A stretch of 64,000 bases of DNA from Candidatus Omnitrophota bacterium (lineage in GTDB: Bacteria; Omnitrophota; Gorgyraeia; Zapsychrales; Zapsychraceae), in contig JADFYJ010000001.1 of NCBI GenBank assembly GCA_015233115.1, positions 3,084 to 67,083 on the forward strand, given 5' to 3'. The notes under the pieces were generated by a model. It saw only the letters and a list, made by a program, of their open reading frames with translations, was not told the DNA's origin and ran no database searches. Made by a program: the position numbers and the translations under genes. Every line of letters starts with the position of its first letter. The stretch's first letter is position 1. Positions 1 to 64,000 of the stretch are shown here, piece by piece.

Positions 1-366
1 ATTTCCTGCCAGAGTAAAAATAAGGTATAGTATAAAAAGATATTTCCATAAGCGTTTATGAACCGGCGGTTTTTGGTCGATAAAAAGCCGCAGGACGATT
101 AAATTTAAAAACATGAGAATGATTTGAATTAAGTTAATCCAATATAAGCTTAGAAAGCTATTATGATAAGCTCTCAAAAAATAAAAATAAAATTTAACGG
201 GAGAATCTTCCCAGACAAATAAGAAAAGTTTTCTAAACCAGAGAAAACCGACGATAATAAGGTATAAGTCTAAGAAAATACTTGTTTTTTTGTTCATGCG
301 GTCTATTATGACAAAAAAATAATGTTCGTCATTAAAAAATAAAAATAATTGCAGTGGGATTATAAA

Positions 367-498
367 ATCAAGTTTGGTCGTTTATGGTTGATAGTTTTTG
401 GTTTTTGGAAAAAGCAATTGATTCCGAATAATTAAAAATTAACAATCTTAACCAACAACCAACAACCAACAACCAACAACCAACAACTAAAATTTTAA
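367..498. repeat. GTTG/CAAC heptad element with perfect (aaccaac)x6 array
   Basis: ggttgatagtttttggtttttggaaaaagcaattgatt...aaccaacaaccaacaaccaacaaccaacaaccaacaac, ends ~15 nt before the ridA RBS. Confidence 0.75.
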
Positions 499-508
499 GG
501 AGTTTTAC

Positions 509-883
509 ATGGAATTTATTTCTTCTGATAAAGCGCCTAAGGCTGTCGGGCCTTATAGTCAGGCAATTTTGGTCGACGGATTTATGTTTTTATCCGGGCA
601 GATTCCACTTGATCCGGCTACAGGGCAGATTGCCGCAGGAGATATTGAAGTGCAAACTCATCAGGTCTTTAAAAATATTAGAGCTGTGTTAGCGGAAAAG
701 CAAATGACTCTTTATCATGTGTTGAAAACAACAGTTTTTATGAAAGATCTCGCGGATTATAAAAAAATGAACGCAGTTTATGATCAGCAATTTTCCGGGC
801 ACAAGCCGGCCCGTTCGACAGTGCAGGTCGCGGCCTTGCCGTTGGGTTCTTTAATTGAAATTGAATGTATCGCAAAAATTTAA
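509..883 (+). CDS. ridA: RidA/YjgF-family reactive enamine/imine deaminase
   Basis: 124 aa; conserved YjgF/RidA core (PKAVGPYSQA..., C-terminal IEIECIA); AGGAG RBS 7 nt upstream. Confidence 0.8.
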   Translation: MEFISSDKAPKAVGPYSQAILVDGFMFLSGQIPLDPATGQIAAGDIEVQTHQVFKNIRAVLAEKQMTLYHVLKTTVFMKDLADYKKMNAVYDQQFSGHKPARSTVQVAALPLGSLIEIECIAKI

Positions 884-964
884 CTTTAGGGGACATGATA
901 CTTAATTCTTGAAAATTTTTTGAATTAAGTTTCGTGTCCCCTTATAACGTGCTATATTAATTTC

Positions 965-1360
965 ATGACCGAAGAGTTTTTTAATAAAGTGGAACGGATT
1001 TGCGAGAAAGATTCCAGGTATAAACCGGAAGTGTATATTTTTGTCATGGAGTCTTTGGCCTATACCCAGAATAAATTTAAAATTCCTAAACATGTTACCA
1101 GCGAAGAGCTTTTACGGGGTATCAAAGATTTTTCAATAGAGTCATTCGGCCCTTTGGCGAAAACGGTTTTTAATCATTGGGGCGTGAAAGAAACTGCGGA
1201 TTTCGGTAATATTGTTTTTAATATGGTGAATAATAATGTTTTATCCAAAACAGAGCAGGATGACATTGATCAGTTTAAAAATCGTTTTGATTTTGAAAAA
1301 GTGTTTGGCCGAGATTATAGAGAAAGTTTAAATCAAAGAGTGAGCAAGTTAAGATTGTAA
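965..1360 (+). CDS. hypothetical protein (131 aa)
   Basis: intact ORF in a coding-dense context; no family recognised with certainty. Confidence 0.45.
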   Translation: MTEEFFNKVERICEKDSRYKPEVYIFVMESLAYTQNKFKIPKHVTSEELLRGIKDFSIESFGPLAKTVFNHWGVKETADFGNIVFNMVNNNVLSKTEQDDIDQFKNRFDFEKVFGRDYRESLNQRVSKLRL

Positions 1361-1365
1361 CGATG

Positions 1366-1478
1366 TTCGTAGGGGCGATCACCTGATCGCCCGTAACAAA
1401 ATTATCTTTTTTATTAAAAATGACGATTAGAAAAACAATTTGTTTGTGAGCGGGTGATCGGGAGATCGCCCCTACGAC
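1366..1478. repeat. palindromic TIR element, family 'taggggcgatcNcctgatcgcccgt' (copy A)
   Basis: arms gtaggggcgatcacctgatcgcccgtaac ... gggtgatcgggagatcgcccctacgac around an AT-rich core; related copies at 23667, 45551 and 63883. Confidence 0.7.
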
Positions 1479-1528
1479 ATGCTACATGCCATGTACTACA
1501 TGCGTGAATAATCGAAAGGAGTGATTCA

Positions 1529-2089
1529 ATGGCCGGTATTATTTTAGCTATTCTAGTCGGAATGTTTGTATTAGCTCTTGTCACTGTCGTATCGATTTAT
1601 AATTCTTTAATTCAAATCCGGGTTAGCGTGAAGAATGCCTGGTCGCAGATCGACGTGCAGTTAAAGCGCCGGCATGATTTGATTCCAAATTTGGTAAACG
1701 TGGCAAAGGGTTATATGGCGCATGAACGCCAGACACTTGAGGCAGTTATTAAAGCGAGACAACAAGCGATCGATGCCAGCACACTAAAAGATAAACAACA
1801 GGCTGAGAATTTTTTGAGCAGTACTTTACGTTCATTATTTGCGGTTTCTGAAAATTATCCGAATCTTAAAGCTGACCAGCAAATGAAGCAATTACAGGAA
1901 GAGCTCGTCTCAACAGAAAATAAAATTGCTTTTGCCAGACAATTTTATAATGATGAAGCTGGCCGGTATAACACGGCTATTCAAACAGTCCCCAATAATA
2001 TCATTGCTTCAACATTTCATTTTGAGGCCCAGGAATTTTTCCAAATTCAAGACGCAGCAGAAAAGCAGGCACCTGAAGTTAAATTTTAA
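1529..2089 (+). CDS. lemA: LemA family membrane protein
   Basis: N-terminal TM then LemA core (YNSLI..R..V..AWSQIDVQLKRRHDLIPNLV, NYPNLKADQQ); paired with a downstream M48 peptidase, as LemA genes usually are. Confidence 0.85.
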   Translation: MAGIILAILVGMFVLALVTVVSIYNSLIQIRVSVKNAWSQIDVQLKRRHDLIPNLVNVAKGYMAHERQTLEAVIKARQQAIDASTLKDKQQAENFLSSTLRSLFAVSENYPNLKADQQMKQLQEELVSTENKIAFARQFYNDEAGRYNTAIQTVPNNIIASTFHFEAQEFFQIQDAAEKQAPEVKF

Positions 2090-2092
2090 TCC

Positions 2093-3769
2093 ATGCCTTA
2101 TTCCTTTGTCGAAATAGAGAGACAAAAAACTCATACTATAAAATGGGTGTTGTTCTTTTTATTGCTGATTTATGTTTGCTCCTTCCTGATTATTTATCTC
2201 ATATGTAAAAATTGGTTTATGTATAAAACGGCTTCGTCTTCGTCGGAATATTATCATTGGCAATGGTTTTCCTTTAAAGAAATGCTGTGGGCATTTATGG
2301 CTGCGGCGTTGGTTGTGCTTTGGCAATGGTTGGTGGCAACTTCTGAATTAATGAATCGCTTTATTGGCATTTTGAACGCAGAACCGGCTAATAAAAATGA
2401 TGCTTACCATCATGTTTTTATGAATATCGTCGAAGAGGTGTCAGTTGCGACTGGGGGAAAAAAGATGGAGCCTTTTGTCGTGCCGACTATGGCGATGAAT
2501 GCTTTTGCTATATCTGATTTCCGGGGCCGCTCTATTATTGGAGTCACAGAAGGTTTGTTAGCGCGTCTGAATCGTCAGCAGATAGAGGCAGTGGTTGGGC
2601 ATGAAGCTGCTCATATTGCTTCTGGTGATTCAGCTCAAACAACGGTTATCAGTTCCTTATTCGAAGGATATAACGCGGCGATTGCTGGTGTGGAAGGAAT
2701 GTTTGGACGAACCAGGAGTTCAAGCTCGCGGAATTCTTTTATGGGATTGGTGATTATTATTTATATCGTCTTGATCATATCGCGATTTATGGCAACCTTG
2801 CTGAAAATGTTTATCGCGCGGGAGCGGGAATACCGCGCTGATGCGATTGCCGTTCGTCTTACTCGGGATCCTTTAAGCCTGGCTGAAGCACTTTACGCGA
2901 TTACGTATCATTGGAAATTACAAGGCATGCCGAGCGCGGAATTAGATTCTATTTTTACGGTCAGTCCTAATCTGACCCCTGATAAAGAGGGAAATAGTTT
3001 AACCGATGAATTGTTCCAGACGCATCCGCCGGTTTTGGATCGCATAAAAATTCTTTTGGACATGGCGCATACAGATCTTAAGAATTTGGTCGAGGACGTG
3101 GACGCTAAAATAGATCATGCGCGGATTGAGGCTCCCGAATTAACTAACCATACGGCACCGACTGGAACCTGGATGGTCAATCATGACAATCAGTGGGAAG
3201 GGCCGTATGGGTTGCAACAAATATCAGGATTGGTTTGGTTCAGACCAGATATGTGGGTAAAGCGCATGGGTGAGGAAACCGTCAAATTCGCGTATGATGA
3301 TCAGGATTTAATTACTATGTTTAAACAACAACATGCAACAGCAGAAGGGGCGATGTGCTGCCCCAAATGTCATGTGGGTCTTGGTGATTTAGAATATGAA
3401 GGCGTTTTAGTCCGTCGTTGTCTGGCCTGCGGCGGCACATTAGTCGGGGAAACGGATGTCCAGAGAATCATTATCCGTCCGGAAGTCGGATTCAGTGACC
3501 GTATTAAAAAAATCGGGGATCAGATTGATAAAAATTATGAAGTTTGGGCCGGACAAAAAATTGACCGCAGTCCAGCGAATTTATTTACGTGCCCCAAATG
3601 CGCCAATGACCGTTGTAAAATGAACCGCATGTTTTATACGGCCGCGTATCAAGTCGAAATAGATAAATGTTTTTATTGTGGTTTGGTGTGGTTTGATAAA
3701 GATGAGTTAGAAATTCTGCAATATATTGTTGAAAAAAGATCGTTGAGCAGCTATGACAACAAATACTGA
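2093..3769 (+). CDS. M48-family (HtpX-like) zinc metallopeptidase with two C-terminal zinc-ribbon modules
   Basis: HEAAH zinc-binding motif plus TM segments; C-terminus has CPKCx13CLACGG and CPKCx11CFYCG ribbon pairs. Confidence 0.75.
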   Translation: MPYSFVEIERQKTHTIKWVLFFLLLIYVCSFLIIYLICKNWFMYKTASSSSEYYHWQWFSFKEMLWAFMAAALVVLWQWLVATSELMNRFIGILNAEPANKNDAYHHVFMNIVEEVSVATGGKKMEPFVVPTMAMNAFAISDFRGRSIIGVTEGLLARLNRQQIEAVVGHEAAHIASGDSAQTTVISSLFEGYNAAIAGVEGMFGRTRSSSSRNSFMGLVIIIYIVLIISRFMATLLKMFIAREREYRADAIAVRLTRDPLSLAEALYAITYHWKLQGMPSAELDSIFTVSPNLTPDKEGNSLTDELFQTHPPVLDRIKILLDMAHTDLKNLVEDVDAKIDHARIEAPELTNHTAPTGTWMVNHDNQWEGPYGLQQISGLVWFRPDMWVKRMGEETVKFAYDDQDLITMFKQQHATAEGAMCCPKCHVGLGDLEYEGVLVRRCLACGGTLVGETDVQRIIIRPEVGFSDRIKKIGDQIDKNYEVWAGQKIDRSPANLFTCPKCANDRCKMNRMFYTAAYQVEIDKCFYCGLVWFDKDELEILQYIVEKRSLSSYDNKY

Positions 3770-5846
3770 TCTATCTCAAATATCGGTCCAGTTTATCAAA
3801 GGTGTGGGGCCAGCCAAAAAGAAATTGTTTTCTAATTTAGGCATTGAATCTGTCGAGGATTTGTTGTATTTTTTTCCCCGCCGTTATGAAGACCGCAGAA
3901 ATTTATGCCCGATCGCGCAGGTTTTAATTGGCGAATTTCAATCCATATGCGGAACAGTCGAATCGTGTGTTGAGCGTAGATCGTTTTACAATCGCAAATC
4001 TGTGACTGAAGTGGTCTTAGATGATAAAAGCGGAAAAATCTGGTGCGTTTGGTTTAACCAGCCGTATTTAAAATCCTATTTTAAAAAAGGCACAAAAGTT
4101 ATTTGCTATGGTCGCGCAGATACTTATAAAAATCGTATTCAAATGGTTTCCCCCGAATATGAAGTGATTGACCTTGAAGAAGCAGAGGGACAAGCTTTTA
4201 AATCTATTGTCCCGGTTTATTCTCTGACCAGGGGCATGGGCCAACGGTACATCCGTAAAACAATAAAGCAAGGCATTGATAAATTTAAAGATCAGCTTCT
4301 AGATGAACTACCTGTTTCTCTGCGCAATAAATATCATTTAGCCAATATTAAGCATTGCATTGAAGCCATACACTTTCCCCAAACGTTCGAAGAGCAAGAA
4401 ACAGCTTTACGCCGGGTTTCATTCGAAGAATTTTATTTCTTTCAAATATCAGTTATTTTGCGGCGCTTAAGCATTAAACGTAAAAAAGGCATCACCCAAC
4501 AAAGCACAGATTCGGCGGCGTTGGAATTTATCAATGGATTTCCCTTTGCTCTGACAAATGCTCAAAAAAAATCGATTAGGGATATACGCGCGGATATGGC
4601 AGGGACATCGCCTATGCTACGAATGATTCAAGGTGATGTGGGTTCTGGAAAAACTTTGGTAGCGTTATTCGGATGTTATACCGCGTATAAGAACGGCTAT
4701 CAATCCTGCATCATGGCTCCGACAGAAATTTTAGCCCGCCAGCATTATGAGAGCATATTAAAGTTCGCGGAAAAAGGGCCTTTAAAAGGTATAAGGGTTG
4801 CTTTGCTGGTCAGCGGGCTCAAGAAAAAAGAGCGGGATGATATTTATGCTGCGATTGCTGAAGGAAAAGTTGATCTGATTGTCGGTACGCATGCTTTAAT
4901 TTGCGAAGAGCTAAATTTTAAAAATCTCAGTTTAGTGGTTATTGATGAACAGCATAAATTCGGAGTCCGTCAACGCGCTTTGTTAAGCGAAAAAGGAAAA
5001 AATCCTCATGTTCTCATTATGACTGCTACTCCTATACCCAGAACATTGTGCATCACGCTTTACGGTGACTTGGACTTGTCCGTGATTGATGAAATGCCTC
5101 CGGGCAGGGGTAAAATTCACACTGTCCATAAATCGCATGAAGAAGAGAAAGCTGTATATGAAAAAGTAAAAACACTTTTGGCGAAAGGCACGCAGGCGTA
5201 TTTTGTCTATCCCATTATCGACGAGTCGGAAACTTTGGATCTAAAAGCCGCAGAAGATATGTATCAGGATTTTAAGACCAATGTTTTTAAAGACTGGCCC
5301 GTCGGTTTGATCCACGGAAAAATGAAGCAGGCAGATGTGGAACAGGTCATGCTGGATTTCAAAGCCGGAAAAATTAAAGTGTTAGTCGCGACGACAGTAC
5401 TGGAAGTCGGAATTGATGTGCCGAACGCGAATGTCATGGTCATCGAACATGCTGAACGCTTTGGATTAGCCCAGCTTCACCAGTTAAGAGGACGTATCGG
5501 CCGCAGTACCCAGGACGCGTTATGTGTTTTAGTTTCAGATCCCACAACACCTGAAGGTCAAAAACGTCTGCATGCGATTCTCTCCACTACCAATGGTTTT
5601 AAAATCGCGGAAGAAGATTTGCAGATCCGCGGCCCCGGACATTTTTTTGGACGCCATCAGCACGGTCTTAATGAATTAAAAGTAGCCAATCCTTTAAGCC
5701 AAATGGAAGTATTAGAATTAGCTCGCAAAGAAGCCTTCGCATTAACTTCACAAGATCCTGCCTTGCAGAACAAAGAACACCAGCGCATCAAAGCCATCAT
5801 CAAAAAACGCTATCCGCATTATCTAGCCATGGTCGCGGCAGGGTAA
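3753..5846 (+). CDS. recG: ATP-dependent DNA helicase RecG
   Basis: 697 aa; wedge domain, Walker A GDVGSGKT, DEQH box, helicase C motifs (QLHQLRGRIGR). Confidence 0.95.
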   Translation: MTTNTDLSQISVQFIKGVGPAKKKLFSNLGIESVEDLLYFFPRRYEDRRNLCPIAQVLIGEFQSICGTVESCVERRSFYNRKSVTEVVLDDKSGKIWCVWFNQPYLKSYFKKGTKVICYGRADTYKNRIQMVSPEYEVIDLEEAEGQAFKSIVPVYSLTRGMGQRYIRKTIKQGIDKFKDQLLDELPVSLRNKYHLANIKHCIEAIHFPQTFEEQETALRRVSFEEFYFFQISVILRRLSIKRKKGITQQSTDSAALEFINGFPFALTNAQKKSIRDIRADMAGTSPMLRMIQGDVGSGKTLVALFGCYTAYKNGYQSCIMAPTEILARQHYESILKFAEKGPLKGIRVALLVSGLKKKERDDIYAAIAEGKVDLIVGTHALICEELNFKNLSLVVIDEQHKFGVRQRALLSEKGKNPHVLIMTATPIPRTLCITLYGDLDLSVIDEMPPGRGKIHTVHKSHEEEKAVYEKVKTLLAKGTQAYFVYPIIDESETLDLKAAEDMYQDFKTNVFKDWPVGLIHGKMKQADVEQVMLDFKAGKIKVLVATTVLEVGIDVPNANVMVIEHAERFGLAQLHQLRGRIGRSTQDALCVLVSDPTTPEGQKRLHAILSTTNGFKIAEEDLQIRGPGHFFGRHQHGLNELKVANPLSQMEVLELARKEAFALTSQDPALQNKEHQRIKAIIKKRYPHYLAMVAAG

Positions 5847-5909
5847 TTTAAATTTTCTTGTAATACTTGTATAACAATGTTATACTTTTGTTGTAAAAGG
5901 AGAGAGAAT

Positions 5910-6128
5910 ATGACTTTATTAAAAGCATTTCGTTTGCCGTCTGGATTGGTTGATAGATTATCCTCATTAGCCAAAGCTACGCATCGCAGTGAAACTTTTT
6001 ATGTTACTGATGCTTTAGCGCATTATCTGGAAGACTATGCCGATGCCCAAATTGCCAAAGACCGCTTTAATGACCCAAAATCCAAGATTATTTCTGGCGC
6101 ACAATTAAGGAAACAGCTTGGTGTATAA
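5910..6128 (+). CDS. ribbon-helix-helix antitoxin (RelB/ParD-like)
   Basis: 72 aa from an internal ATG with AAAGGAGAG RBS; sits immediately upstream of and overlaps a RelE/ParE-like ORF. Confidence 0.6.
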   Translation: MTLLKAFRLPSGLVDRLSSLAKATHRSETFYVTDALAHYLEDYADAQIAKDRFNDPKSKIISGAQLRKQLGV

Positions 6129-6378
6129 AGTTGATTATCTTAATTCAGTTGATGAAGATCTTCAGAAACTCGATAAATCAACAGTTAAAAAAATCCTTAA
6201 ACGTATCGAGACTTATCTTGCTCAAGACCCAAAAGAATTAGGTAAGCCTTTAAAAGGGGAATTTCAAGGTTATTGGCGATACCGATGGGGCGATTATCGG
6301 GTGATTTATAAAATATCAGAAGAAGAAATTTTGATTATTGTTTTACGTATTAGTAACAGAAAAGATGTCTATATTTAG
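6118..6378 (+). CDS. type II toxin, RelE/ParE family
   Basis: 86 aa; conserved ...YRVIY...L.I..I..R... C-terminal signature of RelE/ParE; TTG/GTG start overlaps the antitoxin stop. Confidence 0.7.
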   Translation: MVYKVDYLNSVDEDLQKLDKSTVKKILKRIETYLAQDPKELGKPLKGEFQGYWRYRWGDYRVIYKISEEEILIIVLRISNRKDVYI

Positions 6379-6387
6379 AAAGATACT

Positions 6388-6981
6388 ATGAAAATTAGCG
6401 GTGGACAATATAGGGGTAGGAATATTTATATGCCAGGGCATATCCGGCCAACGCAGCTGGTAACCCGTAAGGCTGTGTTTGATATTATTGGGCATGATTT
6501 AACGGGTTTGACTTTTTTAGAGCTTTTTGCCGGAAGCGGGGCTATGGGGTTGGATGCTTTGTCGCGTGGAGCGGAAAGGGTGATTTTTGTGGAAAAAGAT
6601 CCTAAATGCCTGGAGGTGATCAGGGAAAATTTGGGCATGCTGCCGCTGGAATTTGATTCAAAAGCCGGTTGGCCATATGAAATTCATGAAGGGGACGCTT
6701 TATTTACTTCCAAAGAGTTTTCCCGCCAAAATCGTAAATTTGATATTGTTTTTGTGGATCCGCCATATGGGATGGCTTTGGGAAAAAAGAGCTTGAAAAC
6801 CCTGGAAGCGTATGATATATTACACCCCACTTCGGAGCTGATTATACAACACGAAGAAGGCGAGATTCTACCTGAAAGTTTAGGTAGATTTTGTCTTTAT
6901 AAGCACCGATTATACGGGAAATCAGCGATTGATATATATCATGTGAGCGAGAATCAAATAAGTGACCAAGTGACAGAGTAA
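6388..6981 (+). CDS. rsmD: 16S rRNA (guanine966-N2)-methyltransferase RsmD
   Basis: SAM motif LELFAGSGAMGLDALSRGA and DPPY catalytic motif; conserved position upstream of coaD. Confidence 0.8.
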   Translation: MKISGGQYRGRNIYMPGHIRPTQLVTRKAVFDIIGHDLTGLTFLELFAGSGAMGLDALSRGAERVIFVEKDPKCLEVIRENLGMLPLEFDSKAGWPYEIHEGDALFTSKEFSRQNRKFDIVFVDPPYGMALGKKSLKTLEAYDILHPTSELIIQHEEGEILPESLGRFCLYKHRLYGKSAIDIYHVSENQISDQVTE

Positions 6982-7200
6982 CCGAGTAACAGAGAAAAAG
7001 CGATTGCTTAAAAGCGATAGATTGGCCAAGTTCTGTTATAGAAGTTAATAAGAAAAGTCTGTTAAAAATATTATAAGATTTGTTATTTCATGTTTAGGCG
7101 TATTTTATTAATTTTTATCTTTTGAAGAATTTTTGATTTTTTAACGTTTTATTGTTTTTTACTTTGTTACTCTGTTACTAGGTTACTCGGTTACTATTAA
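6962..7200. repeat. GTNAC octamer-array cassette, inverted arrays bracketing an AT-rich spacer
   Basis: left array gtgaccaagtgacagagtaaccgagtaacagag followed by gaaaaagcgattg; right array ttactttgttactctgttactaggttactcggttact ends 15 nt before the coaD ATG; 8-bp period. Confidence 0.75.
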
Positions 7201-7214
7201 GATAGGATAACCAG

Positions 7215-7700
7215 ATGTCTAAACGAGCACTGTATCCCGGGACTTTTGATCCGATTACCTTAGGGCATTTGGACGTGATCAAACGCGCGGCTATGGTTTT
7301 TGATGAGGTTGTGGTCGGAGTAGCTAGCAATCAGCGCAAGAATACGTTATTTTCGAAGGAAGAACGCGTGGCCATGATCCGGGAAGTGGTTAAAGATATT
7401 CCCCGGGTTAAGGTTGTTGACTTTGACGGTTTGGTTATTAATTTCGCGAAAAAGAATGATTTGCATGTGTTGATACGTGGTTTGCGGGCGGTATCGGATT
7501 TTGAATATGAATTACAAATGGCTTTAACCAACCGCAGATTGGCGGAAGATATTGAAACGGTTTTTTTGATGCCATCGCAGAATTATTTATTTTTATCATC
7601 GACGACGGTGAAAGAAGCTGCGTACTTAGGCGCGGATGTTTCGTCTTTTGTCCCTGAAGTCGCGGAACGTTTTTTAAAAGAAAAATTTAAGAAGAGCTAA
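7215..7700 (+). CDS. coaD: phosphopantetheine adenylyltransferase
   Basis: N-terminal YPGTFDPITLGHLD (T/HxGH nucleotidyltransferase motif); 161 aa. Confidence 0.9.
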   Translation: MSKRALYPGTFDPITLGHLDVIKRAAMVFDEVVVGVASNQRKNTLFSKEERVAMIREVVKDIPRVKVVDFDGLVINFAKKNDLHVLIRGLRAVSDFEYELQMALTNRRLAEDIETVFLMPSQNYLFLSSTTVKEAAYLGADVSSFVPEVAERFLKEKFKKS

Positions 7701-7704
7701 GCTG

Positions 7705-8115
7705 ATGAAAGTTATTGTACGCGATCTGGGTACGGAAGAAAATGTAATGACCGGTGAAATAAAACCGGAAATCGTCGGAAATGAAGACGCGATCAGGTTT
7801 ACGAAGCCAATCAAGGTAGCGGCTAAAGTTCAGCGGGTCGATAATACTTTGGTCGTTAAAGTGAAGGTGGATTCAGGTTTTGCGTCAATTTGCAGCCGCT
7901 GTGCCGAGGACGTGGTGAGTGATTTACAAAGTGAATTCTGGCTGGATTTTGATATACCAGCAGGAGTTGAAACTATAGAATTAGATGATGATATCAGGCA
8001 GGAAATTTTAGTGGGTTTGCCGGTCAAAATTTTATGTATGGAAAATTGTCAGGGGTTATGTCCCCGGTGTGGAAAAAATTTAAATCAAGTTCAATGTCAG
8101 TGTAAAAAGGATTAA
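7705..8115 (+). CDS. yceD: YceD/DUF177 family protein (23S rRNA accumulation protein)
   Basis: CxxC...CxxC C-terminal motif; conserved position directly upstream of rpmF-plsX. Confidence 0.75.
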   Translation: MKVIVRDLGTEENVMTGEIKPEIVGNEDAIRFTKPIKVAAKVQRVDNTLVVKVKVDSGFASICSRCAEDVVSDLQSEFWLDFDIPAGVETIELDDDIRQEILVGLPVKILCMENCQGLCPRCGKNLNQVQCQCKKD

Positions 8116-8122
8116 TTAAGCT

Positions 8123-8329
8123 ATGCCAAATCCAAAACGTCAACATTCCGTTCAACGACAACGTAAAAGACGCACTCATTTTAAAATTTCTGCTCCTAAT
8201 TTGAGCGTGTGTGCAAATTGTCAAAAACCGGTTATTTCTCACCGTATTTGTCCGTTTTGCGGCCATTATAAAGGTCAGATGATCGTTGATATGACTCCGG
8301 AAGTTAAAGAAGTAGAACCTAAAAAATAA
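8123..8329 (+). CDS. rpmF: 50S ribosomal protein L32
   Basis: MPNPKRQHS..R..KRR.H start and CANC...CPFCGHYKG zinc ribbon. Confidence 0.9.
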   Translation: MPNPKRQHSVQRQRKRRTHFKISAPNLSVCANCQKPVISHRICPFCGHYKGQMIVDMTPEVKEVEPKK

Positions 8330-8396
8330 TTAATTTTTTTGATAAATAGGGCGCTGTCCCCTATTTTCGGTTACTTTTACACAATGGGGAAATAAA

Positions 8397-9386
8397 ATGA
8401 AAATAGTCGTTGATGCCATGGGGGGGGATTACGCGCCGAAAAATGTTATTGCCGGCGTTGTAGAGGCGATCAAGGAATTTGATGTTCAAATTGTTTTGAC
8501 TGGCGTTAAAGAGCAAATCGAAAATGAGCTGAAGCTGTATCATTATCCTGCCGGCCGCATTGAAATTGTGCATACGGATGAAGTCGTAGGCATGGATGAA
8601 CCAGCTACAGTAACGATCCGGAAAAAACGTAATTCTTCTATATCCGTCGGTCTGCGCCTTTTAAAAGAACAAGGGTACGATGCCTTTATCAGTGCCGGGA
8701 ATACCGGTGCTGTGGTCGCAGCCGCGACTTTTAATTTAGGCATGCTTCCCGGCGTCAGCCGCCCGGCGATTGGTTTAGTTATTCCGACGCTTAAAGGCGT
8801 TGCTTTTATTATTGATGTGGGCGCGAATGCTGATCCTAAACCCGAACATTTATGTCAATCTGGAAAAATGTCTAAAGCCTATATGAATGCGGTTTTAGGT
8901 GTTCAGAATCCTACTGTCGGACTAGTCAACATCGGCGAAGAAGAGGGCAAGGGGACGGAATTTCAAAAAGAATCTTACCGCTTAATGTCTGAATCGATCA
9001 GTACGTTTATCGGAAATATTGAACCGAATGAAATTTATAAAGGAAAAAGTGATTGCATTATCTGCGGCGGTTTTGTGGGGAATGTTATATTAAAAGTGTC
9101 TGAAGGTTTGATGGAAGCCAGCAGTATACTCATCAAACGTGAGATCAAGAAAAGTCCGGTGGCTTTGCTGGGAGCGTTCTTGATGAAGAAAAAATTAACG
9201 CATATTAAAAAACTAGCCGACTACTCCGAATACGGAGGTGCTCCGCTTCTTGGTGTCAATGGAATTGTTATGATCAGTCACGGGCGTTCCAGTCCTAAAG
9301 CGATTAAAAACGCGATCCGGGCTTCGATTCGTGAGATCGAACATAAAATTCTCGACGTGATGGCCAAGGAAGTTTCCGCGAGTTAA
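8397..9386 (+). CDS. plsX: phosphate acyltransferase PlsX
   Basis: MKIVVDAMGGDYAPK... canonical PlsX N-terminus; 329 aa; position before fabH. Confidence 0.95.
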   Translation: MKIVVDAMGGDYAPKNVIAGVVEAIKEFDVQIVLTGVKEQIENELKLYHYPAGRIEIVHTDEVVGMDEPATVTIRKKRNSSISVGLRLLKEQGYDAFISAGNTGAVVAAATFNLGMLPGVSRPAIGLVIPTLKGVAFIIDVGANADPKPEHLCQSGKMSKAYMNAVLGVQNPTVGLVNIGEEEGKGTEFQKESYRLMSESISTFIGNIEPNEIYKGKSDCIICGGFVGNVILKVSEGLMEASSILIKREIKKSPVALLGAFLMKKKLTHIKKLADYSEYGGAPLLGVNGIVMISHGRSSPKAIKNAIRASIREIEHKILDVMAKEVSAS

Positions 9387-9389
9387 TCC

Positions 9390-10370
9390 ATGAAAAGTGT
9401 TGAAATTTTATCATTGGGGCATTATGTCCCTGAACGCATATTAACTAACCAAGATCTGGAAAAAATGGTGGATACCACTGATGAGTGGATTACTACCCGC
9501 ACCGGCATCAAAGAACGTCGTATTGCCGCTGATGATGAAAAGACCAGTGACATGGCCATTAAAGCGGCAGAAGAAGCATTAGCCCGCGCAAAATTTGATC
9601 CGCAAAATATTGATTTAATTGTGGTGGCTACGACGACTGCCGACAGTTCGTTTCCGGCCATGGCGTGTTTAGTGCAAAAATCTTTGAATGCAAAAAAGGC
9701 GGCCGCTTTTGACGTGGGAGCCGCGTGTTCTGGTTTTCTTTATGCGTTGACCACCGCCAAACAATTTTTATTATCCGGCATGTATCAAAATGCGTTAGTG
9801 ATCGCTGCGGATAAAATGAGCAAGGTCATGGATTGGAACGACCGCACGACGTGTGTGTTATTTGGCGACGGAGCGGCCGCGTGTTTGATTCAGACCAGTG
9901 ATAAACCCAATGAGGGTATTTTGTCAGACTATATTTTTGGACTTGGAGAATATAGTAATTATATGCAAATCATAGCGGAAGAAATAAAGCCCTTAGAACA
10001 AAAGAATATGCTGGTCCGCAGTCCTTATGTGGTCATGCAGGGGCCGGAATTATTTAAAGTCGCGGTGAATTCCATGGCTGAGGGCGTTGAGATCGCGGCG
10101 AAAAAAGCCGGGATATCCCTCGCGGATATTTCTCTGGTAATTCCGCATCAGGCGAATGACCGGATCATTTCCGCAGTGGCTAAAAAATTAGGAACGCCGC
10201 GCGAAAAAGTTTATGTCAATATAGAAAAATACGGAAACATGTCTGCCGCGTCCGTCGCCATAGCGCTCTACGAGGCCGTCGAAAGCGGAGCGGTAAAAAA
10301 AGGCGATTACATCGCTTTGGTAGTTTTCGGCGCCGGCCTAGTCAGCGCGGCGAACATCATTAAATGGTAA
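9390..10370 (+). CDS. fabH: 3-oxoacyl-ACP synthase III
   Basis: 326 aa; active-site Cys region (AACSGF), His (PHQAN) and Asn (GNMSAAS) motifs. Confidence 0.95.
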   Translation: MKSVEILSLGHYVPERILTNQDLEKMVDTTDEWITTRTGIKERRIAADDEKTSDMAIKAAEEALARAKFDPQNIDLIVVATTTADSSFPAMACLVQKSLNAKKAAAFDVGAACSGFLYALTTAKQFLLSGMYQNALVIAADKMSKVMDWNDRTTCVLFGDGAAACLIQTSDKPNEGILSDYIFGLGEYSNYMQIIAEEIKPLEQKNMLVRSPYVVMQGPELFKVAVNSMAEGVEIAAKKAGISLADISLVIPHQANDRIISAVAKKLGTPREKVYVNIEKYGNMSAASVAIALYEAVESGAVKKGDYIALVVFGAGLVSAANIIKW

Positions 10371-10404
10371 ACCGTAGGGCGCCCCTTGGTCGACCTGAAT
10401 AAAT

Positions 10405-10452
10405 AATAATTAACAACCAAAAACCACTAACCAAAAACCATCAACCAACAAT
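10405..10452. repeat. CAAC-heptad array (aaccaNNaacca...)
   Basis: acaaccaaaaaccactaaccaaaaaccatcaaccaaca directly upstream of fabD. Confidence 0.6.
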
Positions 10453-10461
10453 AATTCTTTT

Positions 10462-11370
10462 ATGAAAAAAGTCACATATATTTTTCCCGGTCAAGGCTCA
10501 CAAACTGTTGGAATGGGGAAAGAGCTTTATGATAATTCTCCCATAGCCAAACAAATTTTTGATCAGGCAGAAACAATTGTGCCTGGTTTACTTAAAGTCA
10601 TTTTCGAGGGCCCGGAAGAATTACTTACCTCGACGAAATTTTGTCAGCCAGCCATTGTCACTGTCAGCATTGCCGCTTTAAAAGCATTTGAAGCGGGAAA
10701 TATTGTCAAGGAAATGGAACCTGTTTTTGCTTGCGGTCATAGTTTAGGCGAAATCAGCGCGCTCGTTGCCTGTGGTGCTTTGGATTTTAAAAGTGCTTTG
10801 GAACTGGTCGTTAAACGTGCCGAGTGCATGCAAAAAGCAGTTGAAAAAAATCCCGGGAAAATGGCAGCAGTTATTGGCTTTGATAAATTAGCGCTGGTTG
10901 AGGTTTGCCGATCGACGGGAGCGGAGGTGGCAAATTTTAATTCATTAGATCAAATTGTCATCACTGGAAAATCCGAGGCAGTCGAAGCGGCTTGTAAAAT
11001 TATTGAAGAAAAAGGCGCGAAACGTGTGATCGTTTTGGCTGTTGCCGGAGGATTCCATTCCAGTTTAATGAAAACCGCAGGCGAAGAATTTGCCGGATTT
11101 GTTAATCAAGTGAATTTTACGGCGCCTCACATCGCGATTATTAGCAATGTGGATGCCGCTCCGACCAAAGACGCTGCAGTTATTAAACACAATCTTCCTC
11201 AACAAATCTATTCTTCGGTCCGCTGGGTCGAAACAGTTCAATACGTTCAACAGCAAGGCATTGATACTTTTATTGAATTCGGCACTGGAGCAGTTCTCAA
11301 GGGTCTTATCAAAAAAATCGACAAAGCATTGAACGTGATTAATGTTGGAACTTGCCAAGATACTTTATAA
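10462..11370 (+). CDS. fabD: malonyl CoA-ACP transacylase
   Basis: FPGQGSQ and GHSLGE active-site motifs; 302 aa. Confidence 0.9.
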   Translation: MKKVTYIFPGQGSQTVGMGKELYDNSPIAKQIFDQAETIVPGLLKVIFEGPEELLTSTKFCQPAIVTVSIAALKAFEAGNIVKEMEPVFACGHSLGEISALVACGALDFKSALELVVKRAECMQKAVEKNPGKMAAVIGFDKLALVEVCRSTGAEVANFNSLDQIVITGKSEAVEAACKIIEEKGAKRVIVLAVAGGFHSSLMKTAGEEFAGFVNQVNFTAPHIAIISNVDAAPTKDAAVIKHNLPQQIYSSVRWVETVQYVQQQGIDTFIEFGTGAVLKGLIKKIDKALNVINVGTCQDTL

Positions 11371-11443
11371 AAAATTCATAAGATTTTTGTTAATCCTGAA
11401 CGATAACCTTATATAATTAACTATTAAAGGATGGGTTAATTTT

Positions 11444-12847
11444 ATGTTATTGTATACAGGTTATATTTTTATCATTTTAAGCGGTATCCTGCTTATTTTT
11501 ATTTTTTTAAAACGTCGTCGTAAAAGTAATCAACTCAAAGCTAAAAGGCAGTATCAGGAAGTTCTGCGTAAAGCCTCTTTGGGTATGGGCCGCATCAAGG
11601 AACTGAAGCACTTATTGAAATTAACAGTTCACGTCGTAACCCGCGCGGTCAAGGTGGACTACTGCAGTGTGTATGTGTGGCATGAAGATTCAGGCCGTTT
11701 TGTCCTGCGTGCGGTGAAGAGCATAGACCCGCAAATTCAGTTTCAGAATGGGCTTCTGGCCGATTCATCATTAATTGAACACATCAAAGGCACGCATAAT
11801 CCGGTGTATATCGGCAGCAGTGAATTTAAGAAGCACGACGATTATGCGTTGAAATTAATCAAGGATTTGCAGTTGGTTCCCGCCGTCGCAGTTTTGCCGT
11901 GTTTTATTGATCAACAGCTTATCGCGGTCATTGGGTTGGGGAATAAACTTAACCGAACCAAATATTCTCATGATGATCTGATGATGTTTTCGATTCTGGC
12001 TAATCAAATTGGCCTGGCCATTGAAAACGCGCAATTTTATGAAAAGACCAGAATGATTCAGGAACAGCTAATCCGGGCGGAAAAAATGGCAACGATCGGG
12101 ACTATGGTGGACGGCATTTCGCATCAGATGAAAAACCGGCTGCATGCGATGGGCTTTATTACCGGAGACGCGTTGGATGTTCTAAGGACCAAGAAGTGGG
12201 GAGATACTCCGGTTGACATGAAAAATTTTATCGACGAAATGGAGTACTCTCTGGTTCGTTTGCAGGATAACATTAAACGCGGCGGAGAATTGACTGAAGG
12301 GCTATTAAAATATTCACGGAAAAATACGGAAAATTATGAGCACATTGAGTTAAAGAAATTATTGGAAACCTCACTCGAGATGTTGAAGTTTAAGATTAAG
12401 TTAGACACGGTTCAAATCCGGACGCTATGGCATGAAGCCAATCCTAAAATTTACGGGAATTACACGCAATTGCAGGAAGTTTTTTTTAATGTCATGGACA
12501 ATGCTTACGACGCGATGATGCAGCGCAAAAATTTTTTAAATGAAGAGGGATTCTCGCCTAAGATTGAGATTGAGACCTCTTTTAAAGATGAGGAGACGCA
12601 TATATTTTTCCGGGATAACGGGATGGGCGTACGCAAAGAACATGCCCGCCAATTATTTACTCCATTTTTTACGACGAAATTATCATCAAGTAAAAAAGGA
12701 ACCGGCTTGGGATTATTTGTCATCCGCCAAATCATTGAACGCAATCATAAAGGGCACGTTAATTTTTCTTCGATCTATTGCGCGGGGAGCGAGATGGAAA
12801 TTGTTTTGCCCGTGTCTTTTCCGTCGGAAATATTGCCGGGTGTATAA
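11444..12847 (+). CDS. sensor histidine kinase with GAF domain
   Basis: N-terminal TM, a GAF-like region, H-box (ISHQMKNRL) and HATPase_c N/G boxes (RDNGMGV, GTGLGL). Confidence 0.8.
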   Translation: MLLYTGYIFIILSGILLIFIFLKRRRKSNQLKAKRQYQEVLRKASLGMGRIKELKHLLKLTVHVVTRAVKVDYCSVYVWHEDSGRFVLRAVKSIDPQIQFQNGLLADSSLIEHIKGTHNPVYIGSSEFKKHDDYALKLIKDLQLVPAVAVLPCFIDQQLIAVIGLGNKLNRTKYSHDDLMMFSILANQIGLAIENAQFYEKTRMIQEQLIRAEKMATIGTMVDGISHQMKNRLHAMGFITGDALDVLRTKKWGDTPVDMKNFIDEMEYSLVRLQDNIKRGGELTEGLLKYSRKNTENYEHIELKKLLETSLEMLKFKIKLDTVQIRTLWHEANPKIYGNYTQLQEVFFNVMDNAYDAMMQRKNFLNEEGFSPKIEIETSFKDEETHIFFRDNGMGVRKEHARQLFTPFFTTKLSSSKKGTGLGLFVIRQIIERNHKGHVNFSSIYCAGSEMEIVLPVSFPSEILPGV

Positions 12848-13041
12848 AATATTAAATCTTTGTTGAGTTCATATTAGGTTTGTATACAATAAAAAATGGT
12901 GACTCGGGGGAGCCTACCGCATTATTAAAAACAGATTGTTTAAAAATCTTTCACCTATGTTATTTCTTCGTGGCTAATTCAGTAATGCTGTATTTGTGGG
13001 CATTTTGAAACAGTTCCAGAAATTTATTTGAGAAAATTAAG

Positions 13042-13401
13042 ATGGCTAAATTGTTAGTGGTAGATGATGAGAGTGATATTCGTGAATTTGCCAAGCGTTT
13101 TTTTGGACGCCGAGGTGTTGATGTGGTCACGGCCCATGATGGCCGTTCGGCTTTAGACGCGATTATTTCTCACCGGCCGGATTTGGTGATGCTGGATATT
13201 CAAATGGAAGGCATGGACGGGATCAGCGCTTTGGAAGAATTACGGACTTCCGGAGATCTGACCAAGGTTATCATGGTGACTGGAAATGAAAGCCCGGACA
13301 TTATTGAGGCAGCTAACCGGAATAATATACAGGCTTATATACATAAACCATTAGTTTTGGAAGAATTAGAAAAAGTAGTATTGCGTGAATTGAACCGTTA
13401 A
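13042..13401 (+). CDS. response regulator, receiver domain only (CheY-like)
   Basis: LLVVDDE..., phospho-acceptor D in VMLDIQMEGMDG, conserved T and K. Confidence 0.85.
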   Translation: MAKLLVVDDESDIREFAKRFFGRRGVDVVTAHDGRSALDAIISHRPDLVMLDIQMEGMDGISALEELRTSGDLTKVIMVTGNESPDIIEAANRNNIQAYIHKPLVLEELEKVVLRELNR

Positions 13402-13402
13402 T

Positions 13403-14602
13403 ATGACGAGTTTAAAGATCGATTTTAAAAAAGAGCTTGAATCCGCCAGCAAGGGTATGATCATGATCCATGACCCGAAGTTGCTGATCAAGCTGATCAT
13501 CCGTATGATTGTGCGGAAATTGGGTGTGCGGCATGCGGCCATGGTTCTGCATGATTTAGAACGCGATACTTACGTGTTAAGTATATCTCGGGGCGAAACC
13601 GGCGTAAAAATTCCCACCGGGTTTACCCGATTTGACCACGACAGCCCACTCATCAAACTTTTTAACTGCAAAGAATATCAGCATTTAACCATTGACCGTA
13701 ATGCTATTGTTTCCGACGATATAAGTCGATTGATTTGGCGCGAATCGGTTTTGCCGAATGGCGGGGCATCAAATGGCGATGTCCAAAAGTTGCTTTACGA
13801 TGTTTACGATCAAATGGAAATGTTTAATACGGTGGCTTGCGTGCCAGCATATCACCGGCATAAATTGATGGCTGTTTTGCTCTTGGGTGAAAAATATGAT
13901 AACACGAAATTTGAACAGGAAGAATTGGATTTTTTTGCGGCTTTAGCATCTGACGCGGCTATGGCCATTCGCAATGCTCAATTGTTTAATCATTTAAAAA
14001 GAGAAGCAGACCGCAACCACCAACAATATTTACAAACGATTATGGTACTAACTCACTTAATTGAAGATAAGGATGCTTATACGCGCGGACATTCTGACCG
14101 CGTCACCGAGTACGCCTTAAAAATTTCTGATAGTTTGATGCACAAAGATACGTTAAAATTTTCTAAAAAATTCCGCGAAACTTTGCGTATTTCCGGGCTA
14201 TTGCATGACATCGGCAAAATTGGTATCCCTGAAGCGATCCTCAATAAAAACGGAAAATTAACAGATGAGGAATATGAGATTATTAAGGGCCATCCTACCC
14301 GCGGCGTTATGTCGCTTCAGCCTTTGGGGTTGGAAGAAGAGTGCGTGAAAGGTATTTTGCATCATCATGAACGTTATGATGGTCGGGGATATCCTACCAA
14401 GTTGGCGGGTGAGAATATACCCATGATCGCCGCCATTATCGCGGTTGCCGACAGTTATGATGCTATGACGTCTGACCGCCCTTACCGTAAAGGTCTTCCT
14501 CAGGAGACAGCCATTCAGGAGATTCGCAAAAATTTAGGATCACAGTTTAATCCCATTGCTGCCCAGGCGATGATTGAATTGTATGAAAAGGGCAAATTAT
14601 AA
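13403..14602 (+). CDS. GAF + HD-GYP domain protein (putative c-di-GMP phosphodiesterase)
   Basis: HD motif (HSDRV...LHDIGKIGIPE) and HHERYDGRGYP (HD-GYP signature) after a GAF-like N-terminal domain. Confidence 0.85.
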   Translation: MTSLKIDFKKELESASKGMIMIHDPKLLIKLIIRMIVRKLGVRHAAMVLHDLERDTYVLSISRGETGVKIPTGFTRFDHDSPLIKLFNCKEYQHLTIDRNAIVSDDISRLIWRESVLPNGGASNGDVQKLLYDVYDQMEMFNTVACVPAYHRHKLMAVLLLGEKYDNTKFEQEELDFFAALASDAAMAIRNAQLFNHLKREADRNHQQYLQTIMVLTHLIEDKDAYTRGHSDRVTEYALKISDSLMHKDTLKFSKKFRETLRISGLLHDIGKIGIPEAILNKNGKLTDEEYEIIKGHPTRGVMSLQPLGLEEECVKGILHHHERYDGRGYPTKLAGENIPMIAAIIAVADSYDAMTSDRPYRKGLPQETAIQEIRKNLGSQFNPIAAQAMIELYEKGKL

Positions 14603-14613
14603 ATATTTCATAG

Positions 14614-14734
14614 CGCGCGGTAGGGCGGTTAGCATTTAAACCAAATCCTTCGCTCAAACAACCTTGGCGAAGCGCCAAGGAAACTCGCGCGGGGATTCGG
14701 TTTTAACGCCAACCTTGAGTTGGGGCACGCGGTT
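14614..14734 (+). repeat. ~120-nt structured intergenic element, family R1, copy 1 (variant central hairpin)
   Basis: gcgcgcggtagggcgg...tttaaaccaaatccttcgctcaaa-[ccttggcgaagcgccaagg]-...ggattcggttttaacgcc...ggcacgcggtt; the central stem differs from other copies but stays self-complementary. Confidence 0.8.
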
Positions 14735-14779
14735 ATTGGTTTGATTAGATTTTTCTTATTGCGTAGTTATAACTGCGAT

Positions 14780-15136
14780 TTACAAATCGTTTTTTATAAT
14801 CTGCAGGATTTTGGTTTCATTAACGGGTTTAATCAGAGGGATAGTTTTTAGTTCCGCAACTTCTGTCTGCTGTCTGTGCTCAATCAAAGTAATAATTTTC
14901 AGCCCCGGCCGTTTTGTTCGTATATTTAAAATGTCGTCTTTAATTGGGTCAATGGTTTCGAGGGTGCTCAGATCTAAAATTAACATGGAAATTTTTGCGT
15001 CATGTTCCAGGCAGTCAAAGACCTGCAGTGTGCTGTCCGTCAAAATTAATTCATGGCGTTGAAACAATAAGCGATGAAATAGTTCTAGCGTCTTTTTGTT
15101 ACTGGAGAAAATAAGCGCGCGGGGAAATTGGTTCAT
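14780..15136 (-). CDS. receiver-like (CheY-fold) protein, possibly atypical
   Basis: 118 aa; receiver-like layout with candidate acceptor Asp in LILDLS and a conserved Lys region, but the N-terminal acidic pair is not obvious. Confidence 0.5.
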   Translation of the reverse strand: MNQFPRALIFSSNKKTLELFHRLLFQRHELILTDSTLQVFDCLEHDAKISMLILDLSTLETIDPIKDDILNIRTKRPGLKIITLIEHRQQTEVAELKTIPLIKPVNETKILQIIKNDL

Positions 15137-15675
15137 AAGGTTGACGGAGTCATAACGGAAATATATTTAGCGAGTATTGAACCGTTATTTTTTATGACAT
15201 GTTCTTTAGTGGCGTCAAGATGGATGGAATGATTCTTGGGTAGACGGATTGGCTCCCCATCAATGAGAATTTCGATCTCACCGGACAAGACAAAAATAAA
15301 TTTTTCTGAACCAATAGATCCTTTTTCTTTATCAGTATGCCCTTTAGGCTGTAGTTGCACCAGTAGGGGGAGAAGGCGTCGATTGGAAACGCTTTGTGAT
15401 AAAATTTGAAAGCTAAGTTTAGGATTGGCAGCTAAAGCCGCGGCATGCGCCTGGATTTTTTTTTCTTCGTCTTCTCGTAACGCGGCTTGATATAGATCTG
15501 TTAGCGGAACTTGGAGCGAATTGGCAATGTGTAAATGAGAATCAACCGTGCCTTGCATTTTGCAGTTTTCCATGCGGCTTAAGGTGGCGACTTGTACGCC
15601 GCTTTTCTGGGATAATTCAACCAGGGTCATATTCTGGGCTTCACGAATTTCTTTAATTTTTTTACCGACAAACAT
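15133..15675 (-). CDS. XRE-family HTH + cupin-domain transcriptional regulator
   Basis: HTH_3 (IKEIREAQNMTLVELSQKSGVQVATLSRMEN) then a cupin beta-barrel; start moved to the internal ATG at 15675, which has an AAAGGA RBS (the ORF-track start at 15735 gives a 20-aa leader). Confidence 0.75.
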   Translation of the reverse strand: MFVGKKIKEIREAQNMTLVELSQKSGVQVATLSRMENCKMQGTVDSHLHIANSLQVPLTDLYQAALREDEEKKIQAHAAALAANPKLSFQILSQSVSNRRLLPLLVQLQPKGHTDKEKGSIGSEKFIFVLSGEIEILIDGEPIRLPKNHSIHLDATKEHVIKNNGSILAKYISVMTPSTL

Positions 15676-16146
15676 AGCTGTCCTTTCGTAATTATTGAAT
15701 AATATTTTAACAAAAATTGCGGAATAATCAAACATTTTCTTGTTTTGATTTAATGCGAATAACTATTTAATCAAATAATTTGACAAAAAGACAAATTAAT
15801 GTTATATTTTGAACATCAGCAAAAGTCGTTTTGATAATTTGTATTCCGGGTGCGCGGTAACTAAGGTAAACTAGGGAATTATCTTAGGGGGTTGTGAGGG
15901 AAAGCGAGAACGCTGCGCTCCCGGAATATTAAATAAAATGGTTTATGGTTAATGGTTTTGGAATTTGAAGTATTAATTTTTAAAAGTATTGGTTTTTAAT
16001 TAATAATAAAAAAAAATTTGTCGCGGCCATTTTAGGACCTGAAAACTTCCCATCATTATAATAAATATTAAAGTTGTTTTGATTTTTTCTACCTCTCATG
16101 TTACATTATCTAATCATTAACATAATATTCGTATTCTAGGCGCGCT

Positions 16147-16185
16147 AACAACCAAAAACCATCAACCAAAAATCAACAATATCAC
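16147..16185. repeat. CAAC-heptad array
   Basis: aacaaccaaaaaccatcaaccaaaaatcaacaat immediately upstream of the 16190 CDS. Confidence 0.55.
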
Positions 16186-16189
16186 AATT

Positions 16190-16630
16190 ATGCTGAATTC
16201 GTTTTTAAATTTTTTTAAACATAAAAAAAATCATTATTGGTCAACGAAAAAAATTTTAATTGTGGATGATAATTTTTTGGACCGTAAAGTGCTTTGCGGT
16301 ATTGTTAAACGCGAAGGTCATGAATGTATTCAGGCTGAAGGCGGAGTACAAGCCTTGGCTATGGCCAAAGAATATCGTCCGGATTTAATTTTATTGGATT
16401 GTGATATGCCGGATATGCAAGGTTTGGAGGTCTGTAAAAAAATTAAAGAGATCTCTGGCATTAAAGAATGTCCAATTGTTTTTGTGACCAGCAATGTGAC
16501 TCCCAAAAATGTTATTGATTGTTTTGAAGCGGACGCGGCCAGTTACCTTTCTAAACCAGTTTCCGCTAAGGTATTGATCTCGCAAATGAGAGAATTACTT
16601 CATAAAAATGACAAAATGGAAGAATTATAA
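16190..16630 (+). CDS. response regulator receiver protein
   Basis: KILIVDDN, acceptor D in ILLDCDMPDMQG, T/K residues; 146 aa. Confidence 0.8.
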   Translation: MLNSFLNFFKHKKNHYWSTKKILIVDDNFLDRKVLCGIVKREGHECIQAEGGVQALAMAKEYRPDLILLDCDMPDMQGLEVCKKIKEISGIKECPIVFVTSNVTPKNVIDCFEADAASYLSKPVSAKVLISQMRELLHKNDKMEEL

Positions 16631-16642
16631 TAAGGAAGGCCT

Positions 16643-17920
16643 ATGTTTGATATTAAATTGATCCGTGAAAACAAAGAGTCCGTTGCTGAACGATTAAAGG
16701 CCAAGAATGCCAAGGTTGACATCAACGCGATTGTGGAAAAAGACGAGGCTCGACGACAATTTACTCTTGAACTCGATGAACTGCGTAATCTAAAGAATTT
16801 AGCGAATGATGAAGTTTCCAAATGTTTAAAAGAAAAGACGGATCCTAAGGAAAAAATCGCGGCTATGAAAGTTTGTTCTTCCCGCATTGCTGAGTTAGAA
16901 CCTCAAGTTAAAGCTTTGCAGAATGAATTGGATGATATACTTTTAAATATTCCTAATTTACCGCATGCGTCGGTTCCGGTTGGAGGGGCAGATAAAAATA
17001 CAGTCGTCCGGACCTGGGGATCGCCCCGGAAATTTGATTTTAAACCAAAAGATCACGTTGAAATCGCTGAAGCCCTGGACATTATTGACTTTAAAAGGTC
17101 CGCGAAATTATCCGGCTCAAATTTTATTCTGTTTAAACGGGATGGGGCCAGGCTGGAGAGAGCCTTATTTAATTTTATGCTGGATCTTCATACCCGGGAA
17201 CATGGGTATACGGAAATTTTTCCGCCTTTCTTGGTCAATAGCGCGACAATGACCGGAACAGGCCAATTGCCGAAGATGGCGGACGATATGTATAAAGTGG
17301 AAGGCGAAGATCTTTATTTAATCCCCACAGCCGAAGTTCCGGTGACGAATATTTTTAGAGATGAAATTATACCGGAAGAACAATTGCCGATTTATTATGC
17401 CGCTTACACCGCGTGTTTTAGAAAAGAAGCTGGTTCATACGGTAAAGATACCAAGGGTATGGTGCGGGTTCATCAGTTTGATAAGGTAGAATTGGTGAAA
17501 TTCGTCCGACCAGAGACATCATATGCCGAACATGAAAAATTAGTCGCTAACGCGGAAAAAGTTTTTCAATTATTGAATATTCCTTACCATGTGCTTTTAT
17601 TAGCCAGCGGAGATATGAGTTTCGCCGCAGCTAAATGTTATGATATTGAGGCTCATGCGCCGGGATCAGATCGTTGGTTAGAGGTGTCCAGTTGTTCCAA
17701 TTTTGAAGATTTCCAGGCTCGTCGCGCGAATATTCGTTTTAAGGGAAAAAATACTCCCAAAACTTCGTTAGTTCATACGTTGAATGGTTCAGGCGTAGCG
17801 TTAGCCAGGACGGTCGTTGCCATTTTAGAAAATTATCAAACCCCCGAAGGTGACGTGATCATTCCAGACGTAATTCGTCCGTATATGGGTGGACAGATAA
17901 AAATTGAAGGACGAAGATAG
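16643..17920 (+). CDS. serS: seryl-tRNA synthetase
   Basis: MFDIKLIREN start, N-terminal coiled coil, class II motifs (FRKEAGS..., GSGVALARTV). Confidence 0.95.
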   Translation: MFDIKLIRENKESVAERLKAKNAKVDINAIVEKDEARRQFTLELDELRNLKNLANDEVSKCLKEKTDPKEKIAAMKVCSSRIAELEPQVKALQNELDDILLNIPNLPHASVPVGGADKNTVVRTWGSPRKFDFKPKDHVEIAEALDIIDFKRSAKLSGSNFILFKRDGARLERALFNFMLDLHTREHGYTEIFPPFLVNSATMTGTGQLPKMADDMYKVEGEDLYLIPTAEVPVTNIFRDEIIPEEQLPIYYAAYTACFRKEAGSYGKDTKGMVRVHQFDKVELVKFVRPETSYAEHEKLVANAEKVFQLLNIPYHVLLLASGDMSFAAAKCYDIEAHAPGSDRWLEVSSCSNFEDFQARRANIRFKGKNTPKTSLVHTLNGSGVALARTVVAILENYQTPEGDVIIPDVIRPYMGGQIKIEGRR

Positions 17921-17924
17921 CTGA

Positions 17925-17990
17925 AAGTTTAGTTTTTTGTTTTTTCATTGTTACATTGTTACACTGTCACATTGTTACAATTAAAATTTA
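17925..17990. repeat. GTNAC octamer array
   Basis: cattgttacattgttacactgtcacattgttacaa, 8-bp period, ends ~15 nt before an AGGAGG RBS. Confidence 0.65.
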
Positions 17991-17999
17991 GGAGGCCTT

Positions 18000-18593
18000 A
18001 TGTGGGATCTTTTTAAATTTATTCTTTTTGTGCTTTTGATTCCGTTCGTGGGCGCGGCGGTGGTAAATTTTTATGATCATTTAGCTGTGTTGCCAAATGG
18101 ATTTCAACATGAATTAATTTTAGGCGCTTATATTTTTGCCTTGGTTTTTATCTTTCTTCATAAATTGGAACCGATCTATGAATTTGGGCAAAATATTGTG
18201 CTCAAATGTTTCCAATTCGCGTCGCCAGTGAATAAAGCCATATCATGTTTTTTTCCTTTTTATACGTTTTTGATTTGTATTGCTTTTGTGGTTTTGAATA
18301 GATTTTTTAAAAATGAAAATTTTAACGCTATCGGATTTTATATATTTGGGTTTACTTTGTTGATGCATGTTGTTTTAACGGCTCAGCAAGTGCAAAATGG
18401 AGAGAAGCCTATTTGGAAGCCTAATTATTATTTTTCCATGTCTTGTTATTTGATCACTCTGACCTTGGTATGCGCTCTTTTTTTGGATTTAATACTGCTT
18501 AAATTTCAATTTCCTTCATTTCTTACCCACCTTTACTTGTTAACCAAAAAATATTACATCTGGACGGTAAAAAAGATTTTATTGCTAAAATAA
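18000..18593 (+). CDS. integral membrane protein (197 aa)
   Basis: 5-6 hydrophobic segments; no family recognised. Confidence 0.5.
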   Translation: MWDLFKFILFVLLIPFVGAAVVNFYDHLAVLPNGFQHELILGAYIFALVFIFLHKLEPIYEFGQNIVLKCFQFASPVNKAISCFFPFYTFLICIAFVVLNRFFKNENFNAIGFYIFGFTLLMHVVLTAQQVQNGEKPIWKPNYYFSMSCYLITLTLVCALFLDLILLKFQFPSFLTHLYLLTKKYYIWTVKKILLLK

Positions 18594-18688
18594 TTATTTT
18601 TTTGTGATTTTTTTATAATTCTTTCTTGACATTTATTTTTAAAACCTATATAACATGTAGGTTTACTACCGGGACACGTGGAAAAATT

Positions 18689-19090
18689 ATGAAACTGACA
18701 ACTCAAAGTGAATACTCATTGTTAGCGCTTTTGTACCTTGCTCGTCATGGCAAGGACAAATATATTCCATTGGCGGATATCGCGAAAGATCAGGAATTGC
18801 CTTTTAAATATTTAGAACATTTGATGCGCACGTTGATACGGGCTGGCATCGTGAGAGGGTTAAAAGGCCAGCATGGCGGTTACCAACTCGCGCATAAGCC
18901 GGAAGAAATAAGCATCGCGCAGATTATTCGTCTTTTGGATGGGGCTTTAGCTCCGATCGGGTCTGTCAGCCGTTATTTTTATAAACCGTCTTTAATTGAA
19001 AAAGAAAAAAAATTAAGCAAAGTGATGCAAGATATTAGAGATTATGTTTCTTCTAAATTAGAGGCACTTACATTAAAAGATCTGATTTAA
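18689..19090 (+). CDS. Rrf2-family transcriptional regulator (IscR/CymR-like)
   Basis: MKLTTQSEYSLLALLYLARHG is the canonical Rrf2 wHTH start; start moved to the internal ATG at 18689. Confidence 0.8.
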   Translation: MKLTTQSEYSLLALLYLARHGKDKYIPLADIAKDQELPFKYLEHLMRTLIRAGIVRGLKGQHGGYQLAHKPEEISIAQIIRLLDGALAPIGSVSRYFYKPSLIEKEKKLSKVMQDIRDYVSSKLEALTLKDLI

Positions 19091-19118
19091 TCGTTGGGAC
19101 ATCGAAAGGATAATACCA

Positions 19119-20480
19119 ATGAAGTCTTTTGGTTATGTATTGCTGGTCGCGGTTATATTAACCGGTGGAGTCAAGCAAGTGTGGGCGGATAATGTGGCTT
19201 CTATGGAGGAACGGTTGCAAGCGTTGGAACAGGAAGTCGCGATTTTAAAACGTCAGATTGAAATTGATAAAGAAGAATCATCGAAAAAACTAGAAACTGT
19301 ACCCATTGTTACTGTCGGCATTAAAGATGGTTTACAAATCAAAACGCCGGACGAGAGCTATAAGTTGAAAATCGGCGGTTATGTACAGGCAGATGCCAGG
19401 TTTTTTGCGAATAACGGGAATACAAAAGAATTGTTGGGGACAACAGATACATTTTACGCGCGGACTGTCCGTTTAGTGTTTCAAGGAACTGTATCCAAAT
19501 ATTTTGATTTTTATATCGCTCCGGAGTTTGGTTCGAGCACGATTTCTTTACCGGATGCTTACGCGGAATGGAGAATTAACCCGGCATTTAAGATTCGCGG
19601 CGGAAAATTTAAAGCTCCTTTTGGATATGATAGATTAGAATCGACACCGGCATTAATTTTCGCGGAACCGGCTTTGGTAGAGAATTTAGCGCCTAATCGG
19701 GATCTGGGATTTCAGCTTTCAGGTGATTTGTGGAAAAGCACGTTGAGTTATGCTTTGGCAGTAACCAATGGCGTGCAGGATGCCGGCGGCACGAGTACGG
19801 TCAAGGATACCAATAATGGAAAAGAAATTGGGGGCAGGATTGTTGTTCAGCCTTTTAGCAATACTGACTTGCTGTCTTTACGTAAATTGGGTGTGGCCGG
19901 AGCATTCAGTTACGGGCATAAGGAAGAAACTTTATCTGCCAGCCCGGCTTATGTCACAGCCGGACAATCAACTTTTTATTCTTTAACCGGCACAGCCAGC
20001 GGAGCACAAAGCCGGTATTCTCCGCAGATATTTTATTATTTTAATTCTTTAGGGTTTTGGAGTGAATACATGTCGTCGCAAGAGCAATTAGTGAAGACAA
20101 CTAAGAAACAGAAGATCAGAAATGATGGCTGGCAGGTCGCGGCGTCATATGTTTTAACTGGTGAAGACGCGTCTTACAAAGGCGTCACACCTAAACATCC
20201 TTTTGATTTGTCCAAGGGCCAATGGGGTGCTTTTGAAATCGCTGGACGATATAGCTCGCTGGATATTGATAACAAAGTGTTTGATTCTAATCTGACTAGT
20301 ACGTTGATTACGACCTCAGCTGCGGCAGCGGGTGCTTGGACTGCGGGATTAAATTGGTATATCAATAATAATGTCAAATTTGTGTTAAATTATGAACAAA
20401 CCAAATTCAAAGGTGGAGCAGTTAATGGGAGCCGTCTGACTGAAAATTTAATTCTCAGTAGATTACAATTAGCTTTTTGA
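19119..20480 (+). CDS. outer-membrane porin, phosphate-selective porin O/P family, with N-terminal coiled coil
   Basis: signal peptide, coiled-coil stretch, beta-rich body ending in an aromatic C-terminal residue (F); sits upstream of the sulfate ABC transporter. Confidence 0.6.
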   Translation: MKSFGYVLLVAVILTGGVKQVWADNVASMEERLQALEQEVAILKRQIEIDKEESSKKLETVPIVTVGIKDGLQIKTPDESYKLKIGGYVQADARFFANNGNTKELLGTTDTFYARTVRLVFQGTVSKYFDFYIAPEFGSSTISLPDAYAEWRINPAFKIRGGKFKAPFGYDRLESTPALIFAEPALVENLAPNRDLGFQLSGDLWKSTLSYALAVTNGVQDAGGTSTVKDTNNGKEIGGRIVVQPFSNTDLLSLRKLGVAGAFSYGHKEETLSASPAYVTAGQSTFYSLTGTASGAQSRYSPQIFYYFNSLGFWSEYMSSQEQLVKTTKKQKIRNDGWQVAASYVLTGEDASYKGVTPKHPFDLSKGQWGAFEIAGRYSSLDIDNKVFDSNLTSTLITTSAAAAGAWTAGLNWYINNNVKFVLNYEQTKFKGGAVNGSRLTENLILSRLQLAF

Positions 20481-20525
20481 GAATTGTGACATATAAGAAT
20501 TTTTAACTATGAAAAGGGAGAAGAT

Positions 20526-21542
20526 ATGAACAAGCAAAGTATAACCAGTTTTTTAATGCCGTTCATTATCGGGTTGGCATTTATAACGTCGGCAGCTGCA
20601 GAAAATAAAGTAACATTATTGAATGTATCGTATGATCCGACACGGGAATTATATCAGGCGTTTAACCAGTCGTTCGCACAGAATTGGCTCAAACTAACTG
20701 GCACTGTTGTAGAGGTTAATCAATCCCATGGGGGAAGCGGTAAACAAGCGCGCGCAGTTATTGATGGACTTGAGGCGGATGTCGTGACTTTGGCTTTGGC
20801 CTATGACATTGATTCGATCGCGAATTTAACCAATCTCATTCCGAAAACCTGGCAAAAAAGACTCCCTAATGCCAGCGCGCCTTACACGTCGACCATTGTG
20901 TTTCTGGTACGCAAAGGGAATCCTCGTAATATCAAAGATTGGGATGATTTGGTGAAACCCGGTGTCAGCGTGATCATGCCCAATCCTAAGACCTCAGGAG
21001 GAGCACGGTGGAATTATCTTGCTGCTTGGGGTTATGCGCTTAAAAAGTGGAATAATGATGAAAATAAAGCTAAAGATTTTGTAGCCGCTCTTTATAAAAA
21101 TGTCCCGGTTCTTGATTCAGGCGCGCGTGGTTCCACAACAACGTTCGTAGAACGAAAAATCGGGGATGTGCTGATTGCTTGGGAGAATGAAGCTTATTTG
21201 GTTGCGAATCAGACGGGTAAAGGTGAGTTTGAAATTGTTATGCCGTCTTTAAGTATTTTGGCAGAACCGTCGGTTACTTTGGTCGATGGTGATGCGGATC
21301 GTCATGGAACGCGTAAAGTTGCGCAGGCGTATTTAGAGTATTTATATTCAGCGGAAGGCCAGGAAATTGCGGCAAAAAATTATTACCGGCCGCGTATGGA
21401 ATCCGTGATGGCGAAATACGCGTCTCAATTTCAAAAAGTAGAATTGTTTACTATTGATGATGTCTTTAATGGGTGGAAAGCTGCCCAAGCAAAGCATTTC
21501 GCGGATAAAGGAATTTTTGATCAGATTTTTCAAGTAAAATAA
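20526..21542 (+). CDS. sbp: sulfate/thiosulfate ABC transporter substrate-binding protein
   Basis: signal peptide; Sbp/CysP family conserved blocks ([28 protein letters not shown]); followed by cysTWA. Confidence 0.85.
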
Positions 21543-21775
21543 ACAAGGTCACAACGTCACAAAGTCACAAGGTCACAAAGGTCAATTTTGAAAAATATTG
21601 AAAAACGAATTATGTTTGTTATTAAATGTTTTAGATAAAAAATTAGCGTGTTGATTTATTGATCTTATTTTGATTATTTTTAATTTTTTTGTTACGTTTT
21701 GTTTTTTATATTTATTCCCTTGGTGACTTTGTGACTCTATGTGCAACCTTGAGTGTGCCTTGTGACCTAAAAGGA
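21543..21775. repeat. GTCAC octamer-array cassette (inverted arrays bracketing an AT-rich spacer)
   Basis: gtcacaacgtcacaaagtcacaaggtcacaaagg after the sbp stop; cccttggtgactttgtgactctatgtgc...ccttgtgacc before cysT. Confidence 0.7.
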
Positions 21776-21782
21776 TTTTTAT

Positions 21783-22619
21783 ATGCATGAGCCGTTTGTT
21801 AAAAAAAGTATTTTACCGGGATTTTCTTTATCTTTGGGGTTTACGATTTTTTATCTAAGCCTTATTGTCTTGATTCCATTGTCTATGCTTTTTTTAAAAA
21901 CATCGTCATTAAGTTTTAAAGGATTTATTGATGTGATCATGGACCCGCGGACTTTAGCTGCTTATCGTCTGAGTTTTGGAACCGCGTTCGTGAGCGCTGG
22001 CATAAATGCGGTATTTGGTTTTATAGTGGCGTGGGTTTTGGTCCGGTATACTTTTCCGGGTAAACGGATTGTGGATGCTTTGGTGGATTTTCCATTGGCT
22101 CTGCCGACGGCGGTAGCGGGGATAGCGTTAACGGAGCTTTATACTCCGACCGGCTGGGTAGGGCAATATTTAAATGTGTGGGGTATTAAAGGCGCGTTTA
22201 GCCCCTTTGGAATTACCATTGCTTTAACATTTATTGGTTTGCCTTTTGTGGTACGGACCATTCAGCCGGTTCTGGAGGACTTGGATCCGCAGATTGAAGA
22301 GGCCGCCGCGTCGTTAGGGGCTAACCGCTGGCAGACCTTAACGACGGTGATTCTTCCAATCATTTTTCCGGCCTTATTGGCTGGCGTTACTTTGGCTTTA
22401 GCCAGAGCGATTGGAGAATATGGTTCAGTTATTTTTATTGCTGGTAATATGCCGATGAAAACGGAAATTGCGCCTTTGTTGATTATGACAAAATTAGAAC
22501 AATATGATTATGCGGGAGCCACCGCGATCGCGATTGGCATGCTGTTGATTTCATTTTTACTTTTAGCCATGGCGAATTTTTTTCAGTGGAAGACATCAAA
22601 GAATTTAGGAAAAGCGTAA
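21783..22619 (+). CDS. cysT: sulfate ABC transporter permease CysT
   Basis: ABC permease EAA-like loop (EEAAASLGANRWQT); 6 TM. Confidence 0.9.
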   Translation: MHEPFVKKSILPGFSLSLGFTIFYLSLIVLIPLSMLFLKTSSLSFKGFIDVIMDPRTLAAYRLSFGTAFVSAGINAVFGFIVAWVLVRYTFPGKRIVDALVDFPLALPTAVAGIALTELYTPTGWVGQYLNVWGIKGAFSPFGITIALTFIGLPFVVRTIQPVLEDLDPQIEEAAASLGANRWQTLTTVILPIIFPALLAGVTLALARAIGEYGSVIFIAGNMPMKTEIAPLLIMTKLEQYDYAGATAIAIGMLLISFLLLAMANFFQWKTSKNLGKA

Positions 22620-22621
22620 AG

Positions 22622-22700
22622 AAGGTTTTTGGTTTTTGGAAAAAGCGATTATTTTCAACAACCGATAACCAACAACCAACAACCATCAACCATCAACCGA
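22622..22700. repeat. GTTG/CAAC heptad element
   Basis: ggtttttggtttttggaaaaagcgatt...caacaaccgataaccaacaaccaacaaccatcaaccatcaacc upstream of cysW. Confidence 0.65.
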
Positions 22701-22713
22701 ATAACTATATATT

Positions 22714-23532
22714 ATGAGCGCACGAACTGAGCCAAAAATTATTCAGTACTTTTTGATATTTATCGCGCTGGCTTTTTTTGGGCTTTTTATTGTTTTACCT
22801 TTGGTGTGTGTGTTTCATAATGCTTTAGCTAAAGGCTGGGGTATTTATTTTAAGACCCTTCAGGACCGCGACGCAATAGCCGCCATGAAAATGACTGTGG
22901 TCACGGCTTTGATTGCGGTACCCTTGAATTTAATATTTGGCGTAGTGGCGTCGTGGGCAATTGCTAAATTTGATTTTAAAGGTAAAAATTTTCTTTTAAC
23001 GCTCATTGATTTGCCGCTTTCGGTTTCGCCCGTCATCGCCGGACTGATTTTTATTTTATTATTCGGCGCGCAGGGATTGTTAGGGCCATGGCTGATTGCG
23101 CATAATATTAGAATCATTTTTGCTATGCCCGCAGTTATTTTGGTCACCATTTTTGTCACCTTTCCCATTGTTGCCCGGGAATTGATTCCGATTATGAAAT
23201 CGCAGGGGAACGAGGAGGAAGAGGCAGCTATGACCTTGGGCGCAAGCGGTTGGAAAACATTTTGGTTGGTGTCAGTACCCAATATTCGCTGGGGTATTTT
23301 GTATGGGATCATTTTATGTAATGCCCGGGCCATGGGTGAGTTTGGCGCGGTGTCAGTCGTTTCCGGACATATCCGCGGCTTGACAAATACATTGCCGTTG
23401 CACGTTGAAATTTTGTATAACGAATATCAGTCCACAGCCGCTTTTGCCGCAGCGTCGATCTTAGCCCTGCTGGCTATTTTCACGCTGATAGCAAAGAGTA
23501 TTGTAGAGGTTGCTGTTCGAAGGGGAATATAA
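22714..23532 (+). CDS. cysW: sulfate ABC transporter permease CysW
   Basis: EEEAAMTLGASGWKTF EAA loop; 6 TM. Confidence 0.9.
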   Translation: MSARTEPKIIQYFLIFIALAFFGLFIVLPLVCVFHNALAKGWGIYFKTLQDRDAIAAMKMTVVTALIAVPLNLIFGVVASWAIAKFDFKGKNFLLTLIDLPLSVSPVIAGLIFILLFGAQGLLGPWLIAHNIRIIFAMPAVILVTIFVTFPIVARELIPIMKSQGNEEEEAAMTLGASGWKTFWLVSVPNIRWGILYGIILCNARAMGEFGAVSVVSGHIRGLTNTLPLHVEILYNEYQSTAAFAAASILALLAIFTLIAKSIVEVAVRRGI

Positions 23533-23666
23533 AAGTGGTAAAGGGGGTAAAGGGGGTAAAGGAAAAAGCGATTGCTGGAAAAGCGATTGGTGGAAGAAAA
23601 ATGATTAAGGGATAAGTATTGAGCTTTTTGTTTTGTTGTTTTAATTTTTAAAAATGATTGACGCTG

Positions 23667-23772
23667 TTGTAGGGGCGATCTCCTGATCGCCCGTTACAAA
23701 ATTGTCGCTTTTAGTTATGTTGTTAATTTTAAAAAACGATTGATGCGGGCGATCAGGAGATCGCCCCTACGA
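23667..23772. repeat. palindromic TIR element (copy B)
   Basis: gttgtaggggcgatctcctgatcgcccgttacaaaattgtcgc ... gcgggcgatcaggagatcgcccctacgac. Confidence 0.7.
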
Positions 23773-23804
23773 CCCTGCGAGCAGGTTTGATTTAGGACAA
23801 ATTT

Positions 23805-24875
23805 ATGAGCATTGAAGTCAAAAATATCCACAAACAATTCGGCAATTTTCAGGCTTTGGAGAATTTAAGTTTGAAAGTTGAATCTGGCGAGTTATTGGCT
23901 TTGCTGGGCCCATCGGGCTCTGGAAAGACCACGCTTTTACGTATTGTGGCCGGCCTTGACGCGGTCGATAAGGGGCAAGTGTTGTTTGGTGATCAAGATG
24001 CCCAGAATCAAAAAGCCCGGGAACGCGGCGTCGGATTTGTTTTTCAGCATTATGCCTTGTTTCGTAATATGACTGTTTTTGATAACATCGCGTTTGGTTT
24101 AAAAGTTCAGCCACGGCATCTACGGCCTTCTAAAGTTCAGATCCGTGAAAAAGTTATGGAATTATTAAATTTGGTCCAGCTTGAATGGCTGGCAGATCGT
24201 TATCCATGGCAATTGTCCGGCGGGCAGAGACAAAGAATCGCCTTGGCCAGAGCCTTGGCGGTTCGTCCCAAAGTTCTGCTTTTGGATGAGCCTTTTGGTT
24301 CGCTGGACGCGCAAGTGCGCAAAGAATTGCGGTTGTGGCTAAGACGTTTTCATGATGAATTTCACATTACGACTCTTTTTGTGACCCATGACCAGGAAGA
24401 GGCATTGGAAGTGGCTGACCGTATTGTGGTCATGAACAAAGGCCGCATTGAACAGATTGGCACGCCGGAAGAGGTGTATCATAATCCGGCCAATCCATTT
24501 GTGCTTAGTTTTTTGGGCAACGTGAACCTGTTTCATTGCCGGTTAGCCGAGGGAAAAGCCTTTATCGGTGATACAGCTTTGGATGTTCCGGGTTTGTCTG
24601 TTGATCATCCCAAAACCGCAAAACTATACGTTCGTCCGAATCAATTTAAAATTTCCCGCGGGCCGGGCAAAGGGGACGCTTTAAAAGCTGTCGTTGAGTA
24701 TGTTAATCCGGCGGGAACAGTGGTGAAGGTCAATTTGAAGACAGAAAACGGCGAGCGGATTTATGTGGAGATATCACAGGATGAATTTAATCAACTTCGG
24801 CTTATAAAATCACAGCAAGTATACGTGAGTTTAAAAGACGTCACGTATTCGGAATATGTCCAAGACAGTATTTAA
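23805..24875 (+). CDS. cysA: sulfate/thiosulfate ABC transporter ATP-binding protein CysA
   Basis: Walker [18 protein letters not shown] signature, Walker B LLLDEPF, C-terminal TOBE domain. Confidence 0.9.
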
Positions 24876-26772
24876 AAATATTTTAGGCATTTTGATTCTT
24901 TTAGGAACCACTTATTCGCTTTTTTGTGGTTCCTATTTTCATATTTTTGAAAAGCTTGAATTGGATACTCTGGATATGCGCTTTCGTCTGCGCCCCGCCA
25001 TAGCGAAGACGGACAAAGTAGTTATTATTGAAATTGACAATGATACGATTAAAAAACTAGGCCGGTTCCCGATTGACCGGAGTTATCACGCGAGGCTGAT
25101 TAACGCTCTTTCTAAATTTGGCGCCAAAGCTGTGGTGTTTGATATATTTTTCAGCGAGCCGCAGAAAAGTGACAGTGAATTAAGAGAAGCCATGCGTTCG
25201 GCTGGCAATGTGTATCTGCCGTATGTATTTGAAGTTAATGATAAATTTGAACAGAAAATAATGGTAGCTGATAAATATTCAGCACAAAATTTAGAACCAT
25301 TATCGAGTGTGGCGAAAGGAACAGGATTTATCAATGTTTTGCCTGATCCGGATGGTAAATTTCGCAGAGCGCCATTGTATATCCGTTATAAGGATAGTTT
25401 GTATCCATCATCCGCGTTTTTGGCAGCGTCTGATTTTCTCGGCATTGACCCGGCTAATCGTTATATGATGCCAGGTGAATATTTGGCTTATGATACGTCG
25501 AACAAAATCCCCTTGGATGAAAATTCTAATATTATTATCAATTATTCGGGTAAATGGGCGCAGTCATTTCCGCATTATTCTTACGGAGAGATATTGGAAT
25601 CATATAAAGACCGGTATTCGGGGGAGAAGCCGCCATTAGATCTTAATATTTTTAAAGGCAAAGTGTGCTGGGTGGGGTATACGGCTGATGGAACAACCGA
25701 TTTGCATCCGACGCCGCTTGAGTCACTTTATCCCGCGGTCGGCATTCACGCGGAAATTTTTAATTCTTTATTAACTAAAAATTTTATTACCCGCGCGACC
25801 AAAGTGCAGAATTTGTGGGTGCTGTTTGTTTTGTTCTTTGTTGTTTTTGTTTCATCCGTAACAGCCGCGCCGCTTAGGGCATTTGTGATTCTTTTGGAGG
25901 TCAATGCGGTTTTTATTGGCGTGAGTGTTGTATTGTTTGATCTAAAAGGCTTCTGGATCGACACGTTTTATCCTTTGGTGATCACCAGTTTGGTTTATCT
26001 TTTTTGCACGGTATTTCGTTACATGGCGCAATTTAAAGAACGTGTCATTCTCGAAAATGAGTTAAAGATCGCCAAGCAGATTCAAGAAAGTTTTTTACCG
26101 GAAAATTTACCGGAGATCGATGGGTTTGATACAGCGGTCACCATGATTACGGCGCGGCAAGTGGGCGGCGATCTTTATGATGTCCTTAAATTTGATAATG
26201 AAAAAGTCGGCGTTATGATTGGTGATGTCACGGGCAAAGGAATTCCGGCCAGCCTTTTTATGGCTATGGCAGCCAGCTCATTTAAATTTTATGCTTTGCC
26301 GGAGGTCAGCCCGGAAAAAACCTTATTAAATCTGAATGAGAAAATTATTCGTGATTTTTCTTCCAATCGTTTTGTGACTGTGTTTTACTCAATTTTTGAT
26401 CTGAAGAACAAAAATATGCTGTTCGCCAACGGCGGTCATTTACCTGTATTATATTTCGCGGCCGGTCAAAAACCTGTTTCGCTCGATGTGGAACAAGGCA
26501 TGCCGTTGGGGATGATGAAAGGGGCGTATACAAATAAAAAGATAAAATTTGACCAGGGGGACATATTTATTTATTATACGGACGGCATTACGGAAGCCAT
26601 GAACGCGAAATCCGTTCAATATGGCCTGGAAAGGTTGATTTCCGTCATTGAGATTAACCGCCACTTACCCGCGCTTGATATTTGCGCGGCAGTAGAAAGT
26701 GATGTGCTGGGTTTCCGGTCTAAACGTAAACAACAAGACGATGTGACTTTAATCGTCATTAAAATCAATTAG
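24856..26772 (+). CDS. CHASE2 sensor domain + PP2C/SpoIIE serine phosphatase
   Basis: periplasmic CHASE2-like N-terminal region, TM cluster, C-terminal PP2C motifs (GGDLYD, GDVTGKG, DGITEA, DDVTLIV). Confidence 0.8.
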
Positions 26773-26784
26773 GAATATTAAAAT

Positions 26785-27198
26785 ATGATAATATTCGATC
26801 AAACTATTCCCTCAGATATGTCAGGGGTTACAGAATTTGTTTCCGCTGTCTTTGAAAAATTATCATTTCTGTCTTTTGATGAACCGACCGTGTTTAATTT
26901 AAAGCTTTGCTTGCATGAAGCGGTCGTAAATGCCATTAAGCATGGGAATAAATTAAATAGCAAATTGCGGGTTCGTGTTATAATCAAAAATGAAGAGAAT
27001 AAATTAATATTCGAAGTTGACGACCAAGGGGAAGGTTTTGATCCTCAGTCCATTCCAGATCCTACCGCGGAAGAAAATATTTTAAAGTGCAGCGGGCGGG
27101 GAGTTTTTTTAATTAAAAATATCATGGATGATGTGCAATTCCAAAATAATGGAAAAACTATAAAAATGGTTAAGCTGTTAAAAAAGGAGGAAGGTTAA
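26785..27198 (+). CDS. anti-sigma regulatory factor / Ser kinase (RsbW-like, HATPase_c)
   Basis: HEAVVNAIKHGN (N-box) and DQGEGFD (G1); partner-switch neighbourhood. Confidence 0.7.
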   Translation: MIIFDQTIPSDMSGVTEFVSAVFEKLSFLSFDEPTVFNLKLCLHEAVVNAIKHGNKLNSKLRVRVIIKNEENKLIFEVDDQGEGFDPQSIPDPTAEENILKCSGRGVFLIKNIMDDVQFQNNGKTIKMVKLLKKEEG

Positions 27199-27199
27199 C

Positions 27200-27532
27200 G
27201 TGGACATTAAACTTGACAACATAAACGGTGTTGCGATTGTCACAGTAGGAGGCAACATCAATATGGATAATTGTAATGAACTCAGAGACGCTTTCAAAAA
27301 AGTGCTCAAAGACGGCAAGACTAAAGTTTTGATTGATTTGGCTAAAGTGGTATTTATTGATAGTTCCGGCATTGCTTCGTTAATTGAAATGTTTCAAAAT
27401 TTAGAAAAAGTTGGCGGTAAAATGCGTTTATGCCATGTGAATAAGAATATTATTGGATTATTTGAGATCACCAAAGTGCATAAGCTGTTCGGTATTTTTG
27501 AGAATCGTGAAGAAGCCCTTAAGGAGTTTTAA
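27200..27532 (+). CDS. anti-sigma factor antagonist (STAS domain)
   Basis: GTG start with AAGGAGG RBS; STAS fold with conserved phosphorylatable Ser in FIDSSG. Confidence 0.8.
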   Translation: MDIKLDNINGVAIVTVGGNINMDNCNELRDAFKKVLKDGKTKVLIDLAKVVFIDSSGIASLIEMFQNLEKVGGKMRLCHVNKNIIGLFEITKVHKLFGIFENREEALKEF

Positions 27533-27534
27533 TA

Positions 27535-28305
27535 ATGGCAGAAGATATTACCGCCATAGAGCAAAAAGCTCATATATTGATTGGTGAACATAAGTATCAA
27601 GAAGCGGGTGATCTGTATTATCAAGCCGCTAAAGTTCTTCAAAAAGAAGAAAAACACAGCCGGGCCGCGATTTGTTTAGCTGCTTCGGCCAGTAGTTTAG
27701 CGCTCATATTTGGAGAACGGACATTTCACCGGATTGCCTCACTTTATGAAGAAGCTGCGGAAGAAGCGGAAACTTCGCGCGATTTCGAATATTCATCTAT
27801 GTTGTATAAACATGCCGCTATTGCGTATGAACGGGATCATGATAATAATGCGTTTTCAGAATGTTTTTATAAATCCAAAGAAGCTTACCGGAAGTTCTTA
27901 GTGTTTGATCTTTTTCAGACTCAAAAAAAAGATGATAATGTGGAAATTAAATTTAATCTCAAAATTATTAAACGCCGGATTTTGCCTTTGTTTTCGGTGA
28001 CTTTTTCATCACTTTTGTGGGGTCATGGTGAACGACCGCATCGTACCGTAGCGTTTGGTTTCGTGTTGATTTTATTATGCGCGATTTTTTATACACATGG
28101 TCATTTTTATAAGATTGACGCGGTCATTCATCCTAATTTATTTCAGGCTACGTATTTTAGTTTTACGAATTTCACTAAAGTTGGCGCCGAGAGCGTAACT
28201 CCCATTGGGTTGAATAAAGTAGTGGCGGTTATTGAGGCTTTTAGCGGACTTTTCATCATCCCCTTATTTCTTACTGGTCTTTGCCGAAAGTATTTAAGGT
28301 TTTAA
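27535..28305 (+). CDS. soluble helical N-domain fused to a 2-TM pore-loop ion-channel-like domain
   Basis: C-terminal TM1, pore-helix-like YFSFTNFTKVGAESVTP, TM2; no K+ selectivity GYG. Confidence 0.45.
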   Translation: MAEDITAIEQKAHILIGEHKYQEAGDLYYQAAKVLQKEEKHSRAAICLAASASSLALIFGERTFHRIASLYEEAAEEAETSRDFEYSSMLYKHAAIAYERDHDNNAFSECFYKSKEAYRKFLVFDLFQTQKKDDNVEIKFNLKIIKRRILPLFSVTFSSLLWGHGERPHRTVAFGFVLILLCAIFYTHGHFYKIDAVIHPNLFQATYFSFTNFTKVGAESVTPIGLNKVVAVIEAFSGLFIIPLFLTGLCRKYLRF

Positions 28306-28315
28306 ATAATATATT

Positions 28316-28430
28316 ATGTGGTTTTTGGTTTTTGGATGTTGGTTTTTGGTTGTTGAGAAAAATCGCTTTTTCCTAAAACTAAAAACTCTCAACCATTAAC
28401 GGTGAAACCAACGATTTCAACAATTTCAAC
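28316..28430. repeat. GTTG/CAAC heptad element
   Basis: gtggtttttggtttttggatgttggtttttggttgttgagaaaaatcgctttttcctaaaactaaaaactctcaaccattaacggtgaaaccaacg. Confidence 0.65.
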
Positions 28431-28453
28431 ATTTATGAAAAACAGATTTAAAA

Positions 28454-28572
28454 CGCGCGCGGTAGGGCGGGTTGCATTTAAACCAAATCATTCGCTCAAA
28501 CAGCAGCTCCTAAGCGGAGCTGAACTCGCTCGGTGATTCGGTTTCAACGCTAACCTTGGAATTGGGCACGCG
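28454..28572 (+). repeat. R1 structured element, copy 2
   Basis: cgcgcggtagggcgggttgcatttaaaccaaatcattcgctcaaacagcagctcctaagcggagctgaactcgctcggtgattcggtttcaacgctaacc...gggcacgcgc. Confidence 0.8.
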
Positions 28573-28592
28573 CATATATGATTTAATCGCTT

Positions 28593-29603
28593 ATGAAAAA
28601 TTTATTTATAGTTTGTGGATTGTTGATTGCCATATTTTTATTGCCTTGCTGTGCTCACGCTAACGACCAGGTTTTCAAAGAATACTATGAAGTTCGCAAT
28701 TATTTTGGTACTGCTGTTTCTATTCATGCCTATTATGATCCCAAAATTGACATTGCCTCAGCGGTTCGGGAATGTTGGCAAAAGGCTGATCAAATTCAAT
28801 ATAATATGAATATTTATGATGAGAAAAATCAGGGGGACCTTAATCGGCTGAATAAATCAGGACTTAATGGCGTTCAAGTGAGTGATGATGTTTTTACCAT
28901 ATTTAAACATTCGCTTGAATTTTCACGACTGACTGGTGGAGCGTTTGATGTGACTGTATTACCTTTGATCAAATTGTGGAAAAAATGCGCAAAAGAAGGG
29001 CATCTTCCAGATCGAAAAATATTAGAACAGGCTAAAGCGAAAGTTGGCTGGCAGAATATTCGTCTTAAAGAACCGAATATGGTTTTTTTGATGAAACAAG
29101 GCATGATGGTGGATTTTGGTTCGCCTTCATCCGGATATTTTTGCGATGCTTTAGCCAAAATATTGGAACAACATAATATTCATGATTTTTTAGTTGATGG
29201 CGGAGGGGAATTGTATTACAAGGGGAAAGAAAAAGGAATCATTCCCTGGCGAGTAGGCATTGAAGATCCCTTTCAAAAAGATAAAATTTTGGCTGTTATA
29301 GAATTACGGGATAGGGGGGTATCAACTTCAGGAAATTACGAGAAATTCGTGACCATTGAGGGGCAAAAATATTCGCACATTATTGATCCGGTCAGCGGTT
29401 ATCCCCAAAAAGACACAGTCAGCGTAACCGTGATCGCGGATACTGCGGAAACCGCCAATGAATTGTCTACTGGTTTATGTGTGATGGGCGGACAAAAAGG
29501 CATTGCGCTCATCCGTTCATTGAAAAATATTGAAGCATTGATTATAGAAAACAAGAATGGCATTATAACGCGCTACCAAACTGATGGCTTTTTACCAAAT
29601 TAA
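28593..29603 (+). CDS. apbE: FAD:protein FMN transferase ApbE (lipoprotein)
   Basis: lipoprotein signal (LLPCCA), ApbE conserved blocks (GGAFDVTV, STSGNYE..., HIIDP). Confidence 0.85.
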   Translation: MKNLFIVCGLLIAIFLLPCCAHANDQVFKEYYEVRNYFGTAVSIHAYYDPKIDIASAVRECWQKADQIQYNMNIYDEKNQGDLNRLNKSGLNGVQVSDDVFTIFKHSLEFSRLTGGAFDVTVLPLIKLWKKCAKEGHLPDRKILEQAKAKVGWQNIRLKEPNMVFLMKQGMMVDFGSPSSGYFCDALAKILEQHNIHDFLVDGGGELYYKGKEKGIIPWRVGIEDPFQKDKILAVIELRDRGVSTSGNYEKFVTIEGQKYSHIIDPVSGYPQKDTVSVTVIADTAETANELSTGLCVMGGQKGIALIRSLKNIEALIIENKNGIITRYQTDGFLPN

Positions 29604-29707
29604 TTTCAACAATTTTAACAATTAGCCTCAAAAATACTCCTTGACATAGATAATCCGGTTGATATAATTTACGAACAATTTAAACTTGTTATTTTAGAAA
29701 GAGATAG

Positions 29708-30067
29708 ATGATATCTGAGTATTTAACAACTTCACAAACGGCCAGACTTTTTCATGTCACCCGATTTACTGTTCTTAACTGGATTAAACAGCAAAAATTA
29801 CAGGCTGTTTCAACTTTGGGCGGACACCAAAGAATACCTCAAAAAGCTATTGAAGACCTTCTCAAGCAAAAACAACAGGGATCCAAAATACCTGTTCAAG
29901 CACATATTTCCAAACAAATTCCTGAAGTAAAAAAAACAGTTAAACCTATCAGCACAGGCAGACCAGCACAAGCTAAAGCAGCTGAATTTGCTCGTGTTAT
30001 GAGAAAAGGGTCTTTTATATCCGGGAAATTTATCGCGTCTATAAAAAGCGGATTTTCACTTTTATGA
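29708..30067 (+). CDS. excisionase/MerR-type HTH DNA-binding protein (MamR-like candidate)
   Basis: TTSQTARLFHVTRFTVLNWIKQQKL...GGHQRIP = HTH_17-type helix; paralog of the 56528 ORF (SVTRFSVINWVKKGIL..PGGHRRI). Confidence 0.55.
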   Translation: MISEYLTTSQTARLFHVTRFTVLNWIKQQKLQAVSTLGGHQRIPQKAIEDLLKQKQQGSKIPVQAHISKQIPEVKKTVKPISTGRPAQAKAAEFARVMRKGSFISGKFIASIKSGFSLL

Positions 30068-30074
30068 AGTAAAA

Positions 30075-30150
30075 ATTTTATGGTTTTTAGTTGTTGGTTG
30101 TTGAATGTAATCGCTTTTTCCAAAAACCATGAACCATCAACGATTCAAAT
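30075..30150. repeat. GTTG/CAAC heptad element
   Basis: ggtttttagttgttggttgttgaatgtaatcgctttttccaaaaaccatgaaccatcaacg. Confidence 0.65.
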
Positions 30151-30156
30151 TTATTT

Positions 30157-31470
30157 ATGAAACAATCTGATAAAATTGAAGTTATCGTGGTAGGAGCAGG
30201 GCCATCAGGCTTGGCTTGTGCTTATACTTTAGCCAAAGCGGGTGTGGAGGTTCTTGTTTTAGAGCGAGGTGAATATCCGGGCGCCAAAAATATGTTTGGC
30301 GGGATATTTTTTTCTAGTATCATGGAAAAATTTTTTCCGAATTTTTTAGAAGATGCTCCTTGGGAACGTTTTGTGGGGAAAAGAAAATTTGCTCTTTTGA
30401 CAGGTGACAGTGAGATGACGTTTGAAATGAGCCCGAGTTCGTTTAACCGATCGCCGTTCAACCATTCATTCATTGCGCGCCGCGGGCAGATGGATCAGTG
30501 GTTTGCTAAGAAGGTTGAAGAAGCGGGCGGAAATATTATCCCAAATTATTGCGTGCGGGATTTTTTGTATGAAAAAGGTAAAGTCGTAGGTATTACCAGC
30601 GGCGGAGATGATGACAGTTTTTTGGCGGATTGCATTGTGTGTTCAGAAGGCGCGAATTCGCTTTTAACGGAACGGGCAGGATTACGTGAAAAGATCGGTC
30701 CTGAATATCGTTCGATCGCGGTGAAAGAAAATATCCGTTTCTCGCAGAGTGTTCTGGAAGACCGTTTTGGAGTGACCGGACAGCAAGGGGCGGCATATGA
30801 GTATTTTGGTTCATCAGTTAAAGGGCTTTTAGGCAATGGCTTTATTTACACAAATAAAGACAGTCTTTCAGTCGGCGTAGGATTTTCATTGAGTGATTTT
30901 ATTAAAAGCGGTAATAAAAAAACACCTCATGATATTTTAGAAGAATTCAAGTCTCACCCATCTATAGCGCCTTTAGTGCGCGGCGGTGAAACTGTTGAAT
31001 ACATGGCGCATATGATTCCGTCAGATGGATACAACCGGTTACCTAAATTTTACCGTGACGGATTGCTGATTACCGGTGATGCGGCAGGATTATTGAATAC
31101 TTCGTTTTTTCATGAAGGAGTGAATTTGGCCATGCAGTCGGGTATTTTGGCAGCGGAAACAATTATCGAGGCTCGGGCCAAAAAGAATTATTCGTCAGAA
31201 AATTTATCCAAGTACGAAGAGAAGTTGAATGCGAGTTTTATTTTACAGGATTTAAAAAATTGTAAAAATTTCTTAAGTTTCCTGACCACTCATAAAGCGA
31301 TTATTAATGAATATCCCGCTCTTATGAATGATATTTTGGTCGAATATTTTACTGTTTCTGAAAAGCCAAAGACGACGATCAAAAAAGAAATTTTTAACCG
31401 GATCCGGAAGAATGTGAATATACCCCGGATGGCGAGTGATATGTGGGGAGCATGGAGGAATTTAGTATGA
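30157..31470 (+). CDS. fixC: electron-transfer-flavoprotein:quinone oxidoreductase FixC family (FAD-dependent)
   Basis: VIVVGAGPSGLACAY dinucleotide fold, ERGEYPGAKN, conserved FixC blocks; followed by the ferredoxin-like FixX. Confidence 0.8.
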   Translation: MKQSDKIEVIVVGAGPSGLACAYTLAKAGVEVLVLERGEYPGAKNMFGGIFFSSIMEKFFPNFLEDAPWERFVGKRKFALLTGDSEMTFEMSPSSFNRSPFNHSFIARRGQMDQWFAKKVEEAGGNIIPNYCVRDFLYEKGKVVGITSGGDDDSFLADCIVCSEGANSLLTERAGLREKIGPEYRSIAVKENIRFSQSVLEDRFGVTGQQGAAYEYFGSSVKGLLGNGFIYTNKDSLSVGVGFSLSDFIKSGNKKTPHDILEEFKSHPSIAPLVRGGETVEYMAHMIPSDGYNRLPKFYRDGLLITGDAAGLLNTSFFHEGVNLAMQSGILAAETIIEARAKKNYSSENLSKYEEKLNASFILQDLKNCKNFLSFLTTHKAIINEYPALMNDILVEYFTVSEKPKTTIKKEIFNRIRKNVNIPRMASDMWGAWRNLV

Positions 31471-31784
31471 CACCGGAAACAATCATCCACGCTGCTCCTC
31501 ATGGAAAGAAAAAATTGACATTGGAAGATAAGCTTTATTTGGTTAAAACCAAAAAAGATAACATCAGCCATATTACGATTGAACATAAAAAGTGCACGCG
31601 GTGTCAGAATAAAGTTTGTTTGCGGGTGTGTCCGGCGAATACCTATGAAGAACGCGACGGAAAAATTGAAGCTGCTTATGAAAATTGTTTGGAATGCGGC
31701 AGTTGTAAAGTAGCATGTCCTGAAGGCGCAATTAAATGGGAAAATCCCCGCGGAGGTTTTGGGGTGACATTTTTGAATGGATGA
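31467..31784 (+). CDS. fixX: ferredoxin-like protein FixX
   Basis: CTRCQNKVCLRVCP ... CLECGSCKVACP ... WENPRGGFGV; start set to the ATG at 31467 behind a GGAGG RBS. Confidence 0.75.
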   Translation: MTPETIIHAAPHGKKKLTLEDKLYLVKTKKDNISHITIEHKKCTRCQNKVCLRVCPANTYEERDGKIEAAYENCLECGSCKVACPEGAIKWENPRGGFGVTFLNG

Positions 31785-31787
31785 AAT

Positions 31788-31870
31788 AAGGGTTTTTGGT
31801 TGTTAGTTTTTGGTTGTTGGTTGACTAGACTAATTATTTTTTCCAAAAACCATCAACTATCAACAGTAAA
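31788..31870. repeat. GTTG/CAAC heptad element
   Basis: gggtttttggttgttagtttttggttgttggttgactagactaattattttttccaaaaaccatcaactatcaacag. Confidence 0.65.
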
Positions 31871-31881
31871 AAGGAGAGGTT

Positions 31882-32052
31882 ATGGCACATGTAATTGGCG
31901 GGGCTATCGCAGTGGTTTTAGGTGTGGCAGGAATTATCGGCTGGTGGGATAATTTTGGTGATTTTTTACGCGGTGGTATTCCTTTGGCTCTTTTCCTCGG
32001 TGGTTTAATTGCCGTGAATACGGGAATCAAATTTTTAAAGGAAAAGAAATAA
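31882..32052 (+). CDS. 56-aa two-TM membrane protein, MamI-like candidate (absent from the ORF track because <60 aa)
   Basis: AAGGAGAGG RBS 5 nt upstream; MAHVIGGAIAVVLGVAGIIGWWDNFGDFLRGGIPLALFLGGLIAVNTGIKFLKEKK. The G..GWW..FLRG..P.AL..LGL.A pattern matches my recollection of MamI. Confidence 0.5.
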   Translation: MAHVIGGAIAVVLGVAGIIGWWDNFGDFLRGGIPLALFLGGLIAVNTGIKFLKEKK

Positions 32053-32055
32053 TTT

Positions 32056-32301
32056 ATGCGTAATGCGTATAAAGTGAAGAAAGAAACCTGTTTTAGCCCT
32101 TGGCTAGGATTTATGGTTATTGTGGCGGTGTGTATTATTATTGCCGGCGGGATTTTTATTGAATCCAAAACGCATCCGCGTAAGCATCGAAGGACACATT
32201 TAAAACCAGTGCCGCAAGCAGCTCCAGCACAGCAGGTGGCTTTTCCTAATCCGGCCGACACGGGCGTCGTACCAGATAGGGATAGTAGGATTGTATTTTA
32301 A
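32056..32301 (+). CDS. small single-TM membrane protein with basic tail (81 aa)
   Basis: ATG 4 nt after the mamI-like stop; TM (FMVIVAVCIIIAGGIFI) then an R/K/H-rich segment. Confidence 0.4.
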   Translation: MRNAYKVKKETCFSPWLGFMVIVAVCIIIAGGIFIESKTHPRKHRRTHLKPVPQAAPAQQVAFPNPADTGVVPDRDSRIVF

Positions 32302-32394
32302 TTTTTTTGAGAAGATCGAAGTTAGACAATAGAAGATAGAAAAAGCGGTTGATTAAAGAAATAATTTTTATTTTTTTGGTTTTTAGTTTTTGCA

Positions 32395-32460
32395 TTGTCA
32401 CGTTGTTACGTTGTCACGTTGTTACGTTGTCACGTTGTCACGTTGTCACGTTGTTACTAT
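32395..32460. repeat. tandem 16-bp repeat (ttgtcacgttgttacg)x~4, GTNAC octamer type
   Basis: tgtcacgttgttacgttgtcacgttgttacgttgtcacgttgtcacgttgtcacgttgttac immediately upstream of the protease gene. Confidence 0.8.
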
Positions 32461-32478
32461 AAAAATTTAGGATAATAT

Positions 32479-33870
32479 ATGTCAGAAGACAATAGAGAAG
32501 ATTTTTGTAATCAGCCGATCGGGCCCTGGATCGTTGGCGTAATCGTGATATCGATTATGCTGGTGATTTGGATCGTGATGAAACGGGAAGACATTATTCA
32601 TAGCGTTGAAATGGAACAACCTGTGCTTCCTAAAATCAAAATGTCCACAGCTGGAGAACCATCTTTTCCGACAGCAGTAACGCCAGCGGCCTTTAACAAA
32701 CAGACTCCGGTGGATACAAATTATCGGGTTGCGGCGATTACCAAGGCTACTCCTAATGGCGGTATGCAGTTGGTCGCGAATCAAACAAATGGCAATGGCG
32801 GCGGTTTTCAAAATTCTTTAAAAGACGCGGTGAATTCTATTATTCCTACGGTGTGTGATGTGCATGCCCGACGGGCAGCTACGGCTCCAAATGTCAAGAA
32901 AAATGTGGACGCTCAGAATTTAAAATTTGTTCCGCCTTTTAGCGGCGCTATTGATAAATTTGTTGAAAATAAAGGATTTGAAAATATCGGAGCGGGGATG
33001 TTGGTTGATCAGCGTGGTTATGTATTGACGAATTATCATGTAACGCAGGATGCGACGGATATCGTGGTAACAGTGTTTGGGCCGCCATCTCAGGATTATC
33101 ACGCGGATATTGTTGCCAGTGATCCGGCCAATGATTTGGCTCTCATTAAAATTAAAGCAGCCGGTACGTTTCCGGAAGCCAAGATAGGTGATTCCAGTTT
33201 TACTCAGATAGGCGATTATGTCATAGCTGTAGGCAGTCCTTTTGGCATTGAGCAGACAGTGACGAGCGGCATCATCAGCGGTATTCGTAAATCTATTGTG
33301 ATTGAAGGCGTCCGTTATCAAAATCTTTTTCAGACGGATACGCCAATCAACCGTGGTTCATCAGGCGGTCCATTGGTTAATTTAAGAGGAGAGGTGATTG
33401 GGATTAATTCGGCTATTTATGCCCCTACCGGCGTTTTTAGCGGGACTGGGTTTGCGATACCGATCAATGATTGTAAAGATTTTTTGGCCGTGAATTTGGG
33501 AAGAAATTATTCAATACCGGTTGATCAAAAAGGCATGTTAGCGCCGAACGTGGCGGATTTAAATAAAACCCAAAAAGGTCCTATTCCCATTCATTTTGGT
33601 ATCGAAGTAATGCCGGTCAATGATATCATTGCTAAACAGTTTGGGATTAGCGAGCATGGTGGAGTTTTGGTTAACCGCGTTTTGGATGTATCGCCAGCCA
33701 GTTTTGCGGGAATTCAACGCGGAGACATTGTGGTTTCTGTCGCGGGTGTTCCAGTTAAGGGGATGGATGATATTCCCAAAATTGTCGCGCATTTTAAAAC
33801 CGGTGATAACGTGAATGTCCGGATTCTTCGCAATGGAAAAATCGATGAGGTTCTGGTAAAGTTACAATGA
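32479..33870 (+). CDS. trypsin-like (HtrA/DegP family) serine protease with PDZ domain, MamE-Nter / MamO-like
   Basis: N-terminal TM; catalytic His (TNYHV), Asp (DLALIKI), Ser (GSSGGPLVN); C-terminal PDZ (GDIVVSVAGVPVKGMDD); no CxxCH, so the magnetochrome part would be a separate gene. Confidence 0.7.
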   Translation: MSEDNREDFCNQPIGPWIVGVIVISIMLVIWIVMKREDIIHSVEMEQPVLPKIKMSTAGEPSFPTAVTPAAFNKQTPVDTNYRVAAITKATPNGGMQLVANQTNGNGGGFQNSLKDAVNSIIPTVCDVHARRAATAPNVKKNVDAQNLKFVPPFSGAIDKFVENKGFENIGAGMLVDQRGYVLTNYHVTQDATDIVVTVFGPPSQDYHADIVASDPANDLALIKIKAAGTFPEAKIGDSSFTQIGDYVIAVGSPFGIEQTVTSGIISGIRKSIVIEGVRYQNLFQTDTPINRGSSGGPLVNLRGEVIGINSAIYAPTGVFSGTGFAIPINDCKDFLAVNLGRNYSIPVDQKGMLAPNVADLNKTQKGPIPIHFGIEVMPVNDIIAKQFGISEHGGVLVNRVLDVSPASFAGIQRGDIVVSVAGVPVKGMDDIPKIVAHFKTGDNVNVRILRNGKIDEVLVKLQ

Positions 33871-34463
33871 AAATAAAACCGAAATCAAAATTTACGATTT
33901 TAAATATTCAAAAGCAAATTATGGAATTTGCCAAAGAAAAGCCTTGGCATTTGGCGGGCATTGCGGTGGCCGTGGTTATTGTGGTACAGTTTGTTTGGTC
34001 TTATTTAACCGCTATAGAATTTCTTCCTGAACCTCAGCGTGCCCCGGTGCACAGGGCTATGGTGATTGATAAAGGGGATAGTTTAATTTGGGTTGATATG
34101 GAAGTGACGGCTGTTTCAAGAAGTATAAGAAAATCATTTAAGATTCCTTCTAATATAAAGGGAATGTTCGTGATTGATGAAGGGAAACAATCCGCCCAGC
34201 AATACGGAGTTAAAACTGGCGATGTTATTGTTTCTATCGGGCGCAGGCCGGTACCAACTGCTTCTGCTTTTGTTAAGATTGCCAATAACGTTAAATACTC
34301 GGATGGAATTCTTTTAGACATTTACCGGGATGGAAATCAGTTATATATTACCATTCCTTTTGCGTATCAATATGGCCCCGTTATGGGCCCCAATAAAGGA
34401 AGTTGGCAGCTTGGTTCACCGGCGGTCGGACAAGCCATTCAATATGGTCCAATAGTCAGGTAA
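33867..34463 (+). CDS. membrane-anchored PDZ-domain protein
   Basis: TM then PDZ (GVKTGDVIVSIGRRPVP...); ATGA overlap with the upstream protease gene. Confidence 0.6.
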   Translation: MKIKPKSKFTILNIQKQIMEFAKEKPWHLAGIAVAVVIVVQFVWSYLTAIEFLPEPQRAPVHRAMVIDKGDSLIWVDMEVTAVSRSIRKSFKIPSNIKGMFVIDEGKQSAQQYGVKTGDVIVSIGRRPVPTASAFVKIANNVKYSDGILLDIYRDGNQLYITIPFAYQYGPVMGPNKGSWQLGSPAVGQAIQYGPIVR

Positions 34464-34472
34464 AGGGAAAAT

Positions 34473-36164
34473 ATGGTAACACGTACTCATGTAAAAAAGC
34501 ACAACCCCTCATTAGAAGAAATTTCCGCAAAGATTAAAAATGCGGATTTGAACACCTATTTTATTTTTGGCGCTATCCTCATCGTTTTGATTGCGGGTGT
34601 TTATGCTTTGTTCGCTCCTGAAACGACCAATGAGCCGGTCGGAAATCCTGCCTGCGGAAAAATTGTGGTTGCAACGGATGGGTCAACGCTAGCGTCGAAA
34701 GTTTCGTCCACTTTACCGGAAGCGCGGTATTTTCTGGTTGTCAATCCTTTGACTAAGAGATTGGTTGAATCAATCAAAAATCCTTATCAGGGTAAAGTGC
34801 CGAATCCTCAGATTGCTTATTTAATCGCCGGTAAGGGTGAAGAAGCAGTTATTGTCGGAAGCATTGATCAAGAGAGTTATAATATTTTTAATCAATTTAG
34901 CATTCGGGTGTTTGGCGGGTATCGAGGCCAGGCTAAACAAGTTATTAGTTTGTACCGCAAAGCGAGAATAGGACAGATGGCGCGTCCGACCATGAGCGCT
35001 CCTCAAAATGTTAAGGGACATGCGCAAGTAGCTTTTCAAGGTTTGACAAATTTTGTTTGTCCGCGATGCGGTCAGACGGCTAATGGACAAAATTATAGAG
35101 GCGCAGGTTGTCCGATTTGTCCTAATTGCGCGATCCAGATGATGCAGCAAAATACTTTGCCGCAAAGACCCATGTTGGGACGACAGAATGCCCTGGGTAT
35201 GCGTATTAATCAGCCGTATTGTCCTATTCCCAATGCGCAAAATTCTCAGAATGTTCCTATGCAGAATCAAGTGGGTACTCAGAGTGGAGTACAGGCTGGC
35301 GCAGTTATTCAGGATATATACAGCAAAGGTGTTATGGATGGCTTAAGCATGAAAAATAATTTTGCCGGCGGATTACAGGCCGCGTTTGGTTTTGGCCAGC
35401 AAGCTTTTGTATGTCCGGTTTGTAATTGGCGGATGAAAGCTTCTAAACAAGGGAATAATTTTCCGGCTTGCCCGAATTGCGGTTCGCCTATGGCTTTGGA
35501 TATGTCGAAACAAAATCAAGAACCACAAGGGCCGTTTGCGGAAGGGGTATTTGCCGCTAACACTGTTCCTGCGGTTCAACCCGCTTATCCGATGAATAAT
35601 CAGGCGAATAATCAAATGAATATAAATCAAGGTAATGAATTAACCCAAGCTTTTCAATGTCCGAATTGTAATTGGCGGATGTATGCGAAGCAAGGTGCTA
35701 ATGAATTTCCACAATGTCCCAATTGCGGTCAGATTATGGCACGGGCAGGCAATGCATTCCAAAAACAAAATACTCAAAACGGTGCTTTTGCCAATAACGG
35801 AAATTTTGCGGCACAAATCGCGCTTCCACAAAATAATCAAGCTGCGGCAGGAACGACCACTGTGGCTCCACCGATTTTTCGTAACGCGGTTATGCCTCAT
35901 GAATATCGGGGAGTTTGCGAGAATTGTCATATTATTCGGGCTGATATCGCGATACCGGCGAATGCGCAAATGCCGCATCCATACCGCGGGATTTGTTCCA
36001 ATTGCCATCAGATTTTAGGAACTGGGGCTGGAGTACAAAATAACAATCAAATCGCGGTTCAGCCAAATGATCCGGCTATGATGCAGAATGATCCAACAAC
36101 GCAAAATCAATTTCAAAATAATACGGCCCCGGATCAGGGTGTCGCGCATGTGGGAATAAAATAG
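34473..36164 (+). CDS. NifX/NifB-like domain + repeated zinc ribbons + tandem magnetochrome protein
   Basis: TM; residues ~60-160 resemble the dinitrogenase FeMo-cofactor-binding fold (KIVVATDGSTLASKVS...ARYFLVVNP...IAGKGEEAVIVGSID); three CPxC-x12-16-CPNC ribbons in Q/N-rich linkers; C-terminal MPHEYRGVCENCH and MPHPYRGICSNCH. Confidence 0.7.
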   Translation: MVTRTHVKKHNPSLEEISAKIKNADLNTYFIFGAILIVLIAGVYALFAPETTNEPVGNPACGKIVVATDGSTLASKVSSTLPEARYFLVVNPLTKRLVESIKNPYQGKVPNPQIAYLIAGKGEEAVIVGSIDQESYNIFNQFSIRVFGGYRGQAKQVISLYRKARIGQMARPTMSAPQNVKGHAQVAFQGLTNFVCPRCGQTANGQNYRGAGCPICPNCAIQMMQQNTLPQRPMLGRQNALGMRINQPYCPIPNAQNSQNVPMQNQVGTQSGVQAGAVIQDIYSKGVMDGLSMKNNFAGGLQAAFGFGQQAFVCPVCNWRMKASKQGNNFPACPNCGSPMALDMSKQNQEPQGPFAEGVFAANTVPAVQPAYPMNNQANNQMNINQGNELTQAFQCPNCNWRMYAKQGANEFPQCPNCGQIMARAGNAFQKQNTQNGAFANNGNFAAQIALPQNNQAAAGTTTVAPPIFRNAVMPHEYRGVCENCHIIRADIAIPANAQMPHPYRGICSNCHQILGTGAGVQNNNQIAVQPNDPAMMQNDPTTQNQFQNNTAPDQGVAHVGIK

Positions 36165-36172
36165 GAGAGCAT

Positions 36173-36412
36173 ATGGAACCATTTTCAATGTTCGGTGTTA
36201 TCTTGTTATCCGTGGCAGCTGGTGCGGTGTTGTCGATGGTTTCCAAAAAACCGCAAGCTCCAGTTAATAATAAAATTCAGTCTGCTGCGACGGAAAAGCC
36301 GGTTGTCCAGCAACAGGAATTAGTTTCTGAATATACAGAAGAAAAAGTACCAGGAATCATCGATGCTGAAAAAGAAAAAGCCATTGATGATTTGATTGAG
36401 AAAAGGAGTTAA
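36173..36412 (+). CDS. small membrane protein (79 aa)
   Basis: single TM then an acidic/coiled segment; tightly packed between MGC genes. Confidence 0.4.
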   Translation: MEPFSMFGVILLSVAAGAVLSMVSKKPQAPVNNKIQSAATEKPVVQQQELVSEYTEEKVPGIIDAEKEKAIDDLIEKRS

Positions 36413-36414
36413 TC

Positions 36415-36672
36415 ATGGCAACAACGAAACCTATTATTTGTACATTATGTAATGGTGAAATGCAGCTTTATACCGGGCCCCGCTATAATAAAAAATTCAG
36501 CGGTGGTTTAATTATCGGCGGTATTTTTGCGACTTGCTTTTGGATCGGCGCGGTTTTAGGAATTCCGCTTATCGTGATGGGCCTATATATGACTGGTTCT
36601 AAACGTCATTTGTGGGTGTGCAAAGATTGTAATACAGCAATTGAACGTGTTGAAATTAACACTAAAGGATAA
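36415..36672 (+). CDS. small membrane protein with split zinc ribbon (CTLC...CKDC)
   Basis: CxxC - TM hairpin - CxxC; 85 aa. Confidence 0.45.
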   Translation: MATTKPIICTLCNGEMQLYTGPRYNKKFSGGLIIGGIFATCFWIGAVLGIPLIVMGLYMTGSKRHLWVCKDCNTAIERVEINTKG

Positions 36673-36845
36673 TTTATTTTGGTTTTTGGTTGATAGTTTT
36701 TGGTTGATGGTTATGAAATGATTCTCCAAAAATTAAAAACCTTTTACAACAACATATTTTATTTAATTGGTTATTGGTTTCGGTTATTTAAATATTTCGT
36801 TTTTTCCAAAAACCACTAACCATCAACAATCAACCAGCAAAATTA
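36672..36845. repeat. GTTG/CAAC heptad element (two modules)
   Basis: ttttggtttttggttgatagtttttggttgatggtt...ctccaaaaattaaaaacc and ggttattggtttcggtt...cgttttttccaaaaaccactaaccatcaacaatcaaccagc. Confidence 0.65.
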
Positions 36846-36854
36846 ATATTTATC

Positions 36855-38063
36855 ATGCCCAATCAAATTAAAGAATATCATCGTAAGCGAATGCAGAGAT
36901 TTTGGCTTGTGGTAATGATTGTTATCATTGGCATTTTCCTTCTGGCCGCGCTTATGCATATCGGCGCGGGCGACGCGGAGTGGGGCGGGATGTCTGTTTC
37001 TAACGCGACGCCTATGATGATGATGGAACATAATATTCCGAAAGATGAACAAGGGGTCGTCGTTGATTGGTGCGAAGATCCAGCCTATGCGGCAGGGGTG
37101 CGGGCTGGAGATCTACTCAAAGCCATTAACAATCAAAGGATCAAAAATTTATCGGATTTTTTGAAAGTGACAAAGAAGACCAGTTTGGCTCCGGGCGCTT
37201 TATTAGACATTTTACGTAATGGCCAACCGCTTTATATTACGATGGAAAATAAGATTGGCATTCACGATCAGCTTAAAAAATCGCTTAACATTGATCCGGG
37301 CACTACTGGAACAACGGCAGGAAATACTAGTACGACTGATGTTCCGTTATCCGCAGGTGTAGGCAAATCAGTACATATTCCGGTTGCGGTTAATAATACT
37401 CAGGCGATTATTCCGGCAGCTTTTGCCAATCGTTCTCCGGCGGAAACAGCGGAGGCAGGGGTTAATGTTGCCCCAAAGGGTATTCCTAATATGAGTTTAC
37501 CTACGCCTAAAGAACAAGGCGCGGCTCATAAAGAATTAGTGGAAGGACATTGGCTGGGCTTAGAACTTATTCCTTTGACTGTCGAGTTAGCCACGGAATA
37601 CCGTGTTCCTCCGGATATTAAAGGGGTTCTGGTTGATGAAATATGTCTTGAGGCTGCTGAATCCGGAATTCTCGCCGGTGATATGGTGGTGGCGATTGAG
37701 GATGAATCAACGCCCGATTTAACCGCTTTTTCAGAAGCAACCAGAAATGTTAAAAATAGGTCTAAAGCGAAAGTACTTGTTTCACGCCGTGGAAAATTAA
37801 TGACCTTTATTATTACCTCTGATAGAACTTTAGGCTTTTCACAGAATGAGGCAGCTCAACCTATCACGCCAGGTGCGCTCAGTCCTCACCGCAGCAGGAA
37901 TAAACCATGTACAACTTGTCATATTATCATGCTGACCGGCGGTCAGCTTCCAACAGACGCGGGTGATATATTACCTAATCCGCCGCCGATCGCCAAAGGC
38001 GCGGTTGCGCCCCATGAATACCGGGGTAAATGCAAAACGTGTCATATTATTTTGAAAAAGTAG
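36855..38063 (+). CDS. PDZ-PDZ-magnetochrome protein (MamP / MamE-Cter-like)
   Basis: N-terminal TM; two PDZ-like regions (GVRAGDLLKAINNQRI; ILAGDMVVAIEDE); C-terminal CTTCHII and APHEYRGKCKTCHII c-heme sites. Confidence 0.7.
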   Translation: MPNQIKEYHRKRMQRFWLVVMIVIIGIFLLAALMHIGAGDAEWGGMSVSNATPMMMMEHNIPKDEQGVVVDWCEDPAYAAGVRAGDLLKAINNQRIKNLSDFLKVTKKTSLAPGALLDILRNGQPLYITMENKIGIHDQLKKSLNIDPGTTGTTAGNTSTTDVPLSAGVGKSVHIPVAVNNTQAIIPAAFANRSPAETAEAGVNVAPKGIPNMSLPTPKEQGAAHKELVEGHWLGLELIPLTVELATEYRVPPDIKGVLVDEICLEAAESGILAGDMVVAIEDESTPDLTAFSEATRNVKNRSKAKVLVSRRGKLMTFIITSDRTLGFSQNEAAQPITPGALSPHRSRNKPCTTCHIIMLTGGQLPTDAGDILPNPPPIAKGAVAPHEYRGKCKTCHIILKK

Positions 38064-38065
38064 TC

Positions 38066-38542
38066 ATGGCTTCAAAAATAAATATGAATGATAATGCCGG
38101 ATATTTGCCGATTTGTTTTTATATTGAAAGAAAAGCGTGCTTAGTTGTCGGCGGCGGCAAAGTGGCATTTCGCAAAATTACCATACTCAAAAAATTTGGG
38201 GCTGTCATAACTTGCTTGAGCCCGATTTTTGTTAAACCGCTGGAACGACTTCACGCAACGGCAAAAATTAAATGCGTCAAACGCGGTTATCCGCAGACTT
38301 TGTCTTTAAAAAAATATGCTTTGGTCATTGCCGCGACGAATGATCCGGTTGTTAATAAACGCGTGGCTTCCGACGCTAAACGAGATAATGTTTTGTTTAA
38401 TGTGGTTGATAAAAGTGCAGCTGGTTCGGTAATAATGCCGGCTATTTTGAAACATAAAGGGATGCTTATTAGTGTATCTACCGGCGGCCGCAGTCCAAGC
38501 CAAGCAAAGAAAACACGAGATATTTTAAAAGGTGTGATATGA
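38066..38542 (+). CDS. sirC: precorrin-2 dehydrogenase / sirohydrochlorin ferrochelatase (SirC/Met8/CysG-N type)
   Basis: Rossmann CLVVGGGKVAFRKI..., 159 aa; start set to the ATG at 38066 just after the upstream stop. Confidence 0.75.
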   Translation: MASKINMNDNAGYLPICFYIERKACLVVGGGKVAFRKITILKKFGAVITCLSPIFVKPLERLHATAKIKCVKRGYPQTLSLKKYALVIAATNDPVVNKRVASDAKRDNVLFNVVDKSAAGSVIMPAILKHKGMLISVSTGGRSPSQAKKTRDILKGVI

Positions 38543-39531
38543 AATTAGTGCTGATTGGAACAAGTCATAAAAGAGCGCCTTTGGCGATGCGGGAAAAATT
38601 TAGTTTTTCGGGCGAGAAGTTGGGGCAGTATTATGCTCGTCTTAAGAGCTATCCTGACGTGCGTGAGGCGTTTATTTTGTCGACTTGCAATCGGGTTGAA
38701 ATATATGGAGTTGGGCAGGATGCTGTTGTTGTCGCTGATCAGTTAAAGAAATTTTTGCGTGAAGTGCATGGGATGAATTCGGCTTCATGGGAAGAACATT
38801 TTTATAATAAGACAAATAAAGATGCGCTCGAACATCTTTTACGAGTAGCTAGCGGCCTTGATTCTATGGTAATCGGTGAGCCGGAGATTATTGGACAAAT
38901 TAGAAAAGCCTATGATCAAGCTTGTATGGCCGGCGTGATTGGCTCGTATCTTCATAAAGCTTTGCAAGATTGCCTACAAGTCGGGAAAAAAGTGCGCAGT
39001 TCTACCGGCATATCTCGCGGAGTAACGTCAGTTTCAGGTGTAGTTGTTGAATTATTGAAAAAACAATCTAATCTTAAAGATAAAAAAGTTTTGGTCATCG
39101 GCGCGGGTAAAATCGGCGCTATGACTGTGGTGAAATTAGCAGATCTTCTTATTGGTGAAATTATAGTGATGAACCGTGACATGACTAGGATGGCAGATTT
39201 CGAGCATATTACGAATATGCGGCCGGCAGAATTTTGCGCGCTTAAAGATGAAATTTTAATCGCGGATATTGTCATTGCCGCGACAGCTTCAATGAAATAT
39301 CTTTTGGATCGCGACTTAATTAAAGAGGCGTTTTTGACCCGGAAAAATGATTTGCTTTTGGTTGATTTAGGCGTGCCCCGCAATATTGATGAAACCACCC
39401 GGCAAATCACTGGCGTGACGCTTTATAACATTGATGATTTAGCCCCGATTGTGGATGAGACCATGCGGTACCGGACTCAAGAAGCCGAAAAAGCCGAAGA
39501 AATTATTCAAGGTAAATTGGCATTTATGTAG
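38539..39531 (+). CDS. hemA: glutamyl-tRNA reductase
   Basis: LIGTSHK.APLA.RE, active-site STCNRVEIY, NADPH fold VLVIGAGKIG. Confidence 0.9.
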   Translation: MKLVLIGTSHKRAPLAMREKFSFSGEKLGQYYARLKSYPDVREAFILSTCNRVEIYGVGQDAVVVADQLKKFLREVHGMNSASWEEHFYNKTNKDALEHLLRVASGLDSMVIGEPEIIGQIRKAYDQACMAGVIGSYLHKALQDCLQVGKKVRSSTGISRGVTSVSGVVVELLKKQSNLKDKKVLVIGAGKIGAMTVVKLADLLIGEIIVMNRDMTRMADFEHITNMRPAEFCALKDEILIADIVIAATASMKYLLDRDLIKEAFLTRKNDLLLVDLGVPRNIDETTRQITGVTLYNIDDLAPIVDETMRYRTQEAEKAEEIIQGKLAFM

Positions 39532-39539
39532 AACATAAA

Positions 39540-39660
39540 GCGCGCGGTTGGGCGGTTTGCATTTAAACCGAATCCTTCGCTCAAACAGCAGCTCCTAAGC
39601 GGAGCTGAACTCGCTCGGTGATTCGGTTTCAACGCCAACCTTGTATTTTGGCACGCGGTT
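39540..39660 (+). repeat. R1 structured element, copy 3
   Basis: gcgcgcggttgggcggtttgcatttaaaccgaatccttcgctcaaacagcagctcctaagcggagctgaactcgctcggtgattcggtttcaacgccaacc...ggcacgcggtt. Confidence 0.85.
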
Positions 39661-39667
39661 AGAAATT

Positions 39668-40558
39668 ATGAGATCAATTACTTTTGGAATACGAAAAAGT
39701 GTTTTAGCTCGCCGGCAAATGGACGAGTTTATCGCGTATTTGGGAAAGAATAATATTACGTTTGATTATTCGGTCAAAATTATTCAGACGGCAGGTGATC
39801 AGGATCAGAAGTCGCCGGTTTCGCAAATGGGGCAGGGAATTTTTACGAAAGAAATTGAGCGCGCGATTCTGAACAAGGAAATTGATTGCGCGGTACATAG
39901 CCTTAAAGATATGCCGGTTAAAACGGAAAAAGGGACTTTGCTGACTTTTTGTGGTGGTCGAGAAGATGTTCGTGATTGTCTGGTAGTTCGAGCAGGTATA
40001 TCGGCTGATCATTTAAATAATTTGCGTATAGGAACAGGCAGTCCGCGGCGGATCGCTTTTTTAAAAGAGTTAGATCCATCCGTTAATATATTGCCCATTC
40101 GAGGGAATGTTGACACTCGTTTACGGAAATTGGATTTAGGCGAATACGACGCCATTGTTTTGGCTGCGTGCGGTTTGAAACGTTTAGGATATGGAAACCG
40201 GATCAATCGCTATTTTGACCCGGACACTTTTGTTCCTGCTGCTGGTCAGGGTGTTGTTTGCGGTCAGACGCGGGAAGATGATGTAGAATTAATCAAGGTA
40301 TTGAAAAAATGTGTTTCGCCTGTAACGGAACAAATAGTCAAAGCGGAACGAAAAGTATTGGAAGCTTTAGGCGTCGGATGTCAAACTCCGTTCGGCGTCT
40401 ATGCTCGTTTTGAAGGTGAGACATTTATTATATCTGCCAAGTTGTATGCAGAACATAACCAAACTTTTATGACAGAACGTAAAACGGGAAATAAAGATGA
40501 TTTTGAAAAAGCTACGGATGAATTGATTGAAAATCTTAAACGAAAAATAAAGGATTAA
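39668..40558 (+). CDS. hemC: porphobilinogen deaminase (hydroxymethylbilane synthase)
   Basis: start moved to ATG 39668 (MRSITFGIRKSVLA) because the ORF-track start lies inside the R1 repeat; cofactor-binding Cys in GVGCQTP. Confidence 0.9.
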   Translation: MRSITFGIRKSVLARRQMDEFIAYLGKNNITFDYSVKIIQTAGDQDQKSPVSQMGQGIFTKEIERAILNKEIDCAVHSLKDMPVKTEKGTLLTFCGGREDVRDCLVVRAGISADHLNNLRIGTGSPRRIAFLKELDPSVNILPIRGNVDTRLRKLDLGEYDAIVLAACGLKRLGYGNRINRYFDPDTFVPAAGQGVVCGQTREDDVELIKVLKKCVSPVTEQIVKAERKVLEALGVGCQTPFGVYARFEGETFIISAKLYAEHNQTFMTERKTGNKDDFEKATDELIENLKRKIKD

Positions 40559-40560
40559 AA

Positions 40561-40697
40561 GGTAGGGATGTGTGCAATGGGCGTCGTTTCAACCAAGTCC
40601 TTCGCTCAAACAGCAGCTCCTAAGCGGAGCTGAACTCGCTCGGGGACTTGGTTTTCACTCTGCCTGAGCAAGCGCAAGGTTTGTGGCATGCAAACTA
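40561..40697 (+). repeat. R1 structured element, copy 4 (divergent flanks, conserved central hairpin)
   Basis: ...tttcaaccaagtccttcgctcaaacagcagctcctaagcggagctgaactcgctcggggacttggttttcac... Confidence 0.7.
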
Positions 40698-40716
40698 AAA
40701 TTTAGAAAATAAAGCT

Positions 40717-42222
40717 ATGAATAAAGTAATTAAATTAGGAAAGGTTTATCTCGTCGGTGCTGGTCCTGGTGACCCTGGTCTTATCACTGTTAAGGCACTC
40801 GCCTGCGTTCAGACTGCTGACGTGATTTTGTATGATAAATTGATTGACACCAGCATATTAAAATATTGTAAAACTGGCGCGGTCATCAAATATGTCGGTA
40901 AAGAAAAAGGGAAGATCTTACAGCAAGAAGCGATCAATGAGTTGTTGCTAGGGTATGCTCGTGAAGGTAAAACTGTAGCGCGGCTTAAAGGCGGAGACCC
41001 GTTTATTTTTGGCCGCGGGCAGGAAGAAATGATTTTTCTGAAAAGTTATGGTATTGACTGTGAAGTGATACCGGGTGTGAGTTCATTTTATGCTGTTCCT
41101 GAAGTGTGTGGCATCCCGCTCACCCATCGGGACATTTCCAGCGGATTTATGGTATTAACCGGGCATGAAAAGCCGGGTAAAAATGTTGAAAATGTTGAAT
41201 GGAAGCATGCGGCTAAATTTCAAGGCACGATTGTAATAATGATGGGATTGTCAAATCTGGCTGAGCTTACGGCTAAATTGCTTAAATATGGGAAAGACGG
41301 TAGAACTTTGGCAGCGGTTATTGCGCATGGATCCACCCCCCAACAGGAAGTTGTAGTTGGGACGCTGGCAGATATTGCGTATAAATCCCGGAATTTCAGT
41401 TCTCCGGCTATTTGTGTCATTGGCTCTGTGGTGAAAGTTGGTTTCGCCTTAAATCCGGATTTAAAACCGCTTTTGAATAAACGCTATTTATCTACGGCGA
41501 GTGAAGATCTTAACCGGGATTTGTCAGCTATTTTAGAACGATGGGGCGCTAAAGTGGAATGTTTGCCTATGATTCGAATTGAAGAAAATTCTGATACTGT
41601 TTTGATGGATCAAATTATTGCGGATCCTAAAAAGTTTGACTGGCTGGTTTTTACATCGCGACATGGCGTTCAGTATTTTTTTAAAAGATTTTATGTGTTA
41701 AAAGGGAAAATAGGAAGTTTGAAGGGACGAGTGGCATGCGTCGGGACAGGTACAGCCAAAGAATTCTCTAAATGTGGAATACAACCGGATTTGATGCCTG
41801 CCATATTTACAACCAAAGACTTGGGTTTGGCTTTATTGGAAAAAGGCGTTAAAGGGAAAAAATTAGCTTTAATCCGCACGCAGATGGACAAGGATCCTTT
41901 AAAGAAAATGTTGAAGAAAGCCGGTGCTGATATCACAGATTGTTTTGCTTACAACGTCGCGGATACCAATGATAAAACAGCATTAAAAAACGCGGTTATG
42001 CAAAAACCCGACGGTATTTTCTTTTTAAGCCCTAGATCTGTGCGGGTATTTTTTGAACTGCTGTCAACTAAAGATCTTGAACCAGTTAAAAAATCGAGTT
42101 TATTTTTTTCAATCGGTACAGTCACAACTCAGGCATTAAAAAAACAGGGTGTTAAAAATGTTATACCTGCTAAAGAACATACAGTACAGGGGTTGGTAGA
42201 ACTCTGTTTAGGAGGAAACTAA
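40717..42222 (+). CDS. cobA/hemD: bifunctional uroporphyrinogen-III C-methyltransferase / uroporphyrinogen-III synthase
   Basis: N-terminal SUMT (VYLVGAGPGDPGLITVKA, RLKGGDPFIFGRG), C-terminal HemD fold. Confidence 0.9.
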   Translation: MNKVIKLGKVYLVGAGPGDPGLITVKALACVQTADVILYDKLIDTSILKYCKTGAVIKYVGKEKGKILQQEAINELLLGYAREGKTVARLKGGDPFIFGRGQEEMIFLKSYGIDCEVIPGVSSFYAVPEVCGIPLTHRDISSGFMVLTGHEKPGKNVENVEWKHAAKFQGTIVIMMGLSNLAELTAKLLKYGKDGRTLAAVIAHGSTPQQEVVVGTLADIAYKSRNFSSPAICVIGSVVKVGFALNPDLKPLLNKRYLSTASEDLNRDLSAILERWGAKVECLPMIRIEENSDTVLMDQIIADPKKFDWLVFTSRHGVQYFFKRFYVLKGKIGSLKGRVACVGTGTAKEFSKCGIQPDLMPAIFTTKDLGLALLEKGVKGKKLALIRTQMDKDPLKKMLKKAGADITDCFAYNVADTNDKTALKNAVMQKPDGIFFLSPRSVRVFFELLSTKDLEPVKKSSLFFSIGTVTTQALKKQGVKNVIPAKEHTVQGLVELCLGGN

Positions 42223-43328
42223 TGATTCCATGTAGTAAAATCATGCGCGGTGAGCGTAGTGTTCATAATGAACGGAAAACCGGGCCGCTTTTTGTTTGGA
42301 ACGTGATTAGCCGATGTAACCTTTTGTGCAGTCATTGTTATCGTGATTCACAGGCCGGTATGGAAGCGCCTGATCTGTCTGATGAAAAATGTTTAGAATT
42401 AGTCAGCCAGATTAAAGCTGTCAATCCGCCGATCGTGCTTTTGACCGGAGGGGAACCGCTTTTAAGAAAAAATATTTTTGATTTGATCAAAGAATGCAAG
42501 AATCAAGGTTTACGGGTCGGGCTTTCCACCAATGGCACCTTAATAGACAAAAGTATGGCACAAAAAATCAGCCAAGCCGGAGTTGATTATGTAGGGATCA
42601 GTATTGACGGGAAAAAAGAACATCATGATGTGTTCCGCGGATCAAAAGGTGCGTATGATGCCAGCTGGGCAGGGCTCAAGATATTAAATGAGTTAGGCGT
42701 TAAAACCGGTGTGCGTTTTACTTTGACTGCTGCTAACAGTGGCGATCTTATGGACATTCTGGAAAAAACCGTAGCTAGCGGATGTAAACGTTTTTGCCTG
42801 TATCATTTGGTCTATGCCGGCCGCGCGTCTAAAGATTTGGATATGACTGTCAAAGCGAAGCGGGACATTTTAAAAATATTTTTTACAAAAGTAAAAGAGT
42901 TATCCGCGAAAGATCCGAGTTTTGATGTGTTGACCACAGATAATCCGGCAGATGGAATTTTTATGTCAAAGATTATTGATGATGGCGAAGCGGCCATGTC
43001 CTGCATAATGGCGCACGGTGGCTGTTCAGCCGGTGACCGGGTGGTATATCTGGATTCAACCGGTGATGTTTATCCTTGCCAGTTTTTGCGCGATCATTCG
43101 TTGGGTAATGTGAAAGATCAGACATTTTTAGAAATATGGGAAAATCATAGCAATGAATTTTTACAGCAGTTAAGGAATAAAAAAGGATTGTTGCAAGGTG
43201 TTTGCGGTGAATGTGCGCACAAAGGCATTTGCGGCGGATGCCGCGCCCGTGCCAAAGCTTTTCACGGTTCCCTATGGGCAGAAGATCCGGCATGCTATTT
43301 GAATGAAAATGAAAAAAATGGTGTCTGA
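42222..43328 (+). CDS. radical SAM / SPASM protein of the alternative heme pathway (AhbC/AhbD/NirJ family)
   Basis: CNLLCSHCY radical SAM cluster motif; C-terminal CGEC..C..GC SPASM cysteines; position inside the heme operon. Confidence 0.75.
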   Translation: MIPCSKIMRGERSVHNERKTGPLFVWNVISRCNLLCSHCYRDSQAGMEAPDLSDEKCLELVSQIKAVNPPIVLLTGGEPLLRKNIFDLIKECKNQGLRVGLSTNGTLIDKSMAQKISQAGVDYVGISIDGKKEHHDVFRGSKGAYDASWAGLKILNELGVKTGVRFTLTAANSGDLMDILEKTVASGCKRFCLYHLVYAGRASKDLDMTVKAKRDILKIFFTKVKELSAKDPSFDVLTTDNPADGIFMSKIIDDGEAAMSCIMAHGGCSAGDRVVYLDSTGDVYPCQFLRDHSLGNVKDQTFLEIWENHSNEFLQQLRNKKGLLQGVCGECAHKGICGGCRARAKAFHGSLWAEDPACYLNENEKNGV

Positions 43329-43421
43329 TCTCGATTGGAAATTGACGCCAAGCATTTAACCGGCGATAATTTTTTCTTTCGAGCAATTTGTTTCAAGTCG
43401 AGATCTGACACCATTTTTTAT
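43313..43421 (+). terminator. large hairpin element (arms ~22 nt) followed by a T-run, terminator-like, copy 1
   Basis: aaaaaatggtgtctgatctcga ... tcgagatctgacaccatttttta; the first arm overlaps the last codons of the radical SAM gene. Confidence 0.5.
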
Positions 43422-43424
43422 AAA

Positions 43425-43545
43425 GCGCGCGGTAGGGCGGTTTGCATTTAAACCAAATCATTCGCTCAAACAGCAGCTCCGAAGCGGAGCTGAACTCGCT
43501 CGGTGATTTGGTTTCAACGCTAACCTTGGATTTGGGCACGCGGTT
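43425..43545 (+). repeat. R1 structured element, copy 5
   Basis: gcgcgcggtagggcggtttgcatttaaaccaaatcattcgctcaaacagcagctccgaagcggagctgaactcgctcggtgatttggtttcaacgctaacc...ggcacgcggtt. Confidence 0.85.
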
Positions 43546-43580
43546 AATGAAATGTTTTTAAAAATTTATGAGAATTAATT

Positions 43581-44549
43581 ATGACTAATCATATGCCTAC
43601 CCGATTAAGACGTTCAGTCTCCATTCGGAATCTTGTCCGTGAGACTCGATTGGCTAAAGAAAATTTGGTCATGCCTTTGTTTTTTAAAGAAGGGAAGGGC
43701 GTTGAACCGATTGAGTCTATGCCGGGCATTGGTAAAATGTCACAGGACGCGCTTTTAAAAGAAGTTGAAAAACTGCAAAAGGCTGGGATCAAATCTATTT
43801 TGTTGTTTGGGTCAACCTCTTGCAAGGATGCGGATGGCACTTTAAGTTATGATGAAAAAAGTCCTTTTCATACGACGTTGCGCGCGATTAGAAAAGCCAG
43901 TGATATGGTGATTATCGCGGATGTTTGTTTGTGCGCGTACACGGATCACGGACATTGCGGTGTTTTGACGGCAGGTCCTAAAAATCGACGGATTGATAAT
44001 GCGAAAACTTTAGAGACTTTTGCGAAAGTGGCGGTATCTTATGCGAAGGCCGGTGTTGACATGGTGGCACCGTCAGCTATGGCAGATGGGCAAGTGAAAG
44101 CGCTCCGTACGGCATTAGATAAAAATGGATGTTCTCAAACTTTGATTATGAGCTATGCCGTTAAATATGCGTCGAGCTTTTATGGGCCGTTCCGGGATAT
44201 TTATGATTCCTCTCCTGAATTTGGTGACAGGAAAACCTATCAAATGGATCCGGGCAATAAACGTGAAGCTTTGCGGGAAGCATTGTTGGATGTGAAAGAA
44301 GGCGCGGATATTATCATGGTTAAACCGGCTTTGACATATTTGGACATAATCAGCGCGGTGCGTGAAAAGGTGAATGTCCCGGTCGCCGCGTACAATGTGA
44401 GCGGGGAATATTCCATGATCAAAGCGGCAGGTTTAAAAGGCTGGCTGGATGAGAAATCCGCAGCTTTGGAAATTTTGACGTCTATCAAACGCGCAGGCGC
44501 GGATATGATTATTACGTATTGGGCCAAGGAGGCAGCCGCGTGGATTTAA
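43581..44549 (+). CDS. hemB: porphobilinogen synthase (ALA dehydratase)
   Basis: RLRR...R N-terminus, metal-site Cys cluster (CLCAYTDHGHCG), active-site Lys regions. Confidence 0.95.
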   Translation: MTNHMPTRLRRSVSIRNLVRETRLAKENLVMPLFFKEGKGVEPIESMPGIGKMSQDALLKEVEKLQKAGIKSILLFGSTSCKDADGTLSYDEKSPFHTTLRAIRKASDMVIIADVCLCAYTDHGHCGVLTAGPKNRRIDNAKTLETFAKVAVSYAKAGVDMVAPSAMADGQVKALRTALDKNGCSQTLIMSYAVKYASSFYGPFRDIYDSSPEFGDRKTYQMDPGNKREALREALLDVKEGADIIMVKPALTYLDIISAVREKVNVPVAAYNVSGEYSMIKAAGLKGWLDEKSAALEILTSIKRAGADMIITYWAKEAAAWI

Positions 44550-45544
44550 AACCCAGAATTATTTTTTGGGAAACAACAAATCAATGCAATTTGCAATGCT
44601 GTCATTGCCGGATGTCAAAAAACAAATCCGGTATAGAGCTGAATACGGCTGAAGCGTTTAAATTTATTAAAGAGCTGAAAGATAACTTTGGGCCGGTTAT
44701 TTTAGTGCTGAGCGGAGGGGAACCGCTATTGCGGACAGATATTTTTGATATCATTGCCTTTGCTAAAGAACAGGGAATAACGACTGCGTTGGCAACGAAT
44801 GGGACCCTTCTGGGCCTTGAACAAGCATTGAAATTAAAAGCATTGGGGATCAATCGGGTGAGTTTGAGCCTTGATTCTGTCATAGAAAAAATACATGACG
44901 CGGCTCGTGGGTGTTTAGGGGCTTTTAAAAAGACTAACGATGCTGCTGATATTTTGCACCAACAGGGCATTCCGTTTCAAATTAATTATACGGTGACTAA
45001 GGCGAATAAAAACGATCTGCGTGCTGTTGCTGAATTGGCTTTGTCCATTGGCGCGTGTGCTGTGCATTATTTTATTTTGGTTCCGGTGGGCTGCGGCAAA
45101 GAAATTGAAAAAGAAGCTATGCTGGACGCGGAAGATAATGAGCAAGTATTAGGCATAATCAAAGGTCTGGCCGAAGAATTTTCAATTGAGATCCGCCCAA
45201 CTTGTGCGCCTCAATACGCACGTCTGGTTCGACGCGCTTCGCTTGCTCACCATAGTATGGCGAGCGGATGTTTGGCAGGCACAGGGACGTTTTTTATTTC
45301 ATCGTATGGTGACATTTATCCGTGCGGATATTTACCGGTTAAGGCTGGATCAATTCGCGAAAGTTCCATAGCAGAAATTTGGCAAAATTCGCTAGTATTT
45401 AATAATTTACGAACCAATGATCTTAAAGGCGGTTGTTCAACTTGCGGTGTAAAAGAAAAGTGCAGAGGATGCAGAGCCAGAGCCTATGGCGTGACCGGAG
45501 ATTATATGGCCGGTGATGTGACGTGCGTTTTATCAAAGCGTTAA
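44519..45544 (+). CDS. radical SAM / SPASM protein of the alternative heme pathway (AhbD/AhbC/NirJ family)
   Basis: CNLQCCHC cluster motif, SGGEPLLR, C-terminal CSTCG..C.GC SPASM; the exact start is uncertain (31-nt overlap with hemB; GTG at 44539 is an alternative). Confidence 0.75.
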   Translation: MGQGGSRVDLKPRIIFWETTNQCNLQCCHCRMSKNKSGIELNTAEAFKFIKELKDNFGPVILVLSGGEPLLRTDIFDIIAFAKEQGITTALATNGTLLGLEQALKLKALGINRVSLSLDSVIEKIHDAARGCLGAFKKTNDAADILHQQGIPFQINYTVTKANKNDLRAVAELALSIGACAVHYFILVPVGCGKEIEKEAMLDAEDNEQVLGIIKGLAEEFSIEIRPTCAPQYARLVRRASLAHHSMASGCLAGTGTFFISSYGDIYPCGYLPVKAGSIRESSIAEIWQNSLVFNNLRTNDLKGGCSTCGVKEKCRGCRARAYGVTGDYMAGDVTCVLSKR

Positions 45545-45550
45545 TTTTGA

Positions 45551-45650
45551 CGCAGGCGATCAGGAGATCGCCCCTACGAAAAATGCGTTGTTTTAATAAT
45601 ATCATCGCGGTTGTACGGGCGATCTCCCGATCGCCCGTAACAAAAGTATC
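45551..45650. repeat. palindromic TIR element (copy C)
   Basis: gcaggcgatcaggagatcgcccctacga ... gtacgggcgatctcccgatcgcccgtaacaaaagtatcg. Confidence 0.7.
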
Positions 45651-45673
45651 GTTTTTGTTTTATTATAAAATTT

Positions 45674-46147
45674 ATGAGAAGCCTTTGTATGGACCCAAAA
45701 ACGACAGAAATTTTATCTGCTTTGCAGAATGGATTGCCTATATGTGCTCAACCTTTTCAAGCTTTAGCAGACCAAGTCGGGTTAACAGAACAGGATGTTA
45801 TTTCGCGGATTGAATGGCTGTGTAAAAATAAATATCTAAAACGGGTCGGTTTTAGCTTTAATACTCATAAACTCGGGTTGGTGAGTACGTTAGCGGCTTG
45901 TCAGATACCTAAAAACGATCTTAACCGCTGCCAAAAGGTTATCGCGGCATGCGGCAATATTACTCATAATTATTTGCGTAAACATAGTCTTAATATGTGG
46001 TTTACTGTTACAGCGCCATCGAAGAGCAAATTAGCGGTTATTTTAGATAAACTCAAACATGATTTAAAAATTGAGGAAATTATCAGTCTGCCTACAGAAA
46101 AATTATATAAACTGCGGTTCAAATTAAATGTTGAAAATGTTGAATAA
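45674..46147 (+). CDS. ahbA: siroheme decarboxylase subunit (AhbA/NirD-L-like, AsnC-type fold)
   Basis: N-terminal wHTH (ILSALQNGLPICAQPFQALADQVGLTEQDVISRI) + RAM-like domain; paired with a paralog. Confidence 0.7.
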   Translation: MRSLCMDPKTTEILSALQNGLPICAQPFQALADQVGLTEQDVISRIEWLCKNKYLKRVGFSFNTHKLGLVSTLAACQIPKNDLNRCQKVIAACGNITHNYLRKHSLNMWFTVTAPSKSKLAVILDKLKHDLKIEEIISLPTEKLYKLRFKLNVENVE

Positions 46148-46622
46148 AAAAGAAAAGCAAATTATCGCGTATTTTTCCGTTCATGATCTTGAATTTTCTT
46201 CAAATCCGTTCGCGAAAGCGGCCAAGACTTTGGACTTGACCGAAGTTGAGCTTATTGATATACTTACGAACCTGCAAAAAAGCGGATTTATTAAGCATTT
46301 GAGCGGGGTGTTGAACCATCGAAAAAATGGTTATAAAGCTAACGCGTTAATCGCTTGGCGATTATATTTATCGTCTAAGAACGTGAAAAATAGTCAATTT
46401 ATTGACTTGATTATGGGTGACGATCGTATTTCTCATTTTTACCAGCGGACACCGGACAAGCTTTTTAAATATAATATATATTCTATGATGCACGCGAAGG
46501 CCAAAAAAGAAATTACTGATTTTGTTAAGAAAACATCCCGAGAATTTGACCTTGATTATGAGATTTTATTCACTGAAAAAGAACTTAAAAAAGAAAAACT
46601 TAACTTGGGGGAAATGCTATGA
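46128..46622 (+). CDS. ahbB: siroheme decarboxylase subunit (AhbB/NirG-H-like)
   Basis: paralog of the preceding ORF (IIAYFSVHDLEFSSNPFAKAAKTLDLTEVELIDIL). Confidence 0.7.
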   Translation: MLKMLNKKEKQIIAYFSVHDLEFSSNPFAKAAKTLDLTEVELIDILTNLQKSGFIKHLSGVLNHRKNGYKANALIAWRLYLSSKNVKNSQFIDLIMGDDRISHFYQRTPDKLFKYNIYSMMHAKAKKEITDFVKKTSREFDLDYEILFTEKELKKEKLNLGEML

Positions 46623-47911
46623 TCGCGCTTAAGCATTCCAACAGGTTATTAAAACGCGGCGCGCAAAGTCTTATCGGCAGTGTGAATTCTCCGGTTCGCA
46701 GTTTTAAAGCTGTGAATACAGATATGCTATTTGCCCAAAAAGCTTATGGTCCATTTATTTGCGATATAGATGGCAATAAATATATTGATTATATTATGAG
46801 CTGGGGCGCGGCTATTTTAGGACATGCTTTTAAGCCTGTTGTTGATGAGGCAATTCTGGCTGTTAAAAATGGTTCGAGTTTTGGTTTAGCTACTGAACAG
46901 GAAATCCAACTAGCTGAAATTATCAAACGAAATTATTCTAGCATAGATAAAATTCGTTTTACTGCTTCTGGCACCGAAGCTTGCATGACCGCTGTGCGTT
47001 TAGCCCGCGCGTTTACCGGCAAAACGAAAATTATAAAATTCGACGGTTGTTATCATGGACACTTTGACAGTCTTTTAGTCAAAAGCGGTTCCGGAAATTT
47101 GACTTTGGGTATTCCGTCTGGCGAGGGGATTTTACCGGCCTATAGCCGCGATACTGTTTCAATTTCTTTTAATGATATTGAGCTTTTTAAAAAAGCTGTT
47201 GAAGTTAATAAAAAAGATTTGGCTTGCGTGATTGTTGAACCTGTTCCGTGTAATACCGGCGTCATTCTTCCGCAAACGGGATTTTTAAAAGCTTTAGCAA
47301 AGATTTGTAAAGATAATCAAGTTGTTTTGATATTTGATGAGGTGGTGACGGGTTTCCGGTTATCACTCAAAGGCGCCCAAGGATTGTTCGGGGTGAAGCC
47401 TGACTTAACGTGTTTTGGTAAAATTATCGGCGGTGGTTTTCCGATTGGCGCTGTTGCCGGACGAAAAGAAATTATGGATCTTTTAGCGCCGGTTGGCGGC
47501 GTTTATCAAGCCGGTACTTTTTCCGGGAATCCGGTGTCGATTTCAGCCGGGATCAAAGCGTTAGAATGTTTGGAAAAAAATAAAAAAATTTACATAGATC
47601 TTGAGCAGAAAACCGCTGCCTTGGTTTCGGTCATTAAACATGAAGCCGAAGCGAATGGTATTAAAGTGACGATCAACACCATAGGCTCGGTTTTTTCGAT
47701 TTTTTTTACTGATCACGAAGTAAGGTCATACGCGGATACGCTGGACGTGGACAAAGCATTTTACGCTGATTTTTTCGCGCAACTTTGTCAGGAAGGCGTG
47801 CTGTTTCCGCCGTCAGCATTTGAGGCCTGTTTTCTGTCACAAGCGCATAGTGACGCGGTGATTGGACAAACCGCTAAAGCTGTTAAAAAGATTTTTCGCA
47901 TGAGGAGATAG
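46619..47911 (+). CDS. hemL: glutamate-1-semialdehyde 2,1-aminomutase
   Basis: GSVNSPVRSF, PLP-lysine region FGKIIGGGFPIGA, 430 aa. Confidence 0.95.
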   Translation: MIALKHSNRLLKRGAQSLIGSVNSPVRSFKAVNTDMLFAQKAYGPFICDIDGNKYIDYIMSWGAAILGHAFKPVVDEAILAVKNGSSFGLATEQEIQLAEIIKRNYSSIDKIRFTASGTEACMTAVRLARAFTGKTKIIKFDGCYHGHFDSLLVKSGSGNLTLGIPSGEGILPAYSRDTVSISFNDIELFKKAVEVNKKDLACVIVEPVPCNTGVILPQTGFLKALAKICKDNQVVLIFDEVVTGFRLSLKGAQGLFGVKPDLTCFGKIIGGGFPIGAVAGRKEIMDLLAPVGGVYQAGTFSGNPVSISAGIKALECLEKNKKIYIDLEQKTAALVSVIKHEAEANGIKVTINTIGSVFSIFFTDHEVRSYADTLDVDKAFYADFFAQLCQEGVLFPPSAFEACFLSQAHSDAVIGQTAKAVKKIFRMRR

Positions 47912-47913
47912 GT

Positions 47914-48189
47914 ATGAAAGCGTCAAGTGTATTTAAGATCATCGCGATATTTTTTGTGGTAATGCTAGCCGGTATGTTTATTTTTGAAAATATTGATCCT
48001 GTACCGATTTGGATTCCATTTTTTAAAGGCCGTCGTTTCGGGCTGATTTTTATTATTTTGGCTTCTTATATTTTGGGAGTGCTTACCGCAGTTTGGGTTA
48101 TGAAACGAATTGGCGCGAATATGAAAAAACAAATAAAATTGCGCGAATTGGCTGAAGAAGAAGAGGAGTTGTTTGAAGATGAAGCATAA
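47914..48189 (+). CDS. small membrane protein (LapA/DUF1049-like) with acidic tail
   Basis: two TM, C-terminal EEEEELFEDEA; GAGGAG RBS. Confidence 0.45.
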   Translation: MKASSVFKIIAIFFVVMLAGMFIFENIDPVPIWIPFFKGRRFGLIFIILASYILGVLTAVWVMKRIGANMKKQIKLRELAEEEEELFEDEA

Positions 48190-49069
48190 GGGACCTAAAA
48201 CTCCACAAAAATGTGAGTCATGCGCGCGGAATACTATTTTAGCCGGTCTTTTAGCAAATTTTTTTCTTGCGGCTTTTAAGCTTTTTGTTGGTTTTTTGGG
48301 ACGCAGCCGCGCTTTGATCGGAAGCGGTTTATGCAACTTGAGCGATGTGGGTTCGTCGTTTGTGGTTATCATTGGTATCAAATTTTCCAAGAAGCCGGCA
48401 GACCATCGTTATCCATATGGATATGGTAAAGTCGAGTTTATCGCTCAAGTCGTCATGAGCGTTACCATGATTTTGGGTACAGTTGCGCTTATTTTAAGCT
48501 CGTTCATTGTCATTGCTAAACGGACGCTGGTGGTTCAGCATATGGTGGTATTTTTTGTGGCTATTTTGAGCGCCATCATTAATGCTTTGCTTTTTAAATT
48601 TTCACATTGCGGCAGTAAAGAGCTTAATAGCCCGTCGTTAAAGGCGCATGCTGAACATAACAAGATTGACGTTATTTCTTCTTTACTGGTTGCGATCGGG
48701 GTTATTGTGACCCGTAAAGGTATGCATTGGGTTGATCCAGCAATTGCTATTTTCGAGTGCGCCCATGTTTTGCATGGCAGTATGGGTATTTTAAAAGAGG
48801 GGCTTAAAGGGATTATGGATACCAATCTTCCTGACAGCTATCTGGAAAACGTAAAAAATACTGTTTTACGGGTTAAAGGGGTTAACAAAGTAAATCTGGT
48901 TAAAGGCCGCCAGTCTGGACGGCATATTGTGTTAAACATTATCATGCAATTGAACCCTGATATTACGGTTCTGGACGCTAAGAAGATTAATCAGTCAGTA
49001 AAAGCCTATTTACGCGGTGAAGATAAACATATTGGTAACATTTCAATACAGGTCGTTCCAGCAGAGTAA
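48179..49069 (+). CDS. cation diffusion facilitator (CDF) transporter, MamB/MamM-like
   Basis: 6 TM with a CDF metal site (H/D in TM2/TM5: ...NLSDVGSS..., ...SLLVAIGV...), C-terminal cytoplasmic domain; ATG 48179 chosen (TTG 48173 possible). Confidence 0.75.
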   Translation: MKHKGPKTPQKCESCARNTILAGLLANFFLAAFKLFVGFLGRSRALIGSGLCNLSDVGSSFVVIIGIKFSKKPADHRYPYGYGKVEFIAQVVMSVTMILGTVALILSSFIVIAKRTLVVQHMVVFFVAILSAIINALLFKFSHCGSKELNSPSLKAHAEHNKIDVISSLLVAIGVIVTRKGMHWVDPAIAIFECAHVLHGSMGILKEGLKGIMDTNLPDSYLENVKNTVLRVKGVNKVNLVKGRQSGRHIVLNIIMQLNPDITVLDAKKINQSVKAYLRGEDKHIGNISIQVVPAE

Positions 49070-49320
49070 CAAAGTAACCGAGTAACAGAGTAACAGAGAA
49101 AAAGCGGTTATAGGGATAGGCGATGATTAGAAAAGCGATTGGTTTGAAGTAAAACGATAAATAAATAAGGTGAAAATTGCTTTATTTTAATTTATAAATT
49201 GTGAAATTGAATTTATGAGATTTCTTGTTTGATAATTTTTGTCGATAGTTTTTGCTTTTTTGTTTTTTTACTCGGTTACTAGGTTACCCGGTTACTTTGT
49301 TACTTTTAAGTTAGGATAAG
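49066..49320. repeat. GTNAC octamer-array cassette bracketing an AT-rich spacer
   Basis: gtaacaaagtaaccgagtaacagagtaacagag+gaaaaagcggtt ... ttttactcggttactaggttacccggttactttgttact; right array ends ~15 nt before the ATG. Confidence 0.75.
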
Positions 49321-49322
49321 CC

Positions 49323-50237
49323 ATGGAAGATAAATGTGTCAGATGCGCGAAGACGGTTCCCTGGATGGTTTTAATGGGGAATTTGACGCTGTCTATTTTT
49401 CAGATTTATATTGGATACGCGGCTAAGTCAAAAGGTTTGGTCGCTGACGGGATCCATTCTGGAACAGACGTGGTCACGACCATCATGGTTATTATCACCG
49501 TCGCGCTTTCGAGTCACAAAGATGATAAAAAATACCCTTGGGGTTTAGGAAAATCTGAATTTCTGGGTGCAGTTTTTGCTTATATTTTATTATTAGGTAT
49601 CGCATTAATGATTTTGATTGACGCGATCCATGTGATCATGAGCGGGGTGATTAATCCGCCGCACATGGCCGCTTTTTTTGCGGCTTTGGTGGCCATCATC
49701 TCGAATTATATTTTATCGTCGTATGGATTTTGCGCTGGGAAGAAAATGAATTCGCCGGCTTTAATTGCTAACGCTCAGGAAAACCGCTCTGATATGTTAT
49801 CGAGTATCGCGGTTTTAGTTGGGGTTTTTGCCGCCAACATTGGCTTTCCGATTGTCGACGCGTTAGCTGCTGTTCTGGTTGGTTTAATGATTGCCAAGTC
49901 TGCGGTGACTTTAGGCTTGCAGGCTTACAAAAATTTAATTGACGAATCTTTGCCCGGAGATAAAGAAAAAATTCTTGAGAAAGCAGTTATGCAGTATAAA
50001 GAGGTTAAGGGCGTTAATTATATTCACGTCCGCCGTGTTGGGCAAAAAGCGTGGATTGACATGGAGATTATTATTGATCACAAACGGACAGTAAAGGAAG
50101 GCCACGCGATCGCCCGAGAAATACGTCAGGCACTTATGCGGAAGTACAGTCAGATAAAAGACGTCACGATTTCTTTTACATGCAAAGAAGTTCAAGGAGT
50201 AAAAGGGATTAGAAAAGAAATAGTCATCGCGAAATAA
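49323..50237 (+). CDS. cation diffusion facilitator (CDF) transporter, MamM/MamB-like
   Basis: paralog of the preceding CDF (HSGTDVVTT..., ...DMLSSIAVLVGV...); 304 aa. Confidence 0.75.
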   Translation: MEDKCVRCAKTVPWMVLMGNLTLSIFQIYIGYAAKSKGLVADGIHSGTDVVTTIMVIITVALSSHKDDKKYPWGLGKSEFLGAVFAYILLLGIALMILIDAIHVIMSGVINPPHMAAFFAALVAIISNYILSSYGFCAGKKMNSPALIANAQENRSDMLSSIAVLVGVFAANIGFPIVDALAAVLVGLMIAKSAVTLGLQAYKNLIDESLPGDKEKILEKAVMQYKEVKGVNYIHVRRVGQKAWIDMEIIIDHKRTVKEGHAIAREIRQALMRKYSQIKDVTISFTCKEVQGVKGIRKEIVIAK

Positions 50238-50288
50238 AGTAGCAGAGCAAAAGCGAATGATTAAAGAATGAAAAAGCGATCAGGAAAA

Positions 50289-50411
50289 GCGCGCGGTTGG
50301 GGCGGTTTGCATTTAAACCAAATCCTTCGCTCAAACAGCAGCTCCTAAGCGGAGCTGAACTCGCTCGGGGATTCGGTTTCAACGCAAACCTTGTGTATGG
50401 GGCACGCGATT
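50289..50411 (+). repeat. R1 structured element, copy 6
   Basis: gcgcgcggttggggcggtttgcatttaaaccaaatccttcgctcaaacagcagctcctaagcggagctgaactcgctcggggattcggtttcaacgcaaacc...ggcacgcgatt. Confidence 0.85.
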
Positions 50412-50491
50412 GAGGATGTACGTGAAGATATCGACATTTTATTACTTGGTTACTTTGTCACTATCAAAATTAATATATAAACGGAGGCAAT

Positions 50492-51373
50492 ATGGAAGAA
50501 TTTAAGAAGCATAAAAAGATCGAATCAAAAGAAAAGCAAGACGATATTTTTGAAAAAGCCGAAGAAATCGATGAGGCTGATGAAATTGAAGAAGAGGAAG
50601 AAGTCGAAGAAAATGACGACGAAGAAGTTGTAGTGAAAAAGGCTAAGAAATCCGGAAAATCTAAGAAGTCTAAAAAAGTCAATGTTAATGACACGATCAA
50701 ACATAAGATTCGATTGACAGCGCACGCCTCTCTTTCCGTCGCGGAACGAATTATCAATGGCCTTACGAATGCGTATCAAAATGTGTTTGTGCCGCCTAAA
50801 GAAACTGAATCCAGTTTTAATAAAGATCAGGGCAATAAATATTTTGATAAAGCTGAGTACGAAAAGGCGAAAGACTATTTTTTGCTTTATATCGACGATG
50901 GCCATGAGCAGGACGCGGAAATTTTGTTTATGATCGGCGTTTGTTTTAAAAATATTCAGCAGTACAAAGAAGCTATGGTGTATTTAAAAAAGGCTGAAAA
51001 AATAAATAAAGATGACGCGGATATTATTGCTGAGTTAAGCGATTGTCTTATTCAGTTAGAAAATTACGCGGAAGCGATTGGTTATCTGACTAAGGTCATC
51101 GATGTTCATTCGGATGACAGCTATCTCTATTATAATTTAGGGACGTGTTACGAAAAAACCGAACAGCTGGAAGAAGCAAAAAAGTCTTATAAGAAAGCCA
51201 TTGACCTTGACCCGCGTGAAGTTGTATATTATCAGGCTCTGGGTTTTATTTATGAGAATTCCGGCAATCATAAAGACGCCATCGCGTGTTTCAAAAAAGC
51301 CATGGATATAGAAAAAAGCACCCAAAGATCGTCGACGGGGGGGGGCACTAAAAAAGAATCACAAAAGGCTTGA
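50492..51373 (+). CDS. TPR-repeat protein with acidic N-terminal extension (MamA-like candidate)
   Basis: ~5 TPR units (YFDKAEYEKAKDYF..., GVCFKNIQQYKEAMVYLKKA..., YNLGTCYEKTEQLEEAKKSYKKAIDLDP...); N-terminal EEIDEADEIEEEEEVEENDDEE. Confidence 0.6.
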   Translation: MEEFKKHKKIESKEKQDDIFEKAEEIDEADEIEEEEEVEENDDEEVVVKKAKKSGKSKKSKKVNVNDTIKHKIRLTAHASLSVAERIINGLTNAYQNVFVPPKETESSFNKDQGNKYFDKAEYEKAKDYFLLYIDDGHEQDAEILFMIGVCFKNIQQYKEAMVYLKKAEKINKDDADIIAELSDCLIQLENYAEAIGYLTKVIDVHSDDSYLYYNLGTCYEKTEQLEEAKKSYKKAIDLDPREVVYYQALGFIYENSGNHKDAIACFKKAMDIEKSTQRSSTGGGTKKESQKA

Positions 51374-51493
51374 ACAAGCTGACAAAAAAAGTGATACTGT
51401 GACAACGCAATAAAGATGTTTTTTGTGGATCCCCGATTCAAGCATTCGGGGATGACATATTTAATTTTAATTTATTTTTTGTTTTTACTACAT

Positions 51494-51533
51494 ACGACAT
51501 GCTACATACTACATGCTAGTCGAAAGGTAATTT
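51494..51533 (+). promoter_or_regulatory. conserved upstream motif shared by both lemA-family genes (cgacatgctacat..ctacatgc..tcgaaagg)
   Basis: compare 1475-1528 upstream of lemA: cgacatgctacatgccatgtactacatgcgtgaataatcgaaaggag. Confidence 0.4.
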
Positions 51534-52325
51534 ATGGTTAATAGAATGTCTGCGAATTTGAAGCGGCTTTTTCCGAAAGATTTGGAAGAGCTTAAGCCGG
51601 TTAAAATACATTGGTGGAGTAAAATCGATTTTAGCAATTTACAAAAAAAAGAAGGCCAGTGGATGATCATTGCGGCTTTGATCATTATCCTTCCGGGGAT
51701 TTATTACTACAATAAATTCATCGGGCTGTCCCGCTTTACAGAAATGGAACAGCATCAGATCGAAGTCCAATTACAGAGAAGAAGAAATCTTTCTGTTAAT
51801 TTAGCAAAAATGGTGCTTGCGTACGCCGAGCATGAACGGGTGATGTATGAATACATGGCTGACAAGCGGGCCGCGACTTTGCAAAAAACTGACACTCTGC
51901 TTGATTCACTTAAAAAGAGCGGGTTGGGTGATTTGTCAAAAATAAAGCCTAGCGATATGGAAGGCGCTTTATCTAAATTTATGGCATTGGCTGAAGCTTA
52001 CCCGGACCTTAAATTAAGCACAAATTTTCAGGATTTGATGAATGCGTTAGTGATCAGCGAAAACCGCATCGCAGATAGTCGCATGGAATATAATAAAGCC
52101 GCCAGCCTTTTTCATGCCGCTGTTCGTGAAATTCCCGCGTGTGTGTACGCGTTTATTTTCGGATATCATGAGAAACAGTTTCATTACGCGTCAGTTGATA
52201 AAGATCTTGATAAACCGAATTTAATAGATTATGAAGTGCCGAAAACACCGAATGAAGTACCAGCGCAGATTGATTTACTAAAAGTAGGGACTGAAGCACC
52301 GAAAATACCGTATGTAGTGAAGTGA
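51534..52325 (+). CDS. LemA-family membrane protein, MamQ-like
   Basis: TM then LemA core (FTEMEQHQIEVQLQRRRNLSVNL...YPDLK); 263 aa; second LemA paralog, inside the MGC. Confidence 0.7.
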   Translation: MVNRMSANLKRLFPKDLEELKPVKIHWWSKIDFSNLQKKEGQWMIIAALIIILPGIYYYNKFIGLSRFTEMEQHQIEVQLQRRRNLSVNLAKMVLAYAEHERVMYEYMADKRAATLQKTDTLLDSLKKSGLGDLSKIKPSDMEGALSKFMALAEAYPDLKLSTNFQDLMNALVISENRIADSRMEYNKAASLFHAAVREIPACVYAFIFGYHEKQFHYASVDKDLDKPNLIDYEVPKTPNEVPAQIDLLKVGTEAPKIPYVVK

Positions 52326-52330
52326 TAAAA

Positions 52331-52365
52331 AATTATAATGTTGGTTTTTGGTTGATGGTTTTTGG
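52331..52365. repeat. GTTG heptad array
   Basis: atgttggtttttggttgatggtttttggataaag. Confidence 0.55.
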
Positions 52366-52435
52366 ATAAAGAATAAATGTTATTTCAAAAAATAAAGAAA
52401 CTATGAACTATTAACCGTGAAACTTGGAGAACCCA

Positions 52436-54238
52436 ATGGCGATAAATATCCGAAAATCTTTGCAAGAAGATAAGCTGGCACGAGTCAAAAGCTTTCCGTT
52501 TTTGGAAACAGCTATTGTCTTGGTCGTCATCGTGATTCTGACCGCGCTTTTTCTGGATACCCGCAATGCGCCGCAACCCGGAGCGCCGCGTTTCGCGCAA
52601 GCAGGGGGTACCAACGCCATTGAATTTGATATCATCACAGTTAATACGATTATCGCGAAAGATTTTAATCTGCCGACTGTTTCTGGAGTATTGGTGAACA
52701 ATGTTCCGACCGGTTCTGCCCGCCGGCTGATTGATATCCGCCGCGGAGATGTGATTTTGAAATACAATAATGTTGATGTCCAGTCCGCGAATCATTTAGC
52801 GTATTTGATGTCTCAGAATAAATCCGGCGATACCATCAGTTTTGTTGTGTCGCGAAATGGCAGAGTACTAAATATGTCTTATAAAATTCCCGCGAATGCC
52901 GGTATTGATCTTTTCGGTGAGAGCGGCAGGAATATTCTCGTGGTGCTGGTGATCGTGATTGTTACCTTTACCATGCTTTTTCTCAATCTTTTTAACCGGA
53001 CGGTATGTGTGACGTTGGGCGCGGTTTTGATGTTGGTTGCGGGTTCAGTCTTTGGTTTTTATAATCAGAGCGAAGCGTTTGATTCTATCCGCATGAGCCC
53101 GATATTTATTTTTATGGGCATGAGTATTTTTGCTATTTTTCTTGAAGATCTGCGGTTCTTTGAATATGTGGCTAAAAAGATTGTCGTGGTTTCAAAAGCT
53201 GACGCGATCAAGGTTGTTTTTTCAATGTGTATTTTTACATTTATCGCTTCGGCTTTAGTCAATAATATTTCGGTTATTTTGGTTATAGTCCCAATCACCA
53301 TTTACGTCGCACGGGGCATGAGTTTTGATCCTATTCCGGTCGTTATCGCGGAAGTTATGTCGTCGGTCATTGGTGGCAATATGACGCCGATTGGCGATTT
53401 TTCGAACATGTTAATGGCCTCCAGCGCCGGCTTGACATTCCTGAATTTTTTGGTAGTGATGGGCCCTATCTGCATTATATTTCTAGCTGTGTTTCTCTGG
53501 TATCTTTGGTATTTTGAGTTGCGGAATATGAAAAAGGTCAAATCTTTAAAGATGGAAAAAGAATTTTTGACCAAATTCGAGAATGAGCTTAAAGCTATGC
53601 ATATGGATTGGCTTAATATCAAAAAAGTCCTTCTGATTCTGGGAGGGGTTTTGGTAGCTTTTATCGTATTACCGTTTTTTAAAGTGCATCTAGCACCAAT
53701 CGCTTTAGGCGGGGGCTTCCTTTTATTAGCCATTGAAAATCATAAGGCGAAAGAAGTTTTAAAAAAGATCAGCTTGACCGATATTTTATTTTTTGTCGCG
53801 CTTTTTTTGATCGTCGGAGGTGCTTTATACGCAGGCCTTTTGAAAGTTATTTCTGATGCGTTAATTTCCATGTCTATGGGCAATAAACTTTTATATCCTA
53901 TCCTGTTAATGATCGCCACTGCTGTGTTTACTGCGCTTTTAAATTCTGGACCAGCGACCGCGTTTTTAGTCCCGATTGTTTTAGCGTCTGGTTTCGCGGA
54001 TTTTTCTGATGTGGTGTGGTGGGCTCTGAATTTGGGATCTATCGCCGGAGCATGCGCGTGTATTTCCGGAGCCAGCGCTGGTATTATTGCGCAAACCTTG
54101 GTCGAGGAGCAGGTGACTGATTTTAAAAATAAAGAAGGTTTGACTTTTAAAAGTTATAGCCGCCGGGGAATTCCGGTTGCTATTATTATTCTCGTCATTT
54201 CAAGTCTTTATTTAGCTTTATTAAGCATTATCCCCTAG
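52436..54238 (+). CDS. PDZ domain fused to an ArsB/NhaD-type ion permease (MamN-like candidate)
   Basis: ATG 52436 with GGAGA RBS; N-terminal TM + PDZ (VSGVLVNNVPTGSARRLIDIRRGDVI), then ~11 TM with GPATAFLVPIV and SGASAGIIAQ anion-permease-like loops. Confidence 0.55.
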   Translation: MAINIRKSLQEDKLARVKSFPFLETAIVLVVIVILTALFLDTRNAPQPGAPRFAQAGGTNAIEFDIITVNTIIAKDFNLPTVSGVLVNNVPTGSARRLIDIRRGDVILKYNNVDVQSANHLAYLMSQNKSGDTISFVVSRNGRVLNMSYKIPANAGIDLFGESGRNILVVLVIVIVTFTMLFLNLFNRTVCVTLGAVLMLVAGSVFGFYNQSEAFDSIRMSPIFIFMGMSIFAIFLEDLRFFEYVAKKIVVVSKADAIKVVFSMCIFTFIASALVNNISVILVIVPITIYVARGMSFDPIPVVIAEVMSSVIGGNMTPIGDFSNMLMASSAGLTFLNFLVVMGPICIIFLAVFLWYLWYFELRNMKKVKSLKMEKEFLTKFENELKAMHMDWLNIKKVLLILGGVLVAFIVLPFFKVHLAPIALGGGFLLLAIENHKAKEVLKKISLTDILFFVALFLIVGGALYAGLLKVISDALISMSMGNKLLYPILLMIATAVFTALLNSGPATAFLVPIVLASGFADFSDVVWWALNLGSIAGACACISGASAGIIAQTLVEEQVTDFKNKEGLTFKSYSRRGIPVAIIILVISSLYLALLSIIP

Positions 54239-54247
54239 GAGGATTAG

Positions 54248-55267
54248 ATGAGCAGTGAAAGCAATGAATTTAAAGATAATTGGGTAGCTTACGCGAAAAT
54301 AGGCGGGGCTATCTTAATCATAATTATTGGGTTGATCGCGATGTTCAGTTCGTCAACACCGAAAGGGCCAGTGGCCGCACAGACGATGCAAGTCGCAGCG
54401 GTCGGCGCAGCACCAGGTGCAGTTGCAGGCACTGCGGTTGATTTGCCAGCTTGGTGGATATTGCTTTTGTCCGGTTTTGCGATTGGATGTTACGGGACTA
54501 TCGTAGGTATTGGCGGCGGGCCGATTATTCTGCCATTGTTAGTTTTCTTTTATGGGTGGGAAAATGAACTTTTAGTCGCGACCTCACTTTTTATTGTATT
54601 GTTAAATGCCGGCTCAGGCTGTGCCGGGTACGCGTCTCAAAAACGTATTGATTATAAAGGTGGTATCAAATTTACCTTGGCAGCCATGCCCGGAGCATTG
54701 ATATCGAGTTTTACGCATCATTTGGTTAACCTGACTTTTTTTAATGTTATTTTCGGTATCTTTTTGATCTTCCTGGCTGTTTATACAATTTTCAGCATTG
54801 GCAAATTAAAGAAAGATGAGACCCAGGATCCGGAATATGTGAAAGAAGCAAAAGCTTCTGGATTTCGCCGTGTTAAATTTATGGATAATTTCGGAGTTAA
54901 GTATGATTTTTACGCGAATGATGGTTTAGGTATCGCGATGAATCTTTTGCTGGGTTTTTTCTGCGGGTTTCTAGGCATTGGCGGCGGGGTGTTTCAAGTT
55001 CCGATTCTGATATTTTTGTTAAGATATCCGTCGCATATCGCGACCGCAACCAGCCACTTTGTAACTCTGTTGACTTGCGCGATCGCGCTGTTACCGCACG
55101 TATTTTTAGGTAATGTCTGTTACGCGGAAGCCATATGGATGGGCATTGGCGTTATTGTAGGCGCTCAAGCCGGAGCGCGCATAGCACCGAAGTTGAACAC
55201 GAAAATCACTTTGTATTTATTCGTGATCATTTTAGTGGTGCTGGCAATAAAATTATTCTTGGTGTAG
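54248..55267 (+). CDS. TauE/SafE-family permease (MamO-Cter-like)
   Basis: duplicated GIGGGPIILPLL / GIGGGVFQVPIL motifs typical of TauE/SafE; GGAGG RBS. Confidence 0.7.
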   Translation: MSSESNEFKDNWVAYAKIGGAILIIIIGLIAMFSSSTPKGPVAAQTMQVAAVGAAPGAVAGTAVDLPAWWILLLSGFAIGCYGTIVGIGGGPIILPLLVFFYGWENELLVATSLFIVLLNAGSGCAGYASQKRIDYKGGIKFTLAAMPGALISSFTHHLVNLTFFNVIFGIFLIFLAVYTIFSIGKLKKDETQDPEYVKEAKASGFRRVKFMDNFGVKYDFYANDGLGIAMNLLLGFFCGFLGIGGGVFQVPILIFLLRYPSHIATATSHFVTLLTCAIALLPHVFLGNVCYAEAIWMGIGVIVGAQAGARIAPKLNTKITLYLFVIILVVLAIKLFLV

Positions 55268-55288
55268 CCAATAACAGGAGGAACAGTT

Positions 55289-55471
55289 ATGGAATCAATT
55301 TTATTTATTTTAATTGCTCTTTTAGACATTATTGCCATTGTGGATGTGCTGCGAGGTGGTTTATCGGGAGCTAAAAAAATTTTATGGATCGTTTTTATCG
55401 TCATAACTTTTGGATTAGGAATGTTTCTGTATTTTTTGTTAGGCCGTCCGGATCAGGTGCAAAATAATTAA
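55289..55471 (+). CDS. small membrane protein (PLDc_N-like, 60 aa)
   Basis: two TM, KKILWIVFIV...GLGMFLYFLLGR pattern; AGGAGG RBS. Confidence 0.4.
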   Translation: MESILFILIALLDIIAIVDVLRGGLSGAKKILWIVFIVITFGLGMFLYFLLGRPDQVQNN

Positions 55472-55472
55472 T

Positions 55473-55770
55473 ATTGAGTGACCGAGTAACCGAGTAACCG
55501 AGTAACAATGTGACAGAGTAAAAGCGATTGGCAAAACCTAGCTATTTGAAGAATTATTGCAAAAAAAATGCAGGCAGCTCAGAATTTGAAAGAAGAACGG
55601 CGAAAATAAATCGCATGGCTCAATGCGGGTAAATATTTTAAGCTTTGGTTTACAGTATTTGTTAAGTTTTTTTTATTGTTATTTTTACTTTAAGTTTTTT
55701 TAATTGAAGCTTTTTCGAATTATTTTACTTTGTTACTTGGTTACTCGGTTACTCGGTTACTTTTTCAAAG
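55473..55770. repeat. GTNAC octamer-array cassette bracketing an AT-rich spacer
   Basis: gtgaccgagtaaccgagtaaccgagtaacaatgtgacagagtaaaagcgattgg ... ttttactttgttacttggttactcggttactcggttact then an AGGAG RBS. Confidence 0.75.
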
Positions 55771-55778
55771 GAGTCAAG

Positions 55779-56345
55779 ATGAAGAAAGAAGTTTTTATCA
55801 GCATTTGCGGCGTGGCTTTTTTAATTATGCTTTTGGTCGCTATTTTTAATAATCGAACAGTCCAGGACGTGAGTAATGATGCTTTGCACGAAGTCACGAC
55901 CGCGGATATGTTTAAACAAAGCGCTTATACGCCTGGCGCGAATTGCCCGGTGGGAAGTCAACAGTATTACGCTAATCAAGGCGGAGCTGGACAGCAAATC
56001 GCTATGACGACGACACAAGGTCCTGCTATCGGAGCAGGGCAGGATGCGCCGGTGTTGATCAAAATTATGGGTGTTGAAGCCATACAGGTTGGCGGTGGCA
56101 AAGTCAAAATTACCGGCGTTATGGGAAGTTCATGGGCTGAAAAAGCTCAACTTAAGACGGGCGATATTTTGTTGACATTTAATACAAAAGAAATTACTAG
56201 CTTAGAACAATTCCAAACTTTGTTGACTAAAGCGCCTCCCGAAAAAGACGCCAAAATTACATATATGCGCGGCGCAAGAAAAAAGAAGGGCATAATTTTT
56301 ATAGGCGAAGGCGAAATGGAAGGCTTTACACCAATACCGAAATAA
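55779..56345 (+). CDS. membrane-anchored PDZ-domain protein
   Basis: start at ATG 55779 (MKKEVF, AAGGAG RBS; the ORF-track start lies in the repeat); TM + PDZ (VKITGVMGSSWAEKAQLKTGDILLTFNTKEI). Confidence 0.6.
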   Translation: MKKEVFISICGVAFLIMLLVAIFNNRTVQDVSNDALHEVTTADMFKQSAYTPGANCPVGSQQYYANQGGAGQQIAMTTTQGPAIGAGQDAPVLIKIMGVEAIQVGGGKVKITGVMGSSWAEKAQLKTGDILLTFNTKEITSLEQFQTLLTKAPPEKDAKITYMRGARKKKGIIFIGEGEMEGFTPIPK

Positions 56346-56451
56346 AAAATGGTGTCTGTTCTCGGCTGAGCTTTGGCGTTCGGAAGCTAGCTGGCGATCC
56401 GTTTTCATTTCGAACCAATTGTTTCAGGTCGAGATCTGACACCATTTTTTT
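56345..56451 (+). terminator. large hairpin element, copy 2 (terminator-like, followed by a T-run)
   Basis: aaaaaatggtgtctgttctcgg ... gtcgagatctgacaccattttttt; homologous to 43313-43421, including the loop sequence. Confidence 0.45.
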
Positions 56452-56527
56452 ATTTTTAATTTTTTTTACCCTAAAATGTTGAATAAGTAGAATAAGTATA
56501 ATACGTTGAATTTATATTGGAGACATT

Positions 56528-56932
56528 ATGAAAGAATATTTTTCCACAGTTGAAGCAGCCAAGATCTGCAGTGTCACTAGATTTTCCGTAATCAATTGGG
56601 TCAAAAAAGGCATTCTAAAAAGCACGGCAACTCCCGGCGGCCATCGTCGTATTCACCGGGCTGATCTGCTGGCGTTCATAAAAACTTATAAGATTGGCCT
56701 TAATGTATTTAAATCGGAAGAATTGGTCGGCATGCAAGCGGACTTCATCCGCTGTTGGGAATTTCATCAGGCTGACAAAAAAACCGGAGCGCACAATTGT
56801 AAGTTGTGTGTGGTTTTTTTGTCTGACACGAAAAAATGTTATACCCTCCGGACGCATGTGAGCCATCAAAAAATATTCTGTAAAACCTCATGTTTGGAAT
56901 GTGGTTACTATAAAAAAATTCATATTGATTAA
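56528..56932 (+). CDS. excisionase/MerR-type HTH protein with C-terminal Cys/His-rich region (MamR-like candidate)
   Basis: FSTVEAAKICSVTRFSVINWVKKGIL...PGGHRRI; paralog of the 29708 ORF; C-terminus has CKLC...C..C. Confidence 0.55.
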   Translation: MKEYFSTVEAAKICSVTRFSVINWVKKGILKSTATPGGHRRIHRADLLAFIKTYKIGLNVFKSEELVGMQADFIRCWEFHQADKKTGAHNCKLCVVFLSDTKKCYTLRTHVSHQKIFCKTSCLECGYYKKIHID

Positions 56933-56966
56933 TGTGTGAAATTTTTTTCAATGAAAGGTTAAATAC

Positions 56967-57533
56967 ATGAAAAACGAATCAAAAAAAGTGTCTTGTAAAT
57001 CGGGGTCTTGTTCAGATTCAATTGCTAAAAAAGTATGGCTTGTCGTAGGCGCAGTTGTTGTGTTGGCGGTTTTGTTTTGCGCTGCCATGTTTAAAACAAA
57101 AAACTTTTTGCCTCCTGGTGCCGTAGCATCAACGCGCAGTGCGCAGCAGGCAGCATATGTACCATTTTGCGGGGTACGCGGCGGTCAGCAAGCTGCTTTT
57201 CAACAAAATAACGGGATAATTCATTGCCCTCGATGCAATTTTGATTATAACGATTCAACTGCGGTTAACCGTGGTTTTTCGCGTTGTCCGCGTTGTCAGG
57301 GATATATTTCATGTAGGAATCAGAATGGCGGGGGATTTAGAAATGTTGCCTTAACGCAGCCGGTATCCGCGCCGCCAATTTTTAGGGATGCTCTCATGCC
57401 GCATGAATTTCGCGGAGTTTGTGAAAATTGCCATGTGGTTAATCCGGATATTACGATACCCATTTCATCAACACAAATGCCGCATGAATATCGTGGTGTT
57501 TGTTCTAATTGCCATACCATATTGGGCGGGTAA
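56967..57533 (+). CDS. double-magnetochrome protein with zinc ribbon (MamT/MamX-like)
   Basis: TM; CPRCNFDYND...CPRCQGY ribbon; MPHEFRGVCENCH and MPHEYRGVCSNCH. Confidence 0.65.
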   Translation: MKNESKKVSCKSGSCSDSIAKKVWLVVGAVVVLAVLFCAAMFKTKNFLPPGAVASTRSAQQAAYVPFCGVRGGQQAAFQQNNGIIHCPRCNFDYNDSTAVNRGFSRCPRCQGYISCRNQNGGGFRNVALTQPVSAPPIFRDALMPHEFRGVCENCHVVNPDITIPISSTQMPHEYRGVCSNCHTILGG

Positions 57534-57544
57534 GAAAGGTAACT

Positions 57545-58471
57545 ATGCATTTTGGACAAAAAGCAAAAATGCTTCATGAATTAAAAGGTTTGGAAGATTC
57601 CAAAGAGAATATTTGCGGTCACAAAACGCTTTTGAATCCAAATATAAACAGCAAAAAGAACGAGCATAAAAATAGTTTTTTGGATTTTTTGTCTTCAAAA
57701 GTTAAAGCCTTTAGTGAATTTGAAGATATGGCATCTTTTGCCGCCAGTATTTTGCGGGCCTCTAGTTATCCATTTTTTGTCGTCGATAAAAATATGAAAA
57801 TTCAATATATGAATCCGTCCTGTTTGGATTTTACCGGATTGAAACTGAATGACGTGATTGGAAAAATTAATTGCATGAGTGTTTTCAATAGCAATTTATG
57901 TGAAAAAAATTGCGCTATAAAACAGGCCATGTCGACAAAGAAATCTGTGATTGGCAAAAGAGTGCGGGTACAAGATAAATTAGGAAGAGAACATACAATT
58001 ATTGTTTCAGCTGGACCGCTTATTGACAATAAAGGAAAAGTTTTAGGCGGATTTGAGGTGTGGCGAGATGCCATGGCCGAAGAAGAAGTGTCTTTGCGTA
58101 TTAACCGTTTTCTGGAAATGTTGAAAGAGTATTACCGGAACATGGATGGGTTTCTTGAAAAGATTGAAAAAAGACCATTTTCGAAAGAATTGGAAAGCAA
58201 AGAACATTGGAACAGTTTGATCTGTGATATGAAGAAGCAGACCAAGGACTTACAAAATTATAGCCGTAATTTTTTAAAATCCAGCTGCTGGGACATATTG
58301 AATTGTCCGCCAGAGCGGCAAATTCAATGCCCGTCTTTTCCCAATCGTGGAACTAAATGTTGGGAAGTAAATTATACTTGGTGCGACGGACAGATGCAGG
58401 GTCTCGCATCCGATAAAAAAAATAAATGTAAAAAGTGTATGGTTTTTATCAGGGAAAAGACTTTGCGGTAA
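57545..58471 (+). CDS. PAS-domain protein with C-terminal cysteine/tryptophan-rich putative metal- or redox-sensing domain
   Basis: PAS core (FFVVDKNMKIQYMNPSCLDFTGLKLNDVIGK...); C-terminal CWDILNCP..C...C..W...W.C...CKKC; start set at ATG 57545 (GAAAGG RBS). Confidence 0.55.
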   Translation: MHFGQKAKMLHELKGLEDSKENICGHKTLLNPNINSKKNEHKNSFLDFLSSKVKAFSEFEDMASFAASILRASSYPFFVVDKNMKIQYMNPSCLDFTGLKLNDVIGKINCMSVFNSNLCEKNCAIKQAMSTKKSVIGKRVRVQDKLGREHTIIVSAGPLIDNKGKVLGGFEVWRDAMAEEEVSLRINRFLEMLKEYYRNMDGFLEKIEKRPFSKELESKEHWNSLICDMKKQTKDLQNYSRNFLKSSCWDILNCPPERQIQCPSFPNRGTKCWEVNYTWCDGQMQGLASDKKNKCKKCMVFIREKTLR

Positions 58472-58528
58472 GGAATAGCAGGTCGTAAATAAAACGACAA
58501 ATATTGAAAATACTACAAGGGAAATAAC

Positions 58529-59650
58529 ATGTCAGTTGAAAATGCAAAATCATATTATTTAGGAAAAGATGGCTGCAAAAAATCGAATTGCGCGGAAGCT
58601 GTGGCTCATGCCTTTAAAGATAAATTTAACATGACGGACGAGGAAATTGCGTTATTCGCTCGCTGGGGCGGCGGACAGTCGCCAGAGGGGCAGTGCGGCT
58701 CATTATACGCGGCAAAGGTGATGTTGGAAAAAAAGTATCCAGAGCAAATCAAGGTCTGCGAAAGTGTTTTTTTATCAACCGCTGGTTCGCTTAAATGTAA
58801 AGACATCCGTTCCTTAAAGAAGTTGTCATGTTTAGGATGTGTCGAAAAAGCGGGAGAATTTTTAGATCAAATTGATGATTCCGGAGGCCAGATTATAAAA
58901 GATAAAAGTGATTTATCGGGAGGGGATAAGAAAATAATCGATGCGTGTGGATTGCAGTGTCCGGGTCCGATTATGCTCATCAAGCAGGCCATTGACCAAA
59001 TTCAGTTTGGTGAAACGATTGAAATCGCGGCTACAGATCCCGCCTTTCCGGCTGATGTGCGGGCATGGTGTCAGAGCACTGGAAATGAATTGGTCAATTT
59101 AAAATTGGAACACGGTCGTACTATAGCTATTATACGAAAAAAGGAAAAATTAGCCGTTGCGGGAACGCCGGTTAACGGAGTTCTGTCAAAAACAATTGTG
59201 GTTTTTAGCAGTGATTTTGATAAAGTTATTGCTTCTTTTGTTATTGCTACCGGCGCAGCGGCTATGGGAAGTAAAGTGACAATGTTTTTCACGTTTTGGG
59301 GTTTGAATGTTCTGCGCAGGTCAGAATCTGTTCCGGTGAAAAAGAATTTAGTTGAGCAGATGTTTGGCTGGATGATGCCCAGAGGCGCTGACAAGCTTTC
59401 GCTTTCTAAAATGAACATGTCCGGAGCCGGGACATGGATGATTAAGGAAATCATGAAGAAAAAAAATATTTCTTCTTTGCCGGAATTTATGCTGAGCGCC
59501 AAGCAATCAGGAGTAAGGCTGGTAGCTTGTACTATGTCTATGGATCTCATGGGTATCAAACCAGAAGAGCTGATTGAGGGCGTAGAATTCGGCGGTGTAG
59601 CTACTTATCTGGAGCAGGCGGATCAGGGGAATGTGAATTTATTTATTTAA
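58529..59650 (+). CDS. three-domain fusion: C_GCAxxG_C_C-type redox module + TusA-like + DsrE/DsrF-like
   Basis: N-terminus CKKSNCAEAVAHAF...QCGSLYAA...LSCLGC; middle CGLQCPGPIMLIKQAI (CPxP TusA motif); C-terminus DsrE-like with ACTMS cysteine. Confidence 0.6.
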   Translation: MSVENAKSYYLGKDGCKKSNCAEAVAHAFKDKFNMTDEEIALFARWGGGQSPEGQCGSLYAAKVMLEKKYPEQIKVCESVFLSTAGSLKCKDIRSLKKLSCLGCVEKAGEFLDQIDDSGGQIIKDKSDLSGGDKKIIDACGLQCPGPIMLIKQAIDQIQFGETIEIAATDPAFPADVRAWCQSTGNELVNLKLEHGRTIAIIRKKEKLAVAGTPVNGVLSKTIVVFSSDFDKVIASFVIATGAAAMGSKVTMFFTFWGLNVLRRSESVPVKKNLVEQMFGWMMPRGADKLSLSKMNMSGAGTWMIKEIMKKKNISSLPEFMLSAKQSGVRLVACTMSMDLMGIKPEELIEGVEFGGVATYLEQADQGNVNLFI

Positions 59651-59738
59651 AATTAATTTGTACAAAGGGCTGAATCCGTTTTGCTCTTGACGAATACAAA
59701 AGAATATATTATATTCAAAATAGAAATGAGGTGATCAT

Positions 59739-59981
59739 ATGTCCAAGACAATAACCATGAGACTTTCCGATGAGGATTATAAGGTGATTTCCAGCGCGGC
59801 TCATCATGAACGACGGCCGATTTCAAATTTTATTACGCATAGGGTCATGGAGGCAATTGCCAATATGAATACTGTTGATGATGCGGAGATGAAGGAAATT
59901 GTTTCTGATGCCAAGGTAATGAAAAGTATCGGAAGAGGTCAAAAGCTATTTGCGCAAGGGAAGGGCCGGCTCGTTGTTTAA
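59739..59981 (+). CDS. ribbon-helix-helix antitoxin (CopG/DUF1778-like)
   Basis: 80 aa; KTITMRLSDEDYKVISSAAHHERRPISNFI = RHH strand-helix. Confidence 0.55.
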   Translation: MSKTITMRLSDEDYKVISSAAHHERRPISNFITHRVMEAIANMNTVDDAEMKEIVSDAKVMKSIGRGQKLFAQGKGRLVV

Positions 59982-60261
59982 TTTTCAAATTTTTGAAACA
60001 CAAGACTACCTTGACCATCTTGAAGAACTGCTAGGGAAAAAACAAGAAACTTTTAATAAAAAACTTCAGGAATATGTTTACCCGCAGCTTAGGAACCAAC
60101 CATATTTTGGAAAAAATATTAAAAAATTAAAAGCCTGTTCTTATCCGACCTGGCGTTATCGTGTTGGAGATATTCGTCTTTTCTACCAAATTGATTCCCT
60201 TGGAAACATTGTTCTTTTGACCGCCGCCATGCTTCGTAAAGACGCGTACCGCAATATTTGA
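59950..60261 (+). CDS. type II toxin, RelE/ParE family
   Basis: C-terminal YRVGDIRLFYQID..IVLLTAA...KD signature; overlaps the antitoxin; start codon uncertain. Confidence 0.6.
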   Translation: MRKGRAGSLFNFQIFETQDYLDHLEELLGKKQETFNKKLQEYVYPQLRNQPYFGKNIKKLKACSYPTWRYRVGDIRLFYQIDSLGNIVLLTAAMLRKDAYRNI

Positions 60262-60480
60262 TAGAGAGATTGCTTATTTCCGTAAAGTCGGTACTCACGA
60301 TCTTTTAAGAAATCCATAAATAATCACATTATTTGCTGTTTTGTTACGCTAAAAACATTTTAAAACTTTTTATTTATTAATTATATATATATAGTATACT
60401 ACTTCAGATCATCCAAAAATGAATTCATTCTAAGCCGCAAACTTCAAAAAATAATTTACGTAAAAGGGTTTATCTATATA

Positions 60481-60822
60481 ATGTTTTCGCCCATTAAGAA
60501 TCAAATGGTCTCTTTTTTGACCGAACAGGCTCGCGCGGGAATCAAAAAACTTGATAAAAATTCTTTAGCTGCGCAGGAATTAAGCGAACTGGATGTGGAT
60601 ACAGTATTAAAAGAAGATATTCAGCAATTCTGCGATGTGATGACCTTTCCTGAGATGGTCAAGATTATGTCTTTAGGCGCGACTATAAAATTAAATGCTG
60701 ATTCAGAAAACGCGAAAGCGGACATTAAAAAGATCGCTAAAACTTTGGTGGAACGGGTAGAAAAGAAACAGGTAAAAATTAAAACTCCGGAATCGTGCCG
60801 CGAGTTGCTTTTTAATCTTTAA
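60481..60822 (+). CDS. hypothetical protein (113 aa)
   Basis: intact ORF, lysine-rich C-terminus, no recognisable family. Confidence 0.4.
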   Translation: MFSPIKNQMVSFLTEQARAGIKKLDKNSLAAQELSELDVDTVLKEDIQQFCDVMTFPEMVKIMSLGATIKLNADSENAKADIKKIAKTLVERVEKKQVKIKTPESCRELLFNL

Positions 60823-60837
60823 AGGGGACGGTATTTT

Positions 60838-60935
60838 TAATATGATGGTTGTTGGTTGTTAGTTTTTGGTTGATGGTCGAAGAAATTAATCGTTTTTTCC
60901 AAAAACCAAAAACCATCATCCATCAACGGGAAATT
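60838..60935. repeat. GTTG/CAAC heptad element
   Basis: gatggttgttggttgttagtttttggttgatggtcgaagaaattaatcgttttttccaaaaaccaaaaaccatcatccatcaacgg. Confidence 0.65.
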
Positions 60936-60970
60936 AAATAACCGTTTTCTGATTTTAAGAAGGGAATATA

Positions 60971-61834
60971 ATGAAATCGTTTTTTATTAAAATATTTATG
61001 GTCATTGCGGCCGCTTTTTGTTTGGCAGAAGGGCTGGTTTTGGTCGCTGTTGGATTGGGCCGTCTTACTCCGGAAAAATTACAGCAGTTATACGCCGCTT
61101 TACTCGCCGCGCCGAAAGCTTTGTCTATTATTTTAGGCGTAGGTTTATTCTTTGTTATTTTGGGTTTCATCCTTTTGATTTTGTCATCAAGAACTAAACC
61201 TGTGCCGCCCACAATTCAGGTCGAAAAAGATGGACGGACATTAAATATTCCTCAATTGGCGGTCAAAGATTTTATTATGCAGATTCTGGAACAAAATCCT
61301 TATACCAGCGATTTTACAGTCGCGTTTGAACGTAAAGGCAAAGGACCTGAGCTGGATATTATGATCACCTTAGCGCTGAATGGTGTATCTTCGATATATG
61401 AAGAATTAAATAAAATTGAAGATGTGGTTAAAACTGAATTGGAACGTGTTTTTGATTTAAAAGATTTCAAATTTGTGTTTCTTTTAAGAGGTGTCGCTGG
61501 AGATCCCAAGAAAAAATATTTTGCGTCTCCTGAATCTGAAGAACAGCCTGCCGCTGAGCAAAATTTATCTGTCCCGGAAATGATCGCTGTCAAAGCCAGT
61601 GATAAAGCCGCGACAAAGGTTGCTAGTGACGATGATCTTTTCAGGAAAATTTCTGATGATGATGCCAGCGAAGCGTCGGATGAATCTGCTGAAGTAATTG
61701 AACCGGCAGAAGAGATTGAAGAGGTTGAAGAAGCCGAGGAAGACGACGAAGTGCCGGTTATGAAACGTAAAGTTATGAAGAAGAATAAATCTAAAGATGC
61801 TTCTTTGCTTTCAAAGATGTTATGGGGAAAATAA
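60971..61834 (+). CDS. membrane protein with Asp23-like middle region and strongly acidic C-terminal tail
   Basis: 2 TM; C-terminal DDASEASDESAEVIEPAEEIEEVEEAEEDDEV; 13-nt overlap with feoB suggests co-translation. Confidence 0.5.
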   Translation: MKSFFIKIFMVIAAAFCLAEGLVLVAVGLGRLTPEKLQQLYAALLAAPKALSIILGVGLFFVILGFILLILSSRTKPVPPTIQVEKDGRTLNIPQLAVKDFIMQILEQNPYTSDFTVAFERKGKGPELDIMITLALNGVSSIYEELNKIEDVVKTELERVFDLKDFKFVFLLRGVAGDPKKKYFASPESEEQPAAEQNLSVPEMIAVKASDKAATKVASDDDLFRKISDDDASEASDESAEVIEPAEEIEEVEEAEEDDEVPVMKRKVMKKNKSKDASLLSKMLWGK

Positions 61835-63846
61835 TGTCCAATTGTCACGCGGGAATTCAGCCCACAAAAAACTCTTCTGAAGCGCAGGAGAAAGTCGTTT
61901 CTCCTCAGAGTATTCCCGACATGAATAATCTTAAAAAAGTCGCTATTATCGGCCTTCCCAATACGGGTAAAACTCAAATCTTTAATAATTTAACCGGCGA
62001 ATACAATATTGTCGCGAATTATCCGGGAACGACCATTGAAATGAAGCGTTCGGTCGCGCGGATTAATGATCAATATTATGAGATCATCGATACTCCGGGA
62101 CTGCATTGCTTGTATATCCATTCGGAAGAAGAGATCGCGGTCCGGGATATGATTTTTTCAGAACGGCCGGACATTATTGTGCAGTGCATTGACGCCAGCC
62201 AGTATAAACAATCCTTTTTATTGACAGCGGAACTTTTGGAATTAGAAACGCCGATGGTGGTCGTCCTTAATTCCATGGACGAAACAGCCCGTAAAGGGAT
62301 ATGGATTGATTCTGTTGAATTGGAAAAGCGGTTGGGTATTCCGGTCGTTGAATGTATAGCTTTGCGCGGATTAGGGAAAGAAGAACTGAAGAAAGCCATT
62401 GCTAAAGCGCGGACTGGTTCTTTAGATGTAAAATACGGCTTTCAAATTGAAAACTGCATTAATGAGTTAACGTCTGTTCTGCCTTTTGATCTGGATTTTA
62501 AATATAAAATTGCTTCGCTCTATTTACTTAATGATCCATTTGTAGAAAAATATTTGGAGAGTAAATTCGGGGCAGAAAAAATTTTATCCGTGCGGGTGGC
62601 GTTTAATAAATTTCGCCGTCAGCTTAAAGGGAATGTCCGGCAGGTGATTACTGACAAACGCAGCCAATGGGTCAATAATTTAACTGAAACTGTAGTCAAA
62701 CAACAGAAGATGATCTATCAGGGGTTTTCCCATCATTTTACTCAAGCGAGCCGCCATCCTGTCTTAGGTATCCCGATATTTTTATTTTTTATGGCCATTG
62801 TTTACTTGGCTGTGGTGTATGTGTCTGGAGCTATTGATAAATTTATTACCTTCGCGGCTGTCACACCGGTGACGGGTTTTATTAATTCATGGCCTTTGCC
62901 GGTATTTTGGAAAGACTTGTTGATCGGGCCGCACGGGATATTAACTCTCGGTGTTTTTAACGCGATCTGCACTGTGCTTCCGATACTTACGGTTTTCTTT
63001 TTTATATTTGGCTGTTTTGAAGACAGCGGCTATATTACCAATTTTACGGTTCTTTCTAAACGGATATTCGCTAAAATCGGTATTCCTGGGAACGCCATTA
63101 CGTCTTTGGTTTTAGGATTTGGATGCAAGACCATGGCGACGTTGAGTACCAGATCTTTGACGATTCCTAAGGAAAAATTTATTGCGGTTTTTTTGATAGC
63201 GTTTGCAATTCCTTGTTCTGCACAATTGAGCATATCAATGGCCATTTTAGCCAGAGTAGGCTTGAGCGCGTTTTTAATTGTTTTGGGCGCATTGGTGGTT
63301 AGTGAAATGGGAGCGGGAATTATTTTGAATAAAATCATTAAGGGGAAAACGGAAAGTTGCTTTATTCAGGTGATACCGCCTATGCGTTTTCCCAGTTTGC
63401 GCGCTGTTTTTATTAAAACTTATTATCGGATTGTTTCATTTTTAAAAGAAGCTCTGCCGATTTTTATTCTGTCTGCCGCTGGACTTTTTATTTTTGATAA
63501 AACTGGTTTATTAGCCATGACCAAGCAGGCTTTGACGCCAATGGTGGTTGGCTGGATGGGGTTACCAAAAGATATTATTGATGTTTTTCTTTTAGCATTG
63601 GCACGACGGGAAGCAGCCGCAGGCCTGATTTTGAAAATGGTGGATTCGCACGCGTTAAATTATATTCAATCGATTGTCGCTGTCGTGGTTACAACTATTT
63701 CTTTTCCCTGTGTCGCAAACGTCATCGCGATTGGCAAAGAAATGGGTTGGAAAACCGCGGTCGCCATGACTGTCATGATTTTTGCGACATCTTTTTTGTT
63801 GATTGGAATGTTGAATGGGCTATTAAAAGTAGTATGTGGCGTCTAG
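61822..63846 (+). CDS. feoB: ferrous iron transport protein B
   Basis: G-domain GLPNTGKTQIFNNLTG, DTPG, NxxD; C-terminal gate/permease TM domains; the true start may be a downstream ATG. Confidence 0.9.
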   Translation: MGKIMSNCHAGIQPTKNSSEAQEKVVSPQSIPDMNNLKKVAIIGLPNTGKTQIFNNLTGEYNIVANYPGTTIEMKRSVARINDQYYEIIDTPGLHCLYIHSEEEIAVRDMIFSERPDIIVQCIDASQYKQSFLLTAELLELETPMVVVLNSMDETARKGIWIDSVELEKRLGIPVVECIALRGLGKEELKKAIAKARTGSLDVKYGFQIENCINELTSVLPFDLDFKYKIASLYLLNDPFVEKYLESKFGAEKILSVRVAFNKFRRQLKGNVRQVITDKRSQWVNNLTETVVKQQKMIYQGFSHHFTQASRHPVLGIPIFLFFMAIVYLAVVYVSGAIDKFITFAAVTPVTGFINSWPLPVFWKDLLIGPHGILTLGVFNAICTVLPILTVFFFIFGCFEDSGYITNFTVLSKRIFAKIGIPGNAITSLVLGFGCKTMATLSTRSLTIPKEKFIAVFLIAFAIPCSAQLSISMAILARVGLSAFLIVLGALVVSEMGAGIILNKIIKGKTESCFIQVIPPMRFPSLRAVFIKTYYRIVSFLKEALPIFILSAAGLFIFDKTGLLAMTKQALTPMVVGWMGLPKDIIDVFLLALARREAAAGLILKMVDSHALNYIQSIVAVVVTTISFPCVANVIAIGKEMGWKTAVAMTVMIFATSFLLIGMLNGLLKVVCGV

Positions 63847-63882
63847 TAGATACGTTTTGTGGTTGTTTGTAATTGTAAGTCT

Positions 63883-64000
63883 TGTTGTAGGGGCGATCAC
63901 CTGATCGCCCGTGACAAAATTGTCGCATTTGTGTCAATTGTATATGTGACAAAATTGTGCTTTTTGTTAATTGATTTTTTAATGTTAAAAAGCGATTGAT
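63883..64000. repeat. palindromic TIR element (copy D, truncated by window end)
   Basis: gttgtaggggcgatcacctgatcgcccgtgacaaaattgtcgc...aaaagcgattgat. Confidence 0.6.

Follow-up and report, generated by a model that had tools for sequence, protein, structure and literature searches.

Why should genes for heme synthesis lie in the middle of a magnetosome gene cluster? The window analysed here, a stretch of 64,000 nucleotides from an Omnitrophota MAG, contains a block of ten such genes (38066-47911), all on the plus strand, in the order sirC, hemA, hemC, cobA-hemD, AhbC-type radical SAM, hemB, AhbD-type radical SAM, ahbA, ahbB and hemL (Table 1). The open reading frames were recovered where a sequence-only reading of the same DNA had placed them, and its ten gene assignments were confirmed by profile matches (NCBIfam/TIGRFAM and Pfam). 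Its claim that the block is embedded between magnetosome genes also holds, with magnetosome-type genes on both flanks and spacers of 2 nt both between the stop codon of the MamP-like gene and the start codon of sirC and between the stop codon of hemL and the gene for a 91-aa membrane protein. The GC content shows no discontinuity across the block. An assembly artefact was considered as the source of the arrangement and rejected, since independent assemblies from NCBI and JGI show the same arrangement. No mention of a heme operon placed in this way within a magnetosome cluster was found in the published literature.

Table 1. Heme biosynthesis genes, neighbouring magnetosome genes and structured repeats in the window
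Feature	Position	Strand	Evidence
Repeat family D1, further copies	14612-14738, 28430-28605, 40587-40654 (partial), 43420-43553, 50286-50411		blastn
MamE-like serine protease, first core magnetosome gene upstream	32479-33870	+	Pfam Trypsin_2, PDZ; NCBIfam MamE 258 bits vs generic DegP 293
PDZ-domain protein, 198 aa	33867-34463	+	Pfam PDZ_2; position conserved in relatives
Double-magnetochrome protein, 563 aa, Nitro_FeMo-Co-like N-terminus	34473-36164	+	Pfam MCR 59.7 bits; best NCBIfam match MamT
Two small ORFs, 79 and 85 aa	36173-36672	+	tblastn identity 60-92% in relatives; no Pfam family
MamP-like protein, PDZ and two magnetochrome domains	36855-38063	+	Pfam MCR, PDZ; best NCBIfam match MamP 223 bits
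sirC, short precorrin-2 dehydrogenase, 158 aa	38066-38542	+	TIGR01470 cysG_Nterm 98.6 bits (cutoff 62.3); Pfam NAD_binding_7
hemA, glutamyl-tRNA reductase, 330 aa	38539-39531	+	TIGR01035 325 bits (cutoff 209.55); Pfam GlutR_N, Shikimate_DH
Structured repeat, ~125 nt, filling the hemA-hemC gap	39535-39666	+	repeat family D1
hemC, hydroxymethylbilane synthase	39641/39668-40558	+	TIGR00212 277 bits (cutoff 164)
cobA-hemD fusion, uroporphyrinogen-III C-methyltransferase and uroporphyrinogen-III synthase	40717-42222	+	TIGR01469 287 bits (cutoff 185); Pfam TP_methylase, HEM4
AhbC-type radical SAM/SPASM (didecarboxysiroheme deacetylase, to Fe-coproporphyrin III)	42222-43328	+	NirJ1 323, NirJ 321, AhbC 298 bits, all below cutoffs
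Long hairpin, 29-nt arms, A-run and U-run flanks, directly after ahbC stop	43313-43419	+	inverted repeat; fold -40.5 kcal/mol, z-score -4.6
hemB, porphobilinogen synthase, Zn, Cys-rich type	43581-44549	+	NF006762 455 bits (cutoff 297)
AhbD-type radical SAM/SPASM (heme b synthase)	44519-45544	+	TIGR04545 323, NirJ2 317 bits, both below cutoffs
Long hairpin, 43-nt arms, ahbD-ahbA gap, then U-rich stretch	45535-45655	+	inverted repeat; fold -54.5 kcal/mol, z-score -6.9
ahbA, siroheme decarboxylase alpha	45674-46147	+	NF040708 137.2 bits (cutoff 140); Pfam NirdL-like_HTH, AsnC_trans_reg2
ahbB, siroheme decarboxylase beta	46128-46622	+	NF040707 103.7 bits (cutoff 125); Pfam NirdL-like_HTH, AsnC_trans_reg2
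hemL, glutamate-1-semialdehyde 2,1-aminomutase	46619-47911	+	TIGR00713 543 bits (cutoff 527)
Membrane protein, 91 aa, acidic C-terminal tail	47914-48189	+	weak LapA_dom match
MamM-like CDF transporter	48173-49069	+	best NCBIfam CDF_MamM 243 bits; Pfam Cation_efflux
MamB-like CDF transporter	49323-50237	+	best NCBIfam CDF_MamB 238 bits; Pfam Cation_efflux
MamA-like TPR, MamQ-like LemA, MamN-like (N-terminal PDZ), TauE, PDZ, HTH_17 and 188-aa double-magnetochrome proteins	50492-57533	+	Pfam; MamN 264 bits
FeoB of the magnetosome cluster	61822-63846		

Among the flanking genes, the MamE-like gene is syntenic across all related magnetosome clusters. Three magnetochrome proteins with a total of six CXXCH sites are encoded in the window: the 563-aa protein (residues 482 and 508), the MamP-like protein (352 and 393) and the 188-aa protein (152 and 179).

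The catalytic motifs of the block are intact, including the radical SAM CX3CX2C (starting at residue 32 in AhbC and 23 in AhbD), the SPASM cysteines and the active-site motifs of HemA (TCNR), HemB (DVCLCAYTDHGHCG) and HemC. AhbC is 100% identical to MBF0477896.1. HemA has no C-terminal dimerisation domain and covers positions 2-326 of the 416 in the TIGR01035 profile, and SirC consists of Rossmann and dimerisation segments only, its alignment to Salmonella CysG being limited to residues 3-145. The hemC reading frame opens at 39641, and alignments with relatives begin at about residue 10, with a likely ATG start at 39668. From these genes, the predicted product of the block is heme b, made by the siroheme-dependent (Ahb) route starting with glutamyl-tRNA. 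HemA, HemL, HemB, HemC and HemD, followed by CobA and SirC, would lead to sirohydrochlorin, and after iron insertion, for which the block encodes no enzyme, AhbA/B, AhbC and AhbD would act in turn. The sequence-only reading had called this route complete, which is right for every step except iron chelation, a gap that it had pointed out itself. A scan of the 69 open reading frames of at least 70 aa in the window agrees with it that a stand-alone sirohydrochlorin ferrochelatase is missing there, and the same scan found no cytochrome c maturation gene.

The arrangement is shared by related magnetosome clusters, which are collinear throughout across these genomes. The block was found in eight further lineages (nine with the window), with AhbC 53-88% identical, and each of the eight contexts sampled in the clade through AhbC homologs shows linkage to a magnetosome cluster. 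It occupies the same site between mamP and mamM in L001, L024, L025, L026, L031 (with L014, L015 and L022) and L032. In L027 a reduced block is found at this site, and in L033 a reduced set lies at a different position but still within the magnetosome cluster. Both reduced sets are down to a CcsA-like gene, hemA and ahbABCD, with hemB in addition in one of them, and this retention of the heme-committed steps together with the first enzyme of the pathway speaks for a link to heme handling. Of the 12 embedded copies, 11 come with the CcsA/HemX-like gene, whose WWD motif is intact and whose histidines are conserved; the copy in the window has lost it. Two lineages bracketed by carriers have no block: in a peat clade (L005-L013, L018, L020 and L021) MamP is directly followed by the 91-aa gene, and in L016 by the first CDF gene (MamM-like). 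The cluster itself can therefore do without the block, which, with its losses and reductions, is an accessory part.

In a rooted AhbC tree the magnetosome-linked copies all group in a single clade, sister to L028, which has a free-standing copy of the gene set beside feoB-fur-feoA, and to L030. Trees from concatenated hem and mam genes are congruent (88-100% bootstrap for key splits), and this agreement indicates one old capture of the block, which would then have been inherited jointly with the cluster. The closest organism-named homologs of AhbC are all from Omnitrophota, after which identity falls to about 46% in other phyla, and the hem genes are therefore native and not recently imported. 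In an ancestor of one magnetotactic Omnitrophota clade, an existing native hem cluster would have entered, in one piece, the interval between mamP and the small gene ahead of mamM, and the block would have been passed on with the magnetosome cluster since then.

Very probably, the block encodes a working Ahb heme pathway that lies within the magnetosome cluster and is inherited with it. Almost no intergenic space is left at the two junctions, and co-transcription with the mam genes on either side is therefore most likely; heme output would then rise alongside production of the magnetochrome proteins, which bind heme c. In the relatives, the CcsA/HemX-like membrane protein is a heme-handling member of the module. 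Co-regulated heme supply was an inference in the sequence-only reading; it now has comparative backing from the conserved position of the block in nine lineages, the co-divergence of hem and mam genes, the 4-nt overlap of hemL with the downstream 91-aa gene in L024, L025, L031 and L032, and the CcsA-like gene. Inheritance of this arrangement among related magnetotactic Omnitrophota suggests a built-in heme supply for the heme-binding redox proteins of the magnetosome. That the supply is dedicated to magnetochromes is plausible, and selection for it may have kept the linkage, although this part of the explanation is tentative. The explanation as a whole, an Ahb heme b module captured once, co-expressed with mam genes and feeding magnetochromes, is put forward with moderate confidence. 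It gains from a report that the heme pathway is present in less than 75% of Omnitrophota genomes (PMC10066038).

Neutral hitch-hiking would account for the same position without any special role in the magnetosome: a single housekeeping hem operon would have entered the mamP-mamM interval by one old rearrangement, with no counter-selection, and co-expression with mam genes would be incidental. The trunk pathway (hemA, hemL, hemB, hemC and hemD) lies in the block in full, as this explanation would have it. The trunk heme pathway is rarely duplicated in bacteria, and the ten genes are probably the only trunk hem genes of the organism, hence housekeeping wherever they are placed. The free-standing set in L028 has the same genes in the same order, interrupted by one unrelated gene, and the remainder of the magnetosome cluster is undisturbed in the two lineages without the block. 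Synteny is very conserved in these clusters generally, and retention of the block could be a matter of general operon inertia. However, hem and mam genes have stayed linked across deep divergence (identity as low as 53% for AhbC and 34-52% for MamP). The linkage has also survived both reduction and repositioning, since the two reduced sets are still beside mam genes although the trunk genes have left. Neither the association of the CcsA-like gene with embedded copies, and not with the free-standing one, nor the overlaps between hemL and the downstream mam gene, which are of the kind seen in translational coupling, fits well with neutrality, and hitch-hiking is considered rather unlikely.

A link through iron homeostasis instead of magnetochromes is improbable. 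Heme synthesis would here be a large iron sink and signal source, the hem cluster would go along with genes for iron uptake and iron regulation, and the magnetosome cluster would be just another iron locus. The free-standing cluster in L028 is directly downstream of feoB-fur-feoA/dtxR, and L030 has a lone ahbC-like gene at the same locus. The magnetosome cluster also has its own feoB, a gene that is usually included in such clusters (Lin et al. 2020, PMC7602337). Against this, the block does not adjoin feoB, which is about 14 kb further downstream, but directly follows the magnetochrome gene mamP, and the FeoB of the cluster is just 48% identical to the one beside the free-standing hem genes. 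The extra gene specific to the module is moreover a homolog of cytochrome c/heme-handling proteins and no iron regulator.

That the block yields heme d1, or just siroheme or cobalamin precursors, with NirJ-like radical SAM proteins and a NirDL/GH-like AsnC-type pair, is highly improbable given its two different radical SAM paralogs, its decarboxylase pair and its full trunk pathway, and the preference of the sequence-only reading for the Ahb route is borne out. The first radical SAM protein does score slightly higher against NirJ1 and NirJ than against AhbC, and the scores of AhbA, AhbB, AhbC and AhbD are all under the curated NCBIfam cutoffs. The profiles thus do not split AhbC from NirJ, but the second, distinct paralog matches heme b synthase (AhbD) best. 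A single NirJ is used in the heme d1 route. Neither nirS, nirF, nirN, nirE nor nirC was found in the window or in 12 related embedded clusters, which also counts against heme d1. AhbA matches the AhbA structure 4czd_A (108 bits), whereas AhbB scores higher against the second half of the NirDL structure 4ch7 (106 bits) than against AhbB of D. desulfuricans (4czd_B, 53 bits); siroheme decarboxylation is the reaction of NirDL/GH and of AhbA/B alike (PMC4145669), so this comparison cannot discriminate. In addition, the TIGRFAM names NirJ1 and NirJ2 correspond to AhbC and AhbD in a table of PMC10991733, a further point against heme d1.

Four internal gaps of the block in the window contain strongly folding hairpins or repeats, which could attenuate read-through. 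One of them, right after ahbC, has a U-tail, and this weighs against the preferred reading of a module co-expressed with mam genes. The loss of the CcsA-like gene from this copy, the missing ferrochelatase, the sub-cutoff Ahb scores and the two lineages without the block count against the preferred reading as well. The D1 repeat had no match in any related locus; its copies within the window share 81-94% identity (blastn) and fold into hairpins of -36 to -45 kcal/mol.

The ten contiguous ORFs of the hem block were all identified by HMM searches, which bears out the ten-gene heme set proposed in the sequence-only reading; like nearly all genes in the window they lie on the + strand (see table). 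The proteins carry the CX3CX2C motif of radical SAM enzymes, the SPASM cysteines, TCNR in HemA, the Zn-type motif in HemB and the cofactor cysteine in HemC. The same reading had called the route from glutamyl-tRNA to heme b complete and had remarked that a stand-alone chelatase is missing. Both statements agree with the present data in that the enzyme of every other step is present while none of the 69 ORFs scanned in the window (70 aa or longer) matches a sirohydrochlorin ferrochelatase family (SirB, CbiX or CbiK), so the completeness applies to the set without its chelatase. The chelatase may be encoded elsewhere in the genome. Nor did the family scan of these 69 ORFs reveal a gene for cytochrome c maturation. 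The alignment of SirC to Salmonella CysG is confined to residues 3-145, and the C-terminal helical domain is missing from SirC. HemA has no C-terminal dimerisation domain, and no GlutR_dimer match is on record for HemA of the Omnitrophota relatives examined (L024-L033; 330-360 aa), so that the short form is characteristic of the lineage rather than the result of a truncation.

Features of the window with their coordinates and family assignments
Feature	Coordinates	Description
hem block	38066-47911	ten ORFs, + strand, in the order below
SirC		short precorrin-2 dehydrogenase, 158 aa; TIGR01470 98.6 bits (cutoff 62.3)
HemA	38539-39531	330 aa, ends after NADPH-binding domain; 325 bits (HMM)
HemC		277 bits (HMM)
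CobA-HemD fusion		SUMT part TIGR01469 287 bits (cutoff 185); Pfam HEM4
Radical SAM/SPASM protein 1		AhbC/NirJ/NirJ1 type; NirJ1 323 bits (cutoff 650), NirJ 321 (515), AhbC 298 (650); none reached
HemB		Zn-type; 455 bits (HMM)
Radical SAM/SPASM protein 2		shorter; AhbD "heme b synthase" TIGR04545 323 bits, NirJ2 317 bits; both below cutoff of 500
AhbA		best NCBIfam match, 137.2 bits (cutoff 140)
AhbB		best NCBIfam match, 103.7 bits (cutoff 125)
HemL		543 bits (HMM)
~125-nt repeat, six copies, same strand	14612-14738, 28430-28605, 39535-39666, 40587-40654, 43420-43553, 50286-50411	intergenic
Hairpin	43313-43419	directly after ahbC; 29-nt arms, A/U runs including U-tail; z -4.6
Hairpin	45535-45655	between ahbD and ahbA; 43-nt arms; z -6.9
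Palindrome	49065-49304	between mamM and mamB; GTAAC-rich 39-nt arms
ApbE and HTH_17 genes	28593-31784	5' edge of magnetosome cluster
563-aa magnetochrome protein	34473-36164	Nitro_FeMo-Co-like N-terminal domain, zinc-ribbon-like segments, two magnetochrome domains
MamN-like transporter	52424-54238	604 aa, N-terminal PDZ domain
C_GCAxxG/TusA/DsrE fusion protein	58529-59650	373 aa, magnetosome-cluster region
ParE-type toxin module	5877-6378	upstream 83-aa ORF without family match
ParE-type toxin module	59739-60261	full antitoxin-toxin pair, magnetosome-cluster region, between TusA-DsrE gene and feoB

Magnetosome genes occupy both sides of the block, as had been claimed. On the upstream side there are a MamE-like protease, a PDZ protein, the 563-aa protein with its two magnetochrome domains, two small ORFs and a MamP-like protein that combines PDZ with two magnetochrome domains. 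The downstream order is a 91-aa membrane protein, MamM-like and MamB-like CDF transporters, a MamA-like TPR protein, a MamQ-like LemA protein, a PDZ-MamN-like transporter, a TauE protein, a PDZ protein, an HTH_17 protein, a double-magnetochrome protein and later FeoB. The Pfam model MCR scores above threshold in three window proteins, and six CXXCH sites are distributed across three proteins of the magnetosome cluster. In NCBIfam the respective proteins match MamP, MamM, MamB and MamN best, all below the equivalog cutoffs, and MamE (258 bits, also under its cutoff) ranks second after the generic DegP family; we attribute these low scores to models built on well-studied magnetotactic bacteria. 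From this gene content the source, an uncultured organism represented by a MAG, is predicted to form magnetosomes. A spacer of 2 nt separates sirC from the MamP stop and, at the other end of the block, the 91-aa gene from the hemL stop, in four relatives hemL has a 4-nt overlap with the downstream magnetosome gene, and the GC content is flat across the region.

One question of identity is whether the terminal enzymes make heme b or heme d1. The HMM scores of the first radical SAM protein (323, 321 and 298 bits, all below cutoff) do not separate AhbC from NirJ; its subfamily is clear, and it is a putative didecarboxysiroheme deacetylase. Both AsnC-like paralogs of the siroheme decarboxylase pair pass the Pfam thresholds of NirdL-like_HTH and/or AsnC_trans_reg2 and match PDB structures of AhbA/B as well as of NirDL, and the Ahb and Nir subtypes do not differ in the reaction that they catalyse. 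The HMM comparison of this pair gave AhbA and AhbB as best NCBIfam matches, each slightly below its equivalog cutoff. In contrast to the single NirJ of heme d1 (nir) clusters there are two distinct radical SAM paralogs here, the second and shorter of which was found in every related cluster, and nirS, nirF, nirN and nirE are absent from the window and from the related loci. The PDB holds a close structure for neither radical SAM protein, PqqE and SkfB being the best matches.

Related loci show how the block is placed. The AhbC-type protein is identical (100%) to MBF0477896.1, encoded on a 269-kb contig of a 'Candidatus Omnitrophica bacterium' MAG, and its closest organism-named homologs, from 88% down to 51% identity, are all from Omnitrophota, the next tier (~46%) belonging to other phyla; the hem genes therefore appear native to the phylum. 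In the scan of the genome collection the only true relative was L001, the Omnitrophota MAG nDJH6bin14, which is collinear with window positions 32728-43963 at ~76% nucleotide identity; L002-L004 were unrelated radical SAM genes. With the MamP-like protein as query 19 metagenome loci were obtained. In 11 of these the 91-aa gene comes immediately after MamP and leads on to mamM, mamB, mamA, mamQ and so on; in L016 the two CDF genes come next and a 91-aa gene was not detected, and in L014, L015 and L022 sirC comes next. Comparison of hem-less and hem-carrying loci thus defines the block as a discrete 9.85-kb unit placed exactly between two neighbouring magnetosome genes.

A second sampling by AhbC homologs, unbiased regarding mam genes, gave the full block at the same site in L024, L025, L026, L031 and L032. 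L027 has a reduced set at this site (CcsA-like gene, hemA, ahbC, hemB, ahbD, ahbA and ahbB). The further reduced set of L033 (CcsA-like gene, hemA, ahbC, ahbD, ahbA and ahbB) is found between the 5' HTH_17 gene and mamI-mamE of a divergent magnetosome cluster. The same genes in the same order, with one unrelated inserted gene, follow directly after feoB-fur-feoA/dtxR in L028 (2708-15811), where there is no mam gene within 10 kb. At that feoB locus in Omnitrophica WOR_2 GWF2_38_59 (L030, 6629-11140) an ahbC-like gene stands alone and looks like a relic of the loss of a hem cluster. Gene fusions within the block were also seen in relatives: ahbB-hemL of 592 aa in L031 (13777-15555) and ahbD-ahbA of 480 aa in L032 (9936-11378).

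A gene of the Cytochrom_C_asm family encoding ~261 aa is found just upstream of hemA in 11 of 12 embedded clusters (L001, at 5598-6383, L014, L015, L022, L024-L027 and L031-L033), after sirC where that gene is present and otherwise after MamP (L027) or the HTH_17 gene (L033). It is missing from the window, where a clean 795-bp difference from L001 falls at 38539-38542, and likewise from the free-standing cluster L028. The best NCBIfam match is CcsB (TIGR03144, 154 bits, below the cutoff of 187.6). Two roles are conceivable for the CcsA-like protein: subunit of a cytochrome c synthase/heme exporter, or regulation of HemA abundance in the manner of HemX (PMC10991733). The WGxYWSWD (WWD) motif, His131 and His257/258 are conserved in nine relatives, and the protein may therefore be a true synthase subunit instead of a HemX-type regulator; no ResB-like partner gene is adjacent to it in the relatives. 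Both roles link the module to heme handling.

Magnetite formation needs magnetochrome proteins that bind heme c. The junctions of the block are seamless, and it is conserved and has co-diverged with the mam genes. The block is probably transcribed by read-through from one or more mam promoters, in which case the output of heme b would follow the expression of the magnetosome cluster, and the heme would be delivered to the CXXCH sites of the magnetochromes by a maturation system encoded elsewhere in the genome. A tentative interpretation, which we consider possible rather than probable, is that the hem/ahb and CcsA-like genes are a selected accessory module of the Omnitrophota magnetosome cluster and form a self-contained supply line of heme b for covalent attachment to magnetochromes. 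Heme biosynthesis is present in less than 75% of Omnitrophota genomes (PMC10066038), so carrying the pathway in the cluster is potentially useful. The block seems to be the main hem gene set of the organism, if not its only one, and a dedicated role is opposed by the likelihood that its genes are the only trunk hem genes of the cell, by the two hem-less lineages and by the generally rigid synteny of the cluster. If the supply-line interpretation is correct, the biomineralisation cluster would be metabolically self-sufficient in a phylum with patchy heme synthesis, the module would be inherited, and possibly transferred, with the cluster, and the reduced sets (CcsA-like gene, hemA and ahbABCD) would represent the minimal dedicated core. 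The gene order is solid and unusual for a magnetosome cluster; its functional meaning we infer from genomes of uncultured organisms.

Compared with the Ahb route of Desulfovibrio vulgaris/desulfuricans and Methanosarcina barkeri, the block has SUMT, precorrin-2 dehydrogenase, a heterodimer-type siroheme decarboxylase pair and two distinct radical SAM/SPASM enzymes in common. A cobA-hemD fusion occurs in Desulfovibrio too. In M. barkeri the iron chelatase lies outside the cluster and its identity is not established (PMC3942049), and the window is likewise without one. The differences are that ten genes form one co-oriented block with the whole trunk from glutamyl-tRNA to uroporphyrinogen, that HemA lacks the dimerisation domain and SirC is of the short form, that scores fall under NCBIfam equivalog cutoffs, and that the block lies inside a magnetosome gene cluster, which is not described for any Ahb cluster. 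The trunk order hemA, hemC, hemD, hemB, hemL resembles hemAXCDBL of Bacillus subtilis, as does the CcsA-like gene beside hemA in the relatives, HemX, which reduces the level of HemA, being a membrane protein of the CcsA family (PMC10991733). Unlike in B. subtilis, the trunk genes are interspersed with ahb genes and cobA, the CcsA-like gene of the relatives lies ahead of hemA and is absent from the window, and the terminal pathway is Ahb and not coproporphyrin-dependent.

The surrounding cluster shares MamE, MamP, MamM, MamB, MamA, MamQ, a MamN-like protein, a TauE protein resembling the MamO C-terminus, magnetochrome proteins and feoB with the mamAB operon of Magnetospirillum and with the Omnitrophota clusters of Lin et al. 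(2020), and the name of the closest relative found, nDJH6bin14, fits the MAG naming of that study. Magnetosome clusters have been described as mam, mms, mad and man genes with feoAB (Lin et al. 2020, PMC7602337). Descriptions so far contain biomineralisation genes and iron uptake only. The presence of feoAB is comparable in that a function of general metabolism, there iron uptake and here heme synthesis, has been recruited into a biomineralisation cluster (PMC7602337), but the cluster feoB is a dedicated paralog and the hem block is far larger. The earlier view that such embedding is no standard feature of described magnetosome islands held up: the word 'heme' does not occur in Lin et al. (2020), nor is a ten-gene operon in the mamP-mamM interval mentioned there, no mention of an embedded heme pathway was found in Uzun et al. 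(2022), and full-text searches that paired the synthesis of heme or siroheme with magnetosome clusters or with magnetochromes gave nothing relevant. The Ahb pathway itself (PMC3942049, PMC4145669), the Bacillus-like trunk order and the typical Omnitrophota magnetosome cluster around the block are thus already known, and the novelty lies in their combination: a module for heme synthesis placed in the core of the magnetosome cluster and inherited with it. A conserved, integrated heme pathway together with the heme-handling protein of the relatives would be the first cofactor biosynthesis recruited into the gene cluster of this organelle. It gives a testable hypothesis on how cofactor supply is matched to organelle biogenesis, with a natural series of full, reduced, repositioned, lost and free-standing variants for comparison, documents the Ahb pathway in Omnitrophota, and is relevant when magnetosome clusters are transplanted into hosts with limited heme synthesis or cytochrome c maturation.

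In the AhbC tree, rooted with other phyla, all magnetosome-linked copies are found in one clade, sister to L028, L030 and the tree member P0027. Concatenated neighbour-joining trees group the window with L024-L026 (bootstrap 100%) and L027 with L032 and L033 (88%) for the hem genes and, in agreement with this, L027 with L031 and L032 (100%) for the mam genes; the hem-less peat clade (L005-L013, L018, L020 and L021; 100%) is bracketed by hem-carrying lineages and L016, also without the block, joins L032 and L027 (100%), in trees that are distance-based on modest data and with a mam root inferred from the hem tree. The simplest history suggested by these trees would be that the magnetosome cluster captured a native hem cluster, already in existence, a single time and the two were then inherited together, after which the block was lost completely once or twice, reduced once and repositioned once; a root on the peat-clade branch would require one loss fewer. 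A single recent gain was indicated by a neighbour-joining tree of 151 C-terminal MamP residues, in which the hem-carrying loci form one clade, and was abandoned after the multi-gene bootstrap trees had put the clades without the block among the lineages that carry it. A recent import of the hem genes from a foreign source is ruled out by nearest homologs that are all from Omnitrophota and by the lack of a GC shift, and an assembly chimera by the repetition of the arrangement in many independent assemblies.

The internal gaps of the block are 109-252 nt in the window compared with near zero in L024-L026. Three of the six copies of the ~125-nt repeat are located in these gaps. The copies are mutually 81-94% identical and each forms a long imperfect hairpin, one of them with a different apical stem that still pairs. 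The repeat is unmatched in all related loci, and for the part of the window covered by the Rfam search (31.5-58 kb) there was no hit of any kind. The three long palindromes between or after genes may be terminators, attenuators or RNA-stability elements, and together the repeats and hairpins in the gaps could modulate read-through. A consensus scan for promoter-like sites (56 against 45 expected) and terminator-like sites (14 against 21 expected) was uninformative.

Housekeeping genes fill 1-28 kb of the window, which places the left edge of the cluster near the ApbE/HTH_17/FixCX genes at 28.6-31.8 kb, as in relatives. ApbE (flavin transferase) and HTH_17 regulators are found at this 5' edge also in L027 (2105-3693) and upstream of MamE in L006, L008 and L010. 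The FixC/FixX-like flavoprotein-ferredoxin pair is present in the window and in L027, with 70% and 63% identity between them, and the whole set may be an accessory module for redox functions that is conserved in such clusters. Two ParE-type toxin modules and a C_GCAxxG/TusA/DsrE fusion protein were also found in the window. The architecture of the 563-aa magnetochrome protein is kept in relatives, with a poorly conserved middle part (35-65% identity), and the PDZ domain of the MamN-like transporter is kept where the gene is present (L005, L006, L008, L024-L027 and L032).
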